Both the position numbers and the translations under genes were made by a program. Shown in pieces: positions 1-64,000 of a DNA stretch of 64,000 bases. The notes below the pieces were generated by a model, which saw only the letters and a list, made by a program, of their open reading frames with translations, ran no database searches and was not told the DNA's origin. The first letter of the stretch is position 1. Each line of letters starts with the position of its first letter. This DNA comes from an uncultured Myxococcales bacterium (lineage in GTDB: Bacteria > Myxococcota_A > UBA9042). Location of the stretch: NCBI GenBank assembly GCA_937910235.1, contig CALENB010000330.1, forward strand, positions 2,030 to 66,029, given 5' to 3'.

Positions 1-180
1 GAATCACGGGCGGGTTGTAGCGGATCGGCCGCGCGCCGGAAAGCGGCAACACCAAGCGCCCGGCAGGCCGTCGTCTTGACCGGCTCGGGTCACGAAGCTA
101 CCGTTCGGTCGTTCCGCGAGATGAAACGTCTACATTCGCAGGACTTTTTCGCATCGCACACGTCGTACCAGTCGGAGACC

Positions 181-984
181 ATGCAGTACCGCCCCGCCCT
201 CGCCAGTTTCGTCTCGCTCCTCGTCCTCTTCAGCGCCGTCGCCGCCTGCAGCGGTCAGCACCTGAAGGACCCAGATGGCGACGGAGTCCGCGCCAGCGCG
301 CGCCCGTTCTTGAAGGGTGGACCCACTGAGGACCATCTCAACACCCGCATCGGCGACCGCGAGGACTGGCGGTTCATTCAGCCGGCTCGGAAGGGTCAGA
401 TGGAGATGCGGATCTCGGTCGGCAAGTGGAAGGAGTCGACGGTGAAGGGACACGTCACCATCTTCACGGAAGTGGGTGACCGCATCGCGGAGAAGCCGAT
501 GCCCGAGGGCAGCGGCACGATGAAGTTCCGCTTCGATGTTGAGAACGACATGCGCTACCTCGTTCGATTCCGAGCCAACGTGGGGCTCGGCGAATACGCA
601 GTGGAGGTTGATTTTGCGCGGAGCGTCTGCGACTCGTGCACGTCCGACCAGCTGTGCGAGAACGAGAAGTGCGTCGCGAAGCCGGTGGTCGTCGTCAAGC
701 CCAAGCCTAGCAGCGGGCATCGGTCGCCGAAGCCGAAGCCGAAGCCAAAGAAGGCAGCCGGCATCACCTGCAAGGTCATCGACGCGCGCGTGAAGGGGAC
801 CGGCTCGCTGTTAACGCTCACGGCCGGTGACAACAAGGGTGTGAAGAAGGGGATGACCGGCACCATCCATGGCCTGCGCGGTGGTAATTTTCGCGTGATT
901 GCGGTCTACCCGACGCGCTCGAAGGCCGCCTGCAAACTGCCGCCAAACAAGATCTACGGTCACACTACGGCGACGATCCGCTAG
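181..984 (+). CDS. lipoprotein with PK-repeat (PKPKPKPKK) segment, function unknown
   Basis: ATG at 181 gives MQYRPALASFVSLLVLFSAVAAC: charged n-region, hydrophobic core, lipobox VAAC. Normal amino-acid composition versus R/A-rich antisense ORF 130..720. Confidence 0.55.
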   Translation: MQYRPALASFVSLLVLFSAVAACSGQHLKDPDGDGVRASARPFLKGGPTEDHLNTRIGDREDWRFIQPARKGQMEMRISVGKWKESTVKGHVTIFTEVGDRIAEKPMPEGSGTMKFRFDVENDMRYLVRFRANVGLGEYAVEVDFARSVCDSCTSDQLCENEKCVAKPVVVVKPKPSSGHRSPKPKPKPKKAAGITCKVIDARVKGTGSLLTLTAGDNKGVKKGMTGTIHGLRGGNFRVIAVYPTRSKAACKLPPNKIYGHTTATIR

Positions 985-990
985 GGCGAC

Positions 991-2727
991 GTGCGGACCG
1001 CCGTCGCCATGGTCTCCTGGGTCTCTGCCACAGCGCCAAGCCGGCTCGCGTTCGCGCTGAGTCTGCTGCTGGTCGCCGCGTGCTGTAGCCGTCAACACCC
1101 CGTCACATCTGGCGCCCAGGCCAACCACGCGGCTGCTCGGGGCACTTCAGGTGCGTCCGGTGCCAAGCGTTCGCGTTCCCAGCCTGCCCCGGCGTCCCTC
1201 ACCGCCGTCCCTCACGTGACGCTGGTCGCGTTGTCGGATTGGCAGGGGGTCATCAAACCTTGTGGCTGCACCGAAGAGCTGCAGCGCGGCGGTGTCGAGC
1301 GGATCGCGGCGTGGCTGACCGATCTGCGCAAACAGGACGACTCCGTGGTGCTGGTGCACGCTGGCGCCGCCCTCGCCGAGGACGACCCGCCGCATCGAGG
1401 CCAAGAGCAGCAGCGGCTCGAGCGCGCTGCGACGTTTTCCACCATTCTGGCGACGCTCAACGTGGCCGCGGTCGCGCTATCGAGCGAGGATCTCAGTCGC
1501 GCCGGTGTCGGCACGCTCGTCGAATCGGGCGCTTGGCCTGTGGTGTCGGCGGGGTGGACCGGCGGCATCAAGCGGGTCGTCGCGCACCGCATCGTCACCA
1601 CCGGCAGCGGGCTGAAGGTCGGGATCTTCGGGCTCGACCCGAAGGCGGGGGATCTGGCGCGGGCGAAGGCGCTCGCTACGGAGCAGGTCGCGCTGCTGCG
1701 TGGCCAAGGGGTGCAGATCGTCGTCGCGCTCAGTAATTTGGGGATGCGTGACAGCCGCCGGGTCGCCCGCGCGGTGCAGGGCCTCGACGCCGTTGTGCTC
1801 GGGCGTGTGCCGCCCAAGACCGAGCCGGTGCTGGAAGGTGAGCAGGACGGCGACGCGTGGATGCTCATGGCGCCGCGCCATGGTGCCTACATGGCGACGC
1901 TGACACTCGCGGTGAATGGCGCCGAGTCGTTGAAAGACGCAGGGCCGTGGCAAGACGCGACCGCCTGGCTCCCCGGGGCGGTCCAGGGCTTGACGCAGCG
2001 CATCGCCGCGCTTGAAGCCGACCTGAAACGGTACCGCGGCCCCGGTCAAACTGTGGCCACGCGTCGCGCGCTCCCCTTCTTTGAGCGACAGCTACAGGAG
2101 CTCACGAGAGCCCGGGATCGCGCCGCCACAGCGCAGGGGCGACCGCTCCCGACCGGTCGCGTGGCCGGCTACGCGTCCGTCGGCCTCGCGTGGTCAAGAC
2201 CCACCGATCCTGCCGTCGTCGCGCTGGTCAAAGCCTACGACGCCAAGGTGGGCGCCATGAACGCGAAGCTCGCCAAAGACCCGGTGCCGGCGCTGGCCGG
2301 TCAGGCGACCTATCTCGGCGAGGCGGTGTGCACGAGCTGCCACCAGGGCCCCTTACGGTGGGCCCAGCACGACAAGCATCACGACGCCTGGGAGACGCTC
2401 GAGAAGGCTGGAAAAACCTTTGATCTGGACTGCGTGCCGTGCCATGTCACAGGCTGGCAGGAGCCCGGCGGTAGCGCGTTTGGTAACCTCGATCGGTTCG
2501 CGCGAGTGCAGTGCGAGGCGTGCCACGGCCCCGGCTCGATGCACCTCGCCGCCGCCGTCAAGAAAGGCCCGAAGAGCGGCATCATGCGGCAGCCCGGCGC
2601 GGCGGTCTGCCAGAAATGTCACACGCCTGAACACGCGCCACGGTTCTTGTTTCGAGACTACGCGCCGCGCCTCAGCGCCCCGGGCCACGGGCTTGCCGAC
2701 GTGCCGCCGCCCGCCAAGGCGAAGTAG
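991..2727 (+). CDS. multiheme c-type cytochrome lipoprotein (four CxxCH motifs in C-terminal half)
   Basis: Heme motifs CTSCH, CVPCH, CEACH, CQKCH. N-terminal signal with lipobox LLLVAACCS. GTG start at 991 or ATG at 1009. Confidence 0.7.
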   Translation: MRTAVAMVSWVSATAPSRLAFALSLLLVAACCSRQHPVTSGAQANHAAARGTSGASGAKRSRSQPAPASLTAVPHVTLVALSDWQGVIKPCGCTEELQRGGVERIAAWLTDLRKQDDSVVLVHAGAALAEDDPPHRGQEQQRLERAATFSTILATLNVAAVALSSEDLSRAGVGTLVESGAWPVVSAGWTGGIKRVVAHRIVTTGSGLKVGIFGLDPKAGDLARAKALATEQVALLRGQGVQIVVALSNLGMRDSRRVARAVQGLDAVVLGRVPPKTEPVLEGEQDGDAWMLMAPRHGAYMATLTLAVNGAESLKDAGPWQDATAWLPGAVQGLTQRIAALEADLKRYRGPGQTVATRRALPFFERQLQELTRARDRAATAQGRPLPTGRVAGYASVGLAWSRPTDPAVVALVKAYDAKVGAMNAKLAKDPVPALAGQATYLGEAVCTSCHQGPLRWAQHDKHHDAWETLEKAGKTFDLDCVPCHVTGWQEPGGSAFGNLDRFARVQCEACHGPGSMHLAAAVKKGPKSGIMRQPGAAVCQKCHTPEHAPRFLFRDYAPRLSAPGHGLADVPPPAKAK

Positions 2728-2758
2728 CCTGCTCGGTCGCTCCCACCCGGCGCGACCC

Positions 2759-3628
2759 CTAGCGACACCTATCGTGTGGTGGGCAGCGCAACCGCACGTG
2801 CACGTGGTCGGCGTGGCCGCTGGCGTGGCGGATGATGCCGCGGCGCGCGGTGCGACCCGCCGGAAACTGAAAGATGCGGTCCAACGTCGGCTGTGGCACG
2901 CCTTCGCGCTCCAGATGACGGTGGAAGCGAACCTGAAGCTCGTAGTCCATGAACATGTACTGAACTTGGCCTGACGAGAGCAACGCGCCCAACAAGGCCC
3001 AGGTCTTGACCACGTCGAGGTTGCCCGCGTGCATGGGCCGAAACTGCGACAGGCGGCGGTTGTCGCTGGCGAAATAGCCGATGTCGATGTCGCGCCCGCT
3101 CTGATGGCTGCCATGGCCTCGGAGCTTGCCGCCGTTGCGCTTGGAGAGCGCGCCGATCACGACGGGCGCGGTGCGCGGGTACAGCGTCGCCACCGCGCGC
3201 GTGGCCCACTGCAGGAGCGCTACGGTCTCCTCTGTGGCCCATCCGGCCGAGTTACGTCGCACATAGCCGGCGCCCTTGGCTGGCAGCAGGCAGCCGTGGT
3301 CGAGGCGTCCGTCCGTGGCTGCGCCGATCGAGCGCGTCGGCCCTGTGGGTGGCGCCGCGCATCGCGCCGGCTGCATCTTTGGGCCGCGGGAGTCGGTCGC
3401 TGCCTTGGCGCGGTGCGGCGTCTCCACTGCGTCGGCGTCCACCGATGTGCGCGCCCTATCTGGTGAGTCGGGCTCGTCCGGCGCGAACACCATGTGGTCC
3501 ACGTACCTCGGCGGGCGCACCTGCGGACCCGGACCGCAGGCCGACGCCGCAGCCACAAGCGCCGTCACCGCGACGCCAACCCAGGCACGCCGAGGCGCCG
3601 GTGGCCGAGGCCGCGCGGAGATCGTCAA
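2759..3628 (-). CDS. mepA: penicillin-insensitive murein endopeptidase (MepA-like, peptidase M74)
   Basis: Signal peptide, and motif HGSHQSGRDIDIGYF characteristic of MepA metal site. Start ATG overlaps ptsI stop (ATGA). Confidence 0.6.
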   Translation of the reverse strand: MTISARPRPPAPRRAWVGVAVTALVAAASACGPGPQVRPPRYVDHMVFAPDEPDSPDRARTSVDADAVETPHRAKAATDSRGPKMQPARCAAPPTGPTRSIGAATDGRLDHGCLLPAKGAGYVRRNSAGWATEETVALLQWATRAVATLYPRTAPVVIGALSKRNGGKLRGHGSHQSGRDIDIGYFASDNRRLSQFRPMHAGNLDVVKTWALLGALLSSGQVQYMFMDYELQVRFHRHLEREGVPQPTLDRIFQFPAGRTARRGIIRHASGHADHVHVRLRCPPHDRCR

Positions 3629-5238
3629 CAGCCGTCGCCACCAAGCCGGTCCATGGCGCGGTACACCGGCGCGGCGAGGCGGGGCGCGAGCGACAGCTCA
3701 CGGAGCCCGGTGCCAAAGAGCACCTCCGTGGCGACCGGATCGGACGCCAACTCGCCGCACAGGCTCACGTCGATGCCGGCCCGCGCGCCCGCTTGCACCA
3801 CCAGCGTGATCGCGCGCAGCAGCGCGTCGTGTGGCAGAGGCGTCGGGGGGCCGCGCCTAGCGCTGTCGCGGCGGCGCGCGAGCAGGAGCGCGTTCAAGTC
3901 GTTGCTGCCGATGGCCAGGAAGTCCGCGTGCGTGACCAGCTCGTCGAGCATGAACAGCAACGCCGGCACCTCGACCATCGCGCCGATCTCGATTGCCTTG
4001 GTGATCCCGAAGTGCCGCTGCGCCGCAGCGACCTTCGCGCGCACCCAGTTCAGCTCGGCGGGGTCCGTCACGAAAGGGACCAGGATGCGTAGATGGCCTG
4101 CCGGCGCCGCCCGCACCAGCGCTCGAATCTGGGTCTCTAGCAGCTCTGGCCGCTCGAAACGCAGTCGAATCCCACGACACTCGCCAAGGCCGCGCAACGC
4201 CTCTGGGAGCTCCTCGTCCTCAAAAGGGCCGGACAGATCGACCAACCGGATCGCAACGGTCTCCGGGGCAAAGTCGGCTAGGACCGCGGAGAACTTCTGC
4301 GTGAGCTCGTCTTCCGTCGGGAGGTCCGGTCGGCCGAGGTAGAGAAAAAACGTCCGCCACAAGCCGACCCCGGTGGTGCCGTGCGCGCGCGCCCACTCCG
4401 CGTCCAAGCGCAGGTCCAGATTCGCGCGTAGGCGCATCGCCGGCGCGCCCAGGCGGGTGTGCGGCGGCGTGCCGGTCGCGCCGAGCGTCGCCGCGGGTTG
4501 GCGTGCGCCTTCGCTGAGCAACTCGACCTCGCCAGAGTCCCCGTCCAGCGCGATGAGTTGGTCGGTGGCGACTGCGCGGCGCACGCCATGTAGGCCCGTG
4601 GCGGCCGGCAATCCGGCAGATCGGCACAGCACCGCGACGTGGGACGTGAGCGAGTCCGTCTCAAGCACAATCCCGGCCGCGCCGCGTTGGATGAGCGTGA
4701 TCACGTCGCTGATCGTCAGGGAGTCGGCGAGGACAATGTCGCCGCGGTCGCACTCGAGGTAGCGCCACGGCGACTGCCCGATCAGCTGCGCCATCAGCTC
4801 GCCGCAGAGCCCTTCGACGTCGCGAAACCAGCCTCTAAACTCCGGTCGGGTGAGGGCGGCGAAATGTGAACGCAGATCGTCGAGCGTGCGCTCGAGCGCC
4901 CACTCCGCGAGCAGCCCCTCGTCCCGTACGCGTGCCATCGCCGCGCCAATGAACAGCGGATCGGTCAGCACCGCGTGATGGCTCGCGACGAGGGCCTGCA
5001 CCAGATCGCCCGCATCCGTGATGCCACCGGCCATGAGCAGGTTCTCAGACTGGCGCAGCCCGCCATCGACAACATCGATGGCCTCCTGCAGCCGCGCCAC
5101 CTCAGCTTGGCGCTTGGCCGCGCCCATAACGGTCCGTTGCGCAACCCTGCGTTGGCGAGAGCGCACGACATGCGCGGGCCCCACCGCTCGACCTGGGGCG
5201 CTTGGCGTGCCTAGCCAGCGCTCAGCCACGGGCACCAC
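3625..5238 (-). CDS. ptsI: phosphoenolpyruvate-protein phosphotransferase (PTS enzyme I)
   Basis: Phospho-histidine region LETDSLTSHVAVLCRSAGLPAATG. PEP-utilizing C-terminal AIGSNDL motif. ~537 aa. Confidence 0.85.
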   Translation of the reverse strand: MVPVAERWLGTPSAPGRAVGPAHVVRSRQRRVAQRTVMGAAKRQAEVARLQEAIDVVDGGLRQSENLLMAGGITDAGDLVQALVASHHAVLTDPLFIGAAMARVRDEGLLAEWALERTLDDLRSHFAALTRPEFRGWFRDVEGLCGELMAQLIGQSPWRYLECDRGDIVLADSLTISDVITLIQRGAAGIVLETDSLTSHVAVLCRSAGLPAATGLHGVRRAVATDQLIALDGDSGEVELLSEGARQPAATLGATGTPPHTRLGAPAMRLRANLDLRLDAEWARAHGTTGVGLWRTFFLYLGRPDLPTEDELTQKFSAVLADFAPETVAIRLVDLSGPFEDEELPEALRGLGECRGIRLRFERPELLETQIRALVRAAPAGHLRILVPFVTDPAELNWVRAKVAAAQRHFGITKAIEIGAMVEVPALLFMLDELVTHADFLAIGSNDLNALLLARRRDSARRGPPTPLPHDALLRAITLVVQAGARAGIDVSLCGELASDPVATEVLFGTGLRELSLAPRLAAPVYRAMDRLGGDGC

Positions 5239-5527
5239 GACTCTCCCACGACCACTGCTCGTCGAACCCCTGCGCGATCAGCTCCGCGAGCGCGTCCAGC
5301 GCCTCGTCGGCGCCTGGGCCACGCGCCACCAGGACCAGGTCAGTCCCCTGCACGGCCTCCAACATGAGCAGGGACAGGATGCTGCGGCCGTCGACCTCTT
5401 CGCCGCGGCAGCGGACCCGAACTCTGGCGGAGAACTGACGCGCGAGCGCGACGAAGCGCCCCGCAGGCCTCGCGTGCATGCCGCGCGGGTTCACGATGCG
5501 CGCGCGGCGCTCGACGGTCTCGGTCAC
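5222..5527 (-). CDS. ptsH: phosphocarrier protein HPr
   Basis: VNPRGMHARPAGRFV (His15 region) and SILSLLML (Ser46 region), typical HPr. Overlaps ptsI start. Confidence 0.8.
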   Translation of the reverse strand: MTETVERRARIVNPRGMHARPAGRFVALARQFSARVRVRCRGEEVDGRSILSLLMLEAVQGTDLVLVARGPGADEALDALAELIAQGFDEQWSWESRGARG

Positions 5528-6453
5528 CGCGGGCCCCGTCCAGGGGCGGCATCTGCGCCGTCGTTAGTCCGAGGAGCGGCCTCGTCCTCGGCTAGCTCTG
5601 GCTTGTCGCGATGAGCGACGGTGACGACGGCGATCCGCAGGGTCCGAATGTGCCCCGCCAGGGCCTCTGCCAGCGCCACGGAGCGGTGTTGACCGCCGGT
5701 GCAGCCAATCGCGACCGTCACCAAGGCGCGCCCTTCAGCGCGATGCGACGGCAACGTATGATCGAGCAGCTTGATCATGTGCTGCAGATAGACGTCGCCG
5801 CCTGCCGACTCCATCACGTAATCACGCACCTCACGGCTCAACCCGGTGTGCGGTCGCAGCGCCGGAACAAAGTGCGGGTTGGCCAAGCAGCGGACATCAA
5901 AAACATAGTCCGAATCTCGCGGCAGCCCGTGTTTGAAGCCGAAGCTGCGCACCGCCACCCGCATCGTCCCAACGTCATCGTCACCACCGAAAAGCTCACC
6001 GATACGGGCTTTCAGCTCGTGCACGTTGAGTTCACTGGTGTCGATCATGAGGGCTGTACGCTCCCTCAGCATGAGCATGCGTCCGCGCTCTGTTCGGATC
6101 GCGTCGGCGATCGAGCTCGCCGCCAGCACGGGGTGTTTACGCCGCGTCTCTGCAAAACGTCGGATCAAGACGTCGTCGGCGCAGTCCACGAACAAGAACT
6201 CAACATGTACGCCAGCGGCGTCGAGCGTGTGCAGCGCAGCGTCCATGTCGTCGAGGAACGCGCCAGCTCGCACGTCGATCCCGACCGCCAGCGGCTGGGG
6301 TTCCGTGCGGTCGCGCATGGCGTCGTACAGATCTGCGAGCAGCTGTGCGGGTAGGTTGTCGACACAGAACCAACCGAGATCCTCGAGGGCCCGCAGGCAG
6401 GTCGACCGGCCCGAGCCGCTGATCCCAGTTACTACTAGCAGGCGGCCCTTCAT
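5524..6453 (-). CDS. rapZ: RNase adapter protein RapZ (YhbJ)
   Basis: N-terminal P-loop LLVVTGISGSGRSTCLRALEDLGWFCVDNLP, diagnostic of RapZ. ATGA coupling with ptsH and ptsN. Confidence 0.85.
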   Translation of the reverse strand: MKGRLLVVTGISGSGRSTCLRALEDLGWFCVDNLPAQLLADLYDAMRDRTEPQPLAVGIDVRAGAFLDDMDAALHTLDAAGVHVEFLFVDCADDVLIRRFAETRRKHPVLAASSIADAIRTERGRMLMLRERTALMIDTSELNVHELKARIGELFGGDDDVGTMRVAVRSFGFKHGLPRDSDYVFDVRCLANPHFVPALRPHTGLSREVRDYVMESAGGDVYLQHMIKLLDHTLPSHRAEGRALVTVAIGCTGGQHRSVALAEALAGHIRTLRIAVVTVAHRDKPELAEDEAAPRTNDGADAAPGRGPR

Positions 6454-6932
6454 TCGAGCTCCGTGCGTTCCGGTCGGGGTGGGGTTCCGGTCGCCTCTAG
6501 AATCACGCCGTAGGCCTCCTGCGACGTCTTGGCGGCGAGGAGCGCGCTCCGGACCTCTGGCGAGCGTACCAAACGAGCGACCCGGGCGAGAAGACGTAAG
6601 TGCAGCGCCTGCGCATCCGCCGGCGCGAGGACGGCAAACACGAGCGCTACTGGCAGATCGTCCACGGCGTCGAATGGAACGGGGCGCGCCATGCGCAGCA
6701 GCGCGACGCGCGGCGCCGTGATGAGCGTCGTCGATGCGTGCGGGATCGCGACGCCTTCGCCGACGCCCGTCGAAGCCACCTTCTCGCGCGCAACCAACAG
6801 CGCCTCGATCGCGCCGGCCGGCAGCGCGTCGCCGAGCACGTTCGCCGCGTGGCCGAGCACCGCGGCTTTGTCGGGCGCTGGCACGTCGAGAAAGATGTCT
6901 TGTGACCGCAGGAAGCGCGTCAACTCAACCAC
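6450..6932 (-). CDS. ptsN: PTS IIA-like nitrogen regulatory protein PtsN (EIIA-Ntr)
   Basis: EIIA-Fru/Ntr fold motifs (IPHAST region GVAIPHAS). Position immediately downstream of rpoN. Confidence 0.75.
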   Translation of the reverse strand: MVELTRFLRSQDIFLDVPAPDKAAVLGHAANVLGDALPAGAIEALLVAREKVASTGVGEGVAIPHASTTLITAPRVALLRMARPVPFDAVDDLPVALVFAVLAPADAQALHLRLLARVARLVRSPEVRSALLAAKTSQEAYGVILEATGTPPRPERTELE

Positions 6933-6985
6933 GCCGACCTCCTCTCGTCATCACCGCGCTGGGGCGGGTCGCGCGCTGGGTCTGC

Positions 6986-8698
6986 CTAAAACATCGCCCG
7001 GCGCCGCGATGAGGACGCAATGTTCATCGCCTCGCGGTATTTGGCAACCGTCCGCCGCGCGATGTTCATGCGCTTCTCGGGCAACACGCCAGCAAGTTCA
7101 GCGTCTTCGGCATCGAGCCGCGACAGCAACTTGCCTCGGTCCCACTTGCCCTGCAGCACCTCGGCGATCTCCTGATCGCTCAGAGGCGACTTGACGATCT
7201 CATGACCGATGAGCTTGCCGATCGCGAACTTGACCGCCTCGCTCGCCATGTCGTCGCCGGTGCGCGTCTCGATGCGACTGTTGAAGAAGTACTTCAGCTC
7301 GAAGATGCCCTGGGGCGTGTGCACGTACTTTGACGTGGTCACGCGCGACACAGTCGATTCGTGCAGCCCCACATCGTCGGCGACCTGGCGCAGCACCAAG
7401 GGCCGCAGCTGCGACACGCCGTGCTCCAAGAACGGCCGCTGAAACCGCATGATCGACTCCGTCACCTTCTGAATCGTGTTTTGCCGCTGCTGGATGCTGC
7501 GGATCATCCACACCGCCTGGCGCATCTTCTCTTGCAGGTACTCTTTGGCCTGCTTGTCGCCGTCTTGTCCGCCAGCGAGCGCGTGCTTGTAGAAGTTGGA
7601 TACCCGCAGCTTCGGCAGCCCGTTGTCGTTCACCACGACGGTGTAATCCGCGCCGACCTTGTGCACATACACATCCGGGGTGATGTACCGCGCGTTGCCG
7701 CCGCTGTAGCGACGCCCGGGCCGCGGCTCCAACGTCTGCAGCAGCTCGATCAGCCGCTTGACCTCTTCCGCTTTGAGCTTGAGATCCCGGAGTATTGGCG
7801 CGTTCTTGCGCTTCTCAAGGTTGCCCAGGTGGCGATCGATGAGCCGGTGCAGCATCGGCTCATCCGGGTGCTCAAGCGTCGCCTGCGTCAGCAGACACTC
7901 CCGCAGATCGCGGCTCGCGACCCCCACTGGTTCGCAGCGCTGCAGCACCTTCAGCACCTCGTGCACGTCGTCGATTGACACCGCATGCGCCGCCGCGATG
8001 GCCCGGGTCGAGTTCCCCGGCACGACCACCGGCTTCATCCCGCGGGCTTCGCCTTCCTCGGACCACTCCGTCAGCTCGTCGTCGGTGAGCCACAGCAGTG
8101 ACAGGGTGCCGCGCAGATCTTCGGTCTCGATGCCGCGTTGCTCGGCCTTCCGTTTCAACAGCCGGCGCCCGGCATCCGACCCGCCTCCCAGCTCGAGTCG
8201 GCTCGGTCGGAAGTAGCCGTCGTCATCCAAATTGCCGATCACGTCCTCGGCGATCTCGACGAGCGCGCTGTCCATCCCCGCGAGCTGCTCAAGCAACACC
8301 TCGGACAAGGTCGCATCGCGCGTCAGGGTCTGGTCGAGGGTGGGCAACTCATCGTCGCGAGAGGCGTAGCTTCCGGTCGAGGCGCTCGGCCCGCTCGCGA
8401 GGTCGGCAAAATACTCCTGCCAATCGATCTCCTGCCGCTCTTTCTCCGCGCCTTCGCGCGAGTCGAGGCTCGTCACTTCGCCTTCGCCGCCCGTCACGCT
8501 CGTCGACGACGAGGCGCCATCGTGGGTGCCTTGCTCTTCGAGGAGCGGATTCTCGTTCAGCGTCTCCCGAACCTGTTCGACCAACTCAGTGCGCGAGAGC
8601 TGCAGCAAACGGATCGCCTGCTGCAGCTGCTGCGTCATCACGAGGCGCTGCTCGAGGCGCTGCCCGATGTGGAGGTGGAGGCCTTGCTTGAAGTCCAT
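6986..8698 (-). CDS. rpoN: RNA polymerase sigma-54 factor
   Basis: N-terminal LQQAIRLLQLS glutamine-rich activator-interaction region. C-terminal RpoN box ARRTVAKYRE. Confidence 0.95.
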   Translation of the reverse strand: MDFKQGLHLHIGQRLEQRLVMTQQLQQAIRLLQLSRTELVEQVRETLNENPLLEEQGTHDGASSSTSVTGGEGEVTSLDSREGAEKERQEIDWQEYFADLASGPSASTGSYASRDDELPTLDQTLTRDATLSEVLLEQLAGMDSALVEIAEDVIGNLDDDGYFRPSRLELGGGSDAGRRLLKRKAEQRGIETEDLRGTLSLLWLTDDELTEWSEEGEARGMKPVVVPGNSTRAIAAAHAVSIDDVHEVLKVLQRCEPVGVASRDLRECLLTQATLEHPDEPMLHRLIDRHLGNLEKRKNAPILRDLKLKAEEVKRLIELLQTLEPRPGRRYSGGNARYITPDVYVHKVGADYTVVVNDNGLPKLRVSNFYKHALAGGQDGDKQAKEYLQEKMRQAVWMIRSIQQRQNTIQKVTESIMRFQRPFLEHGVSQLRPLVLRQVADDVGLHESTVSRVTTSKYVHTPQGIFELKYFFNSRIETRTGDDMASEAVKFAIGKLIGHEIVKSPLSDQEIAEVLQGKWDRGKLLSRLDAEDAELAGVLPEKRMNIARRTVAKYREAMNIASSSRRRAMF

Positions 8699-8759
8699 AC
8701 GCGCTGTCCTGATGTGTTGTCGCAGCGCCGTCGCGTCAGCGCCCGCTCTCAGGGGACGG

Positions 8760-8830
8760 GCTCCGAATTGGCACGAATTATAAGCTCATGAAAATGCGTA
8801 ATTTACGCGATTCCACCGGCGCATTGGTCC
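8760..8830. promoter_or_regulatory. AT-rich island in divergent rpoN / dnaJ intergenic region (probable promoter/UP-element region)
   Basis: Local GC drops to ~45% (ggcacgaattataagctcatgaaaatgcgtaatttacgcgattcc) in a ~70% GC background, between two divergent starts. Confidence 0.25.
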
Positions 8831-9046
8831 GGCGTTTGCATGGGCAACCGCTGCAGTCTATCCGCAGCGCTGACTTGCCACAAGGGCGACGTAGGTTGTG
8901 CTCCTGATCACTAGGTCTGCCGACCGATGTTTTCAACGCAAGTCTCGCCCGGCTCGCCTTGACAGTGCCCTGGTCGCCGCCTTCACTTCCGCGGTTCCTG
9001 CGAGCCTCGCTCAGTGGGGTCCCTCATTTGCTGGAGAGCTGCCGGT

Positions 9047-10105
9047 ATGTCCAAGCGCGATTACTACGAGATTCTCGGTGTTGAAAGAGACGCAGACGCC
9101 GGCGCGCTGAAGAAGGTCTTCCGCAAACTTGCGCTGAAGTACCACCCAGATCGAAACCCCGACGATCCGACCGCCGAGGAGTCCTTCAAGGAGGTCGCTG
9201 AAGCCTACGAAGTGCTCGCAGACGCCGACAAACGGTCCCGCTACGACCGCTTCGGTCACGCAGGGCTCGCGGGCGCTGGGCGTGCGCCACCATCGGAAGA
9301 CATCTTCAGCCACTTCGGTGACATCTTCGGCGACATCTTTGGCGGCGGTCGGCGGACCCGAAATCGCGCAGCTCGCGGCAGTGATCTGCGTTACGACCTT
9401 GAGTTAACGCTCGAGGAGGCGGTGCTCGGCGCGAAGCACGAGCTGGTGATTCCGCGTGTGCAGTCGTGTGGCACGTGTGAGGGCAAGGGGTTAAAGGAGG
9501 GGGCTCAAGCCACGACCTGCTCGCAGTGCGACGGCTCCGGCCAGGTCTCGCGCCAGCAAGGCCCGTTCATGTTCTCAATGACCTGTCCGCGGTGCCACGG
9601 CGGCGGCCGCAGCGTCCGCGAGGAAGACAACTGCGGCGACTGCGGCGGCTCGGGCAAGGAGCGGATCGAGCGCAAAGTCAGCGTCCGCGTGCCCCCTGGC
9701 GTCGACACGGGCACGCGGATGCGGGTCTCGGGCGAAGGTGAGGTCGGCGAACGCGGCGGCCCCGCGGGCGATCTCTATGTGGTGTTGGTCGTGCAGCCGC
9801 ACACCAAGTTTGAGCGCGAAGGTGATGACCTCCACACCGAGATCGAGATCGACATCGCCACTGCGGCCCTCGGCGGCAAGACGGACGTCGATTTGATCGA
9901 CGGCGGCACCGACAAGGTGCGACTGCCCGCCGGCGTGCAGCCTGACGAACGGGTCCGCATCCGTGGCAAGGGTGTGCCCCACCTCAACGGTAGCGGCCGC
10001 GGCGACCTGTACGCGCACGTGCGTGTGCGCATTCCGAAGAAGCTGACCCGCGAGCAGCGCAAGTTGTTCGAGAAGCTCGCCGAGACGGGCCTGAGCGCCG
10101 ACTGA
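9047..10105 (+). CDS. dnaJ: chaperone DnaJ
   Basis: J-domain MSKRDYYEILGV...HPD, G/F region, and four CxxCxGxG zinc-finger repeats. ATG at 9047 inside the longer track ORF. Confidence 0.9.
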   Translation: MSKRDYYEILGVERDADAGALKKVFRKLALKYHPDRNPDDPTAEESFKEVAEAYEVLADADKRSRYDRFGHAGLAGAGRAPPSEDIFSHFGDIFGDIFGGGRRTRNRAARGSDLRYDLELTLEEAVLGAKHELVIPRVQSCGTCEGKGLKEGAQATTCSQCDGSGQVSRQQGPFMFSMTCPRCHGGGRSVREEDNCGDCGGSGKERIERKVSVRVPPGVDTGTRMRVSGEGEVGERGGPAGDLYVVLVVQPHTKFEREGDDLHTEIEIDIATAALGGKTDVDLIDGGTDKVRLPAGVQPDERVRIRGKGVPHLNGSGRGDLYAHVRVRIPKKLTREQRKLFEKLAETGLSAD

Positions 10106-10256
10106 TTACGATCGAAATTGGACCAGATTCCGGGTTGACACCGACCTTTTGATGCGCATACTCACGCGCCCCTCGGGCCCTGACCGCTGGAGCTCACGCT
10201 GTGCCGAATGGACAGTTAGAGCGAGGCCAGTAACCCCGACGAATGGAGAAACCAAG

Positions 10257-10862
10257 ATGAATCCGATCGCAGTGACCGCTCAGCCCCGTTACCTTGGTGG
10301 TAGCGGAATCGCAAACAAAATCCGTCGCGCCGGCTTGCTGCCTGGCGTGATCTATGGCCACAACACCGAGCCCCGCATGATCGCTTGCGATCCGCGCCCG
10401 CTCACGAAAGCGCTCAACAGCTCCTACGGTCCCAACCAGCTCTTGAAGCTGACGGTCACCGGCGAGGACAAAGAGCTGCTGGTGTTGTGCCGTGACCCGC
10501 AGATTCACCCTGTGACGCGTAAGCTCCAGCACGTGGACTTCTTCAGCATCACGCCGACGCAGAAGGTCCAGCTCAGGGTCCCGATTCGCCTGAAAGGTCG
10601 TTCGGTCGGCGAGAAGCTCGGCGGTCGTCTGATGTTCGTGCGTCGCTTCGTGACGGTCGAGTGCACCGCGGAGACGCTGCCCGACGCGATCACGGTCGAG
10701 ATGGCGCCTTTCCTCCGCGGCGACATCGTCGGCGTTGAGGATCTGCCTTTCCCGGAGGGCGTCCGCCCGGTCTACCGCAAGGCGTTCAAGATCTTCGAGA
10801 TCAAGGCGCCACGCGTTGAGAAGGTTGAAGAAGTGGAAGCGGCCCCCGCCAAGAAGAAGTAG
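10257..10862 (+). CDS. rplY: 50S ribosomal protein L25 / general stress protein Ctc
   Basis: MNPIAVTAQPRYLGGSGIANKIRRAGLLPGVIYGH typical L25/Ctc N-terminus. ATG at 10257. Confidence 0.85.
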   Translation: MNPIAVTAQPRYLGGSGIANKIRRAGLLPGVIYGHNTEPRMIACDPRPLTKALNSSYGPNQLLKLTVTGEDKELLVLCRDPQIHPVTRKLQHVDFFSITPTQKVQLRVPIRLKGRSVGEKLGGRLMFVRRFVTVECTAETLPDAITVEMAPFLRGDIVGVEDLPFPEGVRPVYRKAFKIFEIKAPRVEKVEEVEAAPAKKK

Positions 10863-10981
10863 CGCCCGAGCGCTCGCTTCATCAGCGGCTGAGGCTCCCC
10901 TTTACTCTGCGCGAGTCTGGGGCTCGGCGCTGAGAGACACTGACAAACGATGGACGGGGCGTCCGCCCCAACGAGAACGCT

Positions 10982-11599
10982 ATGGCCGCTGAAAAAGTCG
11001 CCAAGCAGCGCCCACCGATTGGGCCGCGGATCCGTGCGGTGGTTGGCCTTGGTAACCCAGGGTCGAAGTATGCCGGCACGCGGCACAACATCGGCTTCCT
11101 CGTGCTCGATGAGCTCGTGAGGCGGCACGGGCTGTCGTGGCAATCGAAGTTCAAGGGTCGCTGGAGCAAGTGGCACCGCCCAAACGGTGACGCTGTCCTG
11201 CTGCAGCCCGAGACCTTCATGAACCTGAGCGGCGAGAGTGTTCAACCCATGAGCGCGTTTTTTCGGGTCGCGCCGCCGGAGATCCTCGTCGTTCACGACG
11301 AGCTCGACCTGCCATTCGGCGAGTTGAGATTGAAGGTCGGCGGGGGCCACGCCGGTCACAACGGGCTGCGCTCGATCGGGCAGCAGCTCGGAGGCGATCA
11401 GCGCTTCGTGCGTCTACGGGTCGGGATCGGTAGGCCGGTGAAGGGGGATGTGGCGAGCTACGTGCTCGGCTCATTCTTGCCGGAAGAGCAGGGCTGGCTC
11501 GGCCAAGTGGTCGATGCCGCGGCGGACGCAGTGGAGCGCGCCCTCAATGACGGGGTGCTCGACGCGATGAACACCGTCAACGGAACTCGTGTGTGTTGA
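10982..11599 (+). CDS. pth: peptidyl-tRNA hydrolase
   Basis: VVGLGNPGSKYAGTRHNIGF and HNGLRS motifs. Confidence 0.9.
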   Translation: MAAEKVAKQRPPIGPRIRAVVGLGNPGSKYAGTRHNIGFLVLDELVRRHGLSWQSKFKGRWSKWHRPNGDAVLLQPETFMNLSGESVQPMSAFFRVAPPEILVVHDELDLPFGELRLKVGGGHAGHNGLRSIGQQLGGDQRFVRLRVGIGRPVKGDVASYVLGSFLPEEQGWLGQVVDAAADAVERALNDGVLDAMNTVNGTRVC

Positions 11600-11800
11600 G
11601 GTCAGTCAAAGTTAACTTTGGCGACTCCCACCACCGCGACGGCGCCAACTGGCGTCAGGCGTATCACGCCGAGGACAGCTCTTCAGTGAGCAACGCTCAT
11701 CTTGAGCCGTGTCCCCGGTCGCGCCGCTCCTCGCTATGTGCATGGTGCACGCTAGCGAACGCAGCACAGTCGCTGCGGAACCATGAGGAGGATCACGATT

Positions 11801-12280
11801 ATGATCATGGGTCGTCTATACGAGACCGTCCTTATCGCCAAGCCGGATTTCGATCCGGAGGGCTTTGAGAAGTTGCACACGCGACTGCTCAAAACCATCG
11901 GCGATGAGGGTGGCCTTGAGCTAAAGCTGGTTGACTGGGGGCGCCGCCGACTGGCGTACCCGATCGACGGGCATCGCAAGGGTAATTACTTCTACTTCGG
12001 CTACATCGCGTCGCCGGTGTGTCTCACAGAGATCCACCGACAGCTGCGGCTGAGCCAAGAAGTCATCCGCTTCCAGTCCATCACGTTGAGCGGTTCGAAG
12101 CCCATGGGTGCTTTCGACATCGAGAAAGAGCGTGAGAAGGTCATCGGGCTCACCCCCGATCCTCAGGACGAAGAAGAGTTTGGTCGTCGCGAGCGAAGCG
12201 ACTACCGACGTGATGATGATGACGGTGACGATCGCGACGATCGTGACGATCGTGACGACCGCGACATGGGGGACATGTAA
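11801..12280 (+). CDS. rpsF: 30S ribosomal protein S6 with acidic DRDD-repeat C-terminal tail
   Basis: [16 protein letters not shown] matches S6 N-terminus. GAGGAGG SD 8 nt upstream of ATG 11801. C-terminal [10 protein letters not shown] tail encoded by 9-bp repeats. Confidence 0.9.
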
Positions 12281-12528
12281 TGAAGCCCGAAATGCGCCGT
12301 CGCCGGAGCTTTGGTCGCCGTAAGGTGTGCCCGTTCTGTGCCGACAAGTCGTTATACATCGACTACAAAACCCCGAGCATGCTCAAGCGTTTCATCACGG
12401 AACGTGGCCGCATTGTGCCTCGTCGCATCAGCGGCGTTTGCGCGCAGCATCAACGTAACCTGCAGGTGTCCGTCAAACGCGCCCGCATGGTGGCGCTGAT
12501 GCCGTACTCAACCACCGGTATCGATTGA
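12280..12528 (+). CDS. rpsR: 30S ribosomal protein S18
   Basis: [15 protein letters not shown]...YIDYK S18 signature. Start overlaps rpsF stop (TAATGA). Confidence 0.9.
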
Positions 12529-12539
12529 GGGGGACTATC

Positions 12540-13067
12540 ATGAAGGTCATTCTTCGAGAGAAGGTGCCGAACCTGGGCAACATTGGCGACGTCGTCAACG
12601 TCGCCAACGGGTACGGCCGAAATTATCTGCTACCGCGCAAATTCGCCCTCATGGCGAACGACCGCAACGTCAAGCAGCTTCAGCACCAGCAGCGGATGAT
12701 GGGCAAACGCCTCGCCCTTGCCAAAGCTGACGCAGCGATGATCGCTGACCGCATGAGGGGGCAACGCCTCGTCGTGAAGAAGCACGCCGGCGAAGAGGGT
12801 AAACTCTTCGGTTCGGTGACACCGCGGGAGATCGTCGACCTGCTCGGCGACCGTGGGTTCACCGTTGATCGCCGCGATCTCGACATCAAGGAGCCGATCA
12901 AGAGCATCGGCACCTTTGAGGTTGATTGTTCCTTGCACGCTGACGTGAAGAGCACCTTCTTCGTCATCGTCGAGGCACTCGAGACCGAGGCGGACGACGC
13001 GCCCGCGATCAGCGCACCAGCTGCCGATGACTCGATCGAGTACATCGAAGGCTACGACGTGTTCTGA
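12540..13067 (+). CDS. rplI: 50S ribosomal protein L9
   Basis: MKVILREKVPNLGNIGDVVNVANGYGRNYLLP L9 N-domain. Confidence 0.9.
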   Translation: MKVILREKVPNLGNIGDVVNVANGYGRNYLLPRKFALMANDRNVKQLQHQQRMMGKRLALAKADAAMIADRMRGQRLVVKKHAGEEGKLFGSVTPREIVDLLGDRGFTVDRRDLDIKEPIKSIGTFEVDCSLHADVKSTFFVIVEALETEADDAPAISAPAADDSIEYIEGYDVF

Positions 13068-13111
13068 TTCTGAGCGCGCAGCTCCCGAGTTGTCAGCGCT
13101 TGAAACGCGAC

Positions 13112-13151
13112 GACCCGCCCACTCTTCGGAGAGGGCGGGTCGTTTGCGTTT
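13112..13151 (+). terminator. Rho-independent terminator after rplI
   Basis: Stem gacccgccc / gggcgggtc with 13-nt loop, followed by gtttgcgttt. Confidence 0.6.
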
Positions 13152-13212
13152 CGGGCCGCGCTCAATGCCGCCGATAGCGACAACAGGCGCACGCCCGTCT
13201 GCGAGCCCAGAA

Positions 13213-13659
13213 TTACGGGCTTTTGGCGCGTGTCGCTAGGCCGACGTTGCGCACACCAAGCCCTTGTAGTTTGGCGATGACGTCCATCACGTGTTGATAA
13301 CTCAGCTTGCTGTGGGCTTCGATGCGCACCTGCAAGTTGGGCGTCGTCGTCAGCCGTTGCATCAGATCGTCCGCAAGGGCCTTGCTGTCCGTCGCCTTGC
13401 CCGCCATGAAGAGCGATCCGTCAGCGTCGACCTGCAGGACGACCTCACCGGGAGGGGCCTGATTGAGCGTGCTGCTACCGGTCGGGAGCGCCAGCTCGAT
13501 CAGGCCGCTCGCCGCATCCGTTCGTCCCTCTTCGACCATGGCCGCAGACGACACCATGAACACGACGAGCAGCGCAAAAACAACGTCGACGAGCGACGTC
13601 AGGTTGAGGTCCGGTCCGGCGTCTTCCAGCGGATCGCGCATCCAGTCATCAGGCGTCAC
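13213..13659 (-). CDS. exbD: biopolymer transport protein ExbD/TolR
   Basis: LTSLVDVVFALLVVFMVS N-terminal TM. Family-typical size and periplasmic domain. Confidence 0.8.
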   Translation of the reverse strand: MTPDDWMRDPLEDAGPDLNLTSLVDVVFALLVVFMVSSAAMVEEGRTDAASGLIELALPTGSSTLNQAPPGEVVLQVDADGSLFMAGKATDSKALADDLMQRLTTTPNLQVRIEAHSKLSYQHVMDVIAKLQGLGVRNVGLATRAKSP

Positions 13660-14317
13660 GGCTCTCCTCCGCGTCGCTTGGCTGCGGTCGGGTCTGCACG
13701 AGGTGATCGGCGACCTCCTCGATCAGCAGCTGAATCTCAAGGATCACCCCGACGAGTCGGGCTCGCAGCGCTTGGTGCAGCAACACCAGGACGACCGCGA
13801 CGATGATGCCGGCGGCGGTGGTGATGAGCGCTTCTGAGACGCCCTGGGACACCGCTGAGTGGCCGCCCTGCGCGCCGCGCTCTGTGGCCACACCGAGGTC
13901 GTGCAACGCCTGCATAATGCCGAGCACCGTGCCGAGCAACCCGAGGAATGGGGCCATCGTGCCGAGCGTGGCGAGCAACCCAAGCCCTCGCCGCATCCGC
14001 ACGGCGAGGCGCCTACCCTCGCGGGCCATGACGCTGTGAATCTCGTCGCGGCCCTGCCCACGCATCGCGAGTTCGACGCCGCGTCCAAGTATCGGCGCCA
14101 AGCTGTGGCCCGCCTCGCTGCAGTGCGCCAAGACGCGAGCCAGGTCGCCTGCGGTGGCGGCGTCGCGAACCCGTCTGCCCAGCGCCCGGACGTCGGGTAT
14201 CAATCCGCGTAGGGTCAGCAGTCGTTCAACAAAAAGCGTGATCCCGAGCACGGCAACAACCGCGATCGCGCCCATCGACGGACCACCACGCTCAAACAGG
14301 GACGCCAACCAAGTCAT
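13649..14317 (-). CDS. exbB: MotA/TolQ/ExbB proton-channel protein
   Basis: Internal ATG at 14317 (MTWLASLFERGG...). Three TM segments and conserved LGLLGTVLGI region. The upstream 207 codons of the track ORF are R/A-rich noise. Confidence 0.8.
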   Translation of the reverse strand: MTWLASLFERGGPSMGAIAVVAVLGITLFVERLLTLRGLIPDVRALGRRVRDAATAGDLARVLAHCSEAGHSLAPILGRGVELAMRGQGRDEIHSVMAREGRRLAVRMRRGLGLLATLGTMAPFLGLLGTVLGIMQALHDLGVATERGAQGGHSAVSQGVSEALITTAAGIIVAVVLVLLHQALRARLVGVILEIQLLIEEVADHLVQTRPQPSDAEESRDA

Positions 14318-14543
14318 ACACGCTCCGTCCGGCCGCAAAAGCGGGCGGCTGGCCCTCGCGTTGGGCCGCCGCAGTATAGCAGGTCGCGAACGCCGCAATG
14401 CAAACTGTCTGCGCTGTGTTTCTGTTGCCAACGGCCGGCGCATGCGGGTATGGCGCCAATATAGCCGCCGAACCCGGCGGGCTCTCACAGATCGATCCGC
14501 TATGCTAGTTTGCTCGCCCCGCCACCTTCGACCGAGAGTTCCT

Positions 14544-16238
14544 ATGCAGCTGCTCCGCACCTGTTTCCTGACCGCGCTGCTCGCGACCGCGGCGCCGACG
14601 CTGGCCGTGGTGGGCCAAACACGGTCCGCCATGGAACCCGCGGTCAAACCGGCGCCTGCCGGGCTCATTTTGTCGCCTGGCCAGGAAGCTGTGATTACGG
14701 CGCTATTCAAGGTGCCAGGGTTGCCAGAGCCCATGTCGATCGGGATCGACGCTGGTGAGATCCGGGCGACTTGGGGCGACGGTCGGATCTTGCACATCCG
14801 GCATCCCTCCGCAGCGACGCCCCTGGCCGCAGGTGCGACGCGGCTCCTGACCACGGAAGCGCTCACAGTAATCCAAGCCGGCACCGGCTGGGCGGCCACG
14901 GATGTGCCGCCGATCGCTGCCCACATTCGGGCCAGCAAGGCGCCGGTCTGGAGCCGACCAAGCGCCCGCGTCCGCCAACCGCCCGCCGCCGGCCGTCCTC
15001 AGGCGGACTTGCGACGCGTCGACGACCTCCTCCGGCAGGCAAAGGAGGCCATCGGGATCCACGAGCGCGACAAGGCGCTGCGCATGCTCACGCAAATCCA
15101 GAGTTTGAAGCTGTCCGATCCGGAGCGTCTGGCGCGGTTGGGCAGCTTGCAGGCACGCGCGGGTGACACCGAGGCGGGGCGTCGCACGCTCGCGGACGCG
15201 ATCGCCGTTTTGGCGCAGCGGGCCAAGGAGCGCCCCGCTCTCAAGCCGGCCTGGGTCGCCGCGCTGGCCCTGTCGGACGTACCCGCGGCGGTGAACGCCG
15301 CGAAACAGGCCATCGCTCACAGTGACGCGGCCACAGCGTGTACGTGGGCGGCGGTCGCTCACGCGTTGCAGCAAGACGGTGCGCTTCCTGGCGCGAACGA
15401 CGTCGCCCGGGCTGTGCTCGCCAAAGACAAGACGTGCGAGCGCGCGTGGGTCGTCAATGCCCTGTCCGTCGACCAACAACTCGCGGCCTGGCGTGGGTCG
15501 CTCAACGTCGCAAACGCCGGACTGGCTGTGCTGCCAGACAGTTTGCCGCTGCTCAACGTCAAAGCGGGCGCCTTGCATGCCGGCTTTCGCAACCGCGAGG
15601 CCGCCGAGATTTGGGAGCAGATCGCGCGCAGAGACCTGCAGTTTCCGGGGGTGATGGGCATGCTGGCCACGGCCTGGACGCAGCTGCCGACTGTGTTGGA
15701 CGACAACTTCCTGGACCCTTTCTACGCCAAGCTGAAAGCGGACCCCAACGATGTGGTCAGCCGCTACATCATCGGAACGGCGAGCTACTATCGCGACGAC
15801 TACCCGTCCGTGATCGCGTACCTCGATCCGCTGCGCGCCGTCGTGCCGCGTGAGCCACGTGTGCATCTCTACACGGCGATGGCGCACTTCCATCTGGGCC
15901 ACAAGGAGCTGGCGCGGCAGCGGTTGGAGACGCTGCAGCAATTCGGCCACAACGACCCAGACTACTACTACTGCCGCTCCGTCATGCGCCGACACACTGA
16001 TTTTGAGGGCAGTTTGCGGGATCTGGAGACTTTCGTCCGACTCTCTCAGGGGCGCCAAAACAGCCCGTCCAAGATCTTCAAGATGCACCGCGAGCTTGAG
16101 GTCATGCGCAGTGGTCGACTGCCCAACGCGTTCGACTTGTTGCCCGACTGGCTTCGCTGGGCCCTCATCGCCGCCGCCCTGCTCCTGGTTGCCGGGGTTG
16201 GGGTCGTGGTGGTGCGCTGGCGCCGCCGCCAGGCCTGA
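14544..16238 (+). CDS. secreted TPR-like repeat protein with C-terminal membrane anchor
   Basis: ATG at 14544 gives signal peptide MQLLRTCFLTALLATAAPTLAVVG. Helical repeat composition. C-terminal TM IAAALLLVAGVGVVVV plus RWRRRQA. Confidence 0.5.
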   Translation: MQLLRTCFLTALLATAAPTLAVVGQTRSAMEPAVKPAPAGLILSPGQEAVITALFKVPGLPEPMSIGIDAGEIRATWGDGRILHIRHPSAATPLAAGATRLLTTEALTVIQAGTGWAATDVPPIAAHIRASKAPVWSRPSARVRQPPAAGRPQADLRRVDDLLRQAKEAIGIHERDKALRMLTQIQSLKLSDPERLARLGSLQARAGDTEAGRRTLADAIAVLAQRAKERPALKPAWVAALALSDVPAAVNAAKQAIAHSDAATACTWAAVAHALQQDGALPGANDVARAVLAKDKTCERAWVVNALSVDQQLAAWRGSLNVANAGLAVLPDSLPLLNVKAGALHAGFRNREAAEIWEQIARRDLQFPGVMGMLATAWTQLPTVLDDNFLDPFYAKLKADPNDVVSRYIIGTASYYRDDYPSVIAYLDPLRAVVPREPRVHLYTAMAHFHLGHKELARQRLETLQQFGHNDPDYYYCRSVMRRHTDFEGSLRDLETFVRLSQGRQNSPSKIFKMHRELEVMRSGRLPNAFDLLPDWLRWALIAAALLLVAGVGVVVVRWRRRQA

Positions 16239-16241
16239 CGC

Positions 16242-17876
16242 GTGTTTACGGACGGTCTAGTCGCCCATCGCGGCTTCGAGATGGCGTTGGTGATCCTGGC
16301 CGGCTGTGCCTGGATCGGTACCGCGCTGGCGGCGATCGTGGTCAGCGCCGACGCCCGCACGAGGTGGGCTGAGATCGACGTCAGCGAGCGCAGGCTATGG
16401 TGGGCGGCACTGGCGACGGCGCTGGTTATTCGGGCCGCGACGCCATTTGACTGGGTGCGTGTCTTCACAGGGTGGGATCTGCTCGATCGCGCCGTCAACG
16501 GTCCCGGCCTGCCGAAATACGGCGCAGGCCTGGTCGGGCTGCTGCGCCCCTTGCATGGACTCGGGATCGCGTCGCCAGAGGCCTGGATCTCCGGGCTCAA
16601 CCTCGGTGTCGGCGTGGCGACCGTCGCCGGCCTCTCGGTGGCGATGCGGGCTTGGCTGCCACGGCCGCGTGTGCTCGCCGCCGTCGTGTGGGTGCTCGCA
16701 GTGACCCCGGTCCTGGTCCGTCACCACCGCAGCGAGACGGCGTTCGTCGTCGCGTTCGCCGCATGGCTCGTGGGCGCCGCTAGCTGGTCCAGGTGGCTTC
16801 GTAGCGGTCGCCTGGGCTACGCGTGGCTGGCTGTCGCGCCGCTCGCCGCCGCGGCCTACACCCGCCCGGCGTTCCTCGTCGCGGCGCCAGTCACTCTGTG
16901 GGCCCTGGCGCGCTGGGTACCCGATGTGCGGACCACGCGTCGGCCGCGCGGCGCGCTGGTCGCCCTGCTGTGGGTGTTGGTGCCCCACGCGCTGTGGCTG
17001 TTCGCTGGCGCGATGAGTCGCGGCGATCGCGGCGATCTGCCTTCCGCCGTCGCGCCGATGTTCCTGTTGCGGCTCCCGGTCATGCTTCTCGGGATGAATC
17101 TGGCCGCATGGCCGCATGTCTTTCCCGTCGCCCTCACCGCCCTGGGAGTATGGGCCGCCTGGCGCGGCCGCCGCTTGGGGGATACGCAGGTGACGGCGTT
17201 GTGCAAGGCGTCGCTCTGCGTGGGTGCCGCCTTGATCGCGACGGGGATGGTCGATCCGGTGGTCGTGTCGATGCCGCGACTGCAGGCGCCGTGGCTCGGG
17301 TTGTGGGCCGCCTGCGCGACCGCTGTCACAACAGTTGCGGTGCCTGCCGGTCACGTGCGCTACGCCGTGGCGGTGTTTTTGCTGACGGCTTTGGCGACTG
17401 TGCCGTGGTTGTTTCGCGCTGAAAACGCCGACCACGAGGATGTGATGCTGCGCCGCGTGGCGGTCGAATTGGCCGGCAAACGCGGCACGCTGCACTGGCT
17501 CGACTACGGCGATGCTGGCGCCGACAAGGTGAGTCGACACTACCCCCGCTGGCGTTTTCGGCGACCCAACGCCGCCCTGTCGCTGCGACCCCTTCGCGAT
17601 CTGCCCCAAGCCTACGATCGTGGCGCAACGCCATCGGACGCGGAGCCACGGTGGGTCTTTCTCGGCGTGCGCTGCTTTGCGCGCCATCGCGCGCCAAACT
17701 CGGCCGCTCCATCCGCGTTCGAGCATGACGCCTGCGCGCGGACGCGCCGACGCGTGGACCTCGCGCCGATTTTCCAAGCGGCCGTGGTCAATCGCGGCGA
17801 TGTGCATTTTCCATGGTGGCCGCGGCAGCCGACGCTGCAGATTGGCCTCTATCGGCTGAGTCAGGCGCCGCGTTAG
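16242..17876 (+). CDS. polytopic integral membrane protein (>=10 predicted TM; GT-C-like glycosyltransferase fold possible)
   Basis: Many hydrophobic segments with W/R-rich loops. Immediately follows the TPR gene (3-nt gap). Alternative start MALVIL at 16281. Confidence 0.5.
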   Translation: MFTDGLVAHRGFEMALVILAGCAWIGTALAAIVVSADARTRWAEIDVSERRLWWAALATALVIRAATPFDWVRVFTGWDLLDRAVNGPGLPKYGAGLVGLLRPLHGLGIASPEAWISGLNLGVGVATVAGLSVAMRAWLPRPRVLAAVVWVLAVTPVLVRHHRSETAFVVAFAAWLVGAASWSRWLRSGRLGYAWLAVAPLAAAAYTRPAFLVAAPVTLWALARWVPDVRTTRRPRGALVALLWVLVPHALWLFAGAMSRGDRGDLPSAVAPMFLLRLPVMLLGMNLAAWPHVFPVALTALGVWAAWRGRRLGDTQVTALCKASLCVGAALIATGMVDPVVVSMPRLQAPWLGLWAACATAVTTVAVPAGHVRYAVAVFLLTALATVPWLFRAENADHEDVMLRRVAVELAGKRGTLHWLDYGDAGADKVSRHYPRWRFRRPNAALSLRPLRDLPQAYDRGATPSDAEPRWVFLGVRCFARHRAPNSAAPSAFEHDACARTRRRVDLAPIFQAAVVNRGDVHFPWWPRQPTLQIGLYRLSQAPR

Positions 17877-17941
17877 CGGTCAACCGCCCGATCGCCGCCC
17901 GCGCTAGCGAAATCGCCCAGCAGCGCAGCCTGCAAGCGCGG

Positions 17942-18790
17942 CTAGAAGCGCCACCAGAGCGCGTCGAGGCGGCTGAGAATGGTCTGGAATCGCTGCACCT
18001 GATCTGCCGACAGCGTTTTGCTCAGGGCGTTGCGTGCGTCGTCGTTGGCCCGGTCGATGCGGATCGAGGCGTCACGCACCGAGAGCGCACCTTGGCTCAC
18101 CTGCACCGTGACCGCGTTGTGAGCGTCGCGTCGCCCACGAACAATGGACGCCACCTCGTCGCGCTGCCCGTCGCTCAGCCCCACAATCGACGCGAAGTCC
18201 CGAACCACGGCCTGCAGCGTTTGGTCGCGCAACGTCTCTAGCAGCTGGTCTCGTTGGACCAGCACCACGACGTCTGCCACGCCCGGATCGCCAGCGCCAG
18301 CGTCAGACGCGCTGTCAGCCTGGCCACCCGCGTCGTCTCCGTCGTCCGCGACGTCCTCTGTATCCACGCCGCCCGCGTCTGGAACTGAGGGCGGCACCAG
18401 GGGCGTGCTCACCGCGAGCGCCAACGAGTTCAGCTCGCGCCGCAAGCTGGCGATCTGAGTCTCGATGCGCTTCCGATCCGACGCGTCACGCCCCTCAGAC
18501 GTCGGCAGCTTCCCTTCCGTCTTGGCGACGAGCAGGCCGAGCTTGCGCTCGAGATCATCGACGCGCCGCATCAACGGCAGCACACCGGCCAGGTCGCCGC
18601 TGGGTGGCCGTGGTTGTACGGTTGAGGCCGCCGCCGCGGGGGTAGGCGTCAGCTGCGCGGCGACGTCGTCCAGGCGCGCATCGACGCCCCGCACCTGCCA
18701 AACCGCAAAACTCGCGACAGCTATCGCGCTGATGGCGACGCCTGTGAACACCAGTCGCCCGATCTCACGCTCAGTAGGGACAACTTCCAC
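17942..18790 (-). CDS. membrane-anchored coiled-coil protein, function unknown
   Basis: N-terminal TM VFTGVAISAIAVASFAVW. Acidic low-complexity linker. Heptad-like LERKLGLLVAK segments. Confidence 0.45.
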   Translation of the reverse strand: MEVVPTEREIGRLVFTGVAISAIAVASFAVWQVRGVDARLDDVAAQLTPTPAAAASTVQPRPPSGDLAGVLPLMRRVDDLERKLGLLVAKTEGKLPTSEGRDASDRKRIETQIASLRRELNSLALAVSTPLVPPSVPDAGGVDTEDVADDGDDAGGQADSASDAGAGDPGVADVVVLVQRDQLLETLRDQTLQAVVRDFASIVGLSDGQRDEVASIVRGRRDAHNAVTVQVSQGALSVRDASIRIDRANDDARNALSKTLSADQVQRFQTILSRLDALWWRF

Positions 18791-19077
18791 GTCGACTCCG
18801 GTGCCAATCTCGCCTGCGATCCACTATCGGCCGTGTCGCGAATGCGCCAATGCCGCGTCGACGTGCGCCGAGGGTAGGCCACACGGCCCAGCTCACCAAC
18901 CCCGCGCCGTCGCCTCCGACGTGCATCCTAGTCGCCCTCGACTGCCTGTGCCGCTACACTGCAAGACCGCACCCAACCTTGCTGTGACTGGGTGCGCTCG
19001 TGTGTGGTGTGATGCGCGCCAGCGCTGCCGACTTGCGATGTCGGCCCGGATCCGACCTTTGAGCCATTGGAGCTGAT

Positions 19078-20076
19078 GTGCAACGACTAACCGCGACCCC
19101 CTTTGCCCCGTGGTTCCTGGAGCGCCTACGTTCCGCGGACCGCATCATCGCGATGACCCACGTCGATCCTGACGCAGACGGGCTCGGCAGCCAGCTCGCC
19201 TTCTGTCTGGCCGCGCGGGCCGCCGGCAAGGACGTCGTCATCGTCAATGAGGATCCCTGCCCGCCGCGCTACGCGTGGATGGATCCGGGCGGCCTCGTCC
19301 AGTGTTTCGACGACGCAGCCGCCACGCTCGAGGGCGCAGACCTCGGCTTGATCTTCGATGCACACGAGCTCGACCGCGCCCGACGTCCAGCCCAGGCGTT
19401 ACGGGCGGCGGGCGTGGACGTCTGGGTGCTCGATCACCACGGCGTGGCTGACGACACCCACGTCACGGGATGCGTCGCGACTGATTTTTCGTCTACAGGC
19501 GAGCTCTGCTTCCGTTTGCTCGAAGCGCTCGGGTGGTCGCTCGGCCCAGACTCCGCGCTCGGCATCTACGGCGCGATCAGCTTCGACACCGGCTCATTCC
19601 GATTTCTGCGCAATCAAGGTCGCACCCTGCGTGTCGCCGCCGACTTGCTGGACACGGGGCTCGACGCCAACCCGATCCAAGAGGCGCTGTGGGCGAGTCG
19701 CCCCTTCGACGAGACCGTGCTGCTAGGCCGGATTTGCAGTCAGATCGAGCGCACGGAAGACGGCCGTGTGGCGTGGGCGATTGTGCCCGCGTCGACCCTG
19801 GAGGGCCTCAACACCGGCCCTGGTGCGATCGGCGAGGCCATGCCGATGGTCATCGGGATTGACGGCGTCGTCGCCGCGGCGATGTTCAAGCCAGGCCGCG
19901 GCGCCAACGAATGGAAGGTGAGTCTGCGCAGCAAGACAGCCGCGACCATCGGCCACATCGCGCAATCCCGCGGCGGTGGTGGTCACGCACACGCTGCCGG
20001 CTGCACGGTCACGGGTGACCTGACGACCCATGTGGCGGCTGTGATCGCGGAGCTCGTCGCGGCGGTGGCCAAGTGA
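19078..20076 (+). CDS. nrnA: DHH-family phosphoesterase (NrnA-like oligoribonuclease / pAp phosphatase)
   Basis: DHH motifs HVDPDADGLGS and VLDHHGV. DHHA1-like C-terminus with GGGH. GTG start. Confidence 0.8.
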   Translation: MQRLTATPFAPWFLERLRSADRIIAMTHVDPDADGLGSQLAFCLAARAAGKDVVIVNEDPCPPRYAWMDPGGLVQCFDDAAATLEGADLGLIFDAHELDRARRPAQALRAAGVDVWVLDHHGVADDTHVTGCVATDFSSTGELCFRLLEALGWSLGPDSALGIYGAISFDTGSFRFLRNQGRTLRVAADLLDTGLDANPIQEALWASRPFDETVLLGRICSQIERTEDGRVAWAIVPASTLEGLNTGPGAIGEAMPMVIGIDGVVAAAMFKPGRGANEWKVSLRSKTAATIGHIAQSRGGGGHAHAAGCTVTGDLTTHVAAVIAELVAAVAK

Positions 20077-20357
20077 GCTCGCGTTCCGCCGCCGAACCTG
20101 CGCCGCCCGAAGCGGACACCGCCACGCATGCGGCAGGTGGGCTTGGGGCGGGTGTCGACGATCCCATCGTGTGCTTCTGCAATGAGATCTGCCTGAGCGC
20201 GATCGTCACTGCGCTGGACGCGGGCGCCAGCACGCTCACCGAGATCATCGACGCCACGTTTGCCGGCTGTGGTGCCTGCGGCGGAAGCTGCCAGCCTGAT
20301 TTGGAGGCGATTTTGGAGGATTGGTACAGCGACGAAGGGCTCCCAGATGGGCCGTGA
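20073..20357 (+). CDS. BFD-like [2Fe-2S]-binding domain protein
   Basis: CFC...C...CGACGGSC cysteine pattern of bacterioferritin-associated ferredoxin-like domains. GTGA overlap with nrnA stop. Confidence 0.7.
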   Translation: MSSRSAAEPAPPEADTATHAAGGLGAGVDDPIVCFCNEICLSAIVTALDAGASTLTEIIDATFAGCGACGGSCQPDLEAILEDWYSDEGLPDGP

Positions 20358-21669
20358 CCTGTCCCGCGCTCGACGTCCAGCCGCGCCGGCCACGTCGCTG
20401 CTGAGCGATCTCGCGCGGCTGCCGCTCGAGGCCGCCGTGGACATGGTCTGCGCCGGACTCCAGGCGCCGATCAGCCGGCCCGCCGTCGCGTCGCATCGGG
20501 CCGCGCGTGGTGGGACCGCGGGCGGCGCTGCGGCCGCTCCCCGCTCCGCCTCCCCCCGTCGTCGGGTCGCCCACCATGGCATTGGGCTCGGACCCTTGCC
20601 TGAGCTGGTCGCGCGGATCGAAGAGACCAGCCACGCCGAGCCCGAGCGAGCCGCCGGCGCTGCGGCGCGTGTCCTTGGCGCCGCAGCGCGCGCTGGCGGC
20701 CTCGGCGGTGGCGCTGCTGACGTCGTCACGCGGCTCGCCCAAGTCGCGCTGTTGGGTGGCGACGACGCTGTGCTCGCGCGCCTCACGGCCGCCCTCCTGG
20801 CAGAGCCCACCCAGCTGGGCACGGCGCTGCAAGCCCCGCTGACGCAGCGCTGCCGCCGCGACGGGCTGGCGCGCGCCGCGGTCATCGACGCCGCTGCAGC
20901 CTGGTTTGCCCAGGGCGACACAGTCTGGCGGGAGCATGGCGGCGCCGACGCGCGCGATGGCCTCACCTCCACCCTGGTCGAGCAAGCCGTCGCGCGCGCA
21001 GACCTCGATCAAGCCTGCGCTGTCGCGCGGCTGTGGCCTCCCATGCGCACGGCGCTGACACGGCTCGGGAGCGCCCTCGCTGGCGCACGACGGATCCCAG
21101 ACCTCGATCGTCTCGCGGCGCCCTACAAGCCCGGCGGGCCGCTGTCGCTGGCGCTGCTTGAGGTCGTCGCATCCGTCGCGGCGTCGGACGGTACCCGTGG
21201 CGAGGAGGTCGCGGCGTGGTTGTTTCGCGTCGACCCCAATCCCGAGCGTTTCGCGCTGGCGCGCAGCGTGACGGACTCCCGTCTGTGGCCGGCTCGTCGG
21301 GCCGCGCTCGTCGGGCTCGTCTTGGACACCCACGATGCGCCCTGGCTGGTCGACCTCCTGGCCGCCGAGCCAGACGCCGGCGACGCGCTCCTGCGCCTGA
21401 TGCGGCGTCACCCGCGTCGCGAACAGACCGTGCTCGCCGCTACCGCCGCGTTGCGCGCCATCGATCCGACGGCCGCGTTCACCGCCGCCTGCGCCGGTGT
21501 GTTGACGTGTCTTGACGGCGCCGGTTCAAACACGCACCGCTTGCGGTCGGCCGTGAAATGCGTGCGCGCCGCCGCCTCCGCCCTCGGCGAGCCGCAGCTG
21601 GCCGAGGCCTGGCTGACCCTGGTGCGCCGCGAGCTCGGCGACGCTGCGTCAGGGCTGCTACTAGGCTGA
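20347..21669 (+). CDS. Ala/Leu-rich protein of unknown function, coupled to BFD-like gene
   Basis: ATG at 20347 overlaps the BFD stop (ATGGGCCGTGA). Continuous 440-codon frame with no recognisable motif. Confidence 0.4.
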   Translation: MGRDLSRARRPAAPATSLLSDLARLPLEAAVDMVCAGLQAPISRPAVASHRAARGGTAGGAAAAPRSASPRRRVAHHGIGLGPLPELVARIEETSHAEPERAAGAAARVLGAAARAGGLGGGAADVVTRLAQVALLGGDDAVLARLTAALLAEPTQLGTALQAPLTQRCRRDGLARAAVIDAAAAWFAQGDTVWREHGGADARDGLTSTLVEQAVARADLDQACAVARLWPPMRTALTRLGSALAGARRIPDLDRLAAPYKPGGPLSLALLEVVASVAASDGTRGEEVAAWLFRVDPNPERFALARSVTDSRLWPARRAALVGLVLDTHDAPWLVDLLAAEPDAGDALLRLMRRHPRREQTVLAATAALRAIDPTAAFTAACAGVLTCLDGAGSNTHRLRSAVKCVRAAASALGEPQLAEAWLTLVRRELGDAASGLLLG

Positions 21670-21730
21670 ATTTTCGGGCTGCCTGGAGCGTGGCGACCGC
21701 ACGGGGCTAGCGATGTCGCCACCTGCAGCG

Positions 21731-21765
21731 CCGGGAGCCAACATGCCGGGAGCCAACATGCCTGG
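21731..21765. repeat. 15-bp tandem direct repeat (ccgggagccaacatg x2.3)
   Basis: Perfect tandem copies in convergent intergenic space between 20347..21669 and the pilin gene. Confidence 0.7.
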
Positions 21766-21767
21766 CG

Positions 21768-22313
21768 CTACTCGGTCTCATCTTCCAGCGTCGGTTCGCG
21801 CTGCTCGCTCGTCAGGTAGATGTTCGAGAACTTGCCGTCTTGATCGAAGTCCGCTCGCGCGCGGGCGATCCACCAATCTTGATTGGCGTTGATGATGTAC
21901 CCGGCCGGTGGCGGGTTAGGCGAGGCTGGATCCCGCGCCCAGATCACGTACTGAAACTGCACCTCTTGGGTCGCAGCGAAGCCCGCGCCCAGGGCACACC
22001 AGCCAGGATGGGCTGTCTGATCGCCTGCTTTGCTGCAGTTGATGCCCCACGCGGCGACAGAGTCGCTCCACTTCATCGACTTCGGCCACCAATCCGTGAA
22101 GTTGGTGCCCGAGCTCACGTAGCGGTGATACGTCTGGTAGTAGCTCTCCTGCTTGATGCGCACATCGCCCAAAAACGCGATGGCCTCTTGCACGCGGGCT
22201 CGCCGAGAGAAGCGCTTGTAGGACGCGACGGCGACGGTGGCGAGGATGGCGATGATGACGACGACGATCATCAACTCCAACAGGGTGAAGCCCAGACTTT
22301 TCTTTTGCTTCAT
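21768..22313 (-). CDS. type IV pilin-like protein (prepilin-type N-terminal cleavage/methylation domain)
   Basis: MKQKKSLGFTLLELMIVVVIIAILATVAVASY is the class III signal (G|FTLLE). ATG at 22313. C-terminal Cys pair. Confidence 0.8.
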   Translation of the reverse strand: MKQKKSLGFTLLELMIVVVIIAILATVAVASYKRFSRRARVQEAIAFLGDVRIKQESYYQTYHRYVSSGTNFTDWWPKSMKWSDSVAAWGINCSKAGDQTAHPGWCALGAGFAATQEVQFQYVIWARDPASPNPPPAGYIINANQDWWIARARADFDQDGKFSNIYLTSEQREPTLEDETE

Positions 22314-22564
22314 GACGAACCGTCCTCCATCTCGCGCACGTACGCTTTCATGTTGACTTCGCCTCGCGCCGCCGTCAACGAGCAATTCGGCGCAGCCCGC
22401 CTGTGGTCGCGCGGAAGCCTATGCTGAATTGGGCTGTTATGGCCCGTTCAGCGCGCGGCCTAGCCTACCCTTGCTTGCCCTCGCGAAGCCTGCCTATAAA
22501 GCCGCTCAGCACCCGTCGCGGGGTTCTCGGTGTCTTGTTTCGCGGCGTCTGCCGGAGGACTCGC

Positions 22565-25500
22565 ATGACTCAGAAATCCGCCACCACACTCAAGCGTCAC
22601 AGTCACCGCGACGAGCGCCGCGCGCTCATGCTCAAGAGAATCGACGCGTCCGCGATCTGGGCAGACGACGCCCAGCGCGCGCAAGCGATGTTCATGGCCA
22701 ACAGCGTCATCCGCCGCGCTGACGACGACTTTCTCAACCGGCATCCCGCCGACGCCCTCCCAGCCCACATCGCCCAGGCGCTCGCGTCGGTGCACACGAT
22801 CCCGTGGGGCACGGTGCGGGTCGGGTGCTCGGTTCCGGTCAAGGACAGCCACGGCTACGATCTACCGATGGCGGTCCTCGAGACCTGCGTCGCGGATCAA
22901 CCCTTCATCGTCGACACGATCAAGCTCGTGCTGCGGCGCCTCGGCGTCCGAATTCTCGGCACGCTGAACATGATCCTGCCCGTGGTGCGAGACGACGACG
23001 GCGTGCTGCTTGATGTCGGCGCTGACGTGGAAGGCGGCCGCAACGAGTCGTTCACCTGCCATCTCCTCAGCCTGCCGAGCGCCCAGAGCAGATGCAAAGA
23101 GATCCGCCTGCAGGTCACGGCCCACTTGGAGCGCGCACAGCGCGTGGTGCGCGACTTTCGGCCGATGCGCAAGTTGGCCCGTGACGTCAGCGCGACGCTC
23201 ACCTACGCCATCGAGGCCATGCCGCAGCAAGCCCATGAACTCACCGAAGTAGCGAGCTTCTGTGATTGGTTGCTGGACGATCACTTCGTCTTCATGGGCG
23301 CCTACGGGTTCGACGTGCAACATCGCCCCACGGGCCGCCTCGGTCTGGCCCACTACGGCACTCCCGACGCGATCGGGTGTGGCAGTGACCCGGCCATCGC
23401 GTTCGCGCCGACCGCGCCAGTCATCACCATCTTGCAGAGCCGCGTCGATTCGCCGGTCCATCGCGACGCGCGCATGCAAGAGGTGCGAATTCGGCTGTTT
23501 GATGAAGAAGGCGTCCCGGACGGCGGCATCGTCTTCCAGGGGTTGTTCACCTACGCCGCGCTGACCCACTCCGGCTCCCGTGTTCCGGTGATGCGTGCGC
23601 GCCTCGGTCGCATGGCGGTCACCGAAGATCTGGTGCCGCGCTCCCACCGAATGAAGCTGTTTCGCAGCTTCTTCGATCGTCTGCCGCTGACCTACACTTT
23701 TGCCTCGCCGAATCGCGAGATCAGGAACCTCGTCAACGAAGCGATCGATGTCGATTTCGGCGGCGTGCCGCGGGTGCATTGCTTCTACAACGCTAACAGA
23801 ACGGTCGCGCACGCCTTCGTGATGGTCACGCGTGACCGCTACGGCGATGACCTGAGGTGGCAGGTCCAAGAGCTGATCAAGACCGCGTTGGGCGCCGACC
23901 ACAGCGAGTTTCGCCTGCTGGTCGGCAAGACGGAAGCGGCGATGTGGCACTACCTGCTCCAGAGCGAGACCACGCTGCGTCGTTGCGACGTCGACCAGAT
24001 CAGCGAGCAGGTTCGGGCGATCGTCAGCCCGTGGGTCGAGCGCATGCGCGATCTGCTGCGCGACGGCGGCGAGGAAGAGTCCGTCATCGACAGCCATTGC
24101 ATGCGCTACGCCGACTGTTTGCCGCGCGACTACAGCGCGCGTGTCGAAGGACCGTACCTGGTGGCGGACTTGGCGGCGTTCGACCAGGTCCACCAGGACG
24201 GTCAAGTGCGGCTCGCGCTCCGCCAGGATGCGGTCGACCGCGCTGAAGGCGTCGTGCGCCTGCTCTCGTATGGCACCGTGGATACCGCGCTGACGGACAT
24301 CCTGCCGATCATCGACCACTTCGGGCTGCGCGTGCTCGGCGAGGTGACCTCCCACGTGGTCGACGACGATGGCCGCGAGCTGTACTTCGAGCGCTATCGC
24401 ATTGATCTGTCGGCCGATCAGGGCGGCGCGCTGTTGGAGCATGGCGACGCGCTCGTGGACGCTGTGGGTGCGGTGCTCGACGGCCGCGCAGACTCCGCCA
24501 GTCTCAACCGCCTCCTGTTGCCGGCGCGTTTGACGTGGCGCCACGTCAACGTGCTCCGCGCCTACATCGGTTACGCCCGCCAGCTCGGCACGGCCTACCC
24601 GCCGAACGTCGTGCAGCGCGCGCTGCAGGACAACGCCGCCATCGCGCGTACGCTCATCGATCTTTTCGACGCCCGCTTCGAACCGTACCTGGGCGAGACC
24701 GGCGGCCACGTCTCTGCGGCCGATAGCCCGCGGCGGACGCTGCGGATCGAGAAGGTCACCCAGCGCTTCTTGGCCCAGCTCGATGGTGTGTCGGACGTGG
24801 TCACCGACAAAGTCCTGCGCATGTACTTCAACTTGATCAGCGCGACGATTCGCACCAACTACTTCGCGCTCAATGGCGCGCGCCGGGCGTTGTCGTTCAA
24901 GTTTCGCTGTGCGGACGTCGAGCTCATGCGCGATCCGCGGCCGCTCTACGAGATCTGGGTGTACGACCCCCGCATCGAAGGCGTGCACCTGCGCGGTGGT
25001 CCTGTGGCCCGAGGCGGCCTGCGCTGGTCGGACCGAGTCGACGACTTTCGCACCGAGATTCTGGGCTTGATGCTGACGCAGCAGGTCAAGAACACCTTGA
25101 TTGTGCCCGTCGGCAGCAAGGGCGGTTTTGTGCTGAAGACGGCCGCCGGTGACGACCGCGAGCGACGCCGTTTGGCGGACGAACTCTACAAGGTCTTCAT
25201 CCACGGCCTCCTCGATGTCACGGATAACATCGTCGACGACGTCATCGTCTTCCCAACCAACGTCGTGGTCCACGACGGACCTGATCCCTACCTGGTTGTC
25301 GCCGCGGACAAGGGCACGGCGCACCTCTCGGACACGGCCAATAGCATCTCCATCGAGCGTGGCTTCTGGCTCGGCGACGCGTTCGCCTCGGGCGGCTCGC
25401 AAGGCTACGACCACAAGCTGTACGGCATCACGGCCAAGGGCGCGTGGGTGTGTGTGCAACGCCACTTCCGCGAGATGAGCATCGACACCCAGACCGACCC

Positions 25501-27409
25501 GTTCACGTGTGTCGGTATCGGCGACATGTCTGGTGACGTCTTCGGCAACGGGTTGCTGCTGAGTAAGACCCTCAAGCTGCTGGGCGCCTTCAATCACCGC
25601 CACATTTTCCTGGATCCGAGCCCCGATCCCCTCGTGTCGTGGACCGAGCGTAGTCGCTTGTTTGAGATGGAGCGCTCGAGCTGGTCCGACTACGACGCCG
25701 CCAAGATCAGCGAAGGCGGCGGCCTCTTTCCGCGCGGCGCCAAGCGAATCGCCCTGACGCCGCAGGTCCGCGCCATGCTCGGCACCCACCGTGACACAGC
25801 GAGCGGCGACGATCTGGTGCGCATGCTGCTCTGCGCTGACGTGCACCTGCTCTGGAATGGCGGCATCGGCACGTACGTTCGGGCGACCGATGAGACGGAC
25901 GCTGACGTGGGCGACAAGGCCAACGACGCCGTGCGCATCACGGCCCGAGAGCTCCGCTGCCGAGCGGTTGGGGAGGGCGGCAATCTCGGTTTCACCCACG
26001 CGGCCCGGGTTGAGTACGCGCTGCAGGGCGGGCGGATCAACACCGACGCGGTCGACAACTCCGCGGGCGTCGACCTGTCTGACCACGAGGTGAACCTCAA
26101 GATCTTGTTCGCGCCGCTGATGAATTCGGGCCGATTGACGATGGAGGAGCGCGACGACGTGCTCTTCTCGATCGACCAGGAGGTCTGCCAAGCGGTGCTC
26201 GCCCACAACTACCAGCACAGCCTGGGTCTGAGCGTCGAGGAGTTCAGCGCCGCGGGCAGCTTGCGCGCGTGGGAGCGCACGATCGCCTTCTTGTGCGAAG
26301 CGCTCGGCATCGACCGCGACCTACAAGATCTGCCCTCCGCCGACACCTTGCGCGACCGCCGCCACGCCAACCTCGGGCTGACGCGACCGGAGCTGGCGCG
26401 AGTCCACGCCTTCGCCAAGATGTGGGTCTACGACCAACTCACCGCTGATCCCGGGTCATCCAAGCACATGGCCGATACGTACGTGCAGGCCTATTTCCCG
26501 GCCAAGGTGCGCGAGCGCTTCAGCGCGGCGATCGACACGCACAAGCTGCGCCACGAGATCGTGTGTACCGTCTGGGGCAACGAGATCGTCGACTATGCCG
26601 GAGCGTTGCTGCTACCGACGTTGGCCGTGGAGGTCGAGCGGCCGGTGCCGGAGCTGTGCAACGCCTACGCGCTGGCCGCCTATGCGCTGGACGCTGGCAG
26701 CATTCGGTCGGGCATCAGCGGCCTTGATGGCCAGATCGCAGCCGAGGTCCAGTACGAAGCGATGGATGCCGTTGAGCGTATCCTGGCGAGCACGACTCGG
26801 GCGATCTTGGCGCGATGCGCCGACGCAGAGGCGCTGGACGCGGCGATGGAGAATCGCGAGGCGCTGCGCGGTCTCGTCTCGGATCTTCGGACCGCCGTGT
26901 ACAAGGCCCAAGACACGGAGAATCGTGGTGGCTTCCGCGACGCGACAAACGTCTGGGAGGGGCGGGGGCTGCCGCGTGACTTGGCGCGCCGCATCGCACG
27001 ACTTGAGGGGCTGACACACTTCATCTGGATCGACGCGCTCGCCGACCAGAACAAGATCACGGCGCCGCGAGCGGTGCAAGTCTGGTTCGCGACCGCTCAG
27101 GTCACCGGCCTTGGCGCGCTGCTCGCGCCGCAGCTCGACGCCGCAGCGAGCCGATGGGTCGCCGCAGCGCGGGCGAGCTTGCGTCAAGATCTCTGTGGTT
27201 CCATGCTGTTTCTCGCCTCGCGTGTCGCGCGGGGCTGTGGCGACACGGGGACACTACGCCAGAGCAAGGTCCGCGCCCTGTTATCGAACGGCGGAGAGCT
27301 CGGCGATGTCTGGGCGTTGGCGCGCCAGGTGCCAGCGGAGCGCGACCAACTCGCTGCACAAATCGTGCTGACCACCCGGCTACGCAGCCGCGTCGGCATC
27401 GGGAAGTGA
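22565..27409 (+). CDS. gdh: NAD-specific glutamate dehydrogenase, large (~1600 aa) bacterial type
   Basis: Catalytic core GGLRWSDRVDDFRTEILGLMLTQQVKNTLIVPVGSKGGFVLK and overall length match the GdhB/NAD-GDH family. ATG at 22565. Confidence 0.9.
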   Translation: MTQKSATTLKRHSHRDERRALMLKRIDASAIWADDAQRAQAMFMANSVIRRADDDFLNRHPADALPAHIAQALASVHTIPWGTVRVGCSVPVKDSHGYDLPMAVLETCVADQPFIVDTIKLVLRRLGVRILGTLNMILPVVRDDDGVLLDVGADVEGGRNESFTCHLLSLPSAQSRCKEIRLQVTAHLERAQRVVRDFRPMRKLARDVSATLTYAIEAMPQQAHELTEVASFCDWLLDDHFVFMGAYGFDVQHRPTGRLGLAHYGTPDAIGCGSDPAIAFAPTAPVITILQSRVDSPVHRDARMQEVRIRLFDEEGVPDGGIVFQGLFTYAALTHSGSRVPVMRARLGRMAVTEDLVPRSHRMKLFRSFFDRLPLTYTFASPNREIRNLVNEAIDVDFGGVPRVHCFYNANRTVAHAFVMVTRDRYGDDLRWQVQELIKTALGADHSEFRLLVGKTEAAMWHYLLQSETTLRRCDVDQISEQVRAIVSPWVERMRDLLRDGGEEESVIDSHCMRYADCLPRDYSARVEGPYLVADLAAFDQVHQDGQVRLALRQDAVDRAEGVVRLLSYGTVDTALTDILPIIDHFGLRVLGEVTSHVVDDDGRELYFERYRIDLSADQGGALLEHGDALVDAVGAVLDGRADSASLNRLLLPARLTWRHVNVLRAYIGYARQLGTAYPPNVVQRALQDNAAIARTLIDLFDARFEPYLGETGGHVSAADSPRRTLRIEKVTQRFLAQLDGVSDVVTDKVLRMYFNLISATIRTNYFALNGARRALSFKFRCADVELMRDPRPLYEIWVYDPRIEGVHLRGGPVARGGLRWSDRVDDFRTEILGLMLTQQVKNTLIVPVGSKGGFVLKTAAGDDRERRRLADELYKVFIHGLLDVTDNIVDDVIVFPTNVVVHDGPDPYLVVAADKGTAHLSDTANSISIERGFWLGDAFASGGSQGYDHKLYGITAKGAWVCVQRHFREMSIDTQTDPFTCVGIGDMSGDVFGNGLLLSKTLKLLGAFNHRHIFLDPSPDPLVSWTERSRLFEMERSSWSDYDAAKISEGGGLFPRGAKRIALTPQVRAMLGTHRDTASGDDLVRMLLCADVHLLWNGGIGTYVRATDETDADVGDKANDAVRITARELRCRAVGEGGNLGFTHAARVEYALQGGRINTDAVDNSAGVDLSDHEVNLKILFAPLMNSGRLTMEERDDVLFSIDQEVCQAVLAHNYQHSLGLSVEEFSAAGSLRAWERTIAFLCEALGIDRDLQDLPSADTLRDRRHANLGLTRPELARVHAFAKMWVYDQLTADPGSSKHMADTYVQAYFPAKVRERFSAAIDTHKLRHEIVCTVWGNEIVDYAGALLLPTLAVEVERPVPELCNAYALAAYALDAGSIRSGISGLDGQIAAEVQYEAMDAVERILASTTRAILARCADAEALDAAMENREALRGLVSDLRTAVYKAQDTENRGGFRDATNVWEGRGLPRDLARRIARLEGLTHFIWIDALADQNKITAPRAVQVWFATAQVTGLGALLAPQLDAAASRWVAAARASLRQDLCGSMLFLASRVARGCGDTGTLRQSKVRALLSNGGELGDVWALARQVPAERDQLAAQIVLTTRLRSRVGIGK

Positions 27410-27418
27410 GCACCCACC

Positions 27419-28021
27419 TTGGAGACCACGATGAGCGCATCCAACCACCTCGACGACCGCATTGAAGCGACACGGCAACGTGTGCTCGCCGCTGGGGCCG
27501 ACATCGCCGCGCTGCTGACGGCGGATCTGTTTGACTACCCCGATCGGGAGCTACAACGCCGGTTTCTAGCCGATCCAGCGCGTGCGGAGGCCATCAGTGA
27601 CGCCGCGCTAGCCGCCCTGCGGCGGGCCGCCAAAGACCTCGGTGACCGTGTCGCAACCGCGATCACCAAGCAGCTCGCTGCGCCCGAGCCGTGGCTGACC
27701 CTGGCGGAAGGCGACGGCGAGATAGCCGACAGCAAGGACCTGCGGGATGTACCGGAGGTCTGGTCGCTGGTCGCCGCGTTTGACGCTGAAGTCACTGGGT
27801 TGGCCGCGACGGTCGGCCTCGAAGAGGACGACCGCACGCCACCTGGCTACACCCCGCCGCGCCGCTTCATCGGTCGTCGCTACCTGCCGAGCCTTGTGGA
27901 GAGCTACCTGCGCGCCTCGCGGGACCTGCACGAGCTGCTGGTCGCCTCTGAGGAGAAACACGTCGAGCAACGCAAACGCAGCTTGGTTGACCGATGGGCA
28001 TCCGCAGCGACCGACAGCTGA
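27419..28021 (+). CDS. hypothetical protein immediately downstream of gdh
   Basis: 10-nt gap after gdh stop. Acidic and Arg-rich helical protein, no known motif. Confidence 0.4.
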   Translation: METTMSASNHLDDRIEATRQRVLAAGADIAALLTADLFDYPDRELQRRFLADPARAEAISDAALAALRRAAKDLGDRVATAITKQLAAPEPWLTLAEGDGEIADSKDLRDVPEVWSLVAAFDAEVTGLAATVGLEEDDRTPPGYTPPRRFIGRRYLPSLVESYLRASRDLHELLVASEEKHVEQRKRSLVDRWASAATDS

Positions 28022-28081
28022 ACGCGCAGCGCGACGCCGGCGGCCGCCACATGCCGACCGACTTGGAGCCCCAGACGCGCC

Positions 28082-28945
28082 TCAGCCTGGGTCGCTAAAT
28101 CGACGCGATCGATCGAGAAACCAGCCGTGGTCGGTTGGCCCAGGTCCTGCGCCAAGGTCGAGGCCGTGGCCGATGGCGCCGTGCAGATAGGCGCACGCCT
28201 CCGTGATCGCCGCGATTAGCCCGTCGCCCCGGGCCAGTCGCGCGGTGATCGCGCTGGCGAGGGTGCAGCCTGTGCCGTGCGTATGGCGGGTGGCCAGCCT
28301 CGGACGGTCAAACGTGGTGAACCTCACGCCATCCCACAATAGGTCCGTGACGACCGCGTCGTCGTCGTCCGGTCGCCCCGTCGCCGCTGCCGCGCTGGCC
28401 TCGACCCCGAGGTGTCCGCCTTTGATGAGGACCGCGCCGCAGCCAAGCGCCGCGATGGCCTGGGCCGCCTCACGCGCCTGCGCGAGCGTCTCCACCGGAT
28501 GACCCACCAAGCGCGCCGCTTCCACGCTGTTGGGGGTCACGAGCGTCGCTAGGGGCAACAGTCGGGTCTTGAGGGCGACCAACGCGCGCTCCTGCAGCAG
28601 CGTCGCGCCGCTCGTCGCGACCATCACCGGGTCTACGACCAGCGGTCGCAACCCGTGACGCGTCACACCCGCTGCGACGGCCTCGATGATCGCCGCGGTC
28701 GCCAACATGCCCGTCTTCGTGGCGCGCACCGTGAGGTCGCTAGCGACGGCGTCCAATTGCTGCGTCACAAAGGCGGCCGGTAGCACGTGCACGCCGGTCA
28801 CGCTGTGCGTGTTCTGCGCCGTGATGGCGGTCAGCACCGACGCGCCATACACACCGTTGGCGAACATCGCCTTCAGATCGGCCTGAATCCCGGCGCCACC
28901 GCTGGAGTCACTTCCTGCAATCGTGAGCGCCACGGCCAACATCAT
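28082..28945 (-). CDS. thiD: hydroxymethylpyrimidine/phosphomethylpyrimidine kinase
   Basis: IAGSDSSGGAGIQADLK and HGTGCTLASAI motifs. Confidence 0.85.
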   Translation of the reverse strand: MMLAVALTIAGSDSSGGAGIQADLKAMFANGVYGASVLTAITAQNTHSVTGVHVLPAAFVTQQLDAVASDLTVRATKTGMLATAAIIEAVAAGVTRHGLRPLVVDPVMVATSGATLLQERALVALKTRLLPLATLVTPNSVEAARLVGHPVETLAQAREAAQAIAALGCGAVLIKGGHLGVEASAAAATGRPDDDDAVVTDLLWDGVRFTTFDRPRLATRHTHGTGCTLASAITARLARGDGLIAAITEACAYLHGAIGHGLDLGAGPGPTDHGWFLDRSRRFSDPG

Positions 28946-28950
28946 GCGCC

Positions 28951-30510
28951 CTACAGAAAGCCGACGAGTGAGCCGTTGAGCGAGTGTCGGTTCACCTCGT
29001 CGACCCTGACGCGAGCCACCCGGCCTGGCCAGTCGCGCAGGGCGTAGAAGTCGGTCGTCTCGACGTTGACCTTGACGTTGTGCGGCGTCCGCCCCATGAG
29101 CTGCGGCGGTCCGCCAATGGGCCGCGCGGCCAGCGACTTGGTGTTCGGACCGCGCGCGTACTGGGTCGAGGGCCCCTCGAACAGCACCTCCAGCTCCTGC
29201 CCCGCAAACGACGCCAACCAGTCCGCGGTGATCTCGTTTTGCAGCGCTTGGAGGGCGTACAGCCGCTCTTTTTTCTCGCCCAGTGGCACGTCGTCGGGGA
29301 TGCGCGCGGCCGCCGTTCCCGGCCTAGGGGAGTACATGAACGCGAAGATCGTGCTGAATCGGATGCGTCGCAGCAACGCCAGCGTCAGCTCGAAATCCGC
29401 CGCCGTCTCGCCTGGGAACCCCACGATGATGTCGGTGCTCATCGCGATGTCTGGACGCGCCGCCGTGAGGCGCTCAATGCGCGTCACGTAGTCTTCGATG
29501 ATCGTCCGCCGGCGCATCATCCGCAGCACCCGCTCACTGCCAGACTGGATGGGGAGGTGAAACCACGGCATCAGCTTCGGCTCGGTCGCGAACGCGTCGA
29601 TCAACGCGTCACTGCAATCCATCGGGTGGCTCGTCGTGAAACGAATGCGCTCCAAGCCCGTAATCCCGGCGACTTTGCTGATCAGGCCGGCAAAATCGAC
29701 CTCGTCGTCCTGACCCTGCCGACCGCGCTTGTCGAGCCCGTAGCTGTTCACGTTCTGACCGAGCAGCGTCACCTCACGCACGCCCGCGTCGACCATGCCC
29801 TGCACCTCTTCGACGATGTGATCGCTCGGCTTGCTCACCTCACGGCCGCGCGTCGTCGGCACGATGCAGAACGAGCAGAACTTGTTGCAGCCCTTCATCA
29901 CGGTGATGAACGACGTCACGCGGCCGTCCGTCGGCGCTTCGGACCGTGTGAAGGCGTAGTCGCGACGGTGGATGAACGCCGTCGCGCTGCTGCGGGTCTG
30001 CTCCTCGCGCGCCTGCCGCACCAGCGCCGGCAGCTGGGCGATCTGATCGGGCCCCAGCACGATGTCTAGATGCGGCACCTTCTTCAGCAGCTGCTCGCCC
30101 TCTTGTTGGGCCACGCAGCCAGAGACCGCCAGCACCAAGTCCGGGTTGTGCTCTTTGAGCGGACGCAGCTTACCGAGCAGCGAGATCATCTTGTGTTCGC
30201 TCTTCTCTCGCACGCTGCAGGTGTTGATCACGATGAGATCGGCCACCGCACGATCATCGGTCGGCAGATATTGGTGGGCCGCGAGGGCCTCGCCCATGCG
30301 CTCCGTGTCGTACACGTTCATCTGGCAGCCGAGGGTCTCCATGTAGACGTATCGCTGCCGATCGGAGGCCGGCGCGACCGCGTCGTCCACGTCTTGCCCG
30401 GTGATCGCCTGCCCCGTCATCGCCTGCCCCGTCATCGCCTGCCCCGTCATCGCCTGCCCCGTCATCGCCCGCCCCGTCATCGCCCGCCCCGTCAGTGGCC
30501 GGTCAGTCAT
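28951..30510 (-). CDS. miaB: tRNA-2-methylthio-N6-dimethylallyladenosine synthase MiaB with N-terminal (A-M-T-G-Q)n repeat extension
   Basis: TRAM/MTTase core (YMETLGCQMNVYDTE; radical-SAM CNKFCSFCIVP). ATG at 30510 overlaps stop of upstream lipoprotein gene (ATGA). Confidence 0.85.
   Translation of the reverse strand: MTDRPLTGRAMTGRAMTGQAMTGQAMTGQAMTGQAITGQDVDDAVAPASDRQRYVYMETLGCQMNVYDTERMGEALAAHQYLPTDDRAVADLIVINTCSVREKSEHKMISLLGKLRPLKEHNPDLVLAVSGCVAQQEGEQLLKKVPHLDIVLGPDQIAQLPALVRQAREEQTRSSATAFIHRRDYAFTRSEAPTDGRVTSFITVMKGCNKFCSFCIVPTTRGREVSKPSDHIVEEVQGMVDAGVREVTLLGQNVNSYGLDKRGRQGQDDEVDFAGLISKVAGITGLERIRFTTSHPMDCSDALIDAFATEPKLMPWFHLPIQSGSERVLRMMRRRTIIEDYVTRIERLTAARPDIAMSTDIIVGFPGETAADFELTLALLRRIRFSTIFAFMYSPRPGTAAARIPDDVPLGEKKERLYALQALQNEITADWLASFAGQELEVLFEGPSTQYARGPNTKSLAARPIGGPPQLMGRTPHNVKVNVETTDFYALRDWPGRVARVRVDEVNRHSLNGSLVGFL
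30395..30484. repeat. 15-bp in-frame tandem repeat x6 (cgcc[t/c]gccccgtcat) inside miaB 5' end
   Basis: Directly visible. Encodes repeated MTGQA/MTGRA with an ATG in every unit. Confidence 0.9.
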
Positions 30511-31073
30511 GGCGCCACCAACGACGGATTGTGAATCCGCCAGCCGATCCCTTCGAACCGCAGCTCGATTTTTCGGACCTTGCCGGCCTTGTCCACCAAC
30601 TCCACCGGCCACAACAGCGTGCTGCCGTCGTGCGGTTTGTTCGCCGGCCACGGACGCTCTCCGACACGAATCGTCTTCAGATTGTTGAGCGTGAACGTGC
30701 CGACCGGGTCCGTCACGAACAGACCTCGCGCGGTCTTGGCGACGTGGTCTCCGGGTGGGCGCAACAGGTCGACACCGCGCAGTCCCACCGCGCGCGCACG
30801 CGCTTCGAGCGCCATACGTGTCGCGCGACTCAGCCCCTCGTTGGCCTCTTCCGCGGCTCCCCGACGCACCGCCGAGATGAACCGCGTCACCGCATCGGCG
30901 ACTGGCGGCGCCGCCGGTCGCGCCTTGGTGTAGGCCTCCGCGCCCTTGGGTTCGCCGTGAAGCCGCTCCACCGGCGGCGCGCTACACGCGACCGCTCCCG
31001 TAAGCAGCAAGGCGACGACAGGGCCGCTGACTCCGTGGCTGGTGTGCCCGGCAATAAACTGAAAGCGTCGCAT
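30507..31073 (-). CDS. lipoprotein, function unknown
   Basis: ATG at 31073 gives MRRFQFIAGHTSHGVSGPVVALLLTGAVAC (lipobox AVAC). Stop overlaps miaB start. Confidence 0.5.
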   Translation of the reverse strand: MRRFQFIAGHTSHGVSGPVVALLLTGAVACSAPPVERLHGEPKGAEAYTKARPAAPPVADAVTRFISAVRRGAAEEANEGLSRATRMALEARARAVGLRGVDLLRPPGDHVAKTARGLFVTDPVGTFTLNNLKTIRVGERPWPANKPHDGSTLLWPVELVDKAGKVRKIELRFEGIGWRIHNPSLVAP

Positions 31074-31306
31074 CTCACCTCGTGTCGCCCGTCGCCCATC
31101 TCGCTGTTCGGCCGCCTGGCCACATTGTGACCCCACGATCTGATCGCGCGGGTCCGGTCGCCCCGTCCTATCCCATGGCGCCAACCGTGGCCGCGCCGAA
31201 CGCAGTAGTGCAAACCGCCTCGGAAAGCAAAACAGACCGCCTAACCACAGCTGATTGGAGAGAAACTGCACGGGGGACTACGCAAAAACGCGATATCAGG
31301 GAGCGG

Positions 31307-33205
31307 CTACAGGTCGATGCGGGTCGCGTTGAAGTCACCCTTGAACGGCTTGCCGGGCGTTCCCGAGACGATGGTGCCAGTCCAGATCCCGTCGATGATG
31401 CGATCCACCCGCAGGTCGCCGATCCAATCCTGCCCTGGCCCCATGATCGGCTTGTCGTCTTCGAGCGTCGCCGTGCCCTGCAGCATCAGGTTCGAGTCGA
31501 TCTTCAACCCGCTGAGCAGCTGCTCGACCGGCAGCACGAGCAGCGACACCGCGCTGTCGCAGACCCCCTTCACCGTCGACTCCTTCAGGCCGAGCTTGCC
31601 CAGGATCGAGCTGCCAATGCCCTTTGCGATGCCGGCGCAGTTCACCAGTTTGCTCATCGCGCCCGAGAAGCTGGTCTCACCGGTGATCTTTTTCAGCACC
31701 ACGTGGGTCAACACGTACATGATCAGCTTGCCGTAGTTCAGCTTGATCGTGCTCGCGTCGATCGTCAGCTTCGTCTGCCCGCTGATCGTGCCGGTGAGCG
31801 TGCCGGCCAGCACATCGAGCGGGAAGTTCGGGTCGTTGATGTTTTGCTGCATGTCGAACGTCGCGCACGTGGCGTAGTCCTTCTTGGTCTCGTCGCAGCC
31901 AACCTTGCCGCAGGTCTCATAGCCGGGCGTGCCCTTCTTGCAGCCCAGCTTCCAGTAGATGTTCACGCCGGTGAAGTTCATGTCGCCCTTGATGAAGAAA
32001 TCGTTGGAGACCTTGAAGATCTTCAATATCCCAAGCATCTCCAGCTTCTTCACGATCTGCAGCACGTCCTGACCGATGCCAAAGAAGTCCTGCAACCACT
32101 TCGGCGAGCTGTTGAGCAGCCAGTCGGTCACCACCTTCGCCAGCTGCTTCTCGAACAGGGAGAACGCGACATCGACGATGATCGACGGCAGGAACTGTTT
32201 GATGAGGTTCTTGACCTGACTGATGATGAACGCGCCGGGATCGTAGAAGATCTGCACCGCGGTATCGAGGATCTGTCCCAGCTGGCCGGGGATCGCGCCG
32301 GTGAAATCGAAGTGGTTCACCATGTCGTACGGGCCAGCGGCTTGCAGCGCTAGCGTGTTGACCGAGACCGTGACGTTCGTGGTCTGCTTGTCGAGGACCA
32401 GCACGCCATCGGCACATCCGGCCGCCGCGAGGTGATTCTTGGCGTCCTTGGCGATGAGGTAGATGCCGTACTTCTTGTTGGCTGGCAGGTCGTCAAACGT
32501 TGGTTTGTCGGCCAAAAAGCTGCTCTTGCTGCCGATGAACCCAGCAGGCGGGTAGATCGCTTTGAACGACGCGCAGGTGAAGGGCATCGGCATGAGCCGC
32601 ACCGTCACTTGGCCGATCTGCAGCTGGTTGTCGTAGTTCATCGTCACCTGGATGCTGCCTTTCGGCAGGTTGGTGACGGTGATGTCGAACAGCACGGACT
32701 CGGCGCCCTCGCAGCTGATCTTGACCTTGTAGGTCTGCACTGGCCCCTTGTTGGCGCGGAACACGCTGCCGGTGAGCCCCTTGTTGTCGGTGCCGGTCAT
32801 CATCGAGTCGAACGTGCCTGGGCCGTTGTTCGGGTTCTCGACGATCTCGTAGAAGACGGCGACGCCGGACGCTGGCGCGCCGAGGCTGTAGTCGATGACC
32901 TTGACGTTAACGGGGAGCAAGCCGGTCGGTGCCAGGACCTGAGGCTGCTGCGTGTTGAGCAGCACGATGATCTCGCGCTTGGTCTCGACGTCCTGTGCGT
33001 CGCCCGCGTCGGCGTCGGCCCCAGCGGCGTTGCCGTCGACGCCGCCGCCCACTGTGATCCCGTCTTGGCCGATGAAGCCGACGTTGATGTCATCGGTCGC
33101 GTCGGCACCGACCACGGTGCCGTTCACGAACTCGGTGCCGCACGAGGCGAGCCCGAAGGTCAGCAGAACAACTGTGGCGACGACTCGGAGCGAAAGTGGG
33201 TACAT
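31307..33205 (-). CDS. large secreted lipoprotein (632 aa), function unknown
   Basis: MYPLSLRVVATVVLLTFGLASCGTEF lipoprotein signal. Balanced composition (N,K,F,I,Y) unlike antisense ORF 31082..32353. Confidence 0.6.
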   Translation of the reverse strand: MYPLSLRVVATVVLLTFGLASCGTEFVNGTVVGADATDDINVGFIGQDGITVGGGVDGNAAGADADAGDAQDVETKREIIVLLNTQQPQVLAPTGLLPVNVKVIDYSLGAPASGVAVFYEIVENPNNGPGTFDSMMTGTDNKGLTGSVFRANKGPVQTYKVKISCEGAESVLFDITVTNLPKGSIQVTMNYDNQLQIGQVTVRLMPMPFTCASFKAIYPPAGFIGSKSSFLADKPTFDDLPANKKYGIYLIAKDAKNHLAAAGCADGVLVLDKQTTNVTVSVNTLALQAAGPYDMVNHFDFTGAIPGQLGQILDTAVQIFYDPGAFIISQVKNLIKQFLPSIIVDVAFSLFEKQLAKVVTDWLLNSSPKWLQDFFGIGQDVLQIVKKLEMLGILKIFKVSNDFFIKGDMNFTGVNIYWKLGCKKGTPGYETCGKVGCDETKKDYATCATFDMQQNINDPNFPLDVLAGTLTGTISGQTKLTIDASTIKLNYGKLIMYVLTHVVLKKITGETSFSGAMSKLVNCAGIAKGIGSSILGKLGLKESTVKGVCDSAVSLLVLPVEQLLSGLKIDSNLMLQGTATLEDDKPIMGPGQDWIGDLRVDRIIDGIWTGTIVSGTPGKPFKGDFNATRIDL

Positions 33206-33355
33206 GGCAACCTCGTGCGCCGAATGCTAGCTGATCCTACTGTGGATCAACAGAGAAACGGCGGAGGGCCTAATTTGACGTCCATTGAGGCGCGCAAAAG
33301 TTGCCGGCCCGATCGCGACGCCGTACCCTCGCGCCTAAGCTTTATCGGAGGAAAC

Positions 33356-33742
33356 ATGGCCGCCAATGCAACCAGTCATCAGGATCTCATCACAGCGTTT
33401 GAGAGGCGCTGGGACTACGCCAGCGCGCGCGTGATGCTCGCTGAGGTGCTCGCCACCGCGGGCGTCGACAAACACGCCTCCTATGACGGCGATGCCGTCA
33501 AGGCCATCTGCAAGGCGATCGCCGATGTGCCTGGCGACAGCCAAGCCGTGATCGCGCAGCTGACGGCGGCCGAGGCGCCGGCGCCCGCAGCGCCTGCCGA
33601 GAAGGCAGCCGCGCCCGCCGAGAAGCCCGCGGCACCAGCAGCGAAAGTCGCCGCGCCCGCCGAGGAGGCCGCAGCGCCGGCCGAGACGGCGGGTGATGCG
33701 AAGAAAGCGCCAGCACCGAAGCCGGCCGGCAAGAAGGGCTGA
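33356..33742 (+). CDS. small protein with Ala/Pro/Lys-rich repetitive C-terminal tail
   Basis: Strong SD (atcggaggaaac ATG). Tail AAPAEKAAAPAEKPAAPAAKVAAPAEE...KKAPAPKPAGKKG. Dedicated terminator downstream. Confidence 0.55.
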   Translation: MAANATSHQDLITAFERRWDYASARVMLAEVLATAGVDKHASYDGDAVKAICKAIADVPGDSQAVIAQLTAAEAPAPAAPAEKAAAPAEKPAAPAAKVAAPAEEAAAPAETAGDAKKAPAPKPAGKKG

Positions 33743-33850
33743 ACCGGTTCGTACGGGAGCGTCTGTTCAGCCAGACTGCGTGTCGAGGCACCGCAATGGC
33801 TGACTTCTGCCCCGCACGGCGCCGCAGCTGACGCCAGCGTCTGAGCGTAT

Positions 33851-33890
33851 GCCCGCCGGAGACGGCGGGCGTACGTTTTTTTCGTTTGTT
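33851..33890 (+). terminator. Rho-independent terminator
   Basis: gcccgccg-gaga-cggcgggc hairpin followed by gtacgtttttttcgtttgtttgg. Confidence 0.7.
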
Positions 33891-33991
33891 TGGGTGCGAA
33901 CGCTCTGGTAGGAACACGCCGCCGCGCATGAAGCCCCACGCGCGAGCACGTCGGATCACCCCTTCGGTGACTCCAGCCCACGGAGGCTACG

Positions 33992-34951
33992 TTGAGCTTA
34001 CGATTGCCCGTGCTCCAGCGCACGACCGTCACCCCCGCCGCACCCGGGACTCCGAGCCCGAGCGACGCGCCTGCGACGGGGCTGGGATTCCTGCCCGCGC
34101 TCCTGCCCAGTGGCGTCGCGCCGGCCGCCGCCAAGCGGCTGCAGATCCCAGACGACCCGGTCAAGCTCGAGAAGCGCATCGCCTACCTCGTGACCAAGGC
34201 GACCCACGAGTACGACATGCTCGCTGAGGGCGACAAGGTCATGGTCTGTATGTCCGGCGGCAAAGACAGCTACGCCATGCTGCATTTTCTGCAACGGGCC
34301 CAGCGTCGCGCGCCGTTCAACTTTGAGATCGTGGCGGTGCACCTCAATCAGGGGCACCCGGGCTTTCCGCTCGAGACGCTCGAGGGGTATCTGAAGACGT
34401 GCGGCTCGCCGTACCACATCATCCACGAAAACACGTACGATATCGTCTTGGACAAGCTTGAGCCCGGCAAGACGACGTGCTCGCTCTGTTCACGTCTGCG
34501 GCGCGGGATCCTCTACAACGCGGCCCAGCAGCTGGGATGCACGAAGGTGGCGCTGGGCCATCATCGCGACGACATCATCGCGACGTTCATGCTGAACTTC
34601 TTCTTCTGCGGCCAGCTCAAAGCGATGCCGCCGAAGCTGATGAGTGACGACGGCAAGAACGTCGTCATTCGGCCACTGGCGTTTGTGCCGGAGCAGATGA
34701 TCATCGAGCTGGCGCGCCAGCAGGCGTGGCCGCTCATCCCCTGCAACCTCTGCAGTCGGCAAGAAGATCTGAAGCGCTCGCAGATGGAAGAGCTGATGAA
34801 GCAGCTCGATTTGGTGTACCCGGGCGCGCTTCCGAGCGCGCTGAACGCGCTGAAACATGCTCACCCACGTTTCCTCTTGGACACGGACCTGTATGATTTC
34901 AACACGCCAGCGACGGACACCAACGACGCCGAGCTCGACGCGTTCTCCTAG
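33992..34951 (+). CDS. ttcA: tRNA 2-thiocytidine(32) synthetase TtcA
   Basis: PP-loop MVCMSGGKDSYAML. TTCSLCSRLRRGILY, ALGHHRDDI and MPPKLMSDDGKNVVIRPLA are near-identical to the canonical TtcA blocks. Confidence 0.85.
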   Translation: MSLRLPVLQRTTVTPAAPGTPSPSDAPATGLGFLPALLPSGVAPAAAKRLQIPDDPVKLEKRIAYLVTKATHEYDMLAEGDKVMVCMSGGKDSYAMLHFLQRAQRRAPFNFEIVAVHLNQGHPGFPLETLEGYLKTCGSPYHIIHENTYDIVLDKLEPGKTTCSLCSRLRRGILYNAAQQLGCTKVALGHHRDDIIATFMLNFFFCGQLKAMPPKLMSDDGKNVVIRPLAFVPEQMIIELARQQAWPLIPCNLCSRQEDLKRSQMEELMKQLDLVYPGALPSALNALKHAHPRFLLDTDLYDFNTPATDTNDAELDAFS

Positions 34952-35014
34952 GCCCTGCCGCGCCGCACCGCAGGTACGCGAACGCTTCTCCACCCTCCAG
35001 CCAGGACGGGCCAC

Positions 35015-36841
35015 GTGAGCCATGACGCATCCCGCACGAACGCAGGCACGCCTTCGCCGCCGCTGACCCTCGACGCCCTGCTCGACCTGCTGGTGCAAGC
35101 CGGCCTGCTGGATCACCGCGCGAAAGTCGACGCCCAGATGAAGGGCACCAACCAGCGTAAACGGCTCGAGCGCGAGCGGGAACGCAACGGTGCGGGTGAT
35201 GTACCGGTGACTTGGGCGGAGGTCATCGCCAGTTTTCGGCTGCCGGCGCCGGGCAAGGGGCAAGTCTCCGAGGCGCGCATTCAGCAGGCCGTGGCGGCCG
35301 CGGCGGGCGTCGCTTTTGTCACGATCGACCCGCTGCGCATCGACCCCAAGACCGTCTCCGACACCGTCAGCTTCGCGTATGCGCGCCGCAATCGTGTCCT
35401 GCCGCTCGGCTTTGAAGACGGCCACCTCATGCTCGCCGTGGATGATCCGTTCGCCCACGAAGTCATCGCGACGATGGCCGTACGGGCCGCCTGTCCGATT
35501 CGTGTGGTCGTGGCGCAGGCCGCCGATATTCAGCGTGTGCTCGACGAGGTGTTCCGCTTCCGTGCGTCGATGAAGGGCGCCATCGAGGAGCTGGGCGAGG
35601 CTGGCACCGATTTTGGCAACCTGGAGCAGCTCGTTCACATCTCGGCCGGACCGCAGGGGGTCGACAGCGACGACCGCCACGTCGTGCACGCCGTCGATTT
35701 TCTGCTGCGCTACGCGCTCGATCAGCGCGCTTCTGACCTGCATATCGAGCCTAAACGCGACGTCAGCCACGTTCGACTGCGCATTGACGGTGTGCTGCAC
35801 AAGGTGCAGGAGCTGCCGGGCGTGGTGCACAAGGCGGTCGTCTCGCGCATCAAAACGCTCGCCCGCCTCGACATCTCCGAGAAGCGCAGGCCGCAGGACG
35901 GTCGCATCAAGCTCGCGCACAACGACGACGAGGTGGAGCTGCGTATCTCGACGCTGCCGACCGCGTTCGGTGAGAAGGCGGTGATTCGTTTCTTCGACCC
36001 ACAGGTGCTGTTTCAGAGCCTCGACAACCTCGGCCTGTTCGCGGCGGAGCTCGAGCAGCTGCGGAGCTTCATTCGCAGGCCCAACGGGCTGATCTTGGTG
36101 ACGGGGCCGACCGGCAGCGGCAAGACGACCACCCTCTACTCTGCGCTGCGTGCCGTGGCGTCGCCCATGGTCAACGTCTGCACGATCGAAGATCCGATCG
36201 AGATGGTCGTCGAGCAGTTTAACCAGACCGCCGTCAACCCGCGGCTGGGGCTGACGTTCGAGTCGCTGCTCCGCACGCTCCTGCGCCAAGATCCCGACGT
36301 GATCATGGTAGGCGAGGTCCGCGACGGTGAGACGGCCCGCAACGCCATCCAAGCCGCGCTGACAGGCCACCTGGTGCTGGCCACCGTACACACCAACGAC
36401 GCGCCATCGACGATTGGCCGCATGATCGATCTTGGCGCCGAGCCCTTCATGCTGGCGACGACGCTCATCGGTGTGGTCGCGCAGCGCCTCTTACGCAAGG
36501 TCTGTCTGCACTGCCGCAAGGAGACCGTGCTGACGCCCGAACAGGCCGGCGCGCTGGGCTTGGAGCTGCGCAAAGGCGAGAAGTTTCCCGTCTATGCCGG
36601 TACTGGCTGCCCGCGGTGCCGCGGCATTGGGCTCAAAGGACGTCTCGGCGTGTTTGAGGTGATGCCGGTCGGCGAGAAGCTGCGCAAGGCGATCGTTGAC
36701 GGGGCTGACGCCATGGAGCTCGGCAGGCAAGCACAGCGCGACGGCATGCTGACCCTGCGGCAAGCGTCGATCAAGAAGCTGGCGCTCGGCATAACCTCGT
36801 TCGATGAGGTGTTGCGCGTCACGGTGGAGTCCGGTTTCTGA
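35015..36841 (+). CDS. GspE/PilB-family secretion ATPase (type II secretion / type IV pilus assembly ATPase)
   Basis: Walker A VTGPTGSGKTTTLYSAL, Asp and His boxes, and C-terminal tetracysteine CLHC...CPRC. N-terminal GspE_N-like domain. Confidence 0.85.
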   Translation: MSHDASRTNAGTPSPPLTLDALLDLLVQAGLLDHRAKVDAQMKGTNQRKRLERERERNGAGDVPVTWAEVIASFRLPAPGKGQVSEARIQQAVAAAAGVAFVTIDPLRIDPKTVSDTVSFAYARRNRVLPLGFEDGHLMLAVDDPFAHEVIATMAVRAACPIRVVVAQAADIQRVLDEVFRFRASMKGAIEELGEAGTDFGNLEQLVHISAGPQGVDSDDRHVVHAVDFLLRYALDQRASDLHIEPKRDVSHVRLRIDGVLHKVQELPGVVHKAVVSRIKTLARLDISEKRRPQDGRIKLAHNDDEVELRISTLPTAFGEKAVIRFFDPQVLFQSLDNLGLFAAELEQLRSFIRRPNGLILVTGPTGSGKTTTLYSALRAVASPMVNVCTIEDPIEMVVEQFNQTAVNPRLGLTFESLLRTLLRQDPDVIMVGEVRDGETARNAIQAALTGHLVLATVHTNDAPSTIGRMIDLGAEPFMLATTLIGVVAQRLLRKVCLHCRKETVLTPEQAGALGLELRKGEKFPVYAGTGCPRCRGIGLKGRLGVFEVMPVGEKLRKAIVDGADAMELGRQAQRDGMLTLRQASIKKLALGITSFDEVLRVTVESGF

Positions 36842-36904
36842 GTGGTCCACGCCGACCACAAAATCCCCCAATTCACCCGGCCAAGGTTGCCGCTGGAGGC
36901 CTTC

Positions 36905-37888
36905 ATGGCCGATCCGATCCATGATGCCGACGAAGAAGCACCTGCCGCGCTGAGCGCAGTTGAGCGCTATAAACGCGCCCGAGAAGCCCGTAAAATCGCG
37001 CCGCCACAGCGTCTAGCCGACGAACCCAGCCACGACACAGACACGCTCTGGCGAGGGCTCACACGCGAGGGCGAGATGCGGGTGATGGTGGTGCGGGCGA
37101 CCCAGTCCGTGCGCGAAGCTACCGCCGCGCTGGGTTGCGGCCCCTGGGGCGCCAAGCTGGTCGCCGAGTTGATGACGGGCGCGCAGCTGTTGCGGGCGTG
37201 CCTCAACCCCGATGAGCAGCTGCAGATCAGCGCCGTGAACACCGGCTCAGCCGGCAACTTCGTGGTCGACGCGTACGTGGAGGGGCACATGCGCGCGACG
37301 CTGCGCAACCCAGCCGCGTCCCTCGATGACGGCTTTCTCGTCGGCAACGGCACCGTGCAATTCGCGCGAACCCGGCGCGGCAAGGCGACGTATCGCAGCG
37401 CGATCGCCCTGGAGCACGACGAGATCGATCAGCTCCTCATGCGGTATTTGCTGGAGAGCGAGCAGATTCTGAGCCTGTTGCATCTCGACATCGACGTCAC
37501 CGAGCAGGGCCATGTGCGCCACGCCGTCGGCTTCTTGGTGCAGGCCATGCCGGAGGGCTCGCGTGACGATCTGAGCCGCTTGGTCGCCAACCTGGAGTCG
37601 CTGACGTCGCTCGGCACCCAGATGCACGCAGCCGACCCGGACGCGATGGCCTGGGCCCACGCGCTGATGGACGGGTTTTACTGGGACCAAGTGGCGCGGC
37701 AGTCTGTGAGCTTTCGCTGCCCGTGTTCGCCGGAGCGTGTGCTCGCGCTGCTGTCAACGCTGCCGCAGGCCGATCTGGAGGAGCTCGCAGAAGATGGCGA
37801 GCCCCTCGAGACGACGTGTGATTACTGCAAGACGACCTACTCCGTGCCGCTTGAGCAGCTGTCGGCGCTGATGGCGCGCCCCAGCTAG
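36905..37888 (+). CDS. hslO: redox-regulated chaperone Hsp33
   Basis: C-terminal zinc centre CPCS...CDYC. ATG at 36905 inside the longer track ORF. Confidence 0.8.
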   Translation: MADPIHDADEEAPAALSAVERYKRAREARKIAPPQRLADEPSHDTDTLWRGLTREGEMRVMVVRATQSVREATAALGCGPWGAKLVAELMTGAQLLRACLNPDEQLQISAVNTGSAGNFVVDAYVEGHMRATLRNPAASLDDGFLVGNGTVQFARTRRGKATYRSAIALEHDEIDQLLMRYLLESEQILSLLHLDIDVTEQGHVRHAVGFLVQAMPEGSRDDLSRLVANLESLTSLGTQMHAADPDAMAWAHALMDGFYWDQVARQSVSFRCPCSPERVLALLSTLPQADLEELAEDGEPLETTCDYCKTTYSVPLEQLSALMARPS

Positions 37889-37923
37889 GCCGTCCGACCG
37901 CGCCGTCGCACGTTCTCAGCCTG

Positions 37924-37970
37924 CGTACCGACCCAGTTGTCAGCCTACTTGTCGGCCTAGTTGTCGGCCT
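37924..37970. repeat. ~12-bp imperfect tandem repeat x4 (tagttgtcggcc) in convergent hslO/grxD intergenic region
   Basis: cagttgtcagcc / tacttgtcggcc / tagttgtcggcc / tagttgtcgga seen directly. Last unit overlaps the grxD stop codon. Confidence 0.8.
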
Positions 37971-38307
37971 AGTTGTCGGACGACGCGGCGGCGGCCGTCG
38001 CTTGCTCGAGCAAGGGCGCGAGCTCGCCAGACTGGAACATGTCCATCGTGATGTCGCAGCCGCCAACCAGCTTTCCGTCAACATAGAGCTGCGGGATCGT
38101 TGGCCAGTTTCCGTACGCCTTGATGCCTTCGCGCACGTTGGGATCGGCGAGCACGTTGACGGCCTGAAACGGCTGGCCGGTCTGCTTGAGCGCGTCCACC
38201 ACACGCGCCGAGAAGCCGCACATCGGGAAGCTTGGGGTGCCCTTCATGAAGAGCACGATGGGGTTGCCTTTGACGACGTCGTCAATCTGCTTGTGTACAT
38301 CACTCAT
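37969..38307 (-). CDS. grxD: monothiol glutaredoxin (Grx4/GrxD family)
   Basis: CGFS active site (FPMCGFSARV). WPTIPQLYVDGKLVGGCDI. Confidence 0.85.
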   Translation of the reverse strand: MSDVHKQIDDVVKGNPIVLFMKGTPSFPMCGFSARVVDALKQTGQPFQAVNVLADPNVREGIKAYGNWPTIPQLYVDGKLVGGCDITMDMFQSGELAPLLEQATAAAASSDN

Positions 38308-38385
38308 AATGTCCTCTCTCTCAAGATTCGGCGAGGCAGGTCGCGTCGCCGGTGGGGGCTGGAGCCGTTCGAAACGAGTCGATGG

Positions 38386-38637
38386 CTACGCCGGGATTCG
38401 TGTGGTCAGGCCGAGCGCGTGGATCTCGTGGCCAACGCGCTCGCCAAGCGCCGCGTACACCAGCCGGTGTTGTTCGATACGGTTCAGCGATTCGAATCGT
38501 TTCGTGGCGATGTCGACGTGAAAGTGGTCACCGCCACCGGTCGTGTCGCGGACGTCGAGCTCTGCGTCTGGAAAGGCCGCACGGAGCGTCTGCTCGATGA
38601 AGGCTTGCATGGGACTCGCTGCGATTGGGATGGCCAT
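38386..38637 (-). CDS. bolA: BolA family protein
   Basis: LEVRDTTGGGDHFHVDIATKRFESLNRIEQHRLVYAAL BolA signature. Upstream of grxD on the same strand (classic BolA-Grx pair). Confidence 0.75.
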   Translation of the reverse strand: MAIPIAASPMQAFIEQTLRAAFPDAELDVRDTTGGGDHFHVDIATKRFESLNRIEQHRLVYAALGERVGHEIHALGLTTRIPA

Positions 38638-38905
38638 GTGTAGGGGCTCCTGTGAGGTACGCCGCGCGGTTCTGATCCGGCCTGCGGACTCGCGGCGGGC
38701 AGGAGTGTTCTGGATCCGCCGCACGGTGGCAATCATCGACGCTCGAGTCGTCGGAAAACACGCACAAATCTACGCGATTTCAAGAGCTGCCGGCGACCGT
38801 CGCAGCCCGCTGCGCTGGGGTTGTCTTCCAAAACGGCGACGCTTCAGTACCCTTTCGTCGGGCTCGCGACCGGTGCTATGCTGCGCACGCTTGGAGGTGC
38901 TTTGC

Positions 38906-38965
38906 TATGTTTGTTCGATCCAGAGCCATGTTTGTTCGATCCAGAGCCATGTTTGTTCCATCCAG
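38906..38965. repeat. 21-bp tandem repeat x~2.7 (atgtttgttcgatccagagcc) spanning three in-frame ATG codons
   Basis: Directly visible. Encodes MFVRSRA-MFVRSRA-MFVPSR. Confidence 0.9.
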
Positions 38966-39416
38966 ACTCACCGTCGCCGCGCTTGTGCTGATCGTCGCGC
39001 CCGCGCTGCTGGCCTTCCGGCCGTTCACGCCGATTCAGTCGGTCTGCCCCAAGTGCCCGGAGCCAGGCGACCGCGTCATGCTCAAAGACGGCAAAGTGCT
39101 TGTGGCGCGGGTCGTCGGCAAGAATCAGGACGGCTACATCGTTGAGCGCTACGGCGAGCTGCGGTTTGTGCAGTTTCGCGAGATCACCAAGGTCGCGTTT
39201 CGTTCCGGCGCTGAGCCCAAGGGCGTCGGGAACTACGACCAGATTCTGCTCAAAGACAAGAACCAGACGATCCTGCACGGCACGCTGATCGCCATCGAAG
39301 CCGGCAAACCGATGGCGCTGCGGTCGGTGCGTGGTCAGGTCTACATGGTCGATGCGGACCAAGTGCTGGTGTACTACCACCATGGCAAACGTCGCGCGCC
39401 GCCACGCAAGAGCTGA
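38907..39416 (+). CDS. hypothetical signal-anchored protein with repeated N-terminus
   Basis: After the repeats: hydrophobic LTVAALVLIVAPALLAF, then a soluble domain with a CPKCPEPGD motif. Confidence 0.4.
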   Translation: MFVRSRAMFVRSRAMFVPSRLTVAALVLIVAPALLAFRPFTPIQSVCPKCPEPGDRVMLKDGKVLVARVVGKNQDGYIVERYGELRFVQFREITKVAFRSGAEPKGVGNYDQILLKDKNQTILHGTLIAIEAGKPMALRSVRGQVYMVDADQVLVYYHHGKRRAPPRKS

Positions 39417-39422
39417 GCCCGC

Positions 39423-41483
39423 GTGGCGCGGCTGACCCTGCACATCGCGCTGCATCTGCATGAGCCCGCTGGGACGCCGGTTTCTCGGGTCGCGCAAGCC
39501 GTCGCCGCGTGCTACGCGCCGCTCATCGATCTGCTCGAAGCGCATCCGGTTGTGGACGTCGCGATGCACGTCGGCGGGTATCTGCTCGAATGGATTGAGC
39601 GCCACGATCGCGCCCTCGGCGACCGTCTCGCGTCGCTGGTGAGCGCGGGCGAGGTGGAGATCATCGGCGGCGGGTTCTACTCCCCTGTGTTGGCCTTGCT
39701 GCTGTGGCGCGACGCGATCGGTCAGCTCGAGATGACGTCTGGCTACCTTGAGCGCCGCACCGGCGTGCGACCGACGGGTGCGTGGCTCATCGAGCAGGTC
39801 TGGATGCCGCGGATGGCGGAGATCCTCAGTGATGCCGGGGTGCAGTGGACCTTGATCGATCAGCGGGCGCTGCGCTCAGCTGGCGTCGAGGGCGAGATCT
39901 CGGGCTGGTATGTCACCGAACACGCCGCGCGGCCCCTCGCCGTGTTTCCAGTCGACGTCGATCTGCGTGATCGCGCCCTGCAGGACGGTCCCGACGAGCT
40001 GATCGACTATCTGCGCGCGCGGCTCGACCAACATGGCGGAGATCTCACGCTCACGTGGGCGGGCGACGTGCAGCGGCTCGTCGCAGGCGCTGGTCGTGGT
40101 CTGGCGTGGCTCGACCGGTTGTTCACACGCGCTGCGACCGAGTCATCTTGGCTGCACGTCGTGCCGCCCTCTCACAGTCTGACCGCGTCGCCGGCGCGAG
40201 GCCGTGTCTACCTGCCCGACAGCCTGCATCCCGACCTCGTTGAGCTCACGCTGCAGCCGTCTCAGGTGCCGACCTGGCGGGCTCGGCGCGCGCTCGATGA
40301 TGCGTGGCTGCCCGGCAGCGTTTGGCAGGCGTTCCTAGCGCGCTACGGCGAGGCCGACCGGCTGCACAAACGCATGATCGAGGCCGCGCGGCGTTTTGCT
40401 GCTGTCGAGCGGGTCATGCGAAACGGCGGGTTTCGCGCCATGAGCCAGCTCACGCGGCCGCGTCGGCTGCTGTATCGCGGCCAGACCGGCGCGGCGTACG
40501 GCCACGGCCACGCCGCTGGGATTCATGATCCGCACCTCCGCGCGGACGCCTACCGCAACTTGATCGCCGCCGAAGTGGCTTGTGATGAGCTCGTCGCCGA
40601 CCCGGCCGACCTCGCAGAAGACCGCATCGAGGTTGGCCTGCGGGATCTCTTCGCCGACATGACGACCAGCGTGCTGCTGCGCTCGCGCCACCTACGAGTG
40701 GTGGTTCAGCCGAGCCGCGGCGGCGCGATCGTCGGCCTGGAGCATATCGCCAGCTCGTCCGCGCTGCACGACGTGCTGACCCGCCGCGCCGAGGCGTATC
40801 ACGCGCGCGGAGAGCAGCCCATCGACGGCCACGACCGGGCTATGTTCCACGACCGTCTTCTCACTCCAGACGCAGACACAGACGGCTGGATGACGGACAC
40901 GGCGGAGCTTGGTGACCTGATGACGCGGTCCTACCGCTTGTTGTCGGTGGAAGACGAGGGTTGGGGCCCTGACGCGCGCGTAACGGTGCATCTCGCCGGA
41001 GACGGCACGCTCCGCCTCGCTGGCCAGGAGATCGCCGTCGCGATCCTCAAGCGCACCCGTGTCCATGCCAACCGCGCCGACGTTGAGGTGTCATGGTCGG
41101 TCGAGTTCGACACGCCCCTGCCGGCGCCCTGTGATTTCGGCGTCGAGTGCAACCTGAGCAGCCTAGGGGGCACCGCGACGGCGACGCCGATCAGCGTGCA
41201 TCCCGATCGGCGCGCGTGCGGCGTGGCCACGGTCTCGTACGAAAGCGCCGGTGTGCGGGTCGAGTTGCGGCCCAGCGGCGAGCTCGTCCGGCTCAGCCAC
41301 GCCGCGATCATCACGGTCGCGCGGCCCGTCGGAGGCGTCTGCGAGCCCCGTTTCCAGGGGTTTTCGCTGCTGTTTCGTCGGTCGCTTGCCGCCGGCACAG
41401 CCGCGTTCACCTGCGGCCTCACGCTCAGCGCGGTCGGTGGTTCAGCGCCGGCGCAAGCCCCGATCGGAATCGGATCGCGCTAG
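39423..41483 (+). CDS. glycoside hydrolase family 57-like (alpha-amylase / 4-alpha-glucanotransferase type)
   Basis: N-terminal LHIALHLHEP...HVGGYL...WLIEQVWMP resembles the GH57 catalytic barrel. ~686 aa. Confidence 0.55.
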   Translation: MARLTLHIALHLHEPAGTPVSRVAQAVAACYAPLIDLLEAHPVVDVAMHVGGYLLEWIERHDRALGDRLASLVSAGEVEIIGGGFYSPVLALLLWRDAIGQLEMTSGYLERRTGVRPTGAWLIEQVWMPRMAEILSDAGVQWTLIDQRALRSAGVEGEISGWYVTEHAARPLAVFPVDVDLRDRALQDGPDELIDYLRARLDQHGGDLTLTWAGDVQRLVAGAGRGLAWLDRLFTRAATESSWLHVVPPSHSLTASPARGRVYLPDSLHPDLVELTLQPSQVPTWRARRALDDAWLPGSVWQAFLARYGEADRLHKRMIEAARRFAAVERVMRNGGFRAMSQLTRPRRLLYRGQTGAAYGHGHAAGIHDPHLRADAYRNLIAAEVACDELVADPADLAEDRIEVGLRDLFADMTTSVLLRSRHLRVVVQPSRGGAIVGLEHIASSSALHDVLTRRAEAYHARGEQPIDGHDRAMFHDRLLTPDADTDGWMTDTAELGDLMTRSYRLLSVEDEGWGPDARVTVHLAGDGTLRLAGQEIAVAILKRTRVHANRADVEVSWSVEFDTPLPAPCDFGVECNLSSLGGTATATPISVHPDRRACGVATVSYESAGVRVELRPSGELVRLSHAAIITVARPVGGVCEPRFQGFSLLFRRSLAAGTAAFTCGLTLSAVGGSAPAQAPIGIGSR

Positions 41484-42109
41484 TCGTTGGCGCGACCTGC
41501 GAGCGCGCCGAGCACCGCTTTCACAGCCTTATCCGCCTCGGCGATGTTCTCTTCGTCGCCGCCCAGCCAGACCCGGCCAAAAGCGCCGAATGACTGGAAC
41601 TCCAGGACCTTGATCGTCGCGTGTTTCTCCGCCTCGTTGGCCGCCAGCAGCGCGTAGCCGGCCGGGTGCACCTCCAGCAGGTACAACGCGTCCCCCTCCG
41701 CGATCATGTCGCCGTGGCGCATGCGATTGATGATCATGGCGTGGTGGCCAGCGATACCCGTGATGATCTGCGCGTTCGTGATCTTGGGCTTGAGGCGATC
41801 CTCGACGGCGATGCCATAGAAATCCAGAATCGCGCCGCCGGCCGCCTCGATCTGGCCCTTGTCCGCCGAGTGGACCTCCAACATGCCGAACGCGCGCTCT
41901 ACGATCAGCATGCCAGGCGTCACGTCCGTGCTCTTGAGCACCGTGTCAGTGACGCGATTGATGCTCATCCCGGGGGCGACCTCAACCAGCAGCGCCGACT
42001 GCTTCTCCAGCGGCAGGTAGCCGCCCGCCACAGTCGCGACAAACGCCGCGGTCTGCGGCTGGAGACTGTCGATGACGGTGTAGGTACGCAGCTCGATTTC
42101 TTGGGACAT
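41480..42109 (-). CDS. tandem BMC-domain microcompartment shell protein (BMC-T, CcmP/CsoS1D type)
   Basis: ATG at 42109 with AGGAGG SD. 209 aa with ELRTYTVIDSLQPQ, LKPKI, LAANEAEK, FGRVWLGGDE blocks, two permuted BMC repeats. Confidence 0.7.
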   Translation of the reverse strand: MSQEIELRTYTVIDSLQPQTAAFVATVAGGYLPLEKQSALLVEVAPGMSINRVTDTVLKSTDVTPGMLIVERAFGMLEVHSADKGQIEAAGGAILDFYGIAVEDRLKPKITNAQIITGIAGHHAMIINRMRHGDMIAEGDALYLLEVHPAGYALLAANEAEKHATIKVLEFQSFGAFGRVWLGGDEENIAEADKAVKAVLGALAGRAND

Positions 42110-42275
42110 CACGGCCTCCTGAGGATCAGCGCGGTCGCGAAGATCGCTGGATCGCTGGCATCGTGCACAGGTTGTAGGGCAAGGGGTGTGTGCGATCAAG
42201 ATCCCCCGGCGCGGTTGCGCGCCATTGCTGTGCCCGCTTGCGCCCGGCGTGCCGCGCCATGCACCATCGAACCAG

Positions 42276-43601
42276 ATGTCTGAAGCCCCTCGCCGCCCAG
42301 AGCTCGACGCCACCCTGATCCGCGAACGCGCGGCCGCCACCGTGCGCTTGCGTCGGAAACGGCACGGCTTCTGGCGCACCATGGGCCGATCCAATCGCCT
42401 GTTTCCGCGAAAACTGATGGTCACCCGTGACGGGAAGTGGATCATCGCGATGTCGCTGCTGCTCGGCGTCGGCGCGGTCAACACCGGCAACAACCTGCTC
42501 TACCTCGTGCTCAGCCTGCTGATCAGCATCATCGCCATCTCGGGTGTGCTGAGCGAGATGGACCTCGCCGACATCAAGGTGGTGCGGCGGTATCCGCATG
42601 AGCTGGAGGTGGGCGAGGCGGCCATGCTGCGCACCGAGGTGCACAACACCAAGCGTCGCGCCGCGTTCAACCTTGAGGTCGATGAGGTGATCGAAGACGA
42701 CGCCTTCGCCATGCGTCCCGGCTACGTGCTGCACCTGCACGCCGGCGAGGTGGGCCAGTGCTTCGTGATGGTGCGCCCCAAGCGGCGCGGCCCTGTGCGG
42801 AGCGCTGGGATCCGCGTGCTGACCTCGTACCCATTCGGGTTCGCCCGCAAATCCAGGCTCTACGTCGACCCGCAGACCTGGCTCGTGCTGCCGCGTGTCG
42901 CCGACATCGCCTTGGATGGCGCGCGCGGCGGGGGACGCGGCGACCTCGCTCAAACCCGACGAAAGGGGCACGGCAGCGAGTTTCTGGGGCTGCGCGATTG
43001 GCGTCACGGCGACCCGACGCGGGACCTGCACTGGAAGATCTCGGCCCGCCGCGGTCGGCTCATCGCGCGCGAGTGGGAGGAGGAGGCGACACGGGCCGCC
43101 CTCGTCGAGTTTGTGCACGTCGCGCCCGACGCCGGTGATGACCCGCAGCAGCTCGACGCGGCGTGTGAGACCGTCGCGGGGCTCTGCGCGTCGCTGCTGC
43201 ACGAAGGGATGGCCGTCGGTCTGCGCACGTTTGCAGGCACCGTCGCGCCGCAGCCTGACTTCGACGGCAGCGCCGACCAGCTGCTCCATATCCGCCGCCT
43301 GCTGGCGAACCTCCTGCTGGCCGATCGTCCGCCGCCGCCGGAGTGGCCGGTGGAGGACGATCGCTGGGTCGACGCGGTGCGCCGCGCTTGGTCCGTGCAT
43401 GATCAGCTCGCCAGCGGCGCCGCGCTCACGTTCCCCGACGGCAACGGGCCCCTAACCCACGATCGCATCCGCGTCAGCTACCTCGCCCGGCGCGACGCCA
43501 GGATCGAGGGCGTCCCGCCGACCGTCGAGGTGCTGCTGGACACGGCCGGCGAGGTGATCAGCATCGAGCGGCCAGACGCCGATGTGGCCGGTGCCGCATG
43601 A
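42276..43601 (+). CDS. DUF58 domain protein (MoxR-system partner family)
   Basis: LGLRDWRHGDPTRDLHWKISARRGRLIAREWEEE is the DUF58 core. N-terminal TM pair. ATG at 42276. Confidence 0.75.
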   Translation: MSEAPRRPELDATLIRERAAATVRLRRKRHGFWRTMGRSNRLFPRKLMVTRDGKWIIAMSLLLGVGAVNTGNNLLYLVLSLLISIIAISGVLSEMDLADIKVVRRYPHELEVGEAAMLRTEVHNTKRRAAFNLEVDEVIEDDAFAMRPGYVLHLHAGEVGQCFVMVRPKRRGPVRSAGIRVLTSYPFGFARKSRLYVDPQTWLVLPRVADIALDGARGGGRGDLAQTRRKGHGSEFLGLRDWRHGDPTRDLHWKISARRGRLIAREWEEEATRAALVEFVHVAPDAGDDPQQLDAACETVAGLCASLLHEGMAVGLRTFAGTVAPQPDFDGSADQLLHIRRLLANLLLADRPPPPEWPVEDDRWVDAVRRAWSVHDQLASGAALTFPDGNGPLTHDRIRVSYLARRDARIEGVPPTVEVLLDTAGEVISIERPDADVAGAA

Positions 43602-45913
43602 GCTTTGAGCGCACGTTCCTTTGGGTCAGCTACGGCCTCGTCGGCGTCGCCTTTCTCGCCGTCGCCCTCAGTGGCGAGCTGGGTACCGCAGCACCGGTCG
43701 CGTTCGTGTTGGCCTATCTCGCCAGCTACTTCCGCCGCACCGATGGCCCGCCACACGAGCGAACCGCGCAAGTGTGGACCGCCGTCCTGTTCGTCGCGTT
43801 GGGTGGCCTCGCGCTCTGGGCCAGCGAAGACGGCAACTGGCTGCTGCATGCGCTGGAGTTTGCGCTCGTCATGACGGTCAGCCGCCTGTTTCAACGGCGC
43901 TTCGCTCAGGACTATCTGCAGCTCTACGTGCTGAGTTTCCTGCTCATGCTGGTGGCCGCGGTCATCCACCCGTCGATGGTCTTTGCCGTCAGCTTCGTCG
44001 TCTACGCGGTGCTGACGATCTGGGCGCTGACGATGGTGCACCTGGTTCGTGAGATCGAGATCCAGACGGAGACCGGCCCCGAGCACCTCCTGCCGACCCC
44101 GGTCCTTCGGCTCTCGAATCTGCGTCGCTTGCTGCCCTGGCGCCGCAAGCCCGCAGACGCGCCATCGACCGACGATCTGCCGGATTCGCCGGTCTCTCCG
44201 GAGACGCTGCAGTGGCGCCGTCGCCAGCTGATCGGGGGCGGTTTCCTCGTCGCGTCGAGCCTCATGGCCATCGGCGCGCTGCTCGTGTCGATGGTGTTCT
44301 TCTTCCTGTTCCCGCGCCTGGGCATGGGCTTCTTCTACGCCCGCACCCGCAACTCGCAGCAGGTCACAGGCTTCTCAGACGCCGTGAAACTCGGCAATTT
44401 TGGCAACATCAAGAGCAGCGCCGAGGTGGTGATGCGCCTGAAGTTCCCTGAGGATCCCGCGCGCCTCAAGCGTTCGGTGCGCATGCGTGGGCTCAGCTTC
44501 GACAACTTCGACGGCAGGAACTGGAGTCGCACCGAAGGCCCGCGCTGGCAGCTGCAGCACCTAGGCCAGCGGTTTGAGGTGCCAGGCACGACGCTGCCGC
44601 GAAAAGGCCGGGAACGCGGCTATTTGATGCATGTGTATCTCGAGCCGCTCGGCACGGAGGTGCGAGTCCTGTTCGCGCCACCCCGCACGCGCGCGTTCAG
44701 TTTTCTCGACAGTCAGTACGACGGCTATCGCGGGCGCCGCAAGAAGATCAGCCTCGGCCTCGGCGGCGATTTCACCTTCAAGGCGCCGCACGACACGTCG
44801 CTCGCCTACTCCGCTGAGGTGGTCGAGCCCCTGAACGAAGCGCGGCGGCGGCAGGAGATCGTCAGGTTCTCAAGTCAGGTCACGCCGAAGTGGGTGCGTG
44901 ATCGCTGGGTGCAGCTGCCAGCCGACGTCGACCCGCGCATCGCGAAGCTGGCGCTGCGGCTCGTGGGCCGGAAGGTGTCCCGACTCGAGCAAGCGCTGAC
45001 GCTGGAGGCTGCGCTGCGGCGTGAGTGGACCTACAGCCTAGCCGGGGACCAAGATCCCAAAGATCCCCTCGGCGACTTCCTGTTCGGCAAGAAGACCGGA
45101 CACTGCGAGTATTTCGCCACATCGATGGCCGTCATGATGCGCACGCTCGGCCACCCGGCGCGCGTCGTGAACGGCTTTCTAGGCGGGCAATTCAACGATT
45201 TCGGCGACTACCGCATGATCAAGCAGGGCGACGCGCACAGCTGGGTCGAGGTCTACTTCCCCAAATACGGCTGGGCGACGTTCGACCCCACACCGCCGGC
45301 CGGGCAGCTCGCGCCGCAGCTCAAAGGGCTGCTCGATTGGGCGCGCCGCGTCGCCGATGGCGGGACTATGCTCTGGTATTCGTGGGTCGTGGAGTACGAC
45401 TTGGAGCGGCAGGTCGCCATGATGCGACGGGTCGGCAGCGCGCTGCGCAAACTCGGCGGGGGGCTGCGGGTGGGGGGCAGCAAGCGACGGCGCCAAACGC
45501 AGCGGCCCGAGCAACCAGACGCGCCCACCGACAGAGATGCACCGTGGCCCTGGATCCCGATCGGCGCCGTCGTGATTGCGTTAGGCGCCGGCTTCTGGCT
45601 CTGGCGCCGCCGCAATCGGCCGACCAAGATCATCTTCGATGAGCGGCTCGACAAGGTGTTGCGTCGGGTTGAGCGGCGCCTGATGCAGCGCGGCACACCG
45701 CGGCTGAGCTGGCAGACGTGGCAGGTCGTCGCCAACCGTCTGCGAGACGAGAACGCGGCGCCAGCCAACGACGCGCAGGCGTTTGCCGACGCGTGGGACC
45801 GCGCCCGCTACGGGGTAGACGACTTAGATGCACGTGTCGCCGCTTTGACCGCCGCCGACGCATTCGAACGCGCCTTGCTGGCCGCGGAGAAGGCGGACAA
45901 TCGGGCGGCATGA
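43598..45913 (+). CDS. transglutaminase-like membrane protein (TgpA-like)
   Basis: Multi-TM N-terminus. Cys-His-Asp core GHCEYFATSMAVMMRTLGHPARVVNGF...DAHSWVEVYFPKYGWATFDPTP. ATGA overlap with DUF58 gene. Confidence 0.8.
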   Translation: MSFERTFLWVSYGLVGVAFLAVALSGELGTAAPVAFVLAYLASYFRRTDGPPHERTAQVWTAVLFVALGGLALWASEDGNWLLHALEFALVMTVSRLFQRRFAQDYLQLYVLSFLLMLVAAVIHPSMVFAVSFVVYAVLTIWALTMVHLVREIEIQTETGPEHLLPTPVLRLSNLRRLLPWRRKPADAPSTDDLPDSPVSPETLQWRRRQLIGGGFLVASSLMAIGALLVSMVFFFLFPRLGMGFFYARTRNSQQVTGFSDAVKLGNFGNIKSSAEVVMRLKFPEDPARLKRSVRMRGLSFDNFDGRNWSRTEGPRWQLQHLGQRFEVPGTTLPRKGRERGYLMHVYLEPLGTEVRVLFAPPRTRAFSFLDSQYDGYRGRRKKISLGLGGDFTFKAPHDTSLAYSAEVVEPLNEARRRQEIVRFSSQVTPKWVRDRWVQLPADVDPRIAKLALRLVGRKVSRLEQALTLEAALRREWTYSLAGDQDPKDPLGDFLFGKKTGHCEYFATSMAVMMRTLGHPARVVNGFLGGQFNDFGDYRMIKQGDAHSWVEVYFPKYGWATFDPTPPAGQLAPQLKGLLDWARRVADGGTMLWYSWVVEYDLERQVAMMRRVGSALRKLGGGLRVGGSKRRRQTQRPEQPDAPTDRDAPWPWIPIGAVVIALGAGFWLWRRRNRPTKIIFDERLDKVLRRVERRLMQRGTPRLSWQTWQVVANRLRDENAAPANDAQAFADAWDRARYGVDDLDARVAALTAADAFERALLAAEKADNRAA

Positions 45914-46018
45914 GGCGACGGCTCGATGCGACGGCGCAGTGCTGTCGCTCAGACGCGGTGCGCTTGCGCCGACCCGACGAGACGGCCACACTGGCGACGC
46001 ACGCAGGAGATCAGCGCC

Positions 46019-46780
46019 ATGCTCCATCGAAACTTTCTGGCGACGTCCACCCGGGCATCGCATCTTCTCTCGCCCAAAGGCCGCATCGCCCGGATTGTCG
46101 GGCTGCTCGTCGCCGTGACGCTGACGCTGGCCCCGGCGCTGGACGTGCACGCGCGCAGGAAGCGACCGCGGCGCCCGGCGAAAGACAAGAAGACCTTCGT
46201 TGAGATCATGTCCATGACGGCTGGCGCCACCATCTACCTCGACGACAAGAAGCTCGGCGTCGTGCCCATGGAAGATCCCATCGAGGTCACGCCAAACGAG
46301 TCGCACGCGCTGCGCCTGCAGAAGCGCGGCTTCGCGACGTTCTCCACGTCGTTCAAGCTCAAGGCCGGAGAATCGCACGAGGTCGAGGCCGATCTGGTCC
46401 CGTCCGGCGGCATTCTGAAGGTGACCTGCAACATCCGCCGCGCCCAGGTCATGCTCGACGGCAAGCCAATCGGTCGCACGCCCTTTGATGGGGACGTGCC
46501 GCCCGGCAAACACAAACTCGAGGTCATCGCTCCCGGCAAGACGCCCGCCGCGCGCTTGATCGACGTTCACGCCGGCAAAGAGATCTCGCTCGACATCAAG
46601 CTCGTCGACGTGCCGCCGCCCGTCATCAAAAAGGACACCTCGGTGCTCGGCAAGTGGTGGTTCTGGACAGCGATCGGCGCCGCAGTGGTTGGTGGCGCGA
46701 CGGCGGCCGCCCTGGCGTCGCGTGAAGTGCAGGTCAACCCGCCACAGGCCAATCTGACGCTGAACATCGGCAGCAACTAG
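46019..46780 (+). CDS. PEGA-domain protein with C-terminal TM
   Basis: Two PEGA-like units (ATIYLDDKKLGVVP; QVMLDGKPIGRTPF). ATG at 46019. Confidence 0.55.
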   Translation: MLHRNFLATSTRASHLLSPKGRIARIVGLLVAVTLTLAPALDVHARRKRPRRPAKDKKTFVEIMSMTAGATIYLDDKKLGVVPMEDPIEVTPNESHALRLQKRGFATFSTSFKLKAGESHEVEADLVPSGGILKVTCNIRRAQVMLDGKPIGRTPFDGDVPPGKHKLEVIAPGKTPAARLIDVHAGKEISLDIKLVDVPPPVIKKDTSVLGKWWFWTAIGAAVVGGATAAALASREVQVNPPQANLTLNIGSN

Positions 46781-46925
46781 CCAACTGGCGGTCGGCAGTC
46801 GGGCTTCAGCCCCGGATTCGCGGGCGATTCGCCGCATCCTGACGTGACAGACCTTGGCGCTGGTCCCGCAGCCGCGCCGCCCGGACGCCAAAGCCCTGTC
46901 GCAGCGACGGCGACGCCGGCGGACA

Positions 46926-48233
46926 CTAGACCGCTCTCTTCATGGCCTCGTCGTCGTCCCGCAGGCGCTTGAGCTCGATGCGCAGCACCTTCTTGTCGTC
47001 CGCGTCGAGCACCGTCACCTCAAGATTTCGCCACACGAGGCTGTCTGAGGCGGACGGTAGCTTGCCAAAGAGATCCACCACGAAGCCGCCCACGGTGCTG
47101 TACGGCGTCTCTTCGGGCAGCTCGACCTGGATGTTCTCTTCCACCGTGCGCAGGTCCGCGCTGGCGTCCACCACCCACACGTCTGTGCCGACGGCCCGCA
47201 CCGGATCCTCGACCTCGTCGTGTTCGTCGTAGATCTCACCCACCAGCTCTTCCAACACGTCTTCGAGCGAGACCAAGCCGGCCGTGCCGCCATGTTCATC
47301 GACGACGACCGCCATGTGCACCTTGAGCCGCTGGAACTCCGTCAGCAGCGCCGCGGCCTTCTGCGTCTCGGGCACGAACATCGCGCCGCTCAGATGATCC
47401 GCGAGGGTGAAGGCCGCCGCGTCGTGCGTCTCCTGAAGCAGCGTCTTGGCATAGAACACCCCCAAGATGTCATCGAGCGACGCACCGAACACCGGGTAGC
47501 GCGAGTAGCCATTTTGCCGGACGATCGTGATCACCTCGTCGTGGCTTGCGGTGACCTCCAAGCCGACCACCTGGGTCCTCGGCGTCATGATCGACCGCAC
47601 CGACGTGTCCCACAGATCAAACACGTTCTGCAGCAAGTTGCCTCGGCTACCGTCGATCGACCCCTCTTCACTGCCGATGCGCACGAGGTCCTCGATCTGC
47701 TCTTCGGTGACCATGAACCCGTTGGACTCAGTGCTGACACCAAGCAGCATGATGAGCCGTTTGGCGAACCAACTCAGCCCGCGGGTCACGCGCGTCGTCG
47801 CGACATGAAAGAACCACACCAGCCAGAACGGCCGAAGAAACCAGGTCGGATGGCTCTTCGCCAAGGTCTTGGGCGCGATCTCTCCGATCACGAGCACCAA
47901 CAACGTCAGCACGAAGATGCCGCCGCTCAACGCCCATTGTTTCAAGCCCTCAGGGAGCGCGTCACTGCCGGTGAGCTGTAGCGTGAGAGACGTGGTGACC
48001 GCCGAGGCGATGATGTTGACCAACGTGTTGCCGGCCAACAAAGACGTTAGAATGCTCGCGTGATCATCGAGCCACGCCTGCAGAAAACGCCGCGGCCCAA
48101 TCCCGTCCTCCAGCAGCCGCCGAATGCGCGGCTCACCCATGCTGGTGATCGCGGTCTCAGATCCGGCGAAGAGGAAGGACAGCGCTAGGCACGCGCAGAC
48201 GATGAGAATCGACCTAAGGGGTTCACCGTCCAT
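46926..48233 (-). CDS. CNNM/CorC-HlyC family transporter (DUF21-CBS-CorC_HlyC)
   Basis: N-terminal DUF21 TM region (AGSETAITS), CBS pair, and C-terminal transporter-associated domain. Confidence 0.85.
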   Translation of the reverse strand: MDGEPLRSILIVCACLALSFLFAGSETAITSMGEPRIRRLLEDGIGPRRFLQAWLDDHASILTSLLAGNTLVNIIASAVTTSLTLQLTGSDALPEGLKQWALSGGIFVLTLLVLVIGEIAPKTLAKSHPTWFLRPFWLVWFFHVATTRVTRGLSWFAKRLIMLLGVSTESNGFMVTEEQIEDLVRIGSEEGSIDGSRGNLLQNVFDLWDTSVRSIMTPRTQVVGLEVTASHDEVITIVRQNGYSRYPVFGASLDDILGVFYAKTLLQETHDAAAFTLADHLSGAMFVPETQKAAALLTEFQRLKVHMAVVVDEHGGTAGLVSLEDVLEELVGEIYDEHDEVEDPVRAVGTDVWVVDASADLRTVEENIQVELPEETPYSTVGGFVVDLFGKLPSASDSLVWRNLEVTVLDADDKKVLRIELKRLRDDDEAMKRAV

Positions 48234-48452
48234 GGATTTCTCCCATGGTTAGGGCGACCACCGCGGACGATGCGACGACGCGAGCGCAGGCAAACGGGGG
48301 TGTGAGGTGCAGCCGTGGGTGCGACGTTTCGCGTAAGGGGCCAGCAGATGGTGGTTCCAACTCCGCAGTCTCCAACTCGCGCAAAGCAGCACGGTTCGTG
48401 GATGGTAGCCGGTCATTCGTGAAGGATCAACGATTCCAGCTAGCTCGATCAA

Positions 48453-48980
48453 TCACTTGAATGGGTTCACGCCGCAGACGGCGGTGCCGAGGCTGACGTA
48501 GTCGGTGCTGTTCTTGATGCAGTGCGGCATCTCCGGGTTCCAGGCCGCGCAGACGGCGTCCGACGAGCAGTTGCGACCGCAGACTTTGTAGGGCTCAGGG
48601 CTTGTGCGGGCGGTGTTTCCGCTGCTCGTGGACTTCTCAAAAGCCGATGAGAACTCGCCGTCGGTGGCGCAGGCTGCGGAGGTCGGGCTGTCTCCGCCCG
48701 TGCAGTTGTTGTTCTTGGTGCAGAACTTGATGGCGTTGTTATACCCGGTCAGAAACCCGCCGGTGAAGCAGTAGCCGTACATGCAGTCGGTGTGAGCGAC
48801 GCATGTCTTGCCGTTCTCGAGCCCTGTCGTGGCCTTGATCGGTGGGCACTGCCACCAGAGTCCGGTCCGAGTCGAGCCGCCGGCGCCGCTGGTCGGCGTG
48901 GTCTCGCAGCCCGTGAGTGTCCCGCTGAGCGCCCCGCTCAGCGCAATGGCGAGCGTGAGGGCGAGTGTGGCGGCGTTGGT
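48453..48980 (-). CDS. small Cys-rich secreted lipoprotein, compositionally atypical (lower GC)
   Basis: ATG at 48980 gives MYRTNAATLALTLAIALSGALSGTLTGC (lipobox). ~16 Cys, with N/K/T/F/Y-rich composition and local GC ~60%. Confidence 0.5.
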   Translation of the reverse strand, partial: TNAATLALTLAIALSGALSGTLTGCETTPTSGAGGSTRTGLWWQCPPIKATTGLENGKTCVAHTDCMYGYCFTGGFLTGYNNAIKFCTKNNNCTGGDSPTSAACATDGEFSSAFEKSTSSGNTARTSPEPYKVCGRNCSSDAVCAAWNPEMPHCIKNSTDYVSLGTAVCGVNPFK

Positions 48981-49083
48981 TCGGTACATGGCGGGCTCCG
49001 GAGGCTGGACCGTGAGGGGCAGGGTGACGATAGTGTAGAGACCTCCGCACGTCCTGCACAGGTGGCGGGGTGGATTGTGTGGC

Positions 49084-50511
49084 TCACGGCCCACACAGGT
49101 CGCTGCAGCTTGTGCCCCGTCGCTCGCAGGACCAGCCGCGGCGGTCTCTGTGCGCCAGCGTCCACGTACCGACGCCGGGCGCGAGTCGCCAGATGTCACC
49201 CAGGGCACCGCATTCGCCGCGGCCGCCGAAGAGCCACAGCGCGGCGTCGCCGGCCGCGAGCAGGCCATGGCTGCGCCGCGGTGGGCTCAGCGGATCCAAC
49301 GCGGTGAAGCCGGCCGGGGCCAAACAGGGATCTGCCAGCGGGGTGACGACGCCGCCAGACGTGGCGCCCTTGCCGAGGTCGCCCGCGCGGATGCGCTGCC
49401 ACTTGCCGACGCTGGCGAGCGGCATTCGCCAGAGATCGTTGCGAAACCCCTGAGCGCTGTCATCGCGGCCGCCAAACAGCCACAGGTCCGTCGCCGTCGT
49501 CGCCAGCGCCGCGCCGCGCCGGGGCGTCGGCCGGTTCCCCGACTCCGGCAGGCGTGTCCAGGCCATGGTCTGTGTATTGAACACCCACAGGTCGCCAAGC
49601 AGCCCGCCGTGGCTGCGGCCGCCAAACAGCAACAGCTGCTTGCCGCCGTTGAGGGCGATGAGGCCATGCTCGGCTCGCGCGACAGGCGGTTGAGTCGCGA
49701 TCGGGGGCAGCTCCCAAGCCGAAAGATCAAGCCGATAGCGCCGCAAGTCGGGCAGCAGCACGCCGACGCCCGTCGTGCCGCTCGCGTCGCCACCGTGCAC
49801 CCAGACGCTCGGCGGCGAGGTCTGCGTGGCGATGGCGGCGTGGTGCCGCGCCGGGATGCTCTGGCTCGTCGCCAAGCTCCACGCCCCAACGCTGCCGCCG
49901 AAGCGCCACAGATCGCCGCGCACGACCCAGGGCCCCGCGGTCGTGTCTCGCTGCCAACCGCCAACGAGCCACGCGCTGCCCAGGCCGACGGTGGACGCTG
50001 CCCCGCTCCGGCTCGGCGGGGTGCCGGGCGCAGCAGAGCGCCAACCGTCACACGGCGCCCAACTGCCACCTTGTTTGGTCGATCGGCCCATCTCAGTGCA
50101 GCGCCCAGCGGTCGCGACGTCGCCGCCGTGCACCAGCAAGCGTCCCATGAGCCAACCGCCCGCCGGCGAGGCCCGGGGCAGCAGCGCGCTGGCGCGTGGG
50201 GTCGCCGTGCTGGTCTTGTCGCAGCCATCCGCGGCGCCGCCCGCGTCGGTCAAGGCGTTCACGTCTGACCACCAAGGCACGTTTTTGCAGAGCTGGTCGA
50301 TGCAGACCGTGTTGGGCGGGCACGCGCCATCGAGGCCACAAGCCCGCTCCTGGCCCGTGCAGCCGGCGGCGCAGACCATCAGGCAGATCGCCGCGACCAC
50401 CCTCACCGCGACCACCCTCACCGCGGCTACACCGCTCGCGCTGCCCGCAGATGGCGATGAAATCAAGGTTCTCGGGCCGCGCTCGGCGTGATGCGATCGC
50501 GATCGGGTCAT
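49084..50511 (-). CDS. Kelch-repeat beta-propeller lipoprotein
   Basis: Repeated LWLFGG / DLW Kelch blades. N-terminal Cys-rich lipoprotein signal. ATG at 50511 overlaps stop of the upstream giant gene (ATGA). Confidence 0.65.
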   Translation of the reverse strand: MTRSRSHHAERGPRTLISSPSAGSASGVAAVRVVAVRVVAAICLMVCAAGCTGQERACGLDGACPPNTVCIDQLCKNVPWWSDVNALTDAGGAADGCDKTSTATPRASALLPRASPAGGWLMGRLLVHGGDVATAGRCTEMGRSTKQGGSWAPCDGWRSAAPGTPPSRSGAASTVGLGSAWLVGGWQRDTTAGPWVVRGDLWRFGGSVGAWSLATSQSIPARHHAAIATQTSPPSVWVHGGDASGTTGVGVLLPDLRRYRLDLSAWELPPIATQPPVARAEHGLIALNGGKQLLLFGGRSHGGLLGDLWVFNTQTMAWTRLPESGNRPTPRRGAALATTATDLWLFGGRDDSAQGFRNDLWRMPLASVGKWQRIRAGDLGKGATSGGVVTPLADPCLAPAGFTALDPLSPPRRSHGLLAAGDAALWLFGGRGECGALGDIWRLAPGVGTWTLAHRDRRGWSCERRGTSCSDLCGP

Positions 50512-53500
50512 GGCGAGCACGCGCAGCCAATGCCCTTCGGTTCGGCCGTGATGCGAATCTCATCGATCCAAACGCCGCGCGTGGCCACGGGCGCCGCGGC
50601 GACGCCGACCCACACCGCGGACAGCTGCACCACGTCGCCATCGAGCGTCACATCAAACGGCAGATCCAGCGCCACCATCGTCGCGGTGGAGCCGCACAGG
50701 GTGCCGCCCGCCAACACTTGCCCCTCCCGCTTCACACGTAGCGCTCCCTCGCTGCACACGACCCCGTCCTTATCGAGGCGGGCCTTCAACCGCACGCGCC
50801 ACGCCCCCGCGCTCAGCGCCAACGGCGGAAAACGGGCTTCATAGGTCCCGGACGCCAGCGGGCAATGCAGACTCCGCGTGCCGTCGCTCGCGACCGCGTC
50901 GACCTGACTTGCCCACGTCGCTCCGGCGCTCACCGGCGGCGCGTCGGCCAGCATCCGCCACCCGGGCGCTGTGGTCGCCTCGAAGCTCTCGTCGAACGCC
51001 TGCGGCACCAAACAGCGGCTCGCGGCCTTGCAGGTGCCCGTCTCACACCAACCCGCGGTGCAGCTCTGGCCGGGGGTGCACACAAGCGGCGTGTGTTTGC
51101 ACTGCGCCGACGCGATCACGCAGCTGTCTTGGGTGCACGCGAAGCCGTCGTCGCAGTCGATGTCCGCCACGCAGCACGTCGGCCCGGTGGTTGGCGTGCC
51201 CTTGCAGCTCCCCAAGCCATCACACACGTCCGTCGTCGTGCACGTCGACCCGTCGTCGCAGGCCGTGCCAGGCTGTTTGAAGGCGTTGGCGCAGCCCTTC
51301 CCTTTGTCGCAGAGGTCGAGCGTGCAGAACTTGCCGTCGTCGCAGTCCGGCGCCGTTCCGGCCGCGCACCCACCCACGCCGCACAGCTCGTCGCCGTTGC
51401 ACGGATCGCCGTCAGCGCAGCTGCCCGTCACCGTCACCAAGTGCTGGCATCCGCTCGTCGGCAGGCAATAATCCAACGTGCACGGCTTACTGTCATCGCA
51501 TCCCAAGTAGGCCGCACCCTTGCACAGTCCACTCGCGCAGGCGTCGCCAACCGTGCATTGCGAGCCGTCGCTGCAGCTCACACCCGACACGGCCTTGTGG
51601 CTGCAGCTGCCTTCCGGTTTGGCGCAGCCGTCGAGGGTGCATGGGTTGAAATCGTTGCAGTCGCCGTTGAGCTTGCAGCAGTTGCTGATCGCCTTGCCTT
51701 TGCAGAGCCCCTGTTCGCAGACCGCGTCGGACGTACAGCCCGTCGGTGTGACGCAGGGGCCGGTGTGAAACGTGATCTTGCACAACCCCGACGTCAGGTC
51801 GCAGCTGTCATCGGTGCAGGTGTTGCCGTCATCGCAGTTGATCGAGACGCCGGCCTGGCAGCTGCCCCCGGTGCAGATGTCGCCCAGTGTGCACGCGTCG
51901 CCGTCGTCGCAGCCTGTCTTTTCGGTCTTTTCGCTGCTGTGCACACACGCGCCGGTGCCGTCGCAGCTGTCGACCGTGCATGGCTGCTTGTCATCGCAGT
52001 TCTTTGGCGTGCCACTGCATCCGCCGCCGCTGCAGCTGTCCGCGGTCGTGCACGCGTCGCCGTCCGAGCACAGGCCGCTGGTCGGAAGGTAGCGACATCC
52101 TAACTCCACCTTGCACGTGTCGATGGTGCAAACGTTGAGATCATCGCATTGCAGCGCTGTGCCCACGCACGATCCGGACGCGCAGCCGTCGCTCAACGTG
52201 CACGCGTTGCCGTCGTCGCAGCTGCCGGAGTGACTCGTGTGCGCGCAGCCTTTCAGCGGGTTACAGCTGTCCAGCGTGCAGGGGTTGGTGTCTTCACACT
52301 TGAGCGGCACGCCGACCACGCAACCGTCGTTCGCGCAAGCGCTGAAGCCGTTGCACACGTCCCCGTCATCGCAGTTCGCCCCTTCGGGCAGCACCGGGTG
52401 GCTGCACTTCGCCGTCCCCGCCACGACGTCACAGATGTCCAACGTGCACAGATCCTTGTCGTTGCATGCCTGCCAGAGCCCGCCCGTGCACAACCCCAAG
52501 TCGCAGCTCTCTCCGATCGTGCACGGGTTGCCGTCACTGCAGGCGGCGGAACCGACCCCCGCGTTCTTGCAGGCGCCGCCCTGGCAGAGGTCAGCGGTAC
52601 ACGGGTTGCCGTCGTCGCAGTTCCCATCGGCCGTGCAGCAGCTTGGCAGGGGGATGCCGATGCACAGCTTGGCGAAGCAGGTGTCCTTGGTCGTGCAGGG
52701 GTTGCCGTCGTTGCAGACGCCATCGTGCGCGGCATGGACACAGGCGCCGCTCGCTGAGTCGCAGTCGTCACTCGTGCACGGGTTGCCGTCGTCGCAGACC
52801 ACCGTGCTGTGGCCCTTGCAGCCGCCATCGAGGCACGTGCCCGCTTGGGCGCAGAGGTCCGTGGGTTTGCACGCGGAGCCCACCGGCAACGCCACCGACA
52901 GGCAGCCCTTGTCCGCGGCGCAGGGGTCGAGCGTGCAGGGGTTGCCGTCGTCACAAATCGCCGCGGTGCCGCCCTTGCAGACCCCTTTCGCGCAGCTCTC
53001 GCCCGTCGTGCACGGGTCGCCGTCGTCGCACGTGCCGATATGCGGCAAGGAGCGACATCCGCCAGGCAGCTCACACAGGTCCACGGTGCACGGGTTGCCG
53101 TCGTTGCAGCGCTTGGCGGTCGGCACATGTTCACATCCAGTCCCGGCGACACAAGCGTCGACCGTGCAGGGGACGGCGTCATCACAAATCGGGGCTTCAT
53201 CGGTCTTGCCATCGCAGTCGTTGTCGACGCCATCACAGCTCTTCTCGACGGTCTCATAGTTGTCGATGCCGCCGAGGTTGCAGACCCATTGTCCGGCGAC
53301 GCAGCGCGACGTCGGCGCGCCCAAACAGACGCCGCTCACCCCGCACACTTCGCCGGCTTTGCCGTCCAGATCCTCGTCTGTCTTGCCGTCGCAATCGTTG
53401 TCGAGGCGGTCGCACCGAAGCTCGCCATCAGGCTCGTAATCCGGCACCCCTAGCACCTCGCACTTGACCTTGCCGACCGCGCCCAAGCAGGTCGCACGCG

Positions 53501-54038
53501 GCGAGTGGCCGGCGCAGACGCCGAGATCGCAGAACGCCGCGGCCAGCGCCTCCTTGCTCGCCGGCACCGAGTCGACCTTGTCATCCGGATCGGCGAGGCA
53601 GTCGCCGTCTTCATCATGTGTGTCGTGCTCAAGCGCGTCGGGTTTGCCGTCGCCATCGCGATCGCGGGGCGTCGCCGGGTTTGGGCCGACCTCGAGCTTG
53701 TCGTCTAAGCCATCGTTATCTGAGTCGCGCGATGCCGGGTTGGTGCCCGCCGCGCGCTCGGCCACCGCGTCCAACCCGTCGCCGTCCACGTCGACGTCCG
53801 GCGCGGCGCATCGGGCCGGCCGCCATGGACCAGTCTCGCAAAAACGCGACGCACAGGCGCTATCCGCTGAGCACGGCGTGCCGTTCGAGAGGCTCTGGTC
53901 GGCGCTGCAGGACAGCACCAGCGACGCGACGAGCAGCGGGCCGAGTCGGGCGCGGGGCGATGGCTGGCCAGCCCAATAGCCTCCCGCACACGCCCACGCG
54001 CGTTGAATCCTTGCGTGCGCTCGCCGGGCTCCCGGCAT
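50508..54038 (-). CDS. giant secreted Cys-rich repeat protein with TSP3-like Ca-binding Asp repeats (1176 aa)
   Basis: Signal peptide from ATG 54038. D-x-D-x-D-G repeats. More than 30 modules of C-x-D-G-N-P-C-T-x-D-x-C. Confidence 0.7.
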   Translation of the reverse strand: MPGARRAHARIQRAWACAGGYWAGQPSPRARLGPLLVASLVLSCSADQSLSNGTPCSADSACASRFCETGPWRPARCAAPDVDVDGDGLDAVAERAAGTNPASRDSDNDGLDDKLEVGPNPATPRDRDGDGKPDALEHDTHDEDGDCLADPDDKVDSVPASKEALAAAFCDLGVCAGHSPRATCLGAVGKVKCEVLGVPDYEPDGELRCDRLDNDCDGKTDEDLDGKAGEVCGVSGVCLGAPTSRCVAGQWVCNLGGIDNYETVEKSCDGVDNDCDGKTDEAPICDDAVPCTVDACVAGTGCEHVPTAKRCNDGNPCTVDLCELPGGCRSLPHIGTCDDGDPCTTGESCAKGVCKGGTAAICDDGNPCTLDPCAADKGCLSVALPVGSACKPTDLCAQAGTCLDGGCKGHSTVVCDDGNPCTSDDCDSASGACVHAAHDGVCNDGNPCTTKDTCFAKLCIGIPLPSCCTADGNCDDGNPCTADLCQGGACKNAGVGSAACSDGNPCTIGESCDLGLCTGGLWQACNDKDLCTLDICDVVAGTAKCSHPVLPEGANCDDGDVCNGFSACANDGCVVGVPLKCEDTNPCTLDSCNPLKGCAHTSHSGSCDDGNACTLSDGCASGSCVGTALQCDDLNVCTIDTCKVELGCRYLPTSGLCSDGDACTTADSCSGGGCSGTPKNCDDKQPCTVDSCDGTGACVHSSEKTEKTGCDDGDACTLGDICTGGSCQAGVSINCDDGNTCTDDSCDLTSGLCKITFHTGPCVTPTGCTSDAVCEQGLCKGKAISNCCKLNGDCNDFNPCTLDGCAKPEGSCSHKAVSGVSCSDGSQCTVGDACASGLCKGAAYLGCDDSKPCTLDYCLPTSGCQHLVTVTGSCADGDPCNGDELCGVGGCAAGTAPDCDDGKFCTLDLCDKGKGCANAFKQPGTACDDGSTCTTTDVCDGLGSCKGTPTTGPTCCVADIDCDDGFACTQDSCVIASAQCKHTPLVCTPGQSCTAGWCETGTCKAASRCLVPQAFDESFEATTAPGWRMLADAPPVSAGATWASQVDAVASDGTRSLHCPLASGTYEARFPPLALSAGAWRVRLKARLDKDGVVCSEGALRVKREGQVLAGGTLCGSTATMVALDLPFDVTLDGDVVQLSAVWVGVAAAPVATRGVWIDEIRITAEPKGIGCACSP

Positions 54039-54081
54039 TGCACCTCCCTCTTCCCGTCTACCTGTGTCTCGTCCGCGCAGG

Positions 54082-54966
54082 CTAGCGATCTTGCAGGGCG
54101 TAGTACACACCGAGCACCTTTCGCACGTAGCTGTCCGTCGCGGCGTAGGGCGTGCCACCGCGCCGTTTCACCCGCGTCGACCCGGCGTGGTACGCGCTCA
54201 GCACCTTCACCAGATCGCCGCGAAAGCGGTTGGCGAGGATCCGCAAGAACCGCGCGCCGCCGAGGATGCTCTGGTTCGGATCCCGGAGGTCCTTCACGCC
54301 CATCGCCTTGGCCGTGTCCGGCAGCAGCTGCATCAGGCCAACGGCGCCGGCGTGGGAGACAACCGTTGGATTGTAGCCGGACTCCACTTTCATGACGGCG
54401 CGAACCAAGTTCTCCGGCAGCTTGTAGCGCGCCGCGGCGGCCCGCACTTCTGCGGCGAAGGGGGCGCGATCTTCGGCGGTCACCTCAGGAATCCGGGTCG
54501 GTGCGGGCGTCGTGGAGTACCGGCCCCGAACGTCCCGCTGCGGCGGTTGCGGTTGCGGCAGCGTCGGAGCGCCGCCGTTCGGCCCTGGCGTGTGTCGATA
54601 CACCACCGGAGCGTGCGCGGATGCGGTCGGCGTGGTCTCCGGCGCCGGGATCTCGGCGCGCGCCACCCGCAGCGGCGCGCCGAGCCGTCGCAGCCGCAGC
54701 GTCTTGCGCCAGTCGCACTGATCGGGCTCAAGGCTCGTGTAGAATGGCTTGCAGTTCTTGAGGACCTGGTCGGCTCGTTCCTTGCTCCCGATCGCCTTGC
54801 GCAAGTTGATGCCGCTGGCGATTGCGCCGCGACAATTGAACATGGCGGTGCGGCACAGCGGCGCGGCCAGCGCGGTGTTGGTCGCGGTCATGACGCCGAC
54901 CGTCGCCAGCGCCAGCGCCAGTCGTCGCGTCGCGCTCGGTTGCGGGAATCTCAAGTGCGGGCGCAT
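54082..54966 (-). CDS. lytic transglycosylase (SLT domain) with signal peptide
   Basis: SLT catalytic block VSHAGAVGLMQLLPDTAKAMGV. ATG at 54966. Confidence 0.8.
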   Translation of the reverse strand: MRPHLRFPQPSATRRLALALATVGVMTATNTALAAPLCRTAMFNCRGAIASGINLRKAIGSKERADQVLKNCKPFYTSLEPDQCDWRKTLRLRRLGAPLRVARAEIPAPETTPTASAHAPVVYRHTPGPNGGAPTLPQPQPPQRDVRGRYSTTPAPTRIPEVTAEDRAPFAAEVRAAAARYKLPENLVRAVMKVESGYNPTVVSHAGAVGLMQLLPDTAKAMGVKDLRDPNQSILGGARFLRILANRFRGDLVKVLSAYHAGSTRVKRRGGTPYAATDSYVRKVLGVYYALQDR

Positions 54967-55036
54967 GATGCCTCCAGTTTGTCGCCACCTGAACTGCGCC
55001 CACTCTATCGCGACTCGCCCGCGCTTGCCCACCAAG

Positions 55037-55080
55037 CTCTCGCAGCCCCGAACTTCACGGCTCTCGCAGCCCCCGACTTC
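55037..55080. promoter_or_regulatory. 20-bp direct repeat pair (ctctcgcagcccc[c]ga[a/c]cttc) upstream of wbpB/D
   Basis: Two copies 24 bp apart in the divergent SLT / wbp promoter region. Confidence 0.4.
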
Positions 55081-55093
55081 GCTGGAGTCCTAC

Positions 55094-56686
55094 GTGCCGT
55101 CGATCTCCGTCACTCTGGTCGGCTGTGGCCGCTGGGGCCGCAACCTCGCCCGCAACTTGCACCAACTCGGCGCCCTCGCCGGGATCGTCGAAGTCGATGC
55201 AGGCGCCCGAGCTGACGTCGCCGCCCGCTGGCCCGCGGTCCCGTGCTGGCATGGCATCGACAGCGTCCCACGATCGCACGCCGTCGTGATCGCCGCCCCC
55301 GCCGTTGAACACGCTCGCCTCGCCGCGCATTTCCTGCGCCTGGGTCAGCACGTGTTTGTCGAGAAACCGCTCGCCCTCGACATCAGCGAAGGCCGCGCCC
55401 TCGTTTCTTTGGCGGAGACCCAAGGCTGCGTGCTGATGGTCGGACATCTTTTGCACTATCACCCCGCGGTGGAAGCCCTGGCCGGTCTGGTGCGCGACGG
55501 TAGCCTGGGCCGCCTGCGCTACGTCTACTCAAATCGGTTGAATCTCGGCCGTTTCCGCACCGAAGAGAACAGCCTGTGGTCCTTTGCCCCGCACGACGTG
55601 GCGGTCCTGCTGCGCCTCGTCGGTTCGCTGCCCGACCGGGTCACAGCCGTCGGCGGCTACTTCCTGCATCCCACCGTCGCTGACACAACGATGACGACGT
55701 TGTCTTGGGCGCACGGCGTTCAAGCGCACATCTACGTGTCGTGGCTGCACCCATTCAAAGAGCAGCGCCTCGTCGTGGTCGGTCAAGACGCCATGGCCGT
55801 GTTCGATGACCGCGCCGCCGAGCACAAGCTGGTCCTGTATCGCCACGGCGTGGAGTGGATCGGCGGCCGTCCGCAACCGATCGCGGCGCTCGCGGAGCCA
55901 GTCGCGCTGCGGGCGGTCGAACCCCTGGCCGAGGAGATGTCGGTCTTCCTCCGCGCTTGTGCCGACCCAACCGCGCGGCCGATCTCGGATGGCGCGGAGG
56001 GCGTCGCCGTGCTCACCGTGCTCGACGCCGCCGAGCGGTCCATGGGCGGCGGCGGCGCTCCGGTGACGCTGACCCCGGCGGACCATCGCGCGCCGACGGC
56101 GCCGCAAGTGCATCCCTCCGCGGAGATCGGTGAGGGCGCGGAGATCGGCGAAGGAACCAAGGTCTGGCACTTTGCCCACGTCATGGCTGGCGCGCGGATC
56201 GGCCGCGATTGTGTGCTGGGCCAAAATGCGTTTGTGCAGTCCGGCGCGGTCCTGGGCGATCGCGTGCGTGTGCAAAACAACGTCTCGATCTACGACGGGG
56301 TTGTGCTGGAAGACGACGTCTTCTGCGGGCCGTCCTGCGTCTTCACCAACGTCGTGCGCCCGCGTTCGCACGTCAGCCGCAAAGACGAGTTCGCGCGCAC
56401 CGTCGTCGGCCGCGGCGCCACGATCGGCGCCAACGCGACGGTGGTCTGTGGTCACCAGATCGGCGCGTACGCCTTCATCGCGGCGGGCGCTGTGGTCAGC
56501 CGCGAGGTGCCGCCGCACGCCATGGTGGTCGGGGTGCCCGCACGGGTCGTTGGCTGGGTGTGCAGCTGCGGCGAGCGCCTCGCGTGGCCGATCGCGCCGA
56601 TTGAAGGCAGCACCAACACGTGTCACCGCTGCGCCGCCACGTGGCGCTGGCAAGGCGGCGTGGTCTCCGCCAAGCAGGACGTATGA
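55094..56686 (+). CDS. fusion of Gfo/Idh/MocA sugar-nucleotide dehydrogenase (WbpB-like) and left-handed beta-helix N-acetyltransferase (WbpD/PglD-like)
   Basis: VTLVGCGRWGRNLARN Rossmann N-terminus. Hexapeptide repeats EIGEGAEIGEGTKVW... in the C-terminal third. GTG start with GGAG 6 nt upstream. Confidence 0.7.
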   Translation: MPSISVTLVGCGRWGRNLARNLHQLGALAGIVEVDAGARADVAARWPAVPCWHGIDSVPRSHAVVIAAPAVEHARLAAHFLRLGQHVFVEKPLALDISEGRALVSLAETQGCVLMVGHLLHYHPAVEALAGLVRDGSLGRLRYVYSNRLNLGRFRTEENSLWSFAPHDVAVLLRLVGSLPDRVTAVGGYFLHPTVADTTMTTLSWAHGVQAHIYVSWLHPFKEQRLVVVGQDAMAVFDDRAAEHKLVLYRHGVEWIGGRPQPIAALAEPVALRAVEPLAEEMSVFLRACADPTARPISDGAEGVAVLTVLDAAERSMGGGGAPVTLTPADHRAPTAPQVHPSAEIGEGAEIGEGTKVWHFAHVMAGARIGRDCVLGQNAFVQSGAVLGDRVRVQNNVSIYDGVVLEDDVFCGPSCVFTNVVRPRSHVSRKDEFARTVVGRGATIGANATVVCGHQIGAYAFIAAGAVVSREVPPHAMVVGVPARVVGWVCSCGERLAWPIAPIEGSTNTCHRCAATWRWQGGVVSAKQDV

Positions 56687-57807
56687 GCGACACCACCTCC
56701 AGCGTGCCCTTTGTTGACCTGAAGCGGCTGCAAGCCCCGCTGCGCGCGGACCTTGAGGCGGCTTTTTCGCGCGTGCTCGATCACGGCATTTACGTCTTGG
56801 GGCCCGAGGTGCAGGCCTTTGAGCAGCAGCTGAGCGGGTACCTGGGCGCCGCCGACACGGCTGGCGTGTCCTGCGGAACCGACGCGCTCCTCGCCGCGTT
56901 TTTGGCCTTGGGCCTCCCAGCCGGTGGCGAGATTCTGATGACGCCACTGTCGTTCATCGCGTCGGCCAGCTCCGTGCTGCGGGCCGGGTTGCGGCCTGTG
57001 TTTGTCGATCTGCCAGACATCGGCTTTCATCCGAGCCCGCAGGCCTTCGAGGACGCGTGGACGCCCGCCACGGTCGGCGTGCTCGCCGTGCATCTCTTCG
57101 GCGAGCCGGTGCCGATGGCCGATGTCGCAGCGCTCTGCGCCCGGCGCGGCGGGGTTCTGGTTGAGGACTGCGCCCAGGCGATCGGCGCGCGAACGCCGTC
57201 GGGTGCGTCAGTCGGCCTCGCCGGCGCCGCGGGCACGCTCAGCTTCTTTCCAGCCAAAAACTTGGGCGCGCTCGGTGATGGCGGCGCAGTGTTTGGCAGC
57301 GACCCAGCGCTCATCGCGCACGTCCGGCGCATTCGGCAGCATGGTCGCCGAGCCCGCGACGCGTACGATGAGCTCGGCGGCAACTTCCGCCTCGACGCGC
57401 TCCAGGCCGCCATGCTGCGTGTGCTGCTGCCGGCCCTCGACGACTGGACTCAGGCGCGCGCCGCCAACGCAGCGAGCTATCTCGCGGCCTTTGCGCCGTT
57501 GGAGCGAGCAGGCCAGCTGCAGCTGCCCCAGCCCTTGGCGGGTCACGCTTGGAATCAGTTCTGCATCCGCACGCCGCATCGGGCGAACCTCGTCGAAGCG
57601 CTGACCGCAGCGGGTATTGGCCACGCCGTCTACTACACGCGCGCGCTGCATCAGCAGGCCGCGCTCGCCGCCGCCGTCCCCGCGGAACACTTGCCGAACG
57701 CCGAGCGTTGTTGCGCTGAGGTGCTGGCCATCCCCGTGTATCCTGGCCTCACCGAAGCCGAGCGTAATCGCGTGATCGAGGTGGTGACACAGACGTTGCC
57801 ATGCTAG
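56683..57807 (+). CDS. DegT/DnrJ/EryC1/StrS family PLP aminotransferase (WbpE-like)
   Basis: Fold-type I sugar aminotransferase blocks (FFPAKNLGALGDGGAV). ATGA overlap with upstream fusion gene. Confidence 0.85.
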   Translation: MSDTTSSVPFVDLKRLQAPLRADLEAAFSRVLDHGIYVLGPEVQAFEQQLSGYLGAADTAGVSCGTDALLAAFLALGLPAGGEILMTPLSFIASASSVLRAGLRPVFVDLPDIGFHPSPQAFEDAWTPATVGVLAVHLFGEPVPMADVAALCARRGGVLVEDCAQAIGARTPSGASVGLAGAAGTLSFFPAKNLGALGDGGAVFGSDPALIAHVRRIRQHGRRARDAYDELGGNFRLDALQAAMLRVLLPALDDWTQARAANAASYLAAFAPLERAGQLQLPQPLAGHAWNQFCIRTPHRANLVEALTAAGIGHAVYYTRALHQQAALAAAVPAEHLPNAERCCAEVLAIPVYPGLTEAERNRVIEVVTQTLPC

Positions 57808-57871
57808 GTTGCGCCGCCCACAGAGCGGCCTGCCTCACGCAGACCGCCACCCGATCAGGAGCCGCGCTGCC

Positions 57872-58483
57872 ATGACCGACACGACCCGTCTCGCCAGCAA
57901 GTCCGACGAAAAAAAGGCCCCTGAGGCCGCGAGTATGATTGGAGAGAAGCTCTTCAAGAGCCGACAGATTCAGCTCACGGGCCAGGTCGACGACAAGGTC
58001 GCGCGGGCCATTACGTCGGCGCTGCTCGCCCTCGAAGCAGATGACCCCAAAGCGCCGATCACGCTCCTGGTCAACTCGCCCGGCGGCAGCGTCACGGCGG
58101 GTTTTGCCATCTACGACATCATGCGTTTCATCCAGCCCAAGGTGCGTGTGGTGTGCGCCGGTCTCGCCGCCTCGATCGCGACGGTCATTTTGCTCGGTGC
58201 CGACAAGGCAGACCGACTCTCGCTGCCCAACACGCGCCTGCTGATCCACCAGCCGATGATCCCCGGCACGGTGTACGGCCCGGCGAGCGATCTTGAGATC
58301 ACGGCGACGGAGCTGCTCAAGACGCGGGCGAAGATCAACAAGCTCCTCTCAGAGCAGACCGGTCAGCCCTACGCCCAGATCGAGCATGATACGCAGCGGG
58401 ATTACTGGCTTACCGCGGATGAGGCCGTCGCGTACGGTCTGATCGCGCGCGTGATTCAGTCGCGCGCCGAACTTGACGCCTGA
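57872..58483 (+). CDS. clpP: ATP-dependent Clp protease proteolytic subunit
   Basis: LVNSPGGSVTAGFAIYD (Ser) and IHQP (His) catalytic blocks. ATG at 57872. Confidence 0.9.
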   Translation: MTDTTRLASKSDEKKAPEAASMIGEKLFKSRQIQLTGQVDDKVARAITSALLALEADDPKAPITLLVNSPGGSVTAGFAIYDIMRFIQPKVRVVCAGLAASIATVILLGADKADRLSLPNTRLLIHQPMIPGTVYGPASDLEITATELLKTRAKINKLLSEQTGQPYAQIEHDTQRDYWLTADEAVAYGLIARVIQSRAELDA

Positions 58484-58571
58484 GCTGCTGACCTAACCCC
58501 CCCTCCTGCGGGACGGGGCGTTGGCGCCTAAACGCAAACGGCCGCCGTCGAGCCGCAGAATCTGGGATCGG

Positions 58572-58781
58572 CTACATGTCTAGGACGATGACACCATTGT
58601 TGGCGTCGTCTTCGTCCTCGTCGTAGTGACGACGCGACGGTAGCTCGGGTCGGCCGCTATCTGTGCCTGATCTAGGGGGATAGGGCATGGGAAAGGCGCC
58701 GGGACGTTCCAGACGCGGTTGCCGTCGCTCGTCGAACTGCTCGCGACGCCTGATCTCCTCAATTATGAAGGCATCCAACAT
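58572..58781 (-). CDS. small hypothetical protein (about 69 aa)
   Basis: Only frame with non-antisense-like composition here. No motif. Confidence 0.25.
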   Translation of the reverse strand: MLDAFIIEEIRRREQFDERRQPRLERPGAFPMPYPPRSGTDSGRPELPSRRHYDEDEDDANNGVIVLDM

Positions 58782-59002
58782 CGTGCACCTCCTGAGGTTC
58801 TGCACTCTCTTCACGTGTAACGCACAGCGCCGTGGGGCCATTCATCCAGCGCTCACCTTTGTGATGCCACCCTTGAAACCAAGCTAGCAGCCACTTTTAC
58901 ACCCCGCAAGTTGGTGGCCGTCCTTCTGCTTGCACGCCTGCACCTTTCTGGCCCTTGCGCCTGCGCCGATTTCCGCTAGTGCGGGCGATGGCTGCCGCTC
59001 AC

Positions 59003-59767
59003 TCAACCGTCGCCCGGCCTGCACAGCGTGTCCAGAAACGCTTCGATCTCAGCCGAATAGGTGTGGTCTGGCACCCCCGTGCGATGAATCGCGAGGCGCG
59101 GCAACGCGACGACGTCCAGCGGCCCCCGGCGACCCGCGAGCAAAACGCGGATGGCCGGTTTTTTTGTCGATCGGTGGTGCAGCGGCTGCATGCGCATGTT
59201 GCCCAGACCCGCCCCGGCGAAGGCGCGCACGAGGCGCTCGGCGCCGTCTGCCGGGTAGACCATACACAGCACGCCGCTTGGGCCCAGCGCGGCGGCTGCT
59301 GCTGCGCTGAACGCCTCCACGCCTGCAGTGGACTCGTAGTGCGCGTCGCGGCGCTCTGGGTGCGTCGGTAGGTTGCGACCGGCTCGGCGGTAGTACGGTG
59401 GGTTGCTGACCACGAGATCTAGATCGAACAGATCGGGGACCGGGCCATGCGCCAGATCGTGCAGCCGGACGCGGCCGTGTACGCCGTTGAGCTTGAGATT
59501 CCGGGCCGCCCGCGCTGCGAGGCTGGCTTGACGCTCGATCAAGTTGAGCTCTGCGTTGGGCGCGAGCCGGCCGAGGAGGATGGCGACCAGGCCGCTACCA
59601 GCGCCAAAGTCAGCGATCCGCCGTGCCGCGCCGGCCTGCTTCGACGCAAACCAGCCGAGCAGCATGGCGTCGACGCTGGTGCGGTAGCCCTTCTTCGCCT
59701 GGAGGAGCTGGATGTGACCGCGGAGCATCACGTCGAGGCTCTCATCCGATTGTGGCGTCGAGGTCAC
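59003..59767 (-). CDS. SAM-dependent N6-adenine methyltransferase (TrmN6/YfiC-like tRNA m6A37 methyltransferase)
   Basis: Motif I DFGAGSGL and motif IV NPPY. Confidence 0.7.
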   Translation of the reverse strand: MTSTPQSDESLDVMLRGHIQLLQAKKGYRTSVDAMLLGWFASKQAGAARRIADFGAGSGLVAILLGRLAPNAELNLIERQASLAARAARNLKLNGVHGRVRLHDLAHGPVPDLFDLDLVVSNPPYYRRAGRNLPTHPERRDAHYESTAGVEAFSAAAAAALGPSGVLCMVYPADGAERLVRAFAGAGLGNMRMQPLHHRSTKKPAIRVLLAGRRGPLDVVALPRLAIHRTGVPDHTYSAEIEAFLDTLCRPGDG

Positions 59768-60390
59768 GTGCTAGGTCCAAGCGCGGCGATGAGCGCGGCC
59801 TTGGACACCGCGCCTTCGCGCAGCAGCCGCCAGCCGCCGCTCGTAGGGGCGACAACCGTCGACGCCGCGCCAACTGGGGCTGGCGGTCGCACGAACGCGC
59901 CCGCGAGCGCCGCGACGAGCGCCGCTGGGATCGCATCGAGGTCCTCCGCTGGAGCTGCGCCGGGCAGGTTCAGACTGGAGCTGACGATGGGGTGGCCGAG
60001 CGCACCACACAGCCATTGCACACAGGGGTGCGTGTCGCGTCGGATCGCGATGGTACCCGCAGGACCTCGTACGCGGGCGGGAACGGCGGGACCGGCGGCG
60101 AGCACCCACGTCACCGGGCCGGGGAGGTCGATCGCTAGCCAGCGCTGCAGATCGGCGGCGCTGATCCAGCCGCGCGCGTGTTCGGCGCAGTCAACGACAT
60201 GTACATAGCCCTCGCCACGGTGTCGTCCCTTGAGCGTGTCGAGCGCGTCCATCGCGCGGTCGCTGAGCGGGTTCGCGCCAATCCCGAGCAGGCTCGTCGT
60301 GGCGTGAGCGACCAGGGCGCCATCGCGGAGATAGGCGACCGCGTCGGCGCCGCGCAGCGCGTCCAGAGCGGGTGTTGGTGGCGCAGGCAC
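59764..60390 (-). CDS. tsaC: L-threonylcarbamoyladenylate synthase (Sua5/YrdC/TsaC family)
   Basis: YrdC-fold blocks (VHVVDCAEHA, IVSSSLN). Confidence 0.7.
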   Translation of the reverse strand: MPAPPTPALDALRGADAVAYLRDGALVAHATTSLLGIGANPLSDRAMDALDTLKGRHRGEGYVHVVDCAEHARGWISAADLQRWLAIDLPGPVTWVLAAGPAVPARVRGPAGTIAIRRDTHPCVQWLCGALGHPIVSSSLNLPGAAPAEDLDAIPAALVAALAGAFVRPPAPVGAASTVVAPTSGGWRLLREGAVSKAALIAALGPST

Positions 60391-60420
60391 GTCGCGCGAG
60401 CTTGCCGTGATCGCGGGCCC

Positions 60421-61959
60421 CTAGCGGACGCCGCTTGAGAACTGCGTATGCACAAAGCCGAAGTCGAGCGGTGGCAGGATGCTGTTCGGATCGCCCCGGC
60501 CAGGGGCGTACTGCATCGCGCTGACGTCTGTCGCGTTCATGTGTCGATAGAATAGGAAGGCGCCGGCACCAACGAGCACCGCGCCGAGGCCGAGGCCAAC
60601 GCCGGACATGACGCTTTTTGTGCCGATCTCATCGACGTAGTCCTTCTTGGCCGCGTCGATCTTCGCACGCAAGGCCGGGTTCTGTCGCTCCGCGTCGCTG
60701 CAGGCCTGCGTGGGATCCACGCAGTCGTAGACCGTGACACCCGCCTGGTTGAGGTATCCGACGAACGCGACGCCGACCCCGAGGCTGACGATACCTGCAC
60801 CCGTCACGGCCCAGCCAGGCACCGAGGTGTACCACTTCTGACCGCCGGAGCCGGCGACTGAGCGATCCATAATGGTGTCGATCGCCCGCGTGACCGCGCG
60901 CTTGGAGAGGCCGACCTGTGGGATGCGGGAGTTGGTGGTGCGCACGACGGCGTTCTTGTTCACGTCGACAACGAACGTCACCAGCTTGCGCTCGAAGACG
61001 CCCGTCACCACGACGAAGTTGGCGCCTTCAACGAGACGGCCCAGGGCGACGGCGTCCAAAGCAACCCGACGTTGCGCTTCAGCGAGGTCCTTGTAGCTGA
61101 GACCGGCGTGGTCATCCTCAAGCACGAGGTGCGATTCGAACTGCAGGTCGACGTGGATCTTGGTCGTCTTACCGGCGTCAACGCGCACGTTATGCAGCAT
61201 CGACGTGCTCGAGCCGCGCTGCAACCGCATGCTGTAGCGGCCAGGGATGAGGCCCGTCACCTGTGCGGGGGTCTTGCCGCGCGAGATGCCGCCCAGGAAC
61301 ACACCTGCGCCGAGCGGCGTCGAAGACACGTCGATCGAACCCTGTGGCAACTTCTTCATCTCTTTGACGACATTTTGAAAGATCGCGACAACATCGGGGC
61401 GATAGTGGTCGTCCGTGACGGGGGCCGTTGGGCCAAATGCCGTCACAATCGAGCGGAAGATGTCCGCGGCGGCGTCCAGGTCCTTGGAGATGACGTAGGC
61501 CGTCGCCAGCTTGGCGAGCAGGTCGAGGTACGACTTTCGCAGCGCGTCGTTCGCGCCAGGCGCCGCGAGGGCGGCACGGAACTTCGACTCGGCCGACCGC
61601 AGGGCTTTGACGGCGTTGCTTCCGTCAGCCCGATCCAAGTACGCAACACCCTTGTTCTTCGCCTCATCGAGCGCGGTGAGACGCTCCTTGGTCAGCGCCG
61701 GCGGCACCTGCTGGCGGTTGTGGCCGACCTTGGCGACGACGGTCTGGCCCTTCACCAAGATGTAGTCGCCCTTGTTCTCTTTCTGGAACGCGGCCCCGAT
61801 CTCCTTGAGGTAATCGACGGTGAGGCTGTTGGCGTCGGGCCCGTTACGGAGCTCGACGAGAACGACGGTTCGCTCGATCTCGGCGGGCGCGGCCATGACG
61901 GGACGAGCGACAGCGCCCGCGATCACGACAGCGATGAGGATGAGAGTAGTACGGACCAT
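60421..61959 (-). CDS. secreted PEGA-domain protein with C-terminal TM region
   Basis: Signal peptide MVRTTLILIAVVIAGAVARPVMA. PEGA unit SSTPLGAGVFLGGISRGKTP. Balanced composition. Confidence 0.6.
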   Translation of the reverse strand: MVRTTLILIAVVIAGAVARPVMAAPAEIERTVVLVELRNGPDANSLTVDYLKEIGAAFQKENKGDYILVKGQTVVAKVGHNRQQVPPALTKERLTALDEAKNKGVAYLDRADGSNAVKALRSAESKFRAALAAPGANDALRKSYLDLLAKLATAYVISKDLDAAADIFRSIVTAFGPTAPVTDDHYRPDVVAIFQNVVKEMKKLPQGSIDVSSTPLGAGVFLGGISRGKTPAQVTGLIPGRYSMRLQRGSSTSMLHNVRVDAGKTTKIHVDLQFESHLVLEDDHAGLSYKDLAEAQRRVALDAVALGRLVEGANFVVVTGVFERKLVTFVVDVNKNAVVRTTNSRIPQVGLSKRAVTRAIDTIMDRSVAGSGGQKWYTSVPGWAVTGAGIVSLGVGVAFVGYLNQAGVTVYDCVDPTQACSDAERQNPALRAKIDAAKKDYVDEIGTKSVMSGVGLGLGAVLVGAGAFLFYRHMNATDVSAMQYAPGRGDPNSILPPLDFGFVHTQFSSGVR

Positions 61960-62270
61960 CGGAGATTCCTGGGCGGAGGCGAAGACTTTCGCGGAGGGCC
62001 GATTCTAGAGGGGCGTCGGGGGGTGTCAAGACGACCGGCAACCAACAGACTGAACGAGCTGCCGCGGCGTCTAGAGCGCCATGAAATCAGCCGATCAGCG
62101 CATATTCGCCATCGCGCGCCTCGCTGGCGTCGCCACCGTCAGATCTGGGCATCCCGGTGCCGCGCCCGCGCGTCGGCTCGCTCCCGATCGGTCTCACGGG
62201 ACGCTGGGACTGGTCTCGGGACTCGGTCAGCGTTCCGTAACTATCCGTAATTTCGATGCCGATGAGTTGG

Positions 62271-62286
62271 CACGGTCCCTGCTTCT
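62271..62286 (+). promoter_or_regulatory. candidate sigma-54 promoter (-24 TGGCACG / -12 cTGCT)
   Basis: TGGCACGgtccCTGCT has GG and GC at canonical 10-bp spacing, ~50 nt upstream of ATG 62336. Confidence 0.4.
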
Positions 62287-62335
62287 ACACCGCGACAACA
62301 CCGGGTTGTTAGACCCGCTATGACCAAGGAGCCCC

Positions 62336-63190
62336 ATGCATCGTTTTTCGCCCCCGTCTCTCCTCTTGTCCGCCGCGCTGCTCCTTGCGACGTGTGGCGC
62401 GCTCGTCGCCTGCAGCGCGGAGCCCCAGTCTCGTGGTTTGCCGATGGCCAGCTTGATCGGGCCGGACGCGCCGCCGCTGACGCGCGTGGCGCACCACAGC
62501 CACGGTGACGAACCAGCGTCTGTCGATCCTCGCGGTGCGGCGGCCACGGCGTCGACCGCGCCGCCGCTGCCACCCGCGGTCGATCTTGTGATCTCTGAGG
62601 TGATGACCGACCCCCTCCTCGTCGATGACGTGGTTGGGGAGTACGTCGAGATCATCCATCTAGGCGCAGAAACGGCGTCTTTGGCTGGGGCGACGCTGGT
62701 GCTGCCGGACGGGCGGGCGGTGTCGCTGCTGCGCCCACGGCTGATTGAGAAACCCTCGCGTCGCCATGCCGCGCCGGCGCCCCTGCCGCCAGATCTGTCC
62801 GGGCCTGATGCGGTCGTCCAGCCGGGGGAGGTGCTCGTGGTGCGTTCGTCACGCAGTCGTCGTCTGCGGCTCCCCAACCGGGCCGGGCGGCTGGAGCTGC
62901 GTCGGGCGGGCGTGTTGCTGGACGTCGCCCAGTGGGCGGGTCGATGGCCGTGGCCGCGCCACAAGGCGGGGAAGGCGCTCTGCCGTGTGGCGCCGGAGCG
63001 TGACGGTGCCACCGGTCGGGCGTGGCGGCGTTGCAGCGCGCCGTTACGTGGTGTGGAGCGGGGTAGTCCCGGTGTGGTTGCGGCGCGGTGTGCGTGGCTC
63101 AAGGCGCGGAATGTTCGGGTCGATAGCTGCGCTGTGGCGGACAGCGGCGGACCACGGCGACGGCTCGCGGCGCGGCGGCGGCGCTTGTAG
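62336..63190 (+). CDS. lamin-tail-domain (LTD)-like lipoprotein
   Basis: Lipoprotein signal LLLATCGALVAC. LTD-like block LVISEVMTDP...VGEYVEIIHLG...TLVLPDG. Arg-rich C-terminal third is less certain. Confidence 0.45.
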   Translation: MHRFSPPSLLLSAALLLATCGALVACSAEPQSRGLPMASLIGPDAPPLTRVAHHSHGDEPASVDPRGAAATASTAPPLPPAVDLVISEVMTDPLLVDDVVGEYVEIIHLGAETASLAGATLVLPDGRAVSLLRPRLIEKPSRRHAAPAPLPPDLSGPDAVVQPGEVLVVRSSRSRRLRLPNRAGRLELRRAGVLLDVAQWAGRWPWPRHKAGKALCRVAPERDGATGRAWRRCSAPLRGVERGSPGVVAARCAWLKARNVRVDSCAVADSGGPRRRLAARRRRL

Positions 63191-63303
63191 CGATGAGGCG
63201 GTGGGTCAGCGCGGCGTGGGAGGTCTTGGCGGGACCAGTCGCGCGATGGAGAGTGATGCGCGTAGGCTGGTGAGTGTGATTCTGATGCAAGGAGGATGAG
63301 TCG

Positions 63304-63795
63304 ATGCACGAGGTGCGCCCGCTAGATCGCGATGAATCAGCGGAGATTGTGGCGGTCGCAGACGGCATGCGCGCCACGTTGGTGGAGGTGCTGGGGTTGG
63401 CGCGTGGCGTGGCGTTGTACGACCACGATTGGCTGGTGGCGCGTGTGCGCTGGCATCTGGATCCCGAGCGCTGCGACGGCGAGGTCTTCGTTGTGACGAC
63501 GGCGGAAGGCGCTGTTGTCGGCCACACGATCGTGCGCGTCGAGCGAGATGGCGAGGACACGCCGTTCGGGCTCTTTTCGACGACATGGGTGCAGCCTGAC
63601 CATCGGCGTCTCGGGCTCGCCTCGGCGCTGCTGCAGGCGGGTGAGGCGTGGATGGCCGCGCGTGGGTTGGCGGAAGTGGTGACGAACACGGCGGCGACGA
63701 ACGCGCCGTTGATTCGGATGTTTGAGGGGCGGGGGTATGGGGTCGCGCTGGCGGTTGGGGAGATGGTGCAGCTGCGAAGAAAGGGGCAGGGCTGA
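63304..63795 (+). CDS. GNAT family N-acetyltransferase
   Basis: Acetyl-CoA binding block QPDHRRLGLASALLQAGEAWMAARG (R/Q-x-x-G-x-G/A). Confidence 0.75.
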   Translation: MHEVRPLDRDESAEIVAVADGMRATLVEVLGLARGVALYDHDWLVARVRWHLDPERCDGEVFVVTTAEGAVVGHTIVRVERDGEDTPFGLFSTTWVQPDHRRLGLASALLQAGEAWMAARGLAEVVTNTAATNAPLIRMFEGRGYGVALAVGEMVQLRRKGQG

Positions 63796-63810
63796 GACGC
63801 TCGCCGTCGG

Positions 63811-63840
63811 CAAACAGAAAACGCCCCGAAGGGCGCTTTC
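63811..63840. terminator. hairpin terminator, strong in the minus direction (T-tract ttttctgttt)
   Basis: cgccc-cgaa-gggcg stem-loop. On the minus strand it is followed by a U-rich run, so it terminates the tRNA-like element. Weaker for GNAT (+). Confidence 0.5.
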
Positions 63841-63857
63841 AAAAATCAAATAATGTC

Positions 63858-63912
63858 TGGTGGCTGGAGACGGACTTGAACCGTCGACCTAGCGATTATG
63901 AGTCGCTCGTAA
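63858..63912 (-). other. tRNA-Met(CAT)-like 3' half: anticodon arm, variable loop, T-arm, acceptor 3' strand and CCA, without a canonical 5' half
   Basis: Minus strand reads agcga-cTCATaa-tcgct / aggtc / gacgg-ttcaagt-ccgtc / tccagcc-a-cca. The upstream 25 nt do not form a D-arm or acceptor 5' strand. Confidence 0.45.
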
Positions 63913-63960
63913 ACTCGTTTCAGGGGGGTCCAGCACGAGCCGGAGCAGGTGTGTAACCTT

Positions 63961-63991
63961 CCATAAATGCGAAGTTTTTAGGCATTTATGG
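63961..63991. repeat. perfect 10-bp inverted repeat (ccataaatgc N11 gcatttatgg) in lower-GC DNA
   Basis: Directly visible. Sits beyond the tRNA-like fragment where GC drops sharply. Confidence 0.6.
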
Positions 63992-64000
63992 CCCGGGTGT

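Follow-up and report, generated by a model that had tools for sequence, protein, structure and literature searches.

A conserved gene cluster for three predicted disulfide-rich lipoproteins, including a candidate stalked surface receptor or adhesin, in uncultured Myxococcota

The window analyzed here is a stretch of 64,000 nucleotides from an uncultured Myxococcales bacterium (GCA_937910235.1 CALENB010000330.1:2030-66029). As the earlier note on this DNA had described, a run of three consecutive minus-strand ORFs, which we call g1, g2 and g3, lies 3' of an SLT lytic transglycosylase gene (Table 1), and this gene proved to be a constant neighbor. It is the first of the same-strand run and is divergent from a sugar-nucleotide gene pair; in the NCBIfam scan its product gave domain-level matches only, each under the cut-off. 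SLT and g1 are separated by 43 nt here, a gap that ranges from −1 to 116 nt in relatives, and the start of g1 carries a strong GGGAGG Shine-Dalgarno sequence 4-5 nt 5' of the ATG. Confirming a further claim of the note, the ATG of g2 overlaps the TGA of g1 (ATGA), an arrangement that, judged from the sequence, is typical of translational coupling; because of this overlap, g1 and g2 are probably produced in a constant ratio. The start-stop overlap is kept in five of six loci, the window included (four of five relatives), being −4 here and in L033 and −19 in L004, L008 and L010, with +184 as called in L034. Coupling had been proposed for the whole module, but g3 appears not to be coupled to g2: the two are separated by 94 nt and g3 has its own GGAG-type Shine-Dalgarno sequence 6 nt 5' of the ATG, leaving g1/g2 as the only coding overlap. 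The 220-bp gap placed before g3 in the note corresponds to the 219 nt between g3 and the CNNM gene (85-219 nt across loci), where we detected no terminator-like site and no Rfam element. A promoter and terminator search of the cluster gave no signal exceeding chance level.

Table 1. Genes of the cluster and its immediate neighbors; positions are counted from the first nucleotide of the window
Feature	Position	Strand	Properties
SLT-domain lytic transglycosylase	54082..54966	-	294 aa, signal peptide; PF01464 E=6e-27
g1, predicted lipoprotein with Cys-rich stalk	50508..54038	-	1176 aa; PF00526 E=1.5e-51
g1 sub-part: last CTDC unit and C-terminal jelly-roll/CBM-like domain	50511..51116	-	AF2 model, fold search
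g2, predicted Kelch lipoprotein	49084..50511	-	475 aa; PF24681 E=3.7e-36
g3, predicted small Cys-rich lipoprotein	48453..48989	-	178 aa, 13 Cys
CNNM/CorC-family membrane protein	46926..48233	-	435 aa; PF01595, PF00571, PF03471

From N- to C-terminus, g1 comprises a lipobox (LVLSC/S), a small Cys knot, TSP3-like motifs, MopE-type motifs, CTDC repeats and a β-sandwich. Its length had been given correctly, but the label "secreted" is better replaced by predicted lipoprotein, as the lipobox is kept in 24 of 24 orthologues by pattern inspection. The TSP3-like calcium repeats of the note are visible as three to four D-x-D-x-D-G-x-x-D-x-x-E motifs, although TSP3_bac (PF18884) stays below threshold on g1 (7.7 bits, E=4.4; cut-off 25 bits); this family is recorded for five g1 orthologues. 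Two C-D-x-x-D-N-D-C-D-G-x-T-D-E motifs match the MopE-type putative metal-binding family PF11617 in two stretches, barely over the cut-off of 27 (28.2 bits, E=2.2e-6). The array that follows (residues ~285-985) is assigned to PF00526 (Dicty_CTDC) with 172.2 bits, nine stretches passing the gathering threshold of 27 bits independently. Instead of the more than 30 modules reported, we counted 24 clear units and two to three degenerate ones; 14 of the clear units read C-x-D-x3-C-T-x-D-x-C and 10 have a four-residue last spacer. A TIGR02232-like repeat had also been suggested, but the NCBIfam scan (release 20.0), among whose models TIGR02232 and TIGR04201 are presumed to be, returned no family for g1 at E<=0.01, and the repeat is therefore not TIGR02232. 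A PDB sequence search with g1 gave no match. The protein contains 139 Cys in total and ends in ...GIGCACSP, with an invariant C-x-C that is not followed by a hydrophobic segment. The repeat itself is no peculiarity of this locus: 5441 proteins carry it at E<=1e-10, it is very common in uncultured Myxococcota/Deltaproteobacteria, and at other loci it has no Kelch, g3 or SLT partner. One bacterial homologue, P0052, carries the source label "extracellular matrix protein".

The C-terminal β-sandwich of g1 (residues ~1010-1176) was absent from the earlier note, as was the prediction that all three proteins are lipoproteins. Its AF2 model (pLDDT 87, pTM 0.83) gave 81 Foldseek matches in the PDB at E<=1e-3, the best being CBM4-2 (1k42, E=3e-6), followed by meprin MAM, the gingipain K1/K3 adhesin, CBM61, CBM6, CBM22 and neuropilin MAM. 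Each of the top 50 is a CBM, MAM, adhesin or Eph-receptor domain, PA14 being absent among them. With TM scores of 0.5-0.69 and 10-20% identity, these matches hold at the superfamily level only, and the fold therefore does not give the ligand class; Pfam and CBM models likewise found no sequence-family match to the domain. No part of g1 varies more from species to species than this domain with the last CTDC unit (33-63% identity vs. 45-74% for the whole protein; 19 orthologues in the alignment, A2), and the domain has extra conserved Cys besides the terminal C-x-C. This CBM/MAM-like domain, and not g3, is the real tip of the set, with a putative ligand-binding role.

The Kelch assignment of g2 was borne out. 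Eight Kelch-type Pfam families match the protein, and six h-h-x-h-G-G blade signatures suggest, at the sequence level, a six-blade β-propeller whose closest relatives of solved structure, KLHDC2/3/10 and LZTR1, are scaffolds. Its N-terminus combines a lipobox (CAAGC/T), kept in seven of seven orthologues by pattern inspection, with the Cys-knot motif ERACGLDGxCPPNTVCIDxLCKNVPWW.

For g3, the lipobox and the richness in Cys stand, but the 175 aa and ~16 Cys given before do not, the start lying at 48989 and not at 48980. The protein has a lipobox (LTGC/E), present in all full-length homologues by pattern inspection, a Gly/Ser/Thr linker and a ~130-aa domain whose 12 conserved Cys suffice for six disulfides. 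We found 14 homologues at 47-99% identity, with 39 invariant columns in the alignment (A1), and a sensitive HMM search over 1.84 billion representatives retrieved only 58 clusters at E<=1e-3. Neither Pfam nor NCBIfam assigned g3 to a family, and its AF2 model, of moderate confidence (pLDDT 71.7), matched no PDB fold at E<=0.001. The cystine-knot toxin family PF08116 resembles g3 homologues weakly and below threshold (18-20 bits, cut-off 25). A stand-alone g3 paralogue adjoins the ATP-synthase genes in each genome, and in fusion proteins found elsewhere a g3-like domain follows CTDC repeats in one case (P0160) and a β-propeller in another (P0156).

We assigned lipoprotein status by motif inspection (charged n-region, hydrophobic h-region, [LVIA]-x-[GAS]-C lipobox and conservation in orthologues), and by these marks g1, g2 and g3 are all predicted lipoproteins. 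In Myxococcus, Lys at +2 is an inner-membrane retention signal. Since none of the three has Lys at this position, these disulfide-rich proteins are most likely located at the outer membrane or cell surface. They would be exported through Sec/Lgt/Lsp/Lol and folded in a Dsb-dependent manner.

Every related MAG or contig that we examined shows, as far as its sequence reaches, the order SLT-g1-g2-g3-CNNM, which is complete in L004, L008, L010, L012, L014, L015, L025, L033 and L034 and partial in L032. SLT lies 5' of the g1 orthologue in nine of nine loci extending that far, and CNNM lies 3' of the g3 orthologue in every locus of sufficient length. The outer flank TgpA/DUF58 is replaced by ribosomal L25/Pth/S6 in L034 and by a methyltransferase/AhpC pair in L006. 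Housekeeping genes near the cluster (ClpP, Sua5, DegT, PEGA) are equally syntenic, and conserved order alone therefore does not prove functional linkage. The called 184-nt g1-g2 gap of L034 also counts against a linked set. We accordingly weighed the possibility, which we consider doubtful, that the three genes encode unrelated envelope lipoproteins that are adjacent only through the synteny of a young clade and share neither function nor complex. Conservation of the whole block (512-aa PEGA-ClpP-DegT-GFO/hexapeptide-SLT-g1-g3-CNNM-PEGA) would fit such independence, as would the stand-alone g3 paralogue and the CTDC proteins that lack Kelch or g3 partners. The conserved g1/g2 coding overlap argues against it, together with the contiguity of the five genes on one strand despite changed outer flanks and the fusions of g3-like domains with CTDC repeats or a propeller.

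An extracellular matrix or coat, in which g1 would be a cross-linked structural part, g2 and g3 assembly factors and SLT a local remodeler of peptidoglycan, seems improbable. PF00526 is named after Dictyostelium proteins (spore coat, slime sheath), and in Dictyostelium the proteins of the spore coat are rich in Cys and become cross-linked (see PMC3068167). The label of P0052 points the same way, and the many Cys and the terminal C-x-C of g1 could give intermolecular disulfides. On the other hand, the conserved N-terminal lipid anchor and the single C-terminal binding-type domain suit an anchored receptor better, and we saw no sign of high copy number and no self-assembly motifs.

The earlier note had singled out g3 as the only low-GC coding stretch of the window, compatible with recent acquisition. 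g3 does show a local dip relative to g2 (GC 0.646 vs. 0.723). Against a window mean of 0.666, however, it ranks at the 29th percentile among windows of equal length (17th with its gap), and at least eight stretches are lower, such as 31.2-32.9 kb (0.56-0.58) and 11.4-13.4 kb (Pth, ribosomal S6/L9 genes). Its GC3 is 0.869 (neighbors, 0.84-0.85) and the only low codon position is GC1 (0.46); the dip is thus due to codon position 1, i.e., to amino-acid composition. Orthologues in relatives have the same high GC3 and low GC1, and g3 GC3 equals or exceeds that of the neighbors here and in four of five relatives, being slightly lower in L008, a truncated gene call. Codon usage of g3 is normal and the gene is not a GC outlier. 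Orthologue identity is 43-77% for g3, 45-74% for g1 and 32-70% for g2, g3 equaling or exceeding the other two in nearly every locus. It is 100% identical across three metagenome contigs and one residue different from the 99%-identical cluster P0001. By these measures g3 is conserved as strongly as its neighbors, and GC3 and identity together show what looks like ordinary, purifying-selection behavior. It is hence very improbable that g3 and the adjoining gap form a low-GC cassette for a toxin, adhesin or effector that was gained recently or can be exchanged and that closes a contact-dependent system. The GC dip, the small Cys-rich protein without family and the PF08116 resemblance favor this view, but the composition, the syntenic orthologues in all related genomes examined, the identities and the Pfam and NCBIfam searches, which found neither mobile-element or immunity domains nor TPS, Rhs or toxin domains, speak against it. 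The note had itself named syntenic conservation of g3 in relatives as grounds for giving up its view, and every related locus that we examined shows such conservation.

The likeness to adhesion or contact-dependent systems without a named match held as regards an unnamed, extracytoplasmic, disulfide-rich, adhesin-like set. Contact-dependent inhibition or a polymorphic toxin was rejected, Pfam and NCBIfam giving g1-g3 no TPS/T5SS, Rhs/YD, PT-type or toxin domains; so were a polymorphic-toxin variable tip, g3 being invariant between metagenome copies, and a horizontally acquired island, GC3 not being atypical and no related genome examined lacking the genes.

Among known systems, TraA/TraB, the outer-membrane-exchange receptor of Myxococcus xanthus, offers a precedent from the same phylum, Myxococcota, for a cell-surface protein with a Cys-rich stalk bearing a lectin-like domain and a translationally overlapping partner gene (PMC3325183). 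TraA and g1 share a membrane or lipid anchor, a Cys-rich tandem-repeat stalk, calcium-type motifs and a distal lectin-like β-sandwich, and in both cases the partner coding sequence overlaps the receptor gene. The anchor, however, is mirrored (N-terminal lipobox in g1, C-terminal MYXO-CTERM in TraA), as is the tip (C-terminal and CBM4/MAM-like vs. N-terminal PA14); the repeats belong to PF00526 vs. TIGR04201, the partners are a Kelch and a small Cys-rich lipoprotein vs. the OmpA-domain TraB, and no strain-level polymorphism was seen here. A TraA-type receptor was rejected: g1 has no PA14 Pfam match and no MYXO-CTERM, and none of the downstream genes (Kelch, g3, CNNM) has an OmpA domain. The Dictyostelium PF00526 proteins (PsiA/DicA1, with PA14 and CTDC; spore-coat and matrix proteins) share with g1 the repeat family, an extracellular, disulfide-rich nature and long tandem arrays with a β-sandwich recognition domain. 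Unlike them, g1 is bacterial and predicted to be lipid-anchored, its gene forms an operon-like run together with those for the Kelch protein and g3, and it has TSP3-like, MopE and CBM-like accessory parts. Giant CTDC proteins of Myxococcota/Deltaproteobacteria MAGs (1400-2050 aa), probably extracellular, have the same array but different passengers (β-helix/NosD, PKD, S8 peptidase, LTD, FGE-sulfatase, NHL), and their genes have unrelated surroundings in which SLT, Kelch and g3 are missing. CBM4/CBM6/CBM22/CBM61, MAM and gingipain "cleaved adhesin" domains share the β-jelly-roll fold with the g1 tip, which differs in its low identity, its extra Cys and its terminal C-x-C. The yeast flocculins Flo1/Flo5, stalked lectin adhesins, are unrelated in sequence and family and have a GPI anchor vs. 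a lipobox and a Ser/Thr-rich vs. a Cys-rich stalk, but share the functional plan of an anchored, repetitive stalk with a carbohydrate-binding β-sandwich at its far end.

By analogy, our best reading is that the cluster works in the manner of TraA and the flocculins, with an anchor, a rigid stalk and a lectin-like tip. The N-terminal lipid anchor of g1 would be followed by acidic motifs of a Ca2+-binding type, which may bind calcium, and by a rod of ~25 disulfide-knotted CTDC repeats, presumably rigid, that would keep the CBM/MAM-like tip off the membrane and free for a glycan or protein ligand. The g2 propeller and the six-disulfide domain of g3 would be partner or co-receptor lipoproteins of g1, possibly in a physical g1-g2-g3 complex. 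Comparison with relatives indicates that the genes are long established and conserved in the genome and are not a recently gained low-GC toxin cassette. On balance, we favor a cluster for surface lipoproteins that is inherited vertically and specific to its lineage, a group of uncultured aquatic Myxococcota, and in which g1 may act as a stalked receptor or adhesin with g2 and g3 as its partners.

Five genes follow one another on the minus strand between 46.9 and 55.0 kb: a lytic transglycosylase gene (SLT), the CTDC-repeat lipoprotein gene g1, the Kelch lipoprotein gene g2, the small Cys-rich lipoprotein gene g3 and a CNNM/CorC-family gene (CNNM). The intergenic spacing is 43 nt between SLT and g1, −4 nt between g1 and g2, where the stop of g1 (TGA) and the start of g2 (ATG) share an ATGA, 94 nt between g2 and g3 and 219 nt between g3 and CNNM. 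A GGGAGG lies 4-5 nt before the g1 ATG, and g3 begins at the ATG at 48989, preceded by GGAG and located three codons upstream of the start implied by the 175-aa length in the earlier note. The gene anatomy described there largely held, with corrections to the coordinates and Cys count of g3 and to the number and family of the g1 repeats. A promoter and terminator scan gave counts at or below the shuffle expectation, none of them within the intergenic gaps, and is uninformative on co-transcription, while an Rfam scan of 45.5-55.5 kb found no RNA element (e.g. a Mg2+ riboswitch) before CNNM. A GldE/gliding link of CNNM was discarded, as the TIGR03520 score of 212.8 bits falls short of the cut-off (376) and shows a family-level CNNM resemblance only. 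On the other side, the GFO_IDH_MocA/hexapeptide and DegT pair is kept beside the cluster in all relatives and presumably resembles a WbpB/WbpD/WbpE-type amino-sugar nucleotide pathway.

Coordinates of the features discussed, in window positions
Feature	Position	Strand	Remark
SLT lytic transglycosylase	54082..54966	-	PF01464 E=6e-27
g1, CTDC-repeat lipoprotein	50508..54038	-	1176 aa
Terminal C-x-C of g1	50511..50534	-	
g2, Kelch lipoprotein	49084..50511	-	475 aa
g3, small Cys-rich lipoprotein	48453..48989	-	178 aa
CNNM/CorC-family membrane protein	46926..48233	-	
Fused GFO_IDH_MocA oxidoreductase/hexapeptide acyltransferase + DegT aminotransferase	55094..57807	+	divergent from SLT gene
CsoS1D_N gene	41480..42109	-	209 aa
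ORF without Pfam match	31307..33205	-	632 aa, lipobox LASC/G (cleavage at the slash)
Pth, ribosomal S6 and L9 genes	10982..13067	+	low GC at 11.4-13.4 kb

A lipobox after a typical n/h-region is present in 24/24 g1 orthologues, the window protein counted. The g1 product, earlier described as secreted, is therefore a predicted lipoprotein and not a free protein. The lipidated Cys is followed by a small Cys knot, three to four acidic D-x-D-x-D-G-x-x-D-x-x-E motifs (PF18884 sub-threshold, E=4.4, and on record for five orthologues), two MopE-type motifs (PF11617 at 28.2 bits, just over its cut-off of 27) and the repeat array. This array, with 110 Cys in 701 residues, belongs to PF00526 Dicty_CTDC (E=1.5e-51); the TIGR02232-like repeat proposed before was rejected, as no NCBIfam model matches g1 at E<=0.01. 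We counted 24 clear units with a 25-26-residue period plus two or three degenerate ones, and not the more than 30 modules claimed previously; 14 units read C-x-D-x3-C-T-x-D-x-C and 10 have a four-residue last spacer, and the two types mostly alternate.

The last ~170 residues of g1 have no Pfam match. Modelled from an alignment of 19 orthologues, they formed an all-beta sandwich (pLDDT 87, pTM 0.83) for which Foldseek listed 81 matches in the PDB at E<=1e-3. CBM4-2 (1k42, E=3e-6) ranked first, and meprin/neuropilin MAM, gingipain K1/K3 'cleaved adhesin', CBM61, CBM6, CBM22 and Eph ligand-binding domains were also among them. Elsewhere, this jelly-roll fold usually binds glycans or mediates adhesion. 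No other part of g1 diverges as much between species as the C-terminal tip (33-63% identity). In all orthologues an invariant C-x-C sits two to six residues from the end of the protein, which could act as a disulfide tail tether, bind metal or form intermolecular cross-links.

Both the lipobox and an N-terminal motif (ERACGLDGxCPPNTVCIDxLCKNVPWW) are conserved in the g2 protein, which also has six Kelch blades. Among solved structures it comes closest to the protein-binding scaffolds KLHDC2/3/10 and LZTR1, not to enzymes. In the g3 protein a flexible linker separates the conserved lipobox from a domain of ~130 residues, in which 12 Cys are conserved and 39 alignment columns are invariant. Neither Pfam nor NCBIfam has a match for this protein, Toxin_29 matches among its homologues were sub-threshold and were set aside, and its AF2 model, of moderate confidence (pLDDT 71.7), had no fold match in the PDB. 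A sensitive profile search, run against 1.84 billion representatives, recovered only 58 clusters at E<=1e-3. In a few of these the g3-like domain is the C-terminal module of a larger protein, preceded by three Somatomedin-B domains in P0154, a GSDH beta-propeller in P0156 and CTDC repeats in P0160. These fusions mark the g3-like domain, for which there is no Pfam model, as portable and extracellular.

Of the 8000 candidates scored in a search with full-length g1, 5441 proteins reached E<=1e-10, and ~25 of these were clear g1 orthologues of 1130-1180 aa. The remaining CTDC proteins are mostly 1400-2050 aa long, are almost all labelled 'hypothetical' or left without a name, and carry assorted passenger domains (beta-helix/NosD, PKD, S8 peptidase, LTD, FGE-sulfatase, NHL). 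Two non-orthologous CTDC proteins whose context we inspected had no SLT, Kelch or g3 neighbours, which argues that the array is a generic extracellular scaffold in these lineages and that what is specific is the orthologous five-gene arrangement. Functional work on bacterial Dicty_CTDC/PF00526 proteins did not turn up in a literature search.

Some ENA metagenome contigs are identical to the window; g3 is 100% identical in the three metagenome contigs with the locus (L001-L003) and differs by one residue from the P0001 protein cluster (99% identical). The 14 g3 homologues (47-99% identity) all came from metagenomes or 'Myxococcales/Deltaproteobacteria bacterium' MAGs, and scanning GTDB species representatives with g3 located 16 loci in 9 MAGs. 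The order SLT-g1-g2-g3-CNNM-PEGA, the last on the opposite strand, is kept in every sufficiently long locus (L004, L008, L010, L012, L014, L015, L025, L033 and L034; L032 is partial). The coding overlap of g1 and g2 recurs at −19 nt in three relatives (L004, L008, L010) and at −4 nt in L033, and L034 has a gap of 184 nt as called. The outer flank holds TgpA/DUF58/BMC-like/GH57 genes in most loci, ribosomal L25/Pth/S6/S18/L9 genes in L034 and a methyltransferase with an AhpC gene in L006. Identity to the window proteins is 43-77% for g3, 54-74% for CNNM, 45-74% for g1, 49-72% for SLT and 32-70% for g2; g3 thus belongs to the better-conserved genes, and g2, the Kelch gene, evolves fastest.

In 7/9 MAGs the in-cluster g3 orthologue is accompanied by a longer paralogue elsewhere. 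The sequenced examples (P0011, P0013, P0014) measure 254-266 aa and show an additional Cys motif at the N-terminus as well as an acidic Gly/Ser/Asp linker. On the contigs with called genes (L027-L030) this paralogue is a single gene transcribed divergently from the ATP synthase b/b'/delta genes; its entry loci are L027-L031 (P0011, P0014), L016-L019, L021-L024 and L026. Separately, the NP66 and DMNZ01 (GCA_003452515.1) MAGs have an extra 930-949-aa CTDC-repeat protein between CNNM and PEGA (L008 10792..13584, minus strand; L009 3616..6465, minus strand), without counterpart in the window. The CsoS1D_N gene (precomputed Pfam; weak BMC-domain match of 21.2 bits against a cut-off of 24.5) adjoins the GH57 gene and the TgpA/DUF58 pair, is kept in relatives and may encode a candidate microcompartment shell protein.

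The earlier note had taken g3 and the gap next to it for the only clearly lower-GC coding stretch in the window, compatible with recent acquisition or cassette exchange. This was wrong. The GC of g3 is 0.646, against a window mean of 0.666, which is the 29th percentile among same-length windows (17th with the downstream gap added), and many stretches lie below it, down to the window minimum of 0.56-0.58 at 31.2-32.9 kb. The GC3 of g3 (0.869) is no lower than that of g1 (0.841), g2 (0.840), SLT (0.851) and CNNM (0.842), its GC1 is only 0.46, and its orthologues likewise have high GC3 and a GC1 of 0.47-0.53 in genomes with an overall GC of 0.57 to 0.71. The protein is rich in Thr/Gly/Ser/Asn/Lys, and low GC1 with high GC3 identifies the dip as amino-acid composition and not foreign codon usage. 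The note itself had named syntenic conservation of g3 in relatives as evidence against acquisition, and this is what we found, with g3 as conserved as its neighbours. The housekeeping flank on the other side of the cluster (ClpP, Sua5, a methyltransferase) is equally syntenic, and the cluster lies in a core chromosomal region and not on an island. Elsewhere in the window, the 632-aa ORF, which makes up that lowest-GC stretch, is a bigger compositional outlier than g3, and the low-GC Pth/S6/L9 stretch indicates that GC dips here also affect ordinary housekeeping genes. For scans of this kind, a GC dip with low GC1 and normal GC3 is no sign of horizontal acquisition.

Our observations cover domain identity, fold, lipobox, synteny and conservation; what follows goes further and is inferred. 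The products of g1, g2 and g3 would be exported, lipidated and oxidatively folded. Lys at +2 is the inner-membrane retention signal in Myxococcus, and its absence from all three suggests an outer-membrane or surface location. The g1 product would be a stalked receptor: its anchor would be joined through Ca2+-type acidic linkers to a rigid rod, knotted by disulfides, that carries the jelly-roll domain at its far end. The g1/g2 reading-frame overlap and the fusions of g3-type domains to CTDC or propeller modules are consistent with g1-g3 acting together, and SLT and CNNM may or may not be part of the functional unit.

The locus shows none of the features of contact-dependent inhibition or of polymorphic toxin systems. 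The closest functional analogue is TraA/TraB, the outer-membrane-exchange receptor pair of Myxococcus xanthus. TraA joins a lectin-like PA14 domain to a stalk of Cys-rich repeats (TIGR04201), which the authors of the TraA study likened to the PF00526 repeats of Dictyostelium PsiA/DicA1, and is anchored by MYXO-CTERM; the traA and traB genes show translational overlap (PMC3325183). Every testable feature of membership fails at our locus, where PA14, MYXO-CTERM, TIGR04201 and an OmpA partner are absent, and the polarity of g1 is mirrored; the likeness is thus one of 'works-like', not 'is-a'. The full reading, an undescribed tri-lipoprotein surface recognition apparatus in which a mirrored, TraA-like stalked lectin (g1), the Kelch g2 and a new six-disulfide fold (g3) would serve cell-cell, cell-prey or particle/polysaccharide recognition, which SLT and CNNM might join, and in which g3 would be a new extracellular domain family reused in Somatomedin-B, CTDC and propeller fusions, is in our view improbable.

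What remains is a conserved cluster of putative surface-lipoprotein genes in uncultured Myxococcota, whose architecture reads as a stalk plus a lectin-like part and whose g3 defines a small, novel and unannotated disulfide-rich partner domain. As an extracellular scaffold, arrays of PF00526 are very common in these bacteria. The host lineages are uncultured aquatic Myxococcota. If the stalked-lectin reading is true, they would have a second, independently built Myxococcota solution to surface recognition alongside TraA, with a lipobox as the anchor, CTDC repeats of Dictyostelium type as the stalk and a CBM/MAM-like domain as the tip.

What the first reader, a model, noticed from the sequence alone, without database searches (positions are those of the whole stretch)
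63858..64000. tRNA-Met 3'-half remnant plus inverted repeat in lower-GC DNA: probable att boundary of an integrated element beyond the window
On the minus strand, 63858..63912 encodes a canonical anticodon arm (anticodon CAT), variable loop, T-arm (GGTTCAAGTCC), acceptor 3' strand and CCA, followed by a good terminator.
The 25 nt that should supply the D-arm and acceptor 5' strand do not pair (best acceptor 6/7 with a 1-72 mismatch, no D stem).
A 3' tRNA segment retaining its native downstream flank is exactly what an attR site looks like after integrase-mediated insertion into a tRNA gene.
Immediately beyond it (63913 onward) GC falls, and there is a perfect 10-bp inverted repeat ccataaatgc-N11-gcatttatgg. 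This could be a candidate recombinase/excisionase or operator site.
Basis: partly seen in the sequence, partly recalled or inferred. Interest (0 to 1): 0.6.

Follow-up and report, generated by a model that had tools for sequence, protein, structure and literature searches.

The report
Displaced tRNA-Met fragment marking an insertion junction
The last 143 bases of the window hold the 3' two-thirds of a tRNA-Met gene joined to unrelated DNA, the usual scar left when a mobile element inserts into a tRNA gene, but the element itself and its integrase could not be seen, so this is an ordinary, only partly verifiable case.

Summary
Window 63858-63909 (- strand) is the exact 3' 52 nt of a 77-nt tRNA-Met(CAT) gene: last D-stem base, anticodon arm, variable loop, T arm, acceptor 3' strand and CCA. 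Its native terminator hairpin follows. No tRNA finder accepts it as a gene.

Eleven loci cut from eight contigs of the same uncultured Myxococcales-like population match the window at 99.95-100% up to base 63909. Six contigs then continue with the intact tRNA, rpsI, rplM and metK. This is the empty site. The window instead continues with 91 nt of unrelated, unique DNA of 52% GC that carries the perfect 10-bp inverted repeat.

The break lies 1-2 nt 5' of the anticodon stem. That is where the identity block of anticodon-centred tRNA-targeting tyrosine integrases is expected to begin.

Not shown: the element, an integrase, or a partner attL. Two alternative tRNA-downstream junctions in sibling contigs (L018/L019, L014) could be attL sites. 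They could equally be native flanks of sister lineages joined at the conserved tRNA. The source contig probably ends about at base 64000. This is a known kind of feature and of low interest.

The parts
63858..63909 (-). Displaced 3' fragment (52 nt) of tRNA-Met(CAT). It comprises the last D-stem base, G26, anticodon arm AGCGA-CTCATAA-TCGCT, variable loop AGGTC, T arm GACGG-TTCAAGT-CCGTC, acceptor 3' strand TCCAGCC, discriminator A and CCA.
   Evidence: It is 100% identical to positions 26-77 of the intact tRNA in L001-L006 and L012. It is the only copy in the window. It is not called as a tRNA and scores 25 bits against a 29-bit threshold.
63817..63840 (-). Native terminator hairpin of the tRNA transcription unit. 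It probably also terminates the convergent GNAT gene.
   Evidence: A 10-bp stem with a UUCG loop, followed by a U-rich run. It is identical in all empty-site contigs. A different hairpin followed by a T run sits at the same place in relative L026.
63910..64000 (.). Unrelated 91-nt arm that replaces the tRNA 5' half, the spacer and rpsI. It is the presumed end of an inserted element (the P-arm side of an attR).
   Evidence: Homology with 11 sibling loci (eight contigs) stops at 63909. There is no similarity to the host tRNA 5' half or leader: alignment score 13 against a shuffle mean of 12.9. There is no other copy in the window or in the fetched loci. GC is 51.6%. It is absent from IMG/VR, the metagenome and GTDB contig collections, and the phage and plasmid collections.
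63961..63991 (.). Perfect 10-bp inverted repeat CCATAAATGC-N11-GCATTTATGG inside the foreign arm, 52-82 nt from the breakpoint. Its function is unknown. It may be a protein-binding palindrome or a hairpin.
   Evidence: Reported. Only 7 loci of this type occur in the 64 kb. As an RNA hairpin it folds at -13.5 to -14.9 kcal/mol with no U tract after it on either strand.
63929..63934 (-). GCTGGA, a 6-nt complement to the acceptor 3' strand, offset by 1 nt from where the true acceptor 5' strand would lie. It is probably a chance match.
   Evidence: Seen in the fold of the 77-nt candidate. My estimate is p of about 0.01 for a 6-of-7 or better match within about 10 offsets. The surrounding sequence shows no homology to the tRNA 5' half.
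63304..63795 (+). GNAT acetyltransferase gene. It is the native chromosomal flank on the fragment side and served as the anchor for the empty-site comparison.
   Evidence: An ORF of 163 aa. Pfam families PF00583 and PF13508 are recorded for the identical protein on 17 contigs.

Best explanation
The feature is an attR-type junction. In this lineage the native locus reads rplM-rpsI-tRNA-Met-terminator, with a convergent GNAT gene on the far side.

The proposed mechanism is as follows. A mobile element, either a genomic island or a prophage, carries an attP site that contains a copy of the tRNA from the anticodon stem to the 3' end. A tyrosine integrase recombines attP with the tRNA gene, most likely with strand exchange in or near the anticodon loop. 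The element's copy of the 3' part then completes the tRNA next to rpsI. The original 3' 52 nt are pushed to the far end of the element, still attached to the native terminator and GNAT flank. That far end is what the window shows. The element would begin at 63910 and run beyond the window.

Shown: the fragment, its exact identity to the intact gene, the abrupt loss of homology at the edge of the anticodon stem, and the existence of the unoccupied allele in the same population.

Inferred: that an integrase made the junction, that the element is still present, and that the inverted repeat is an accessory-protein site in the att arm.
For: 1. The fragment is exact, terminal and in the right configuration. 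It covers positions 26-77 of the tRNA, reaches the CCA end and keeps the native downstream flank. This is the configuration the Islander signature requires for a 3' fragment (PMC4383910).
2. An empty site exists. Six contigs with an identical GNAT protein and 99.95-100% DNA identity over up to 10.6 kb carry the intact tRNA followed by rpsI-rplM-metK.
3. rplM-rpsI-tRNA-Met synteny is conserved in relatives with 80-91% rpsI identity, so the intact arrangement is ancestral.
4. The break lies 1-2 nt 5' of the anticodon stem. Anticodon-centred attP sites are the most common class (2083 of 3919 islands, PMC4383910). attB sites running from the anticodon stem or loop to the CCA end have been described, including for a tRNA-Met gene (bioRxiv 10.1101/2020.11.02.365908).
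5. The 91-nt arm is unrelated to the host sequence it replaces, is unique, and is lower in GC.
6. Assemblies repeatedly break in or just after this tRNA: L007, L008, L015, L014, L018, L019 and L026. A 141-kb contig is calculated to stop exactly at the base matching 63909. This is expected if the site is polymorphic in the population.
Against: - No integrase, no second full-length tRNA copy and no element genes were seen.
- Nothing beyond base 64000 could be retrieved.
- The source contig probably ends about 91 nt past the break (an inference). The arm could therefore be a short, low-coverage assembly tip.
- The candidate partner junctions, L018/L019 and L014, are ambiguous. A sister species (L039) has a native flank with the same layout of CCG end, its own terminator and tandem repeats. 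That flank runs straight into a homologue of the window's 284-aa gene. Those tails may therefore be native flanks of sister lineages rather than attL sites.
- No arm-type repeat motif is shared between the window arm and those tails.
Confidence: 0.68

Rival explanations
1. The junction is an assembly join rather than a junction in this chromosome. The 91-nt arm would come from a free or plasmid-borne element's attP, or from an attR in a sister genome, that shares the 52-nt tRNA segment. The assembler would have stitched it to this strain's GNAT flank as a short terminal tip. An element targeting this tRNA would still exist, but it would not be integrated behind this window.
For: A 141,308-nt contig of the same population maps so that its first base corresponds to window 63909 (assuming no indels). 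This suggests that the window's contig is a similar contig plus a 91-nt overhang. Other contigs carry short tips of 83-191 nt of alternative sequence after the tRNA. One of those layouts is a native flank in a sister species, which shows that lineages become entangled at this conserved tRNA. No contig in the protein-indexed collection shows GNAT followed by element genes.
Against: The arm lacks any tRNA 5' half, so it cannot be an orthologous tRNA locus from a sister lineage. The other parent of the join would still have to be a tRNA 3' fragment abutting foreign DNA at the anticodon-stem edge, which is itself an att site. The sequencing reads were not available to test this.
Confidence: 0.17
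2. The tRNA was truncated by an event that did not involve an integrase. Candidates are an IS or transposon insertion, a deletion, or an inversion whose breakpoint happened to fall in the tRNA gene. In that case the fragment is simply a broken gene.
For: Only one side of the event is visible. No integrase or restored tRNA copy was seen. The arm carries a perfect inverted repeat, and mobile-element ends often contain such repeats.
Against: A random break within the 77-nt gene has only about a 6% chance of landing within 2 nt of the anticodon-stem edge (my estimate). The arm is not found within 10 kb on the other side of the locus or anywhere in the 64 kb, so a local deletion and a multi-copy IS are both unlikely. 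Losing a tRNA-Met that is conserved in synteny, together with the linkage to the essential rpsI-rplM genes, would probably be deleterious. This last point is an inference, because the tRNA copy number is unknown.
Confidence: 0.1
3. The region encodes a functional but non-canonical tRNA or tRNA-like RNA that lacks a D arm. It would use GCTGGA (63929-63934) as the acceptor 5' strand.
For: A 6-bp acceptor-like helix can form at nearly the right spacing. The chance of such a match is roughly 0.01 by my estimate.
Against: ARAGORN and Rfam reject it. No D stem forms. The folding energy is -20.5 kcal/mol against -30.6 for the intact gene. The same population carries a normal gene at this locus scoring 69 bits. 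D-armless tRNAs are not known in bacteria (general knowledge).
Confidence: 0.01

Closest known systems
tDNA-integrated genomic islands and prophages with an anticodon-centred attachment site (Islander class 'A'; Williams 2002 sublocation scheme, as summarised in PMC4383910)
   Same: A displaced 3' tDNA fragment reaches the CCA end and keeps its native downstream flank. The fragment begins at the anticodon stem. The DNA abutting it is foreign and lower in GC. An unoccupied allele exists in close relatives.
   Different: The cognate full-length tDNA at the other end, the integrase gene and the island's length are all unseen. The host is an uncultured Myxococcales-like bacterium known only from metagenome assemblies.
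Myxophage Mx8 integration, where the integrase gene extends across attP (mentioned in PMC4383910)
   Same: The host belongs to the same broad group (Myxococcota). One reading frame stays open from the window end across the junction into the tRNA fragment (36 codons).
   Different: A 36-codon open frame is not significant, with roughly an 18% chance per frame by my estimate. Its GC3 is unremarkable and it contains a perfect palindrome. No gene with this product is on record. Similarity to an integrase could not be tested. From general knowledge, the Mx8 target is a tRNA-Asp gene, not tRNA-Met.
Partial tRNA gene fragments that can be mis-annotated as tRNA genes in prokaryotic genomes (PMC9897764)
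   Same: It is a non-functional tRNA 3' fragment that resembles a gene by eye and scores near, but below, the tRNA model threshold.
   Different: Here the tRNA finders correctly reject it.

Membership tests
tDNA-integrated island junction (Islander signature, PMC4383910) | A fragment of a tDNA that matches a full-length tDNA of the same organism | tested here: met
   52 of 52 nt are identical to positions 26-77 of the intact tRNA-Met in contigs of the same population.
tDNA-integrated island junction (Islander signature, PMC4383910) | The fragment is an end fragment, not an internal one, and a 3' fragment lies on the downstream side with its native flank | tested here: met
   The fragment runs to the CCA end and is followed by the same terminator and GNAT gene as in the empty-site contigs.
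tDNA-integrated island junction (Islander signature, PMC4383910) | A full-length cognate tDNA in the same replicon, in the same orientation, upstream of the 3' fragment | not testable with these tools
   It would lie beyond base 64000. No sequence beyond the window could be retrieved. No tRNA 5' half occurs anywhere in the window.
tDNA-integrated island junction (Islander signature, PMC4383910) | A tyrosine integrase gene between the tDNA and its fragment | not testable with these tools
   Only 91 nt of the presumed element are available, and no integrase was seen.
tDNA-integrated island junction (Islander signature, PMC4383910) | An interval of 2-200 kb between the tDNA and its fragment | not testable with these tools
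   The other end of the interval was not seen.
tDNA-integrated island junction (Islander signature, PMC4383910) | The crossover lies at a recognised sublocation (anticodon loop, T loop, or T/acceptor junction) | tested here: met
   The identity block starts at linear position 26, 1-2 nt 5' of the anticodon stem. This is the layout expected for the anticodon-centred class. The crossover point itself cannot be mapped.
tDNA-integrated island junction (comparative definition: DNA variably present next to a tDNA across strains) | An unoccupied ('virgin') site in closely related genomes | tested here: met
   L001-L006, L012, L013, L016 and L017 carry the intact tRNA between rpsI and GNAT, and those aligned to the window match it at 99.95-100%.
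Canonical bacterial tRNA gene | A complete cloverleaf (acceptor, D, anticodon and T arms) accepted by tRNA finders | tested here: not met
   ARAGORN reports no genes. Rfam tRNA scores 25 bits against a gathering score of 29, with the D arm deleted. The intact allele scores 69 bits.
IS / transposon insertion | Terminal inverted repeats, a target-site duplication, and the remaining part of the target on the other side | not testable with these tools
   The other end was not seen. No second copy of the arm occurs in the 64 kb or in the fetched loci.

The most novel reading that the evidence does not exclude
The 91-nt arm is the end of an undescribed integrative element of uncultured brackish or marine Myxococcota. 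This rpsI-linked tRNA-Met would then be a population-level hotspot, where several different elements or flanks are exchanged (window arm, L018/L019 tail, L014 hybrid tRNA). A further possibility is an Mx8-like layout in which a gene reads across the att core. The short tandem repeats that recur just after the terminator in four lineages would then be recombination or binding sites rather than chance.
Probability: 0.12. Interest if true: 0.35.

Novelty: new member of a known kind. Interest (0 to 1): 0.2.

Why it matters
The practical value is for annotation. The segment should be recorded as a tRNA gene fragment or att junction, not as a tRNA gene. Base 63909|63910 should be treated as a strain-variable boundary and a likely contig end.

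If the element can be recovered, it would be one of very few integrative elements described for uncultured aquatic Myxococcota. The co-existing empty and occupied alleles would then allow its frequency to be measured in natural samples. The mechanism itself is textbook, so the finding does not open a new question.

Tried and rejected
1. Retrieving what lies beyond base 64000.
- Exact-pattern scans with the 31-nt inverted-repeat region found nothing in IMG/VR, the metagenome contigs or the GTDB genomes.
- blastn of the arm against the phage and plasmid collections found nothing.
- Look-ups of the GNAT protein with flanks of 10 kb, 1.5 kb and 0.6 kb showed only empty-site contigs or contigs that end in or just after the tRNA.
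- A look-up of the 36-aa ORF that crosses the junction found nothing on record.

2. Finding the partner attL through rpsI.
- The exact rpsI protein (P0001) led to two alternative junctions. In L018/L019 an intact tRNA is followed by unrelated DNA. In L014 a hybrid tRNA carries a compensatory T-stem variant and a CCG end.
- I first read these as attL sites. I then rejected that as proof, because sister species show that such flanks can be native. L039 has a CCG end, its own terminator and tandem repeats, then a 68%-identical homologue of the window's 284-aa protein. The P0005 species also has two alternative flanks.
- The tails of L018 and L014 are absent from IMG/VR, and blastn of the L018 tail against the phage collection found nothing.
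- The 19-aa ORF start in L018 was too short for a protein search.

3. Scanning for the tRNA 3' fragment as an attP.
- No hits in IMG/VR or GTDB.
- The metagenome contigs gave only L019 and an unrelated organism, L020.

4. Testing whether the arm is a decayed tRNA 5' half or leader. It shows no similarity above shuffled controls.

5. Looking for older fragments of this tRNA elsewhere in the window. None were found.

6. Looking for arm-type motifs shared between the window arm and the L018 or L014 tails. None of 8 nt or longer were found.

7. Looking for an integrase C-terminus in the short tails of relatives by six-frame translation. Nothing recognisable was found.

8. Williams 2002 (PMC100330) is not held in the library. 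The sublocation scheme is therefore cited through PMC4383910 and bioRxiv 10.1101/2020.11.02.365908.

Full report
**What is in the sequence**

Read on the minus strand, window 63858-63909 spells CGAGCGACTCATAATCGCTAGGTCGACGGTTCAAGTCCGTCTCCAGCCACCA. This contains:
- a 5-bp anticodon stem (AGCGA/TCGCT) with loop CTCATAA, giving anticodon CAT;
- variable loop AGGTC;
- a T arm (GACGG-TTCAAGT-CCGTC);
- acceptor 3' strand TCCAGCC, discriminator A and CCA.

About 17 nt further downstream lies a 10-bp hairpin with a UUCG loop and a U-rich tail, at 63817-63840. The simple terminator scan did not report it.

ARAGORN finds no tRNA in the whole window. Rfam finds nothing at gathering thresholds. In permissive mode the tRNA model matches 63869-63915 at 25 bits, below the 29-bit cut-off, with the D arm collapsed.

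The perfect inverted repeat CCATAAATGC-N11-GCATTTATGG lies at 63961-63991. Only seven loci in the 64 kb carry a perfect 10-bp repeat with a 3-20 nt spacer, so finding one within 91 nt is not expected by chance. The one correction is that the tRNA-derived block ends at 63909, not 63912.

**The empty site**

The last gene in the window is a 163-aa GNAT acetyltransferase at 63304-63795 on the + strand. A look-up of contigs encoding exactly this protein returned 17 metagenome contigs. Six of them (L001-L006) continue past the GNAT gene with a full 77-nt tRNA-Met, then rpsI, rplM and metK on the same strand.

The window is 99.95-100% identical to the eleven loci (eight contigs) over up to 10.6 kb. 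In every case that reaches far enough, the alignment stops at window base 63909.

The intact gene reads GGCTGGGTAGCTCAGCTGGTTAGAGCGAGCGACTCATAATCGCTAGGTCGACGGTTCAAGTCCGTCTCCAGCCACCA and scores 69 bits with the Rfam tRNA model. The window retains linear positions 26-77, which is everything from one or two bases before the anticodon stem to the CCA end.

The 91 nt that replace the tRNA 5' half, the 51-nt spacer and rpsI have these properties:
- no similarity to the sequence they replace (local alignment score 13 against a shuffle mean of 12.9);
- no other copy in the window or in any fetched locus;
- 51.6% GC against 66.6% for the window.

GC already drops at the end of the GNAT gene, so composition by itself is weak evidence.

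**Context and ancestry**

The exact rpsI protein (P0001) has its nearest named relatives in MAGs labelled Myxococcales. Record names point to aquatic samples: the ALNE18 scaffolds and 'PRJEB22997 aquatic metagenome'.

In relatives with 80-91% rpsI identity the order rplM-rpsI-tRNA-Met is conserved. The anticodon stem and T stem of the tRNA show compensatory changes between lineages. The intact arrangement is therefore ancestral and the tRNA is under selection. The downstream neighbour differs between lineages: GNAT here, a dioxygenase in L027, and a homologue of the window's 284-aa ORF in L039.

**Interpretation**

A terminal 3' tDNA fragment that keeps its native downstream flank and abuts unrelated DNA is half of the standard signature of an island or prophage integrated into a tRNA gene. 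In that signature the island's attP carries a fragment of the tDNA, so integration restores the gene and displaces the original fragment to the far end of the island (PMC4383910).

In the Islander survey, 3760 of 3919 islands had 3' fragments and 2083 had anticodon-centred attP sites (PMC4383910). Recombination sites that extend from the anticodon stem or loop to the CCA end have been described for several tDNAs, including a tRNA-Met gene (bioRxiv 10.1101/2020.11.02.365908).

The break here lies exactly at that structural edge. By my estimate, a random break in a 77-nt gene would land within 2 nt of it only about 6% of the time.

**What could not be shown**

No sequence beyond base 64000 could be obtained.
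- The arm is absent from IMG/VR, the metagenome and GTDB contig collections, and the phage and plasmid collections.
- No contig in the protein-indexed collection shows GNAT followed by element genes.
- The junction-spanning ORF is not on record.

A look-up with the window's rpoN gene found a 141,308-nt contig of the same population. Its coordinates place its first base at window 63909, provided there are no indels over the intervening 52 kb. That assembly stops exactly at the breakpoint. The window's own contig is probably a similar contig plus a 91-nt overhang.

The arm may therefore be a short tip supported by a minority of reads. I cannot exclude that it comes from a free attP or from a sister genome and was joined during assembly. 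Either way, the other parent would still be a tRNA 3' fragment abutting foreign DNA at the anticodon-stem edge, which is an att site of an element that targets this tRNA.

**Candidate partner junctions, and why I do not count them**

The rpsI look-up revealed two other right-hand junctions.
- In L018 and L019, from two separate assemblies, the intact tRNA plus GA is followed by unrelated DNA. This DNA has its own terminator, two TGGCTAGG repeats and the start of an ORF.
- L014 is identical to the reference up to about tRNA position 49. It then has a compensatory T-stem variant (GTGGG/CCCAC), CCG instead of CCA, a near-identical terminator, and two TTGGGGACGGAT repeats. The hybrid still scores 71 bits as a tRNA.

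These look like attL sites, but sister species weaken that reading.
- L039 (91% rpsI identity) has the same T-arm variant, a CCG end, its own terminator and four tandem repeats. It then runs directly into a 68%-identical homologue of the window's 284-aa ORF. That is a native flank.
- The 84%-identity species likewise shows two alternative flanks.

The L014 and L018/L019 tails may therefore be native flanks of sister lineages joined at the conserved tRNA, either by recombination in vivo or by the assembler. They show that the site is heterogeneous. They do not show that an element restored the tRNA.

This explanation cannot account for the window's arm, because the arm replaces half of the tRNA gene.

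**Minor points**

There is no D stem and no surrounding homology, so I treat this as chance (p of about 0.01).
- The inverted repeat folds as a hairpin of -13.5 to -14.9 kcal/mol with no U tract on either strand. It lies 52-82 nt from the core, within the roughly 250-bp span usual for attP (PMC4383910). A protein-binding palindrome is plausible but untested.
- The G1-C72 pair argues against an initiator tRNA. The choice between elongator Met and Ile2(CAU) was not resolved.

**Verdict**

The element, the integrase and the partner site remain unseen, and the arm may be a contig-end tip.

The feature belongs to a well-known kind. Confidence in the att-junction reading is about 0.68, with a further 0.17 or so for the variant in which the junction was created by assembly. 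Interest is low, at 0.2.

Noticed in passing
L039:1080-1200; L033:3560-3610; L014:3095-3118; L018:1094-1114: Just after the terminator that follows the rpsI-linked tRNA-Met, four lineages carry short tandem direct repeats. The repeat sequences differ: a CCCGGCTCTGTTTTT-like unit x4, GGCTTCACT x2, TTGGGGACGGAT x2 and TGGCTAGG x2. In L039 this lies in a native flank, so the repeats are not simply integrase arm sites. Their function is unknown.
   Followed up: partly
L014:2975-3050 and L034, L039 tRNA 3' ends: Some alleles and lineages of this tRNA-Met encode CCG instead of CCA at the 3' end, together with a compensatory T-stem variant (GTGGG/CCCAC instead of GACGG/CCGTC). L014 combines this population's 5' part with that 3' part. 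This could be a recombinant or a chimeric assembly.
   Followed up: partly
window 63304-63795 compared with L039: The GNAT gene lies between the tRNA terminator and the 284-aa ORF in this lineage. It is absent in the 91%-rpsI sister species, where the 284-aa homologue follows the tRNA directly. The region next to the tRNA is therefore variable between species.
   Followed up: partly
L014:1413-1415 (metK): In contig L014 a CAG-to-TAG change truncates the called metK gene to 301 aa from 389 aa. This is either a sequencing or assembly error or a real nonsense variant in an essential gene.
   Followed up: no
L012:2924-2974 (rpsI-tRNA spacer, outside the window): An 11-bp perfect hairpin (CCAGCTCGGCG-TTTT-CGCCGAGCTGG) sits between the rpsI stop codon and the tRNA. 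Hairpins occupy the same position in relatives L026, L033 and L040. It may be a processing or attenuation signal for co-transcription of the tRNA with rplM-rpsI.
   Followed up: no
window 62900-63800: GC skew is strongly positive (0.2-0.39) across the 284-aa ORF and the GNAT gene, much higher than in the preceding 5 kb.
   Followed up: no
window 3600-8700 (- strand): A conserved cluster of rpoN (sigma-54), a PTS EIIA(Ntr)-like gene, rapZ, HPr and ptsI, next to dnaJ, ribosomal protein L25 and peptidyl-tRNA hydrolase (Pfam labels on the identical contig L021). This is ordinary housekeeping context and confirms that the window is chromosomal.
   Followed up: no
window 63895-63923 (- strand): A sigma-70-like promoter match (CTGAAA-17-CATAAT) spans the junction, with its -10 hexamer lying in the anticodon loop. 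It is most likely a chance consensus match.
   Followed up: no
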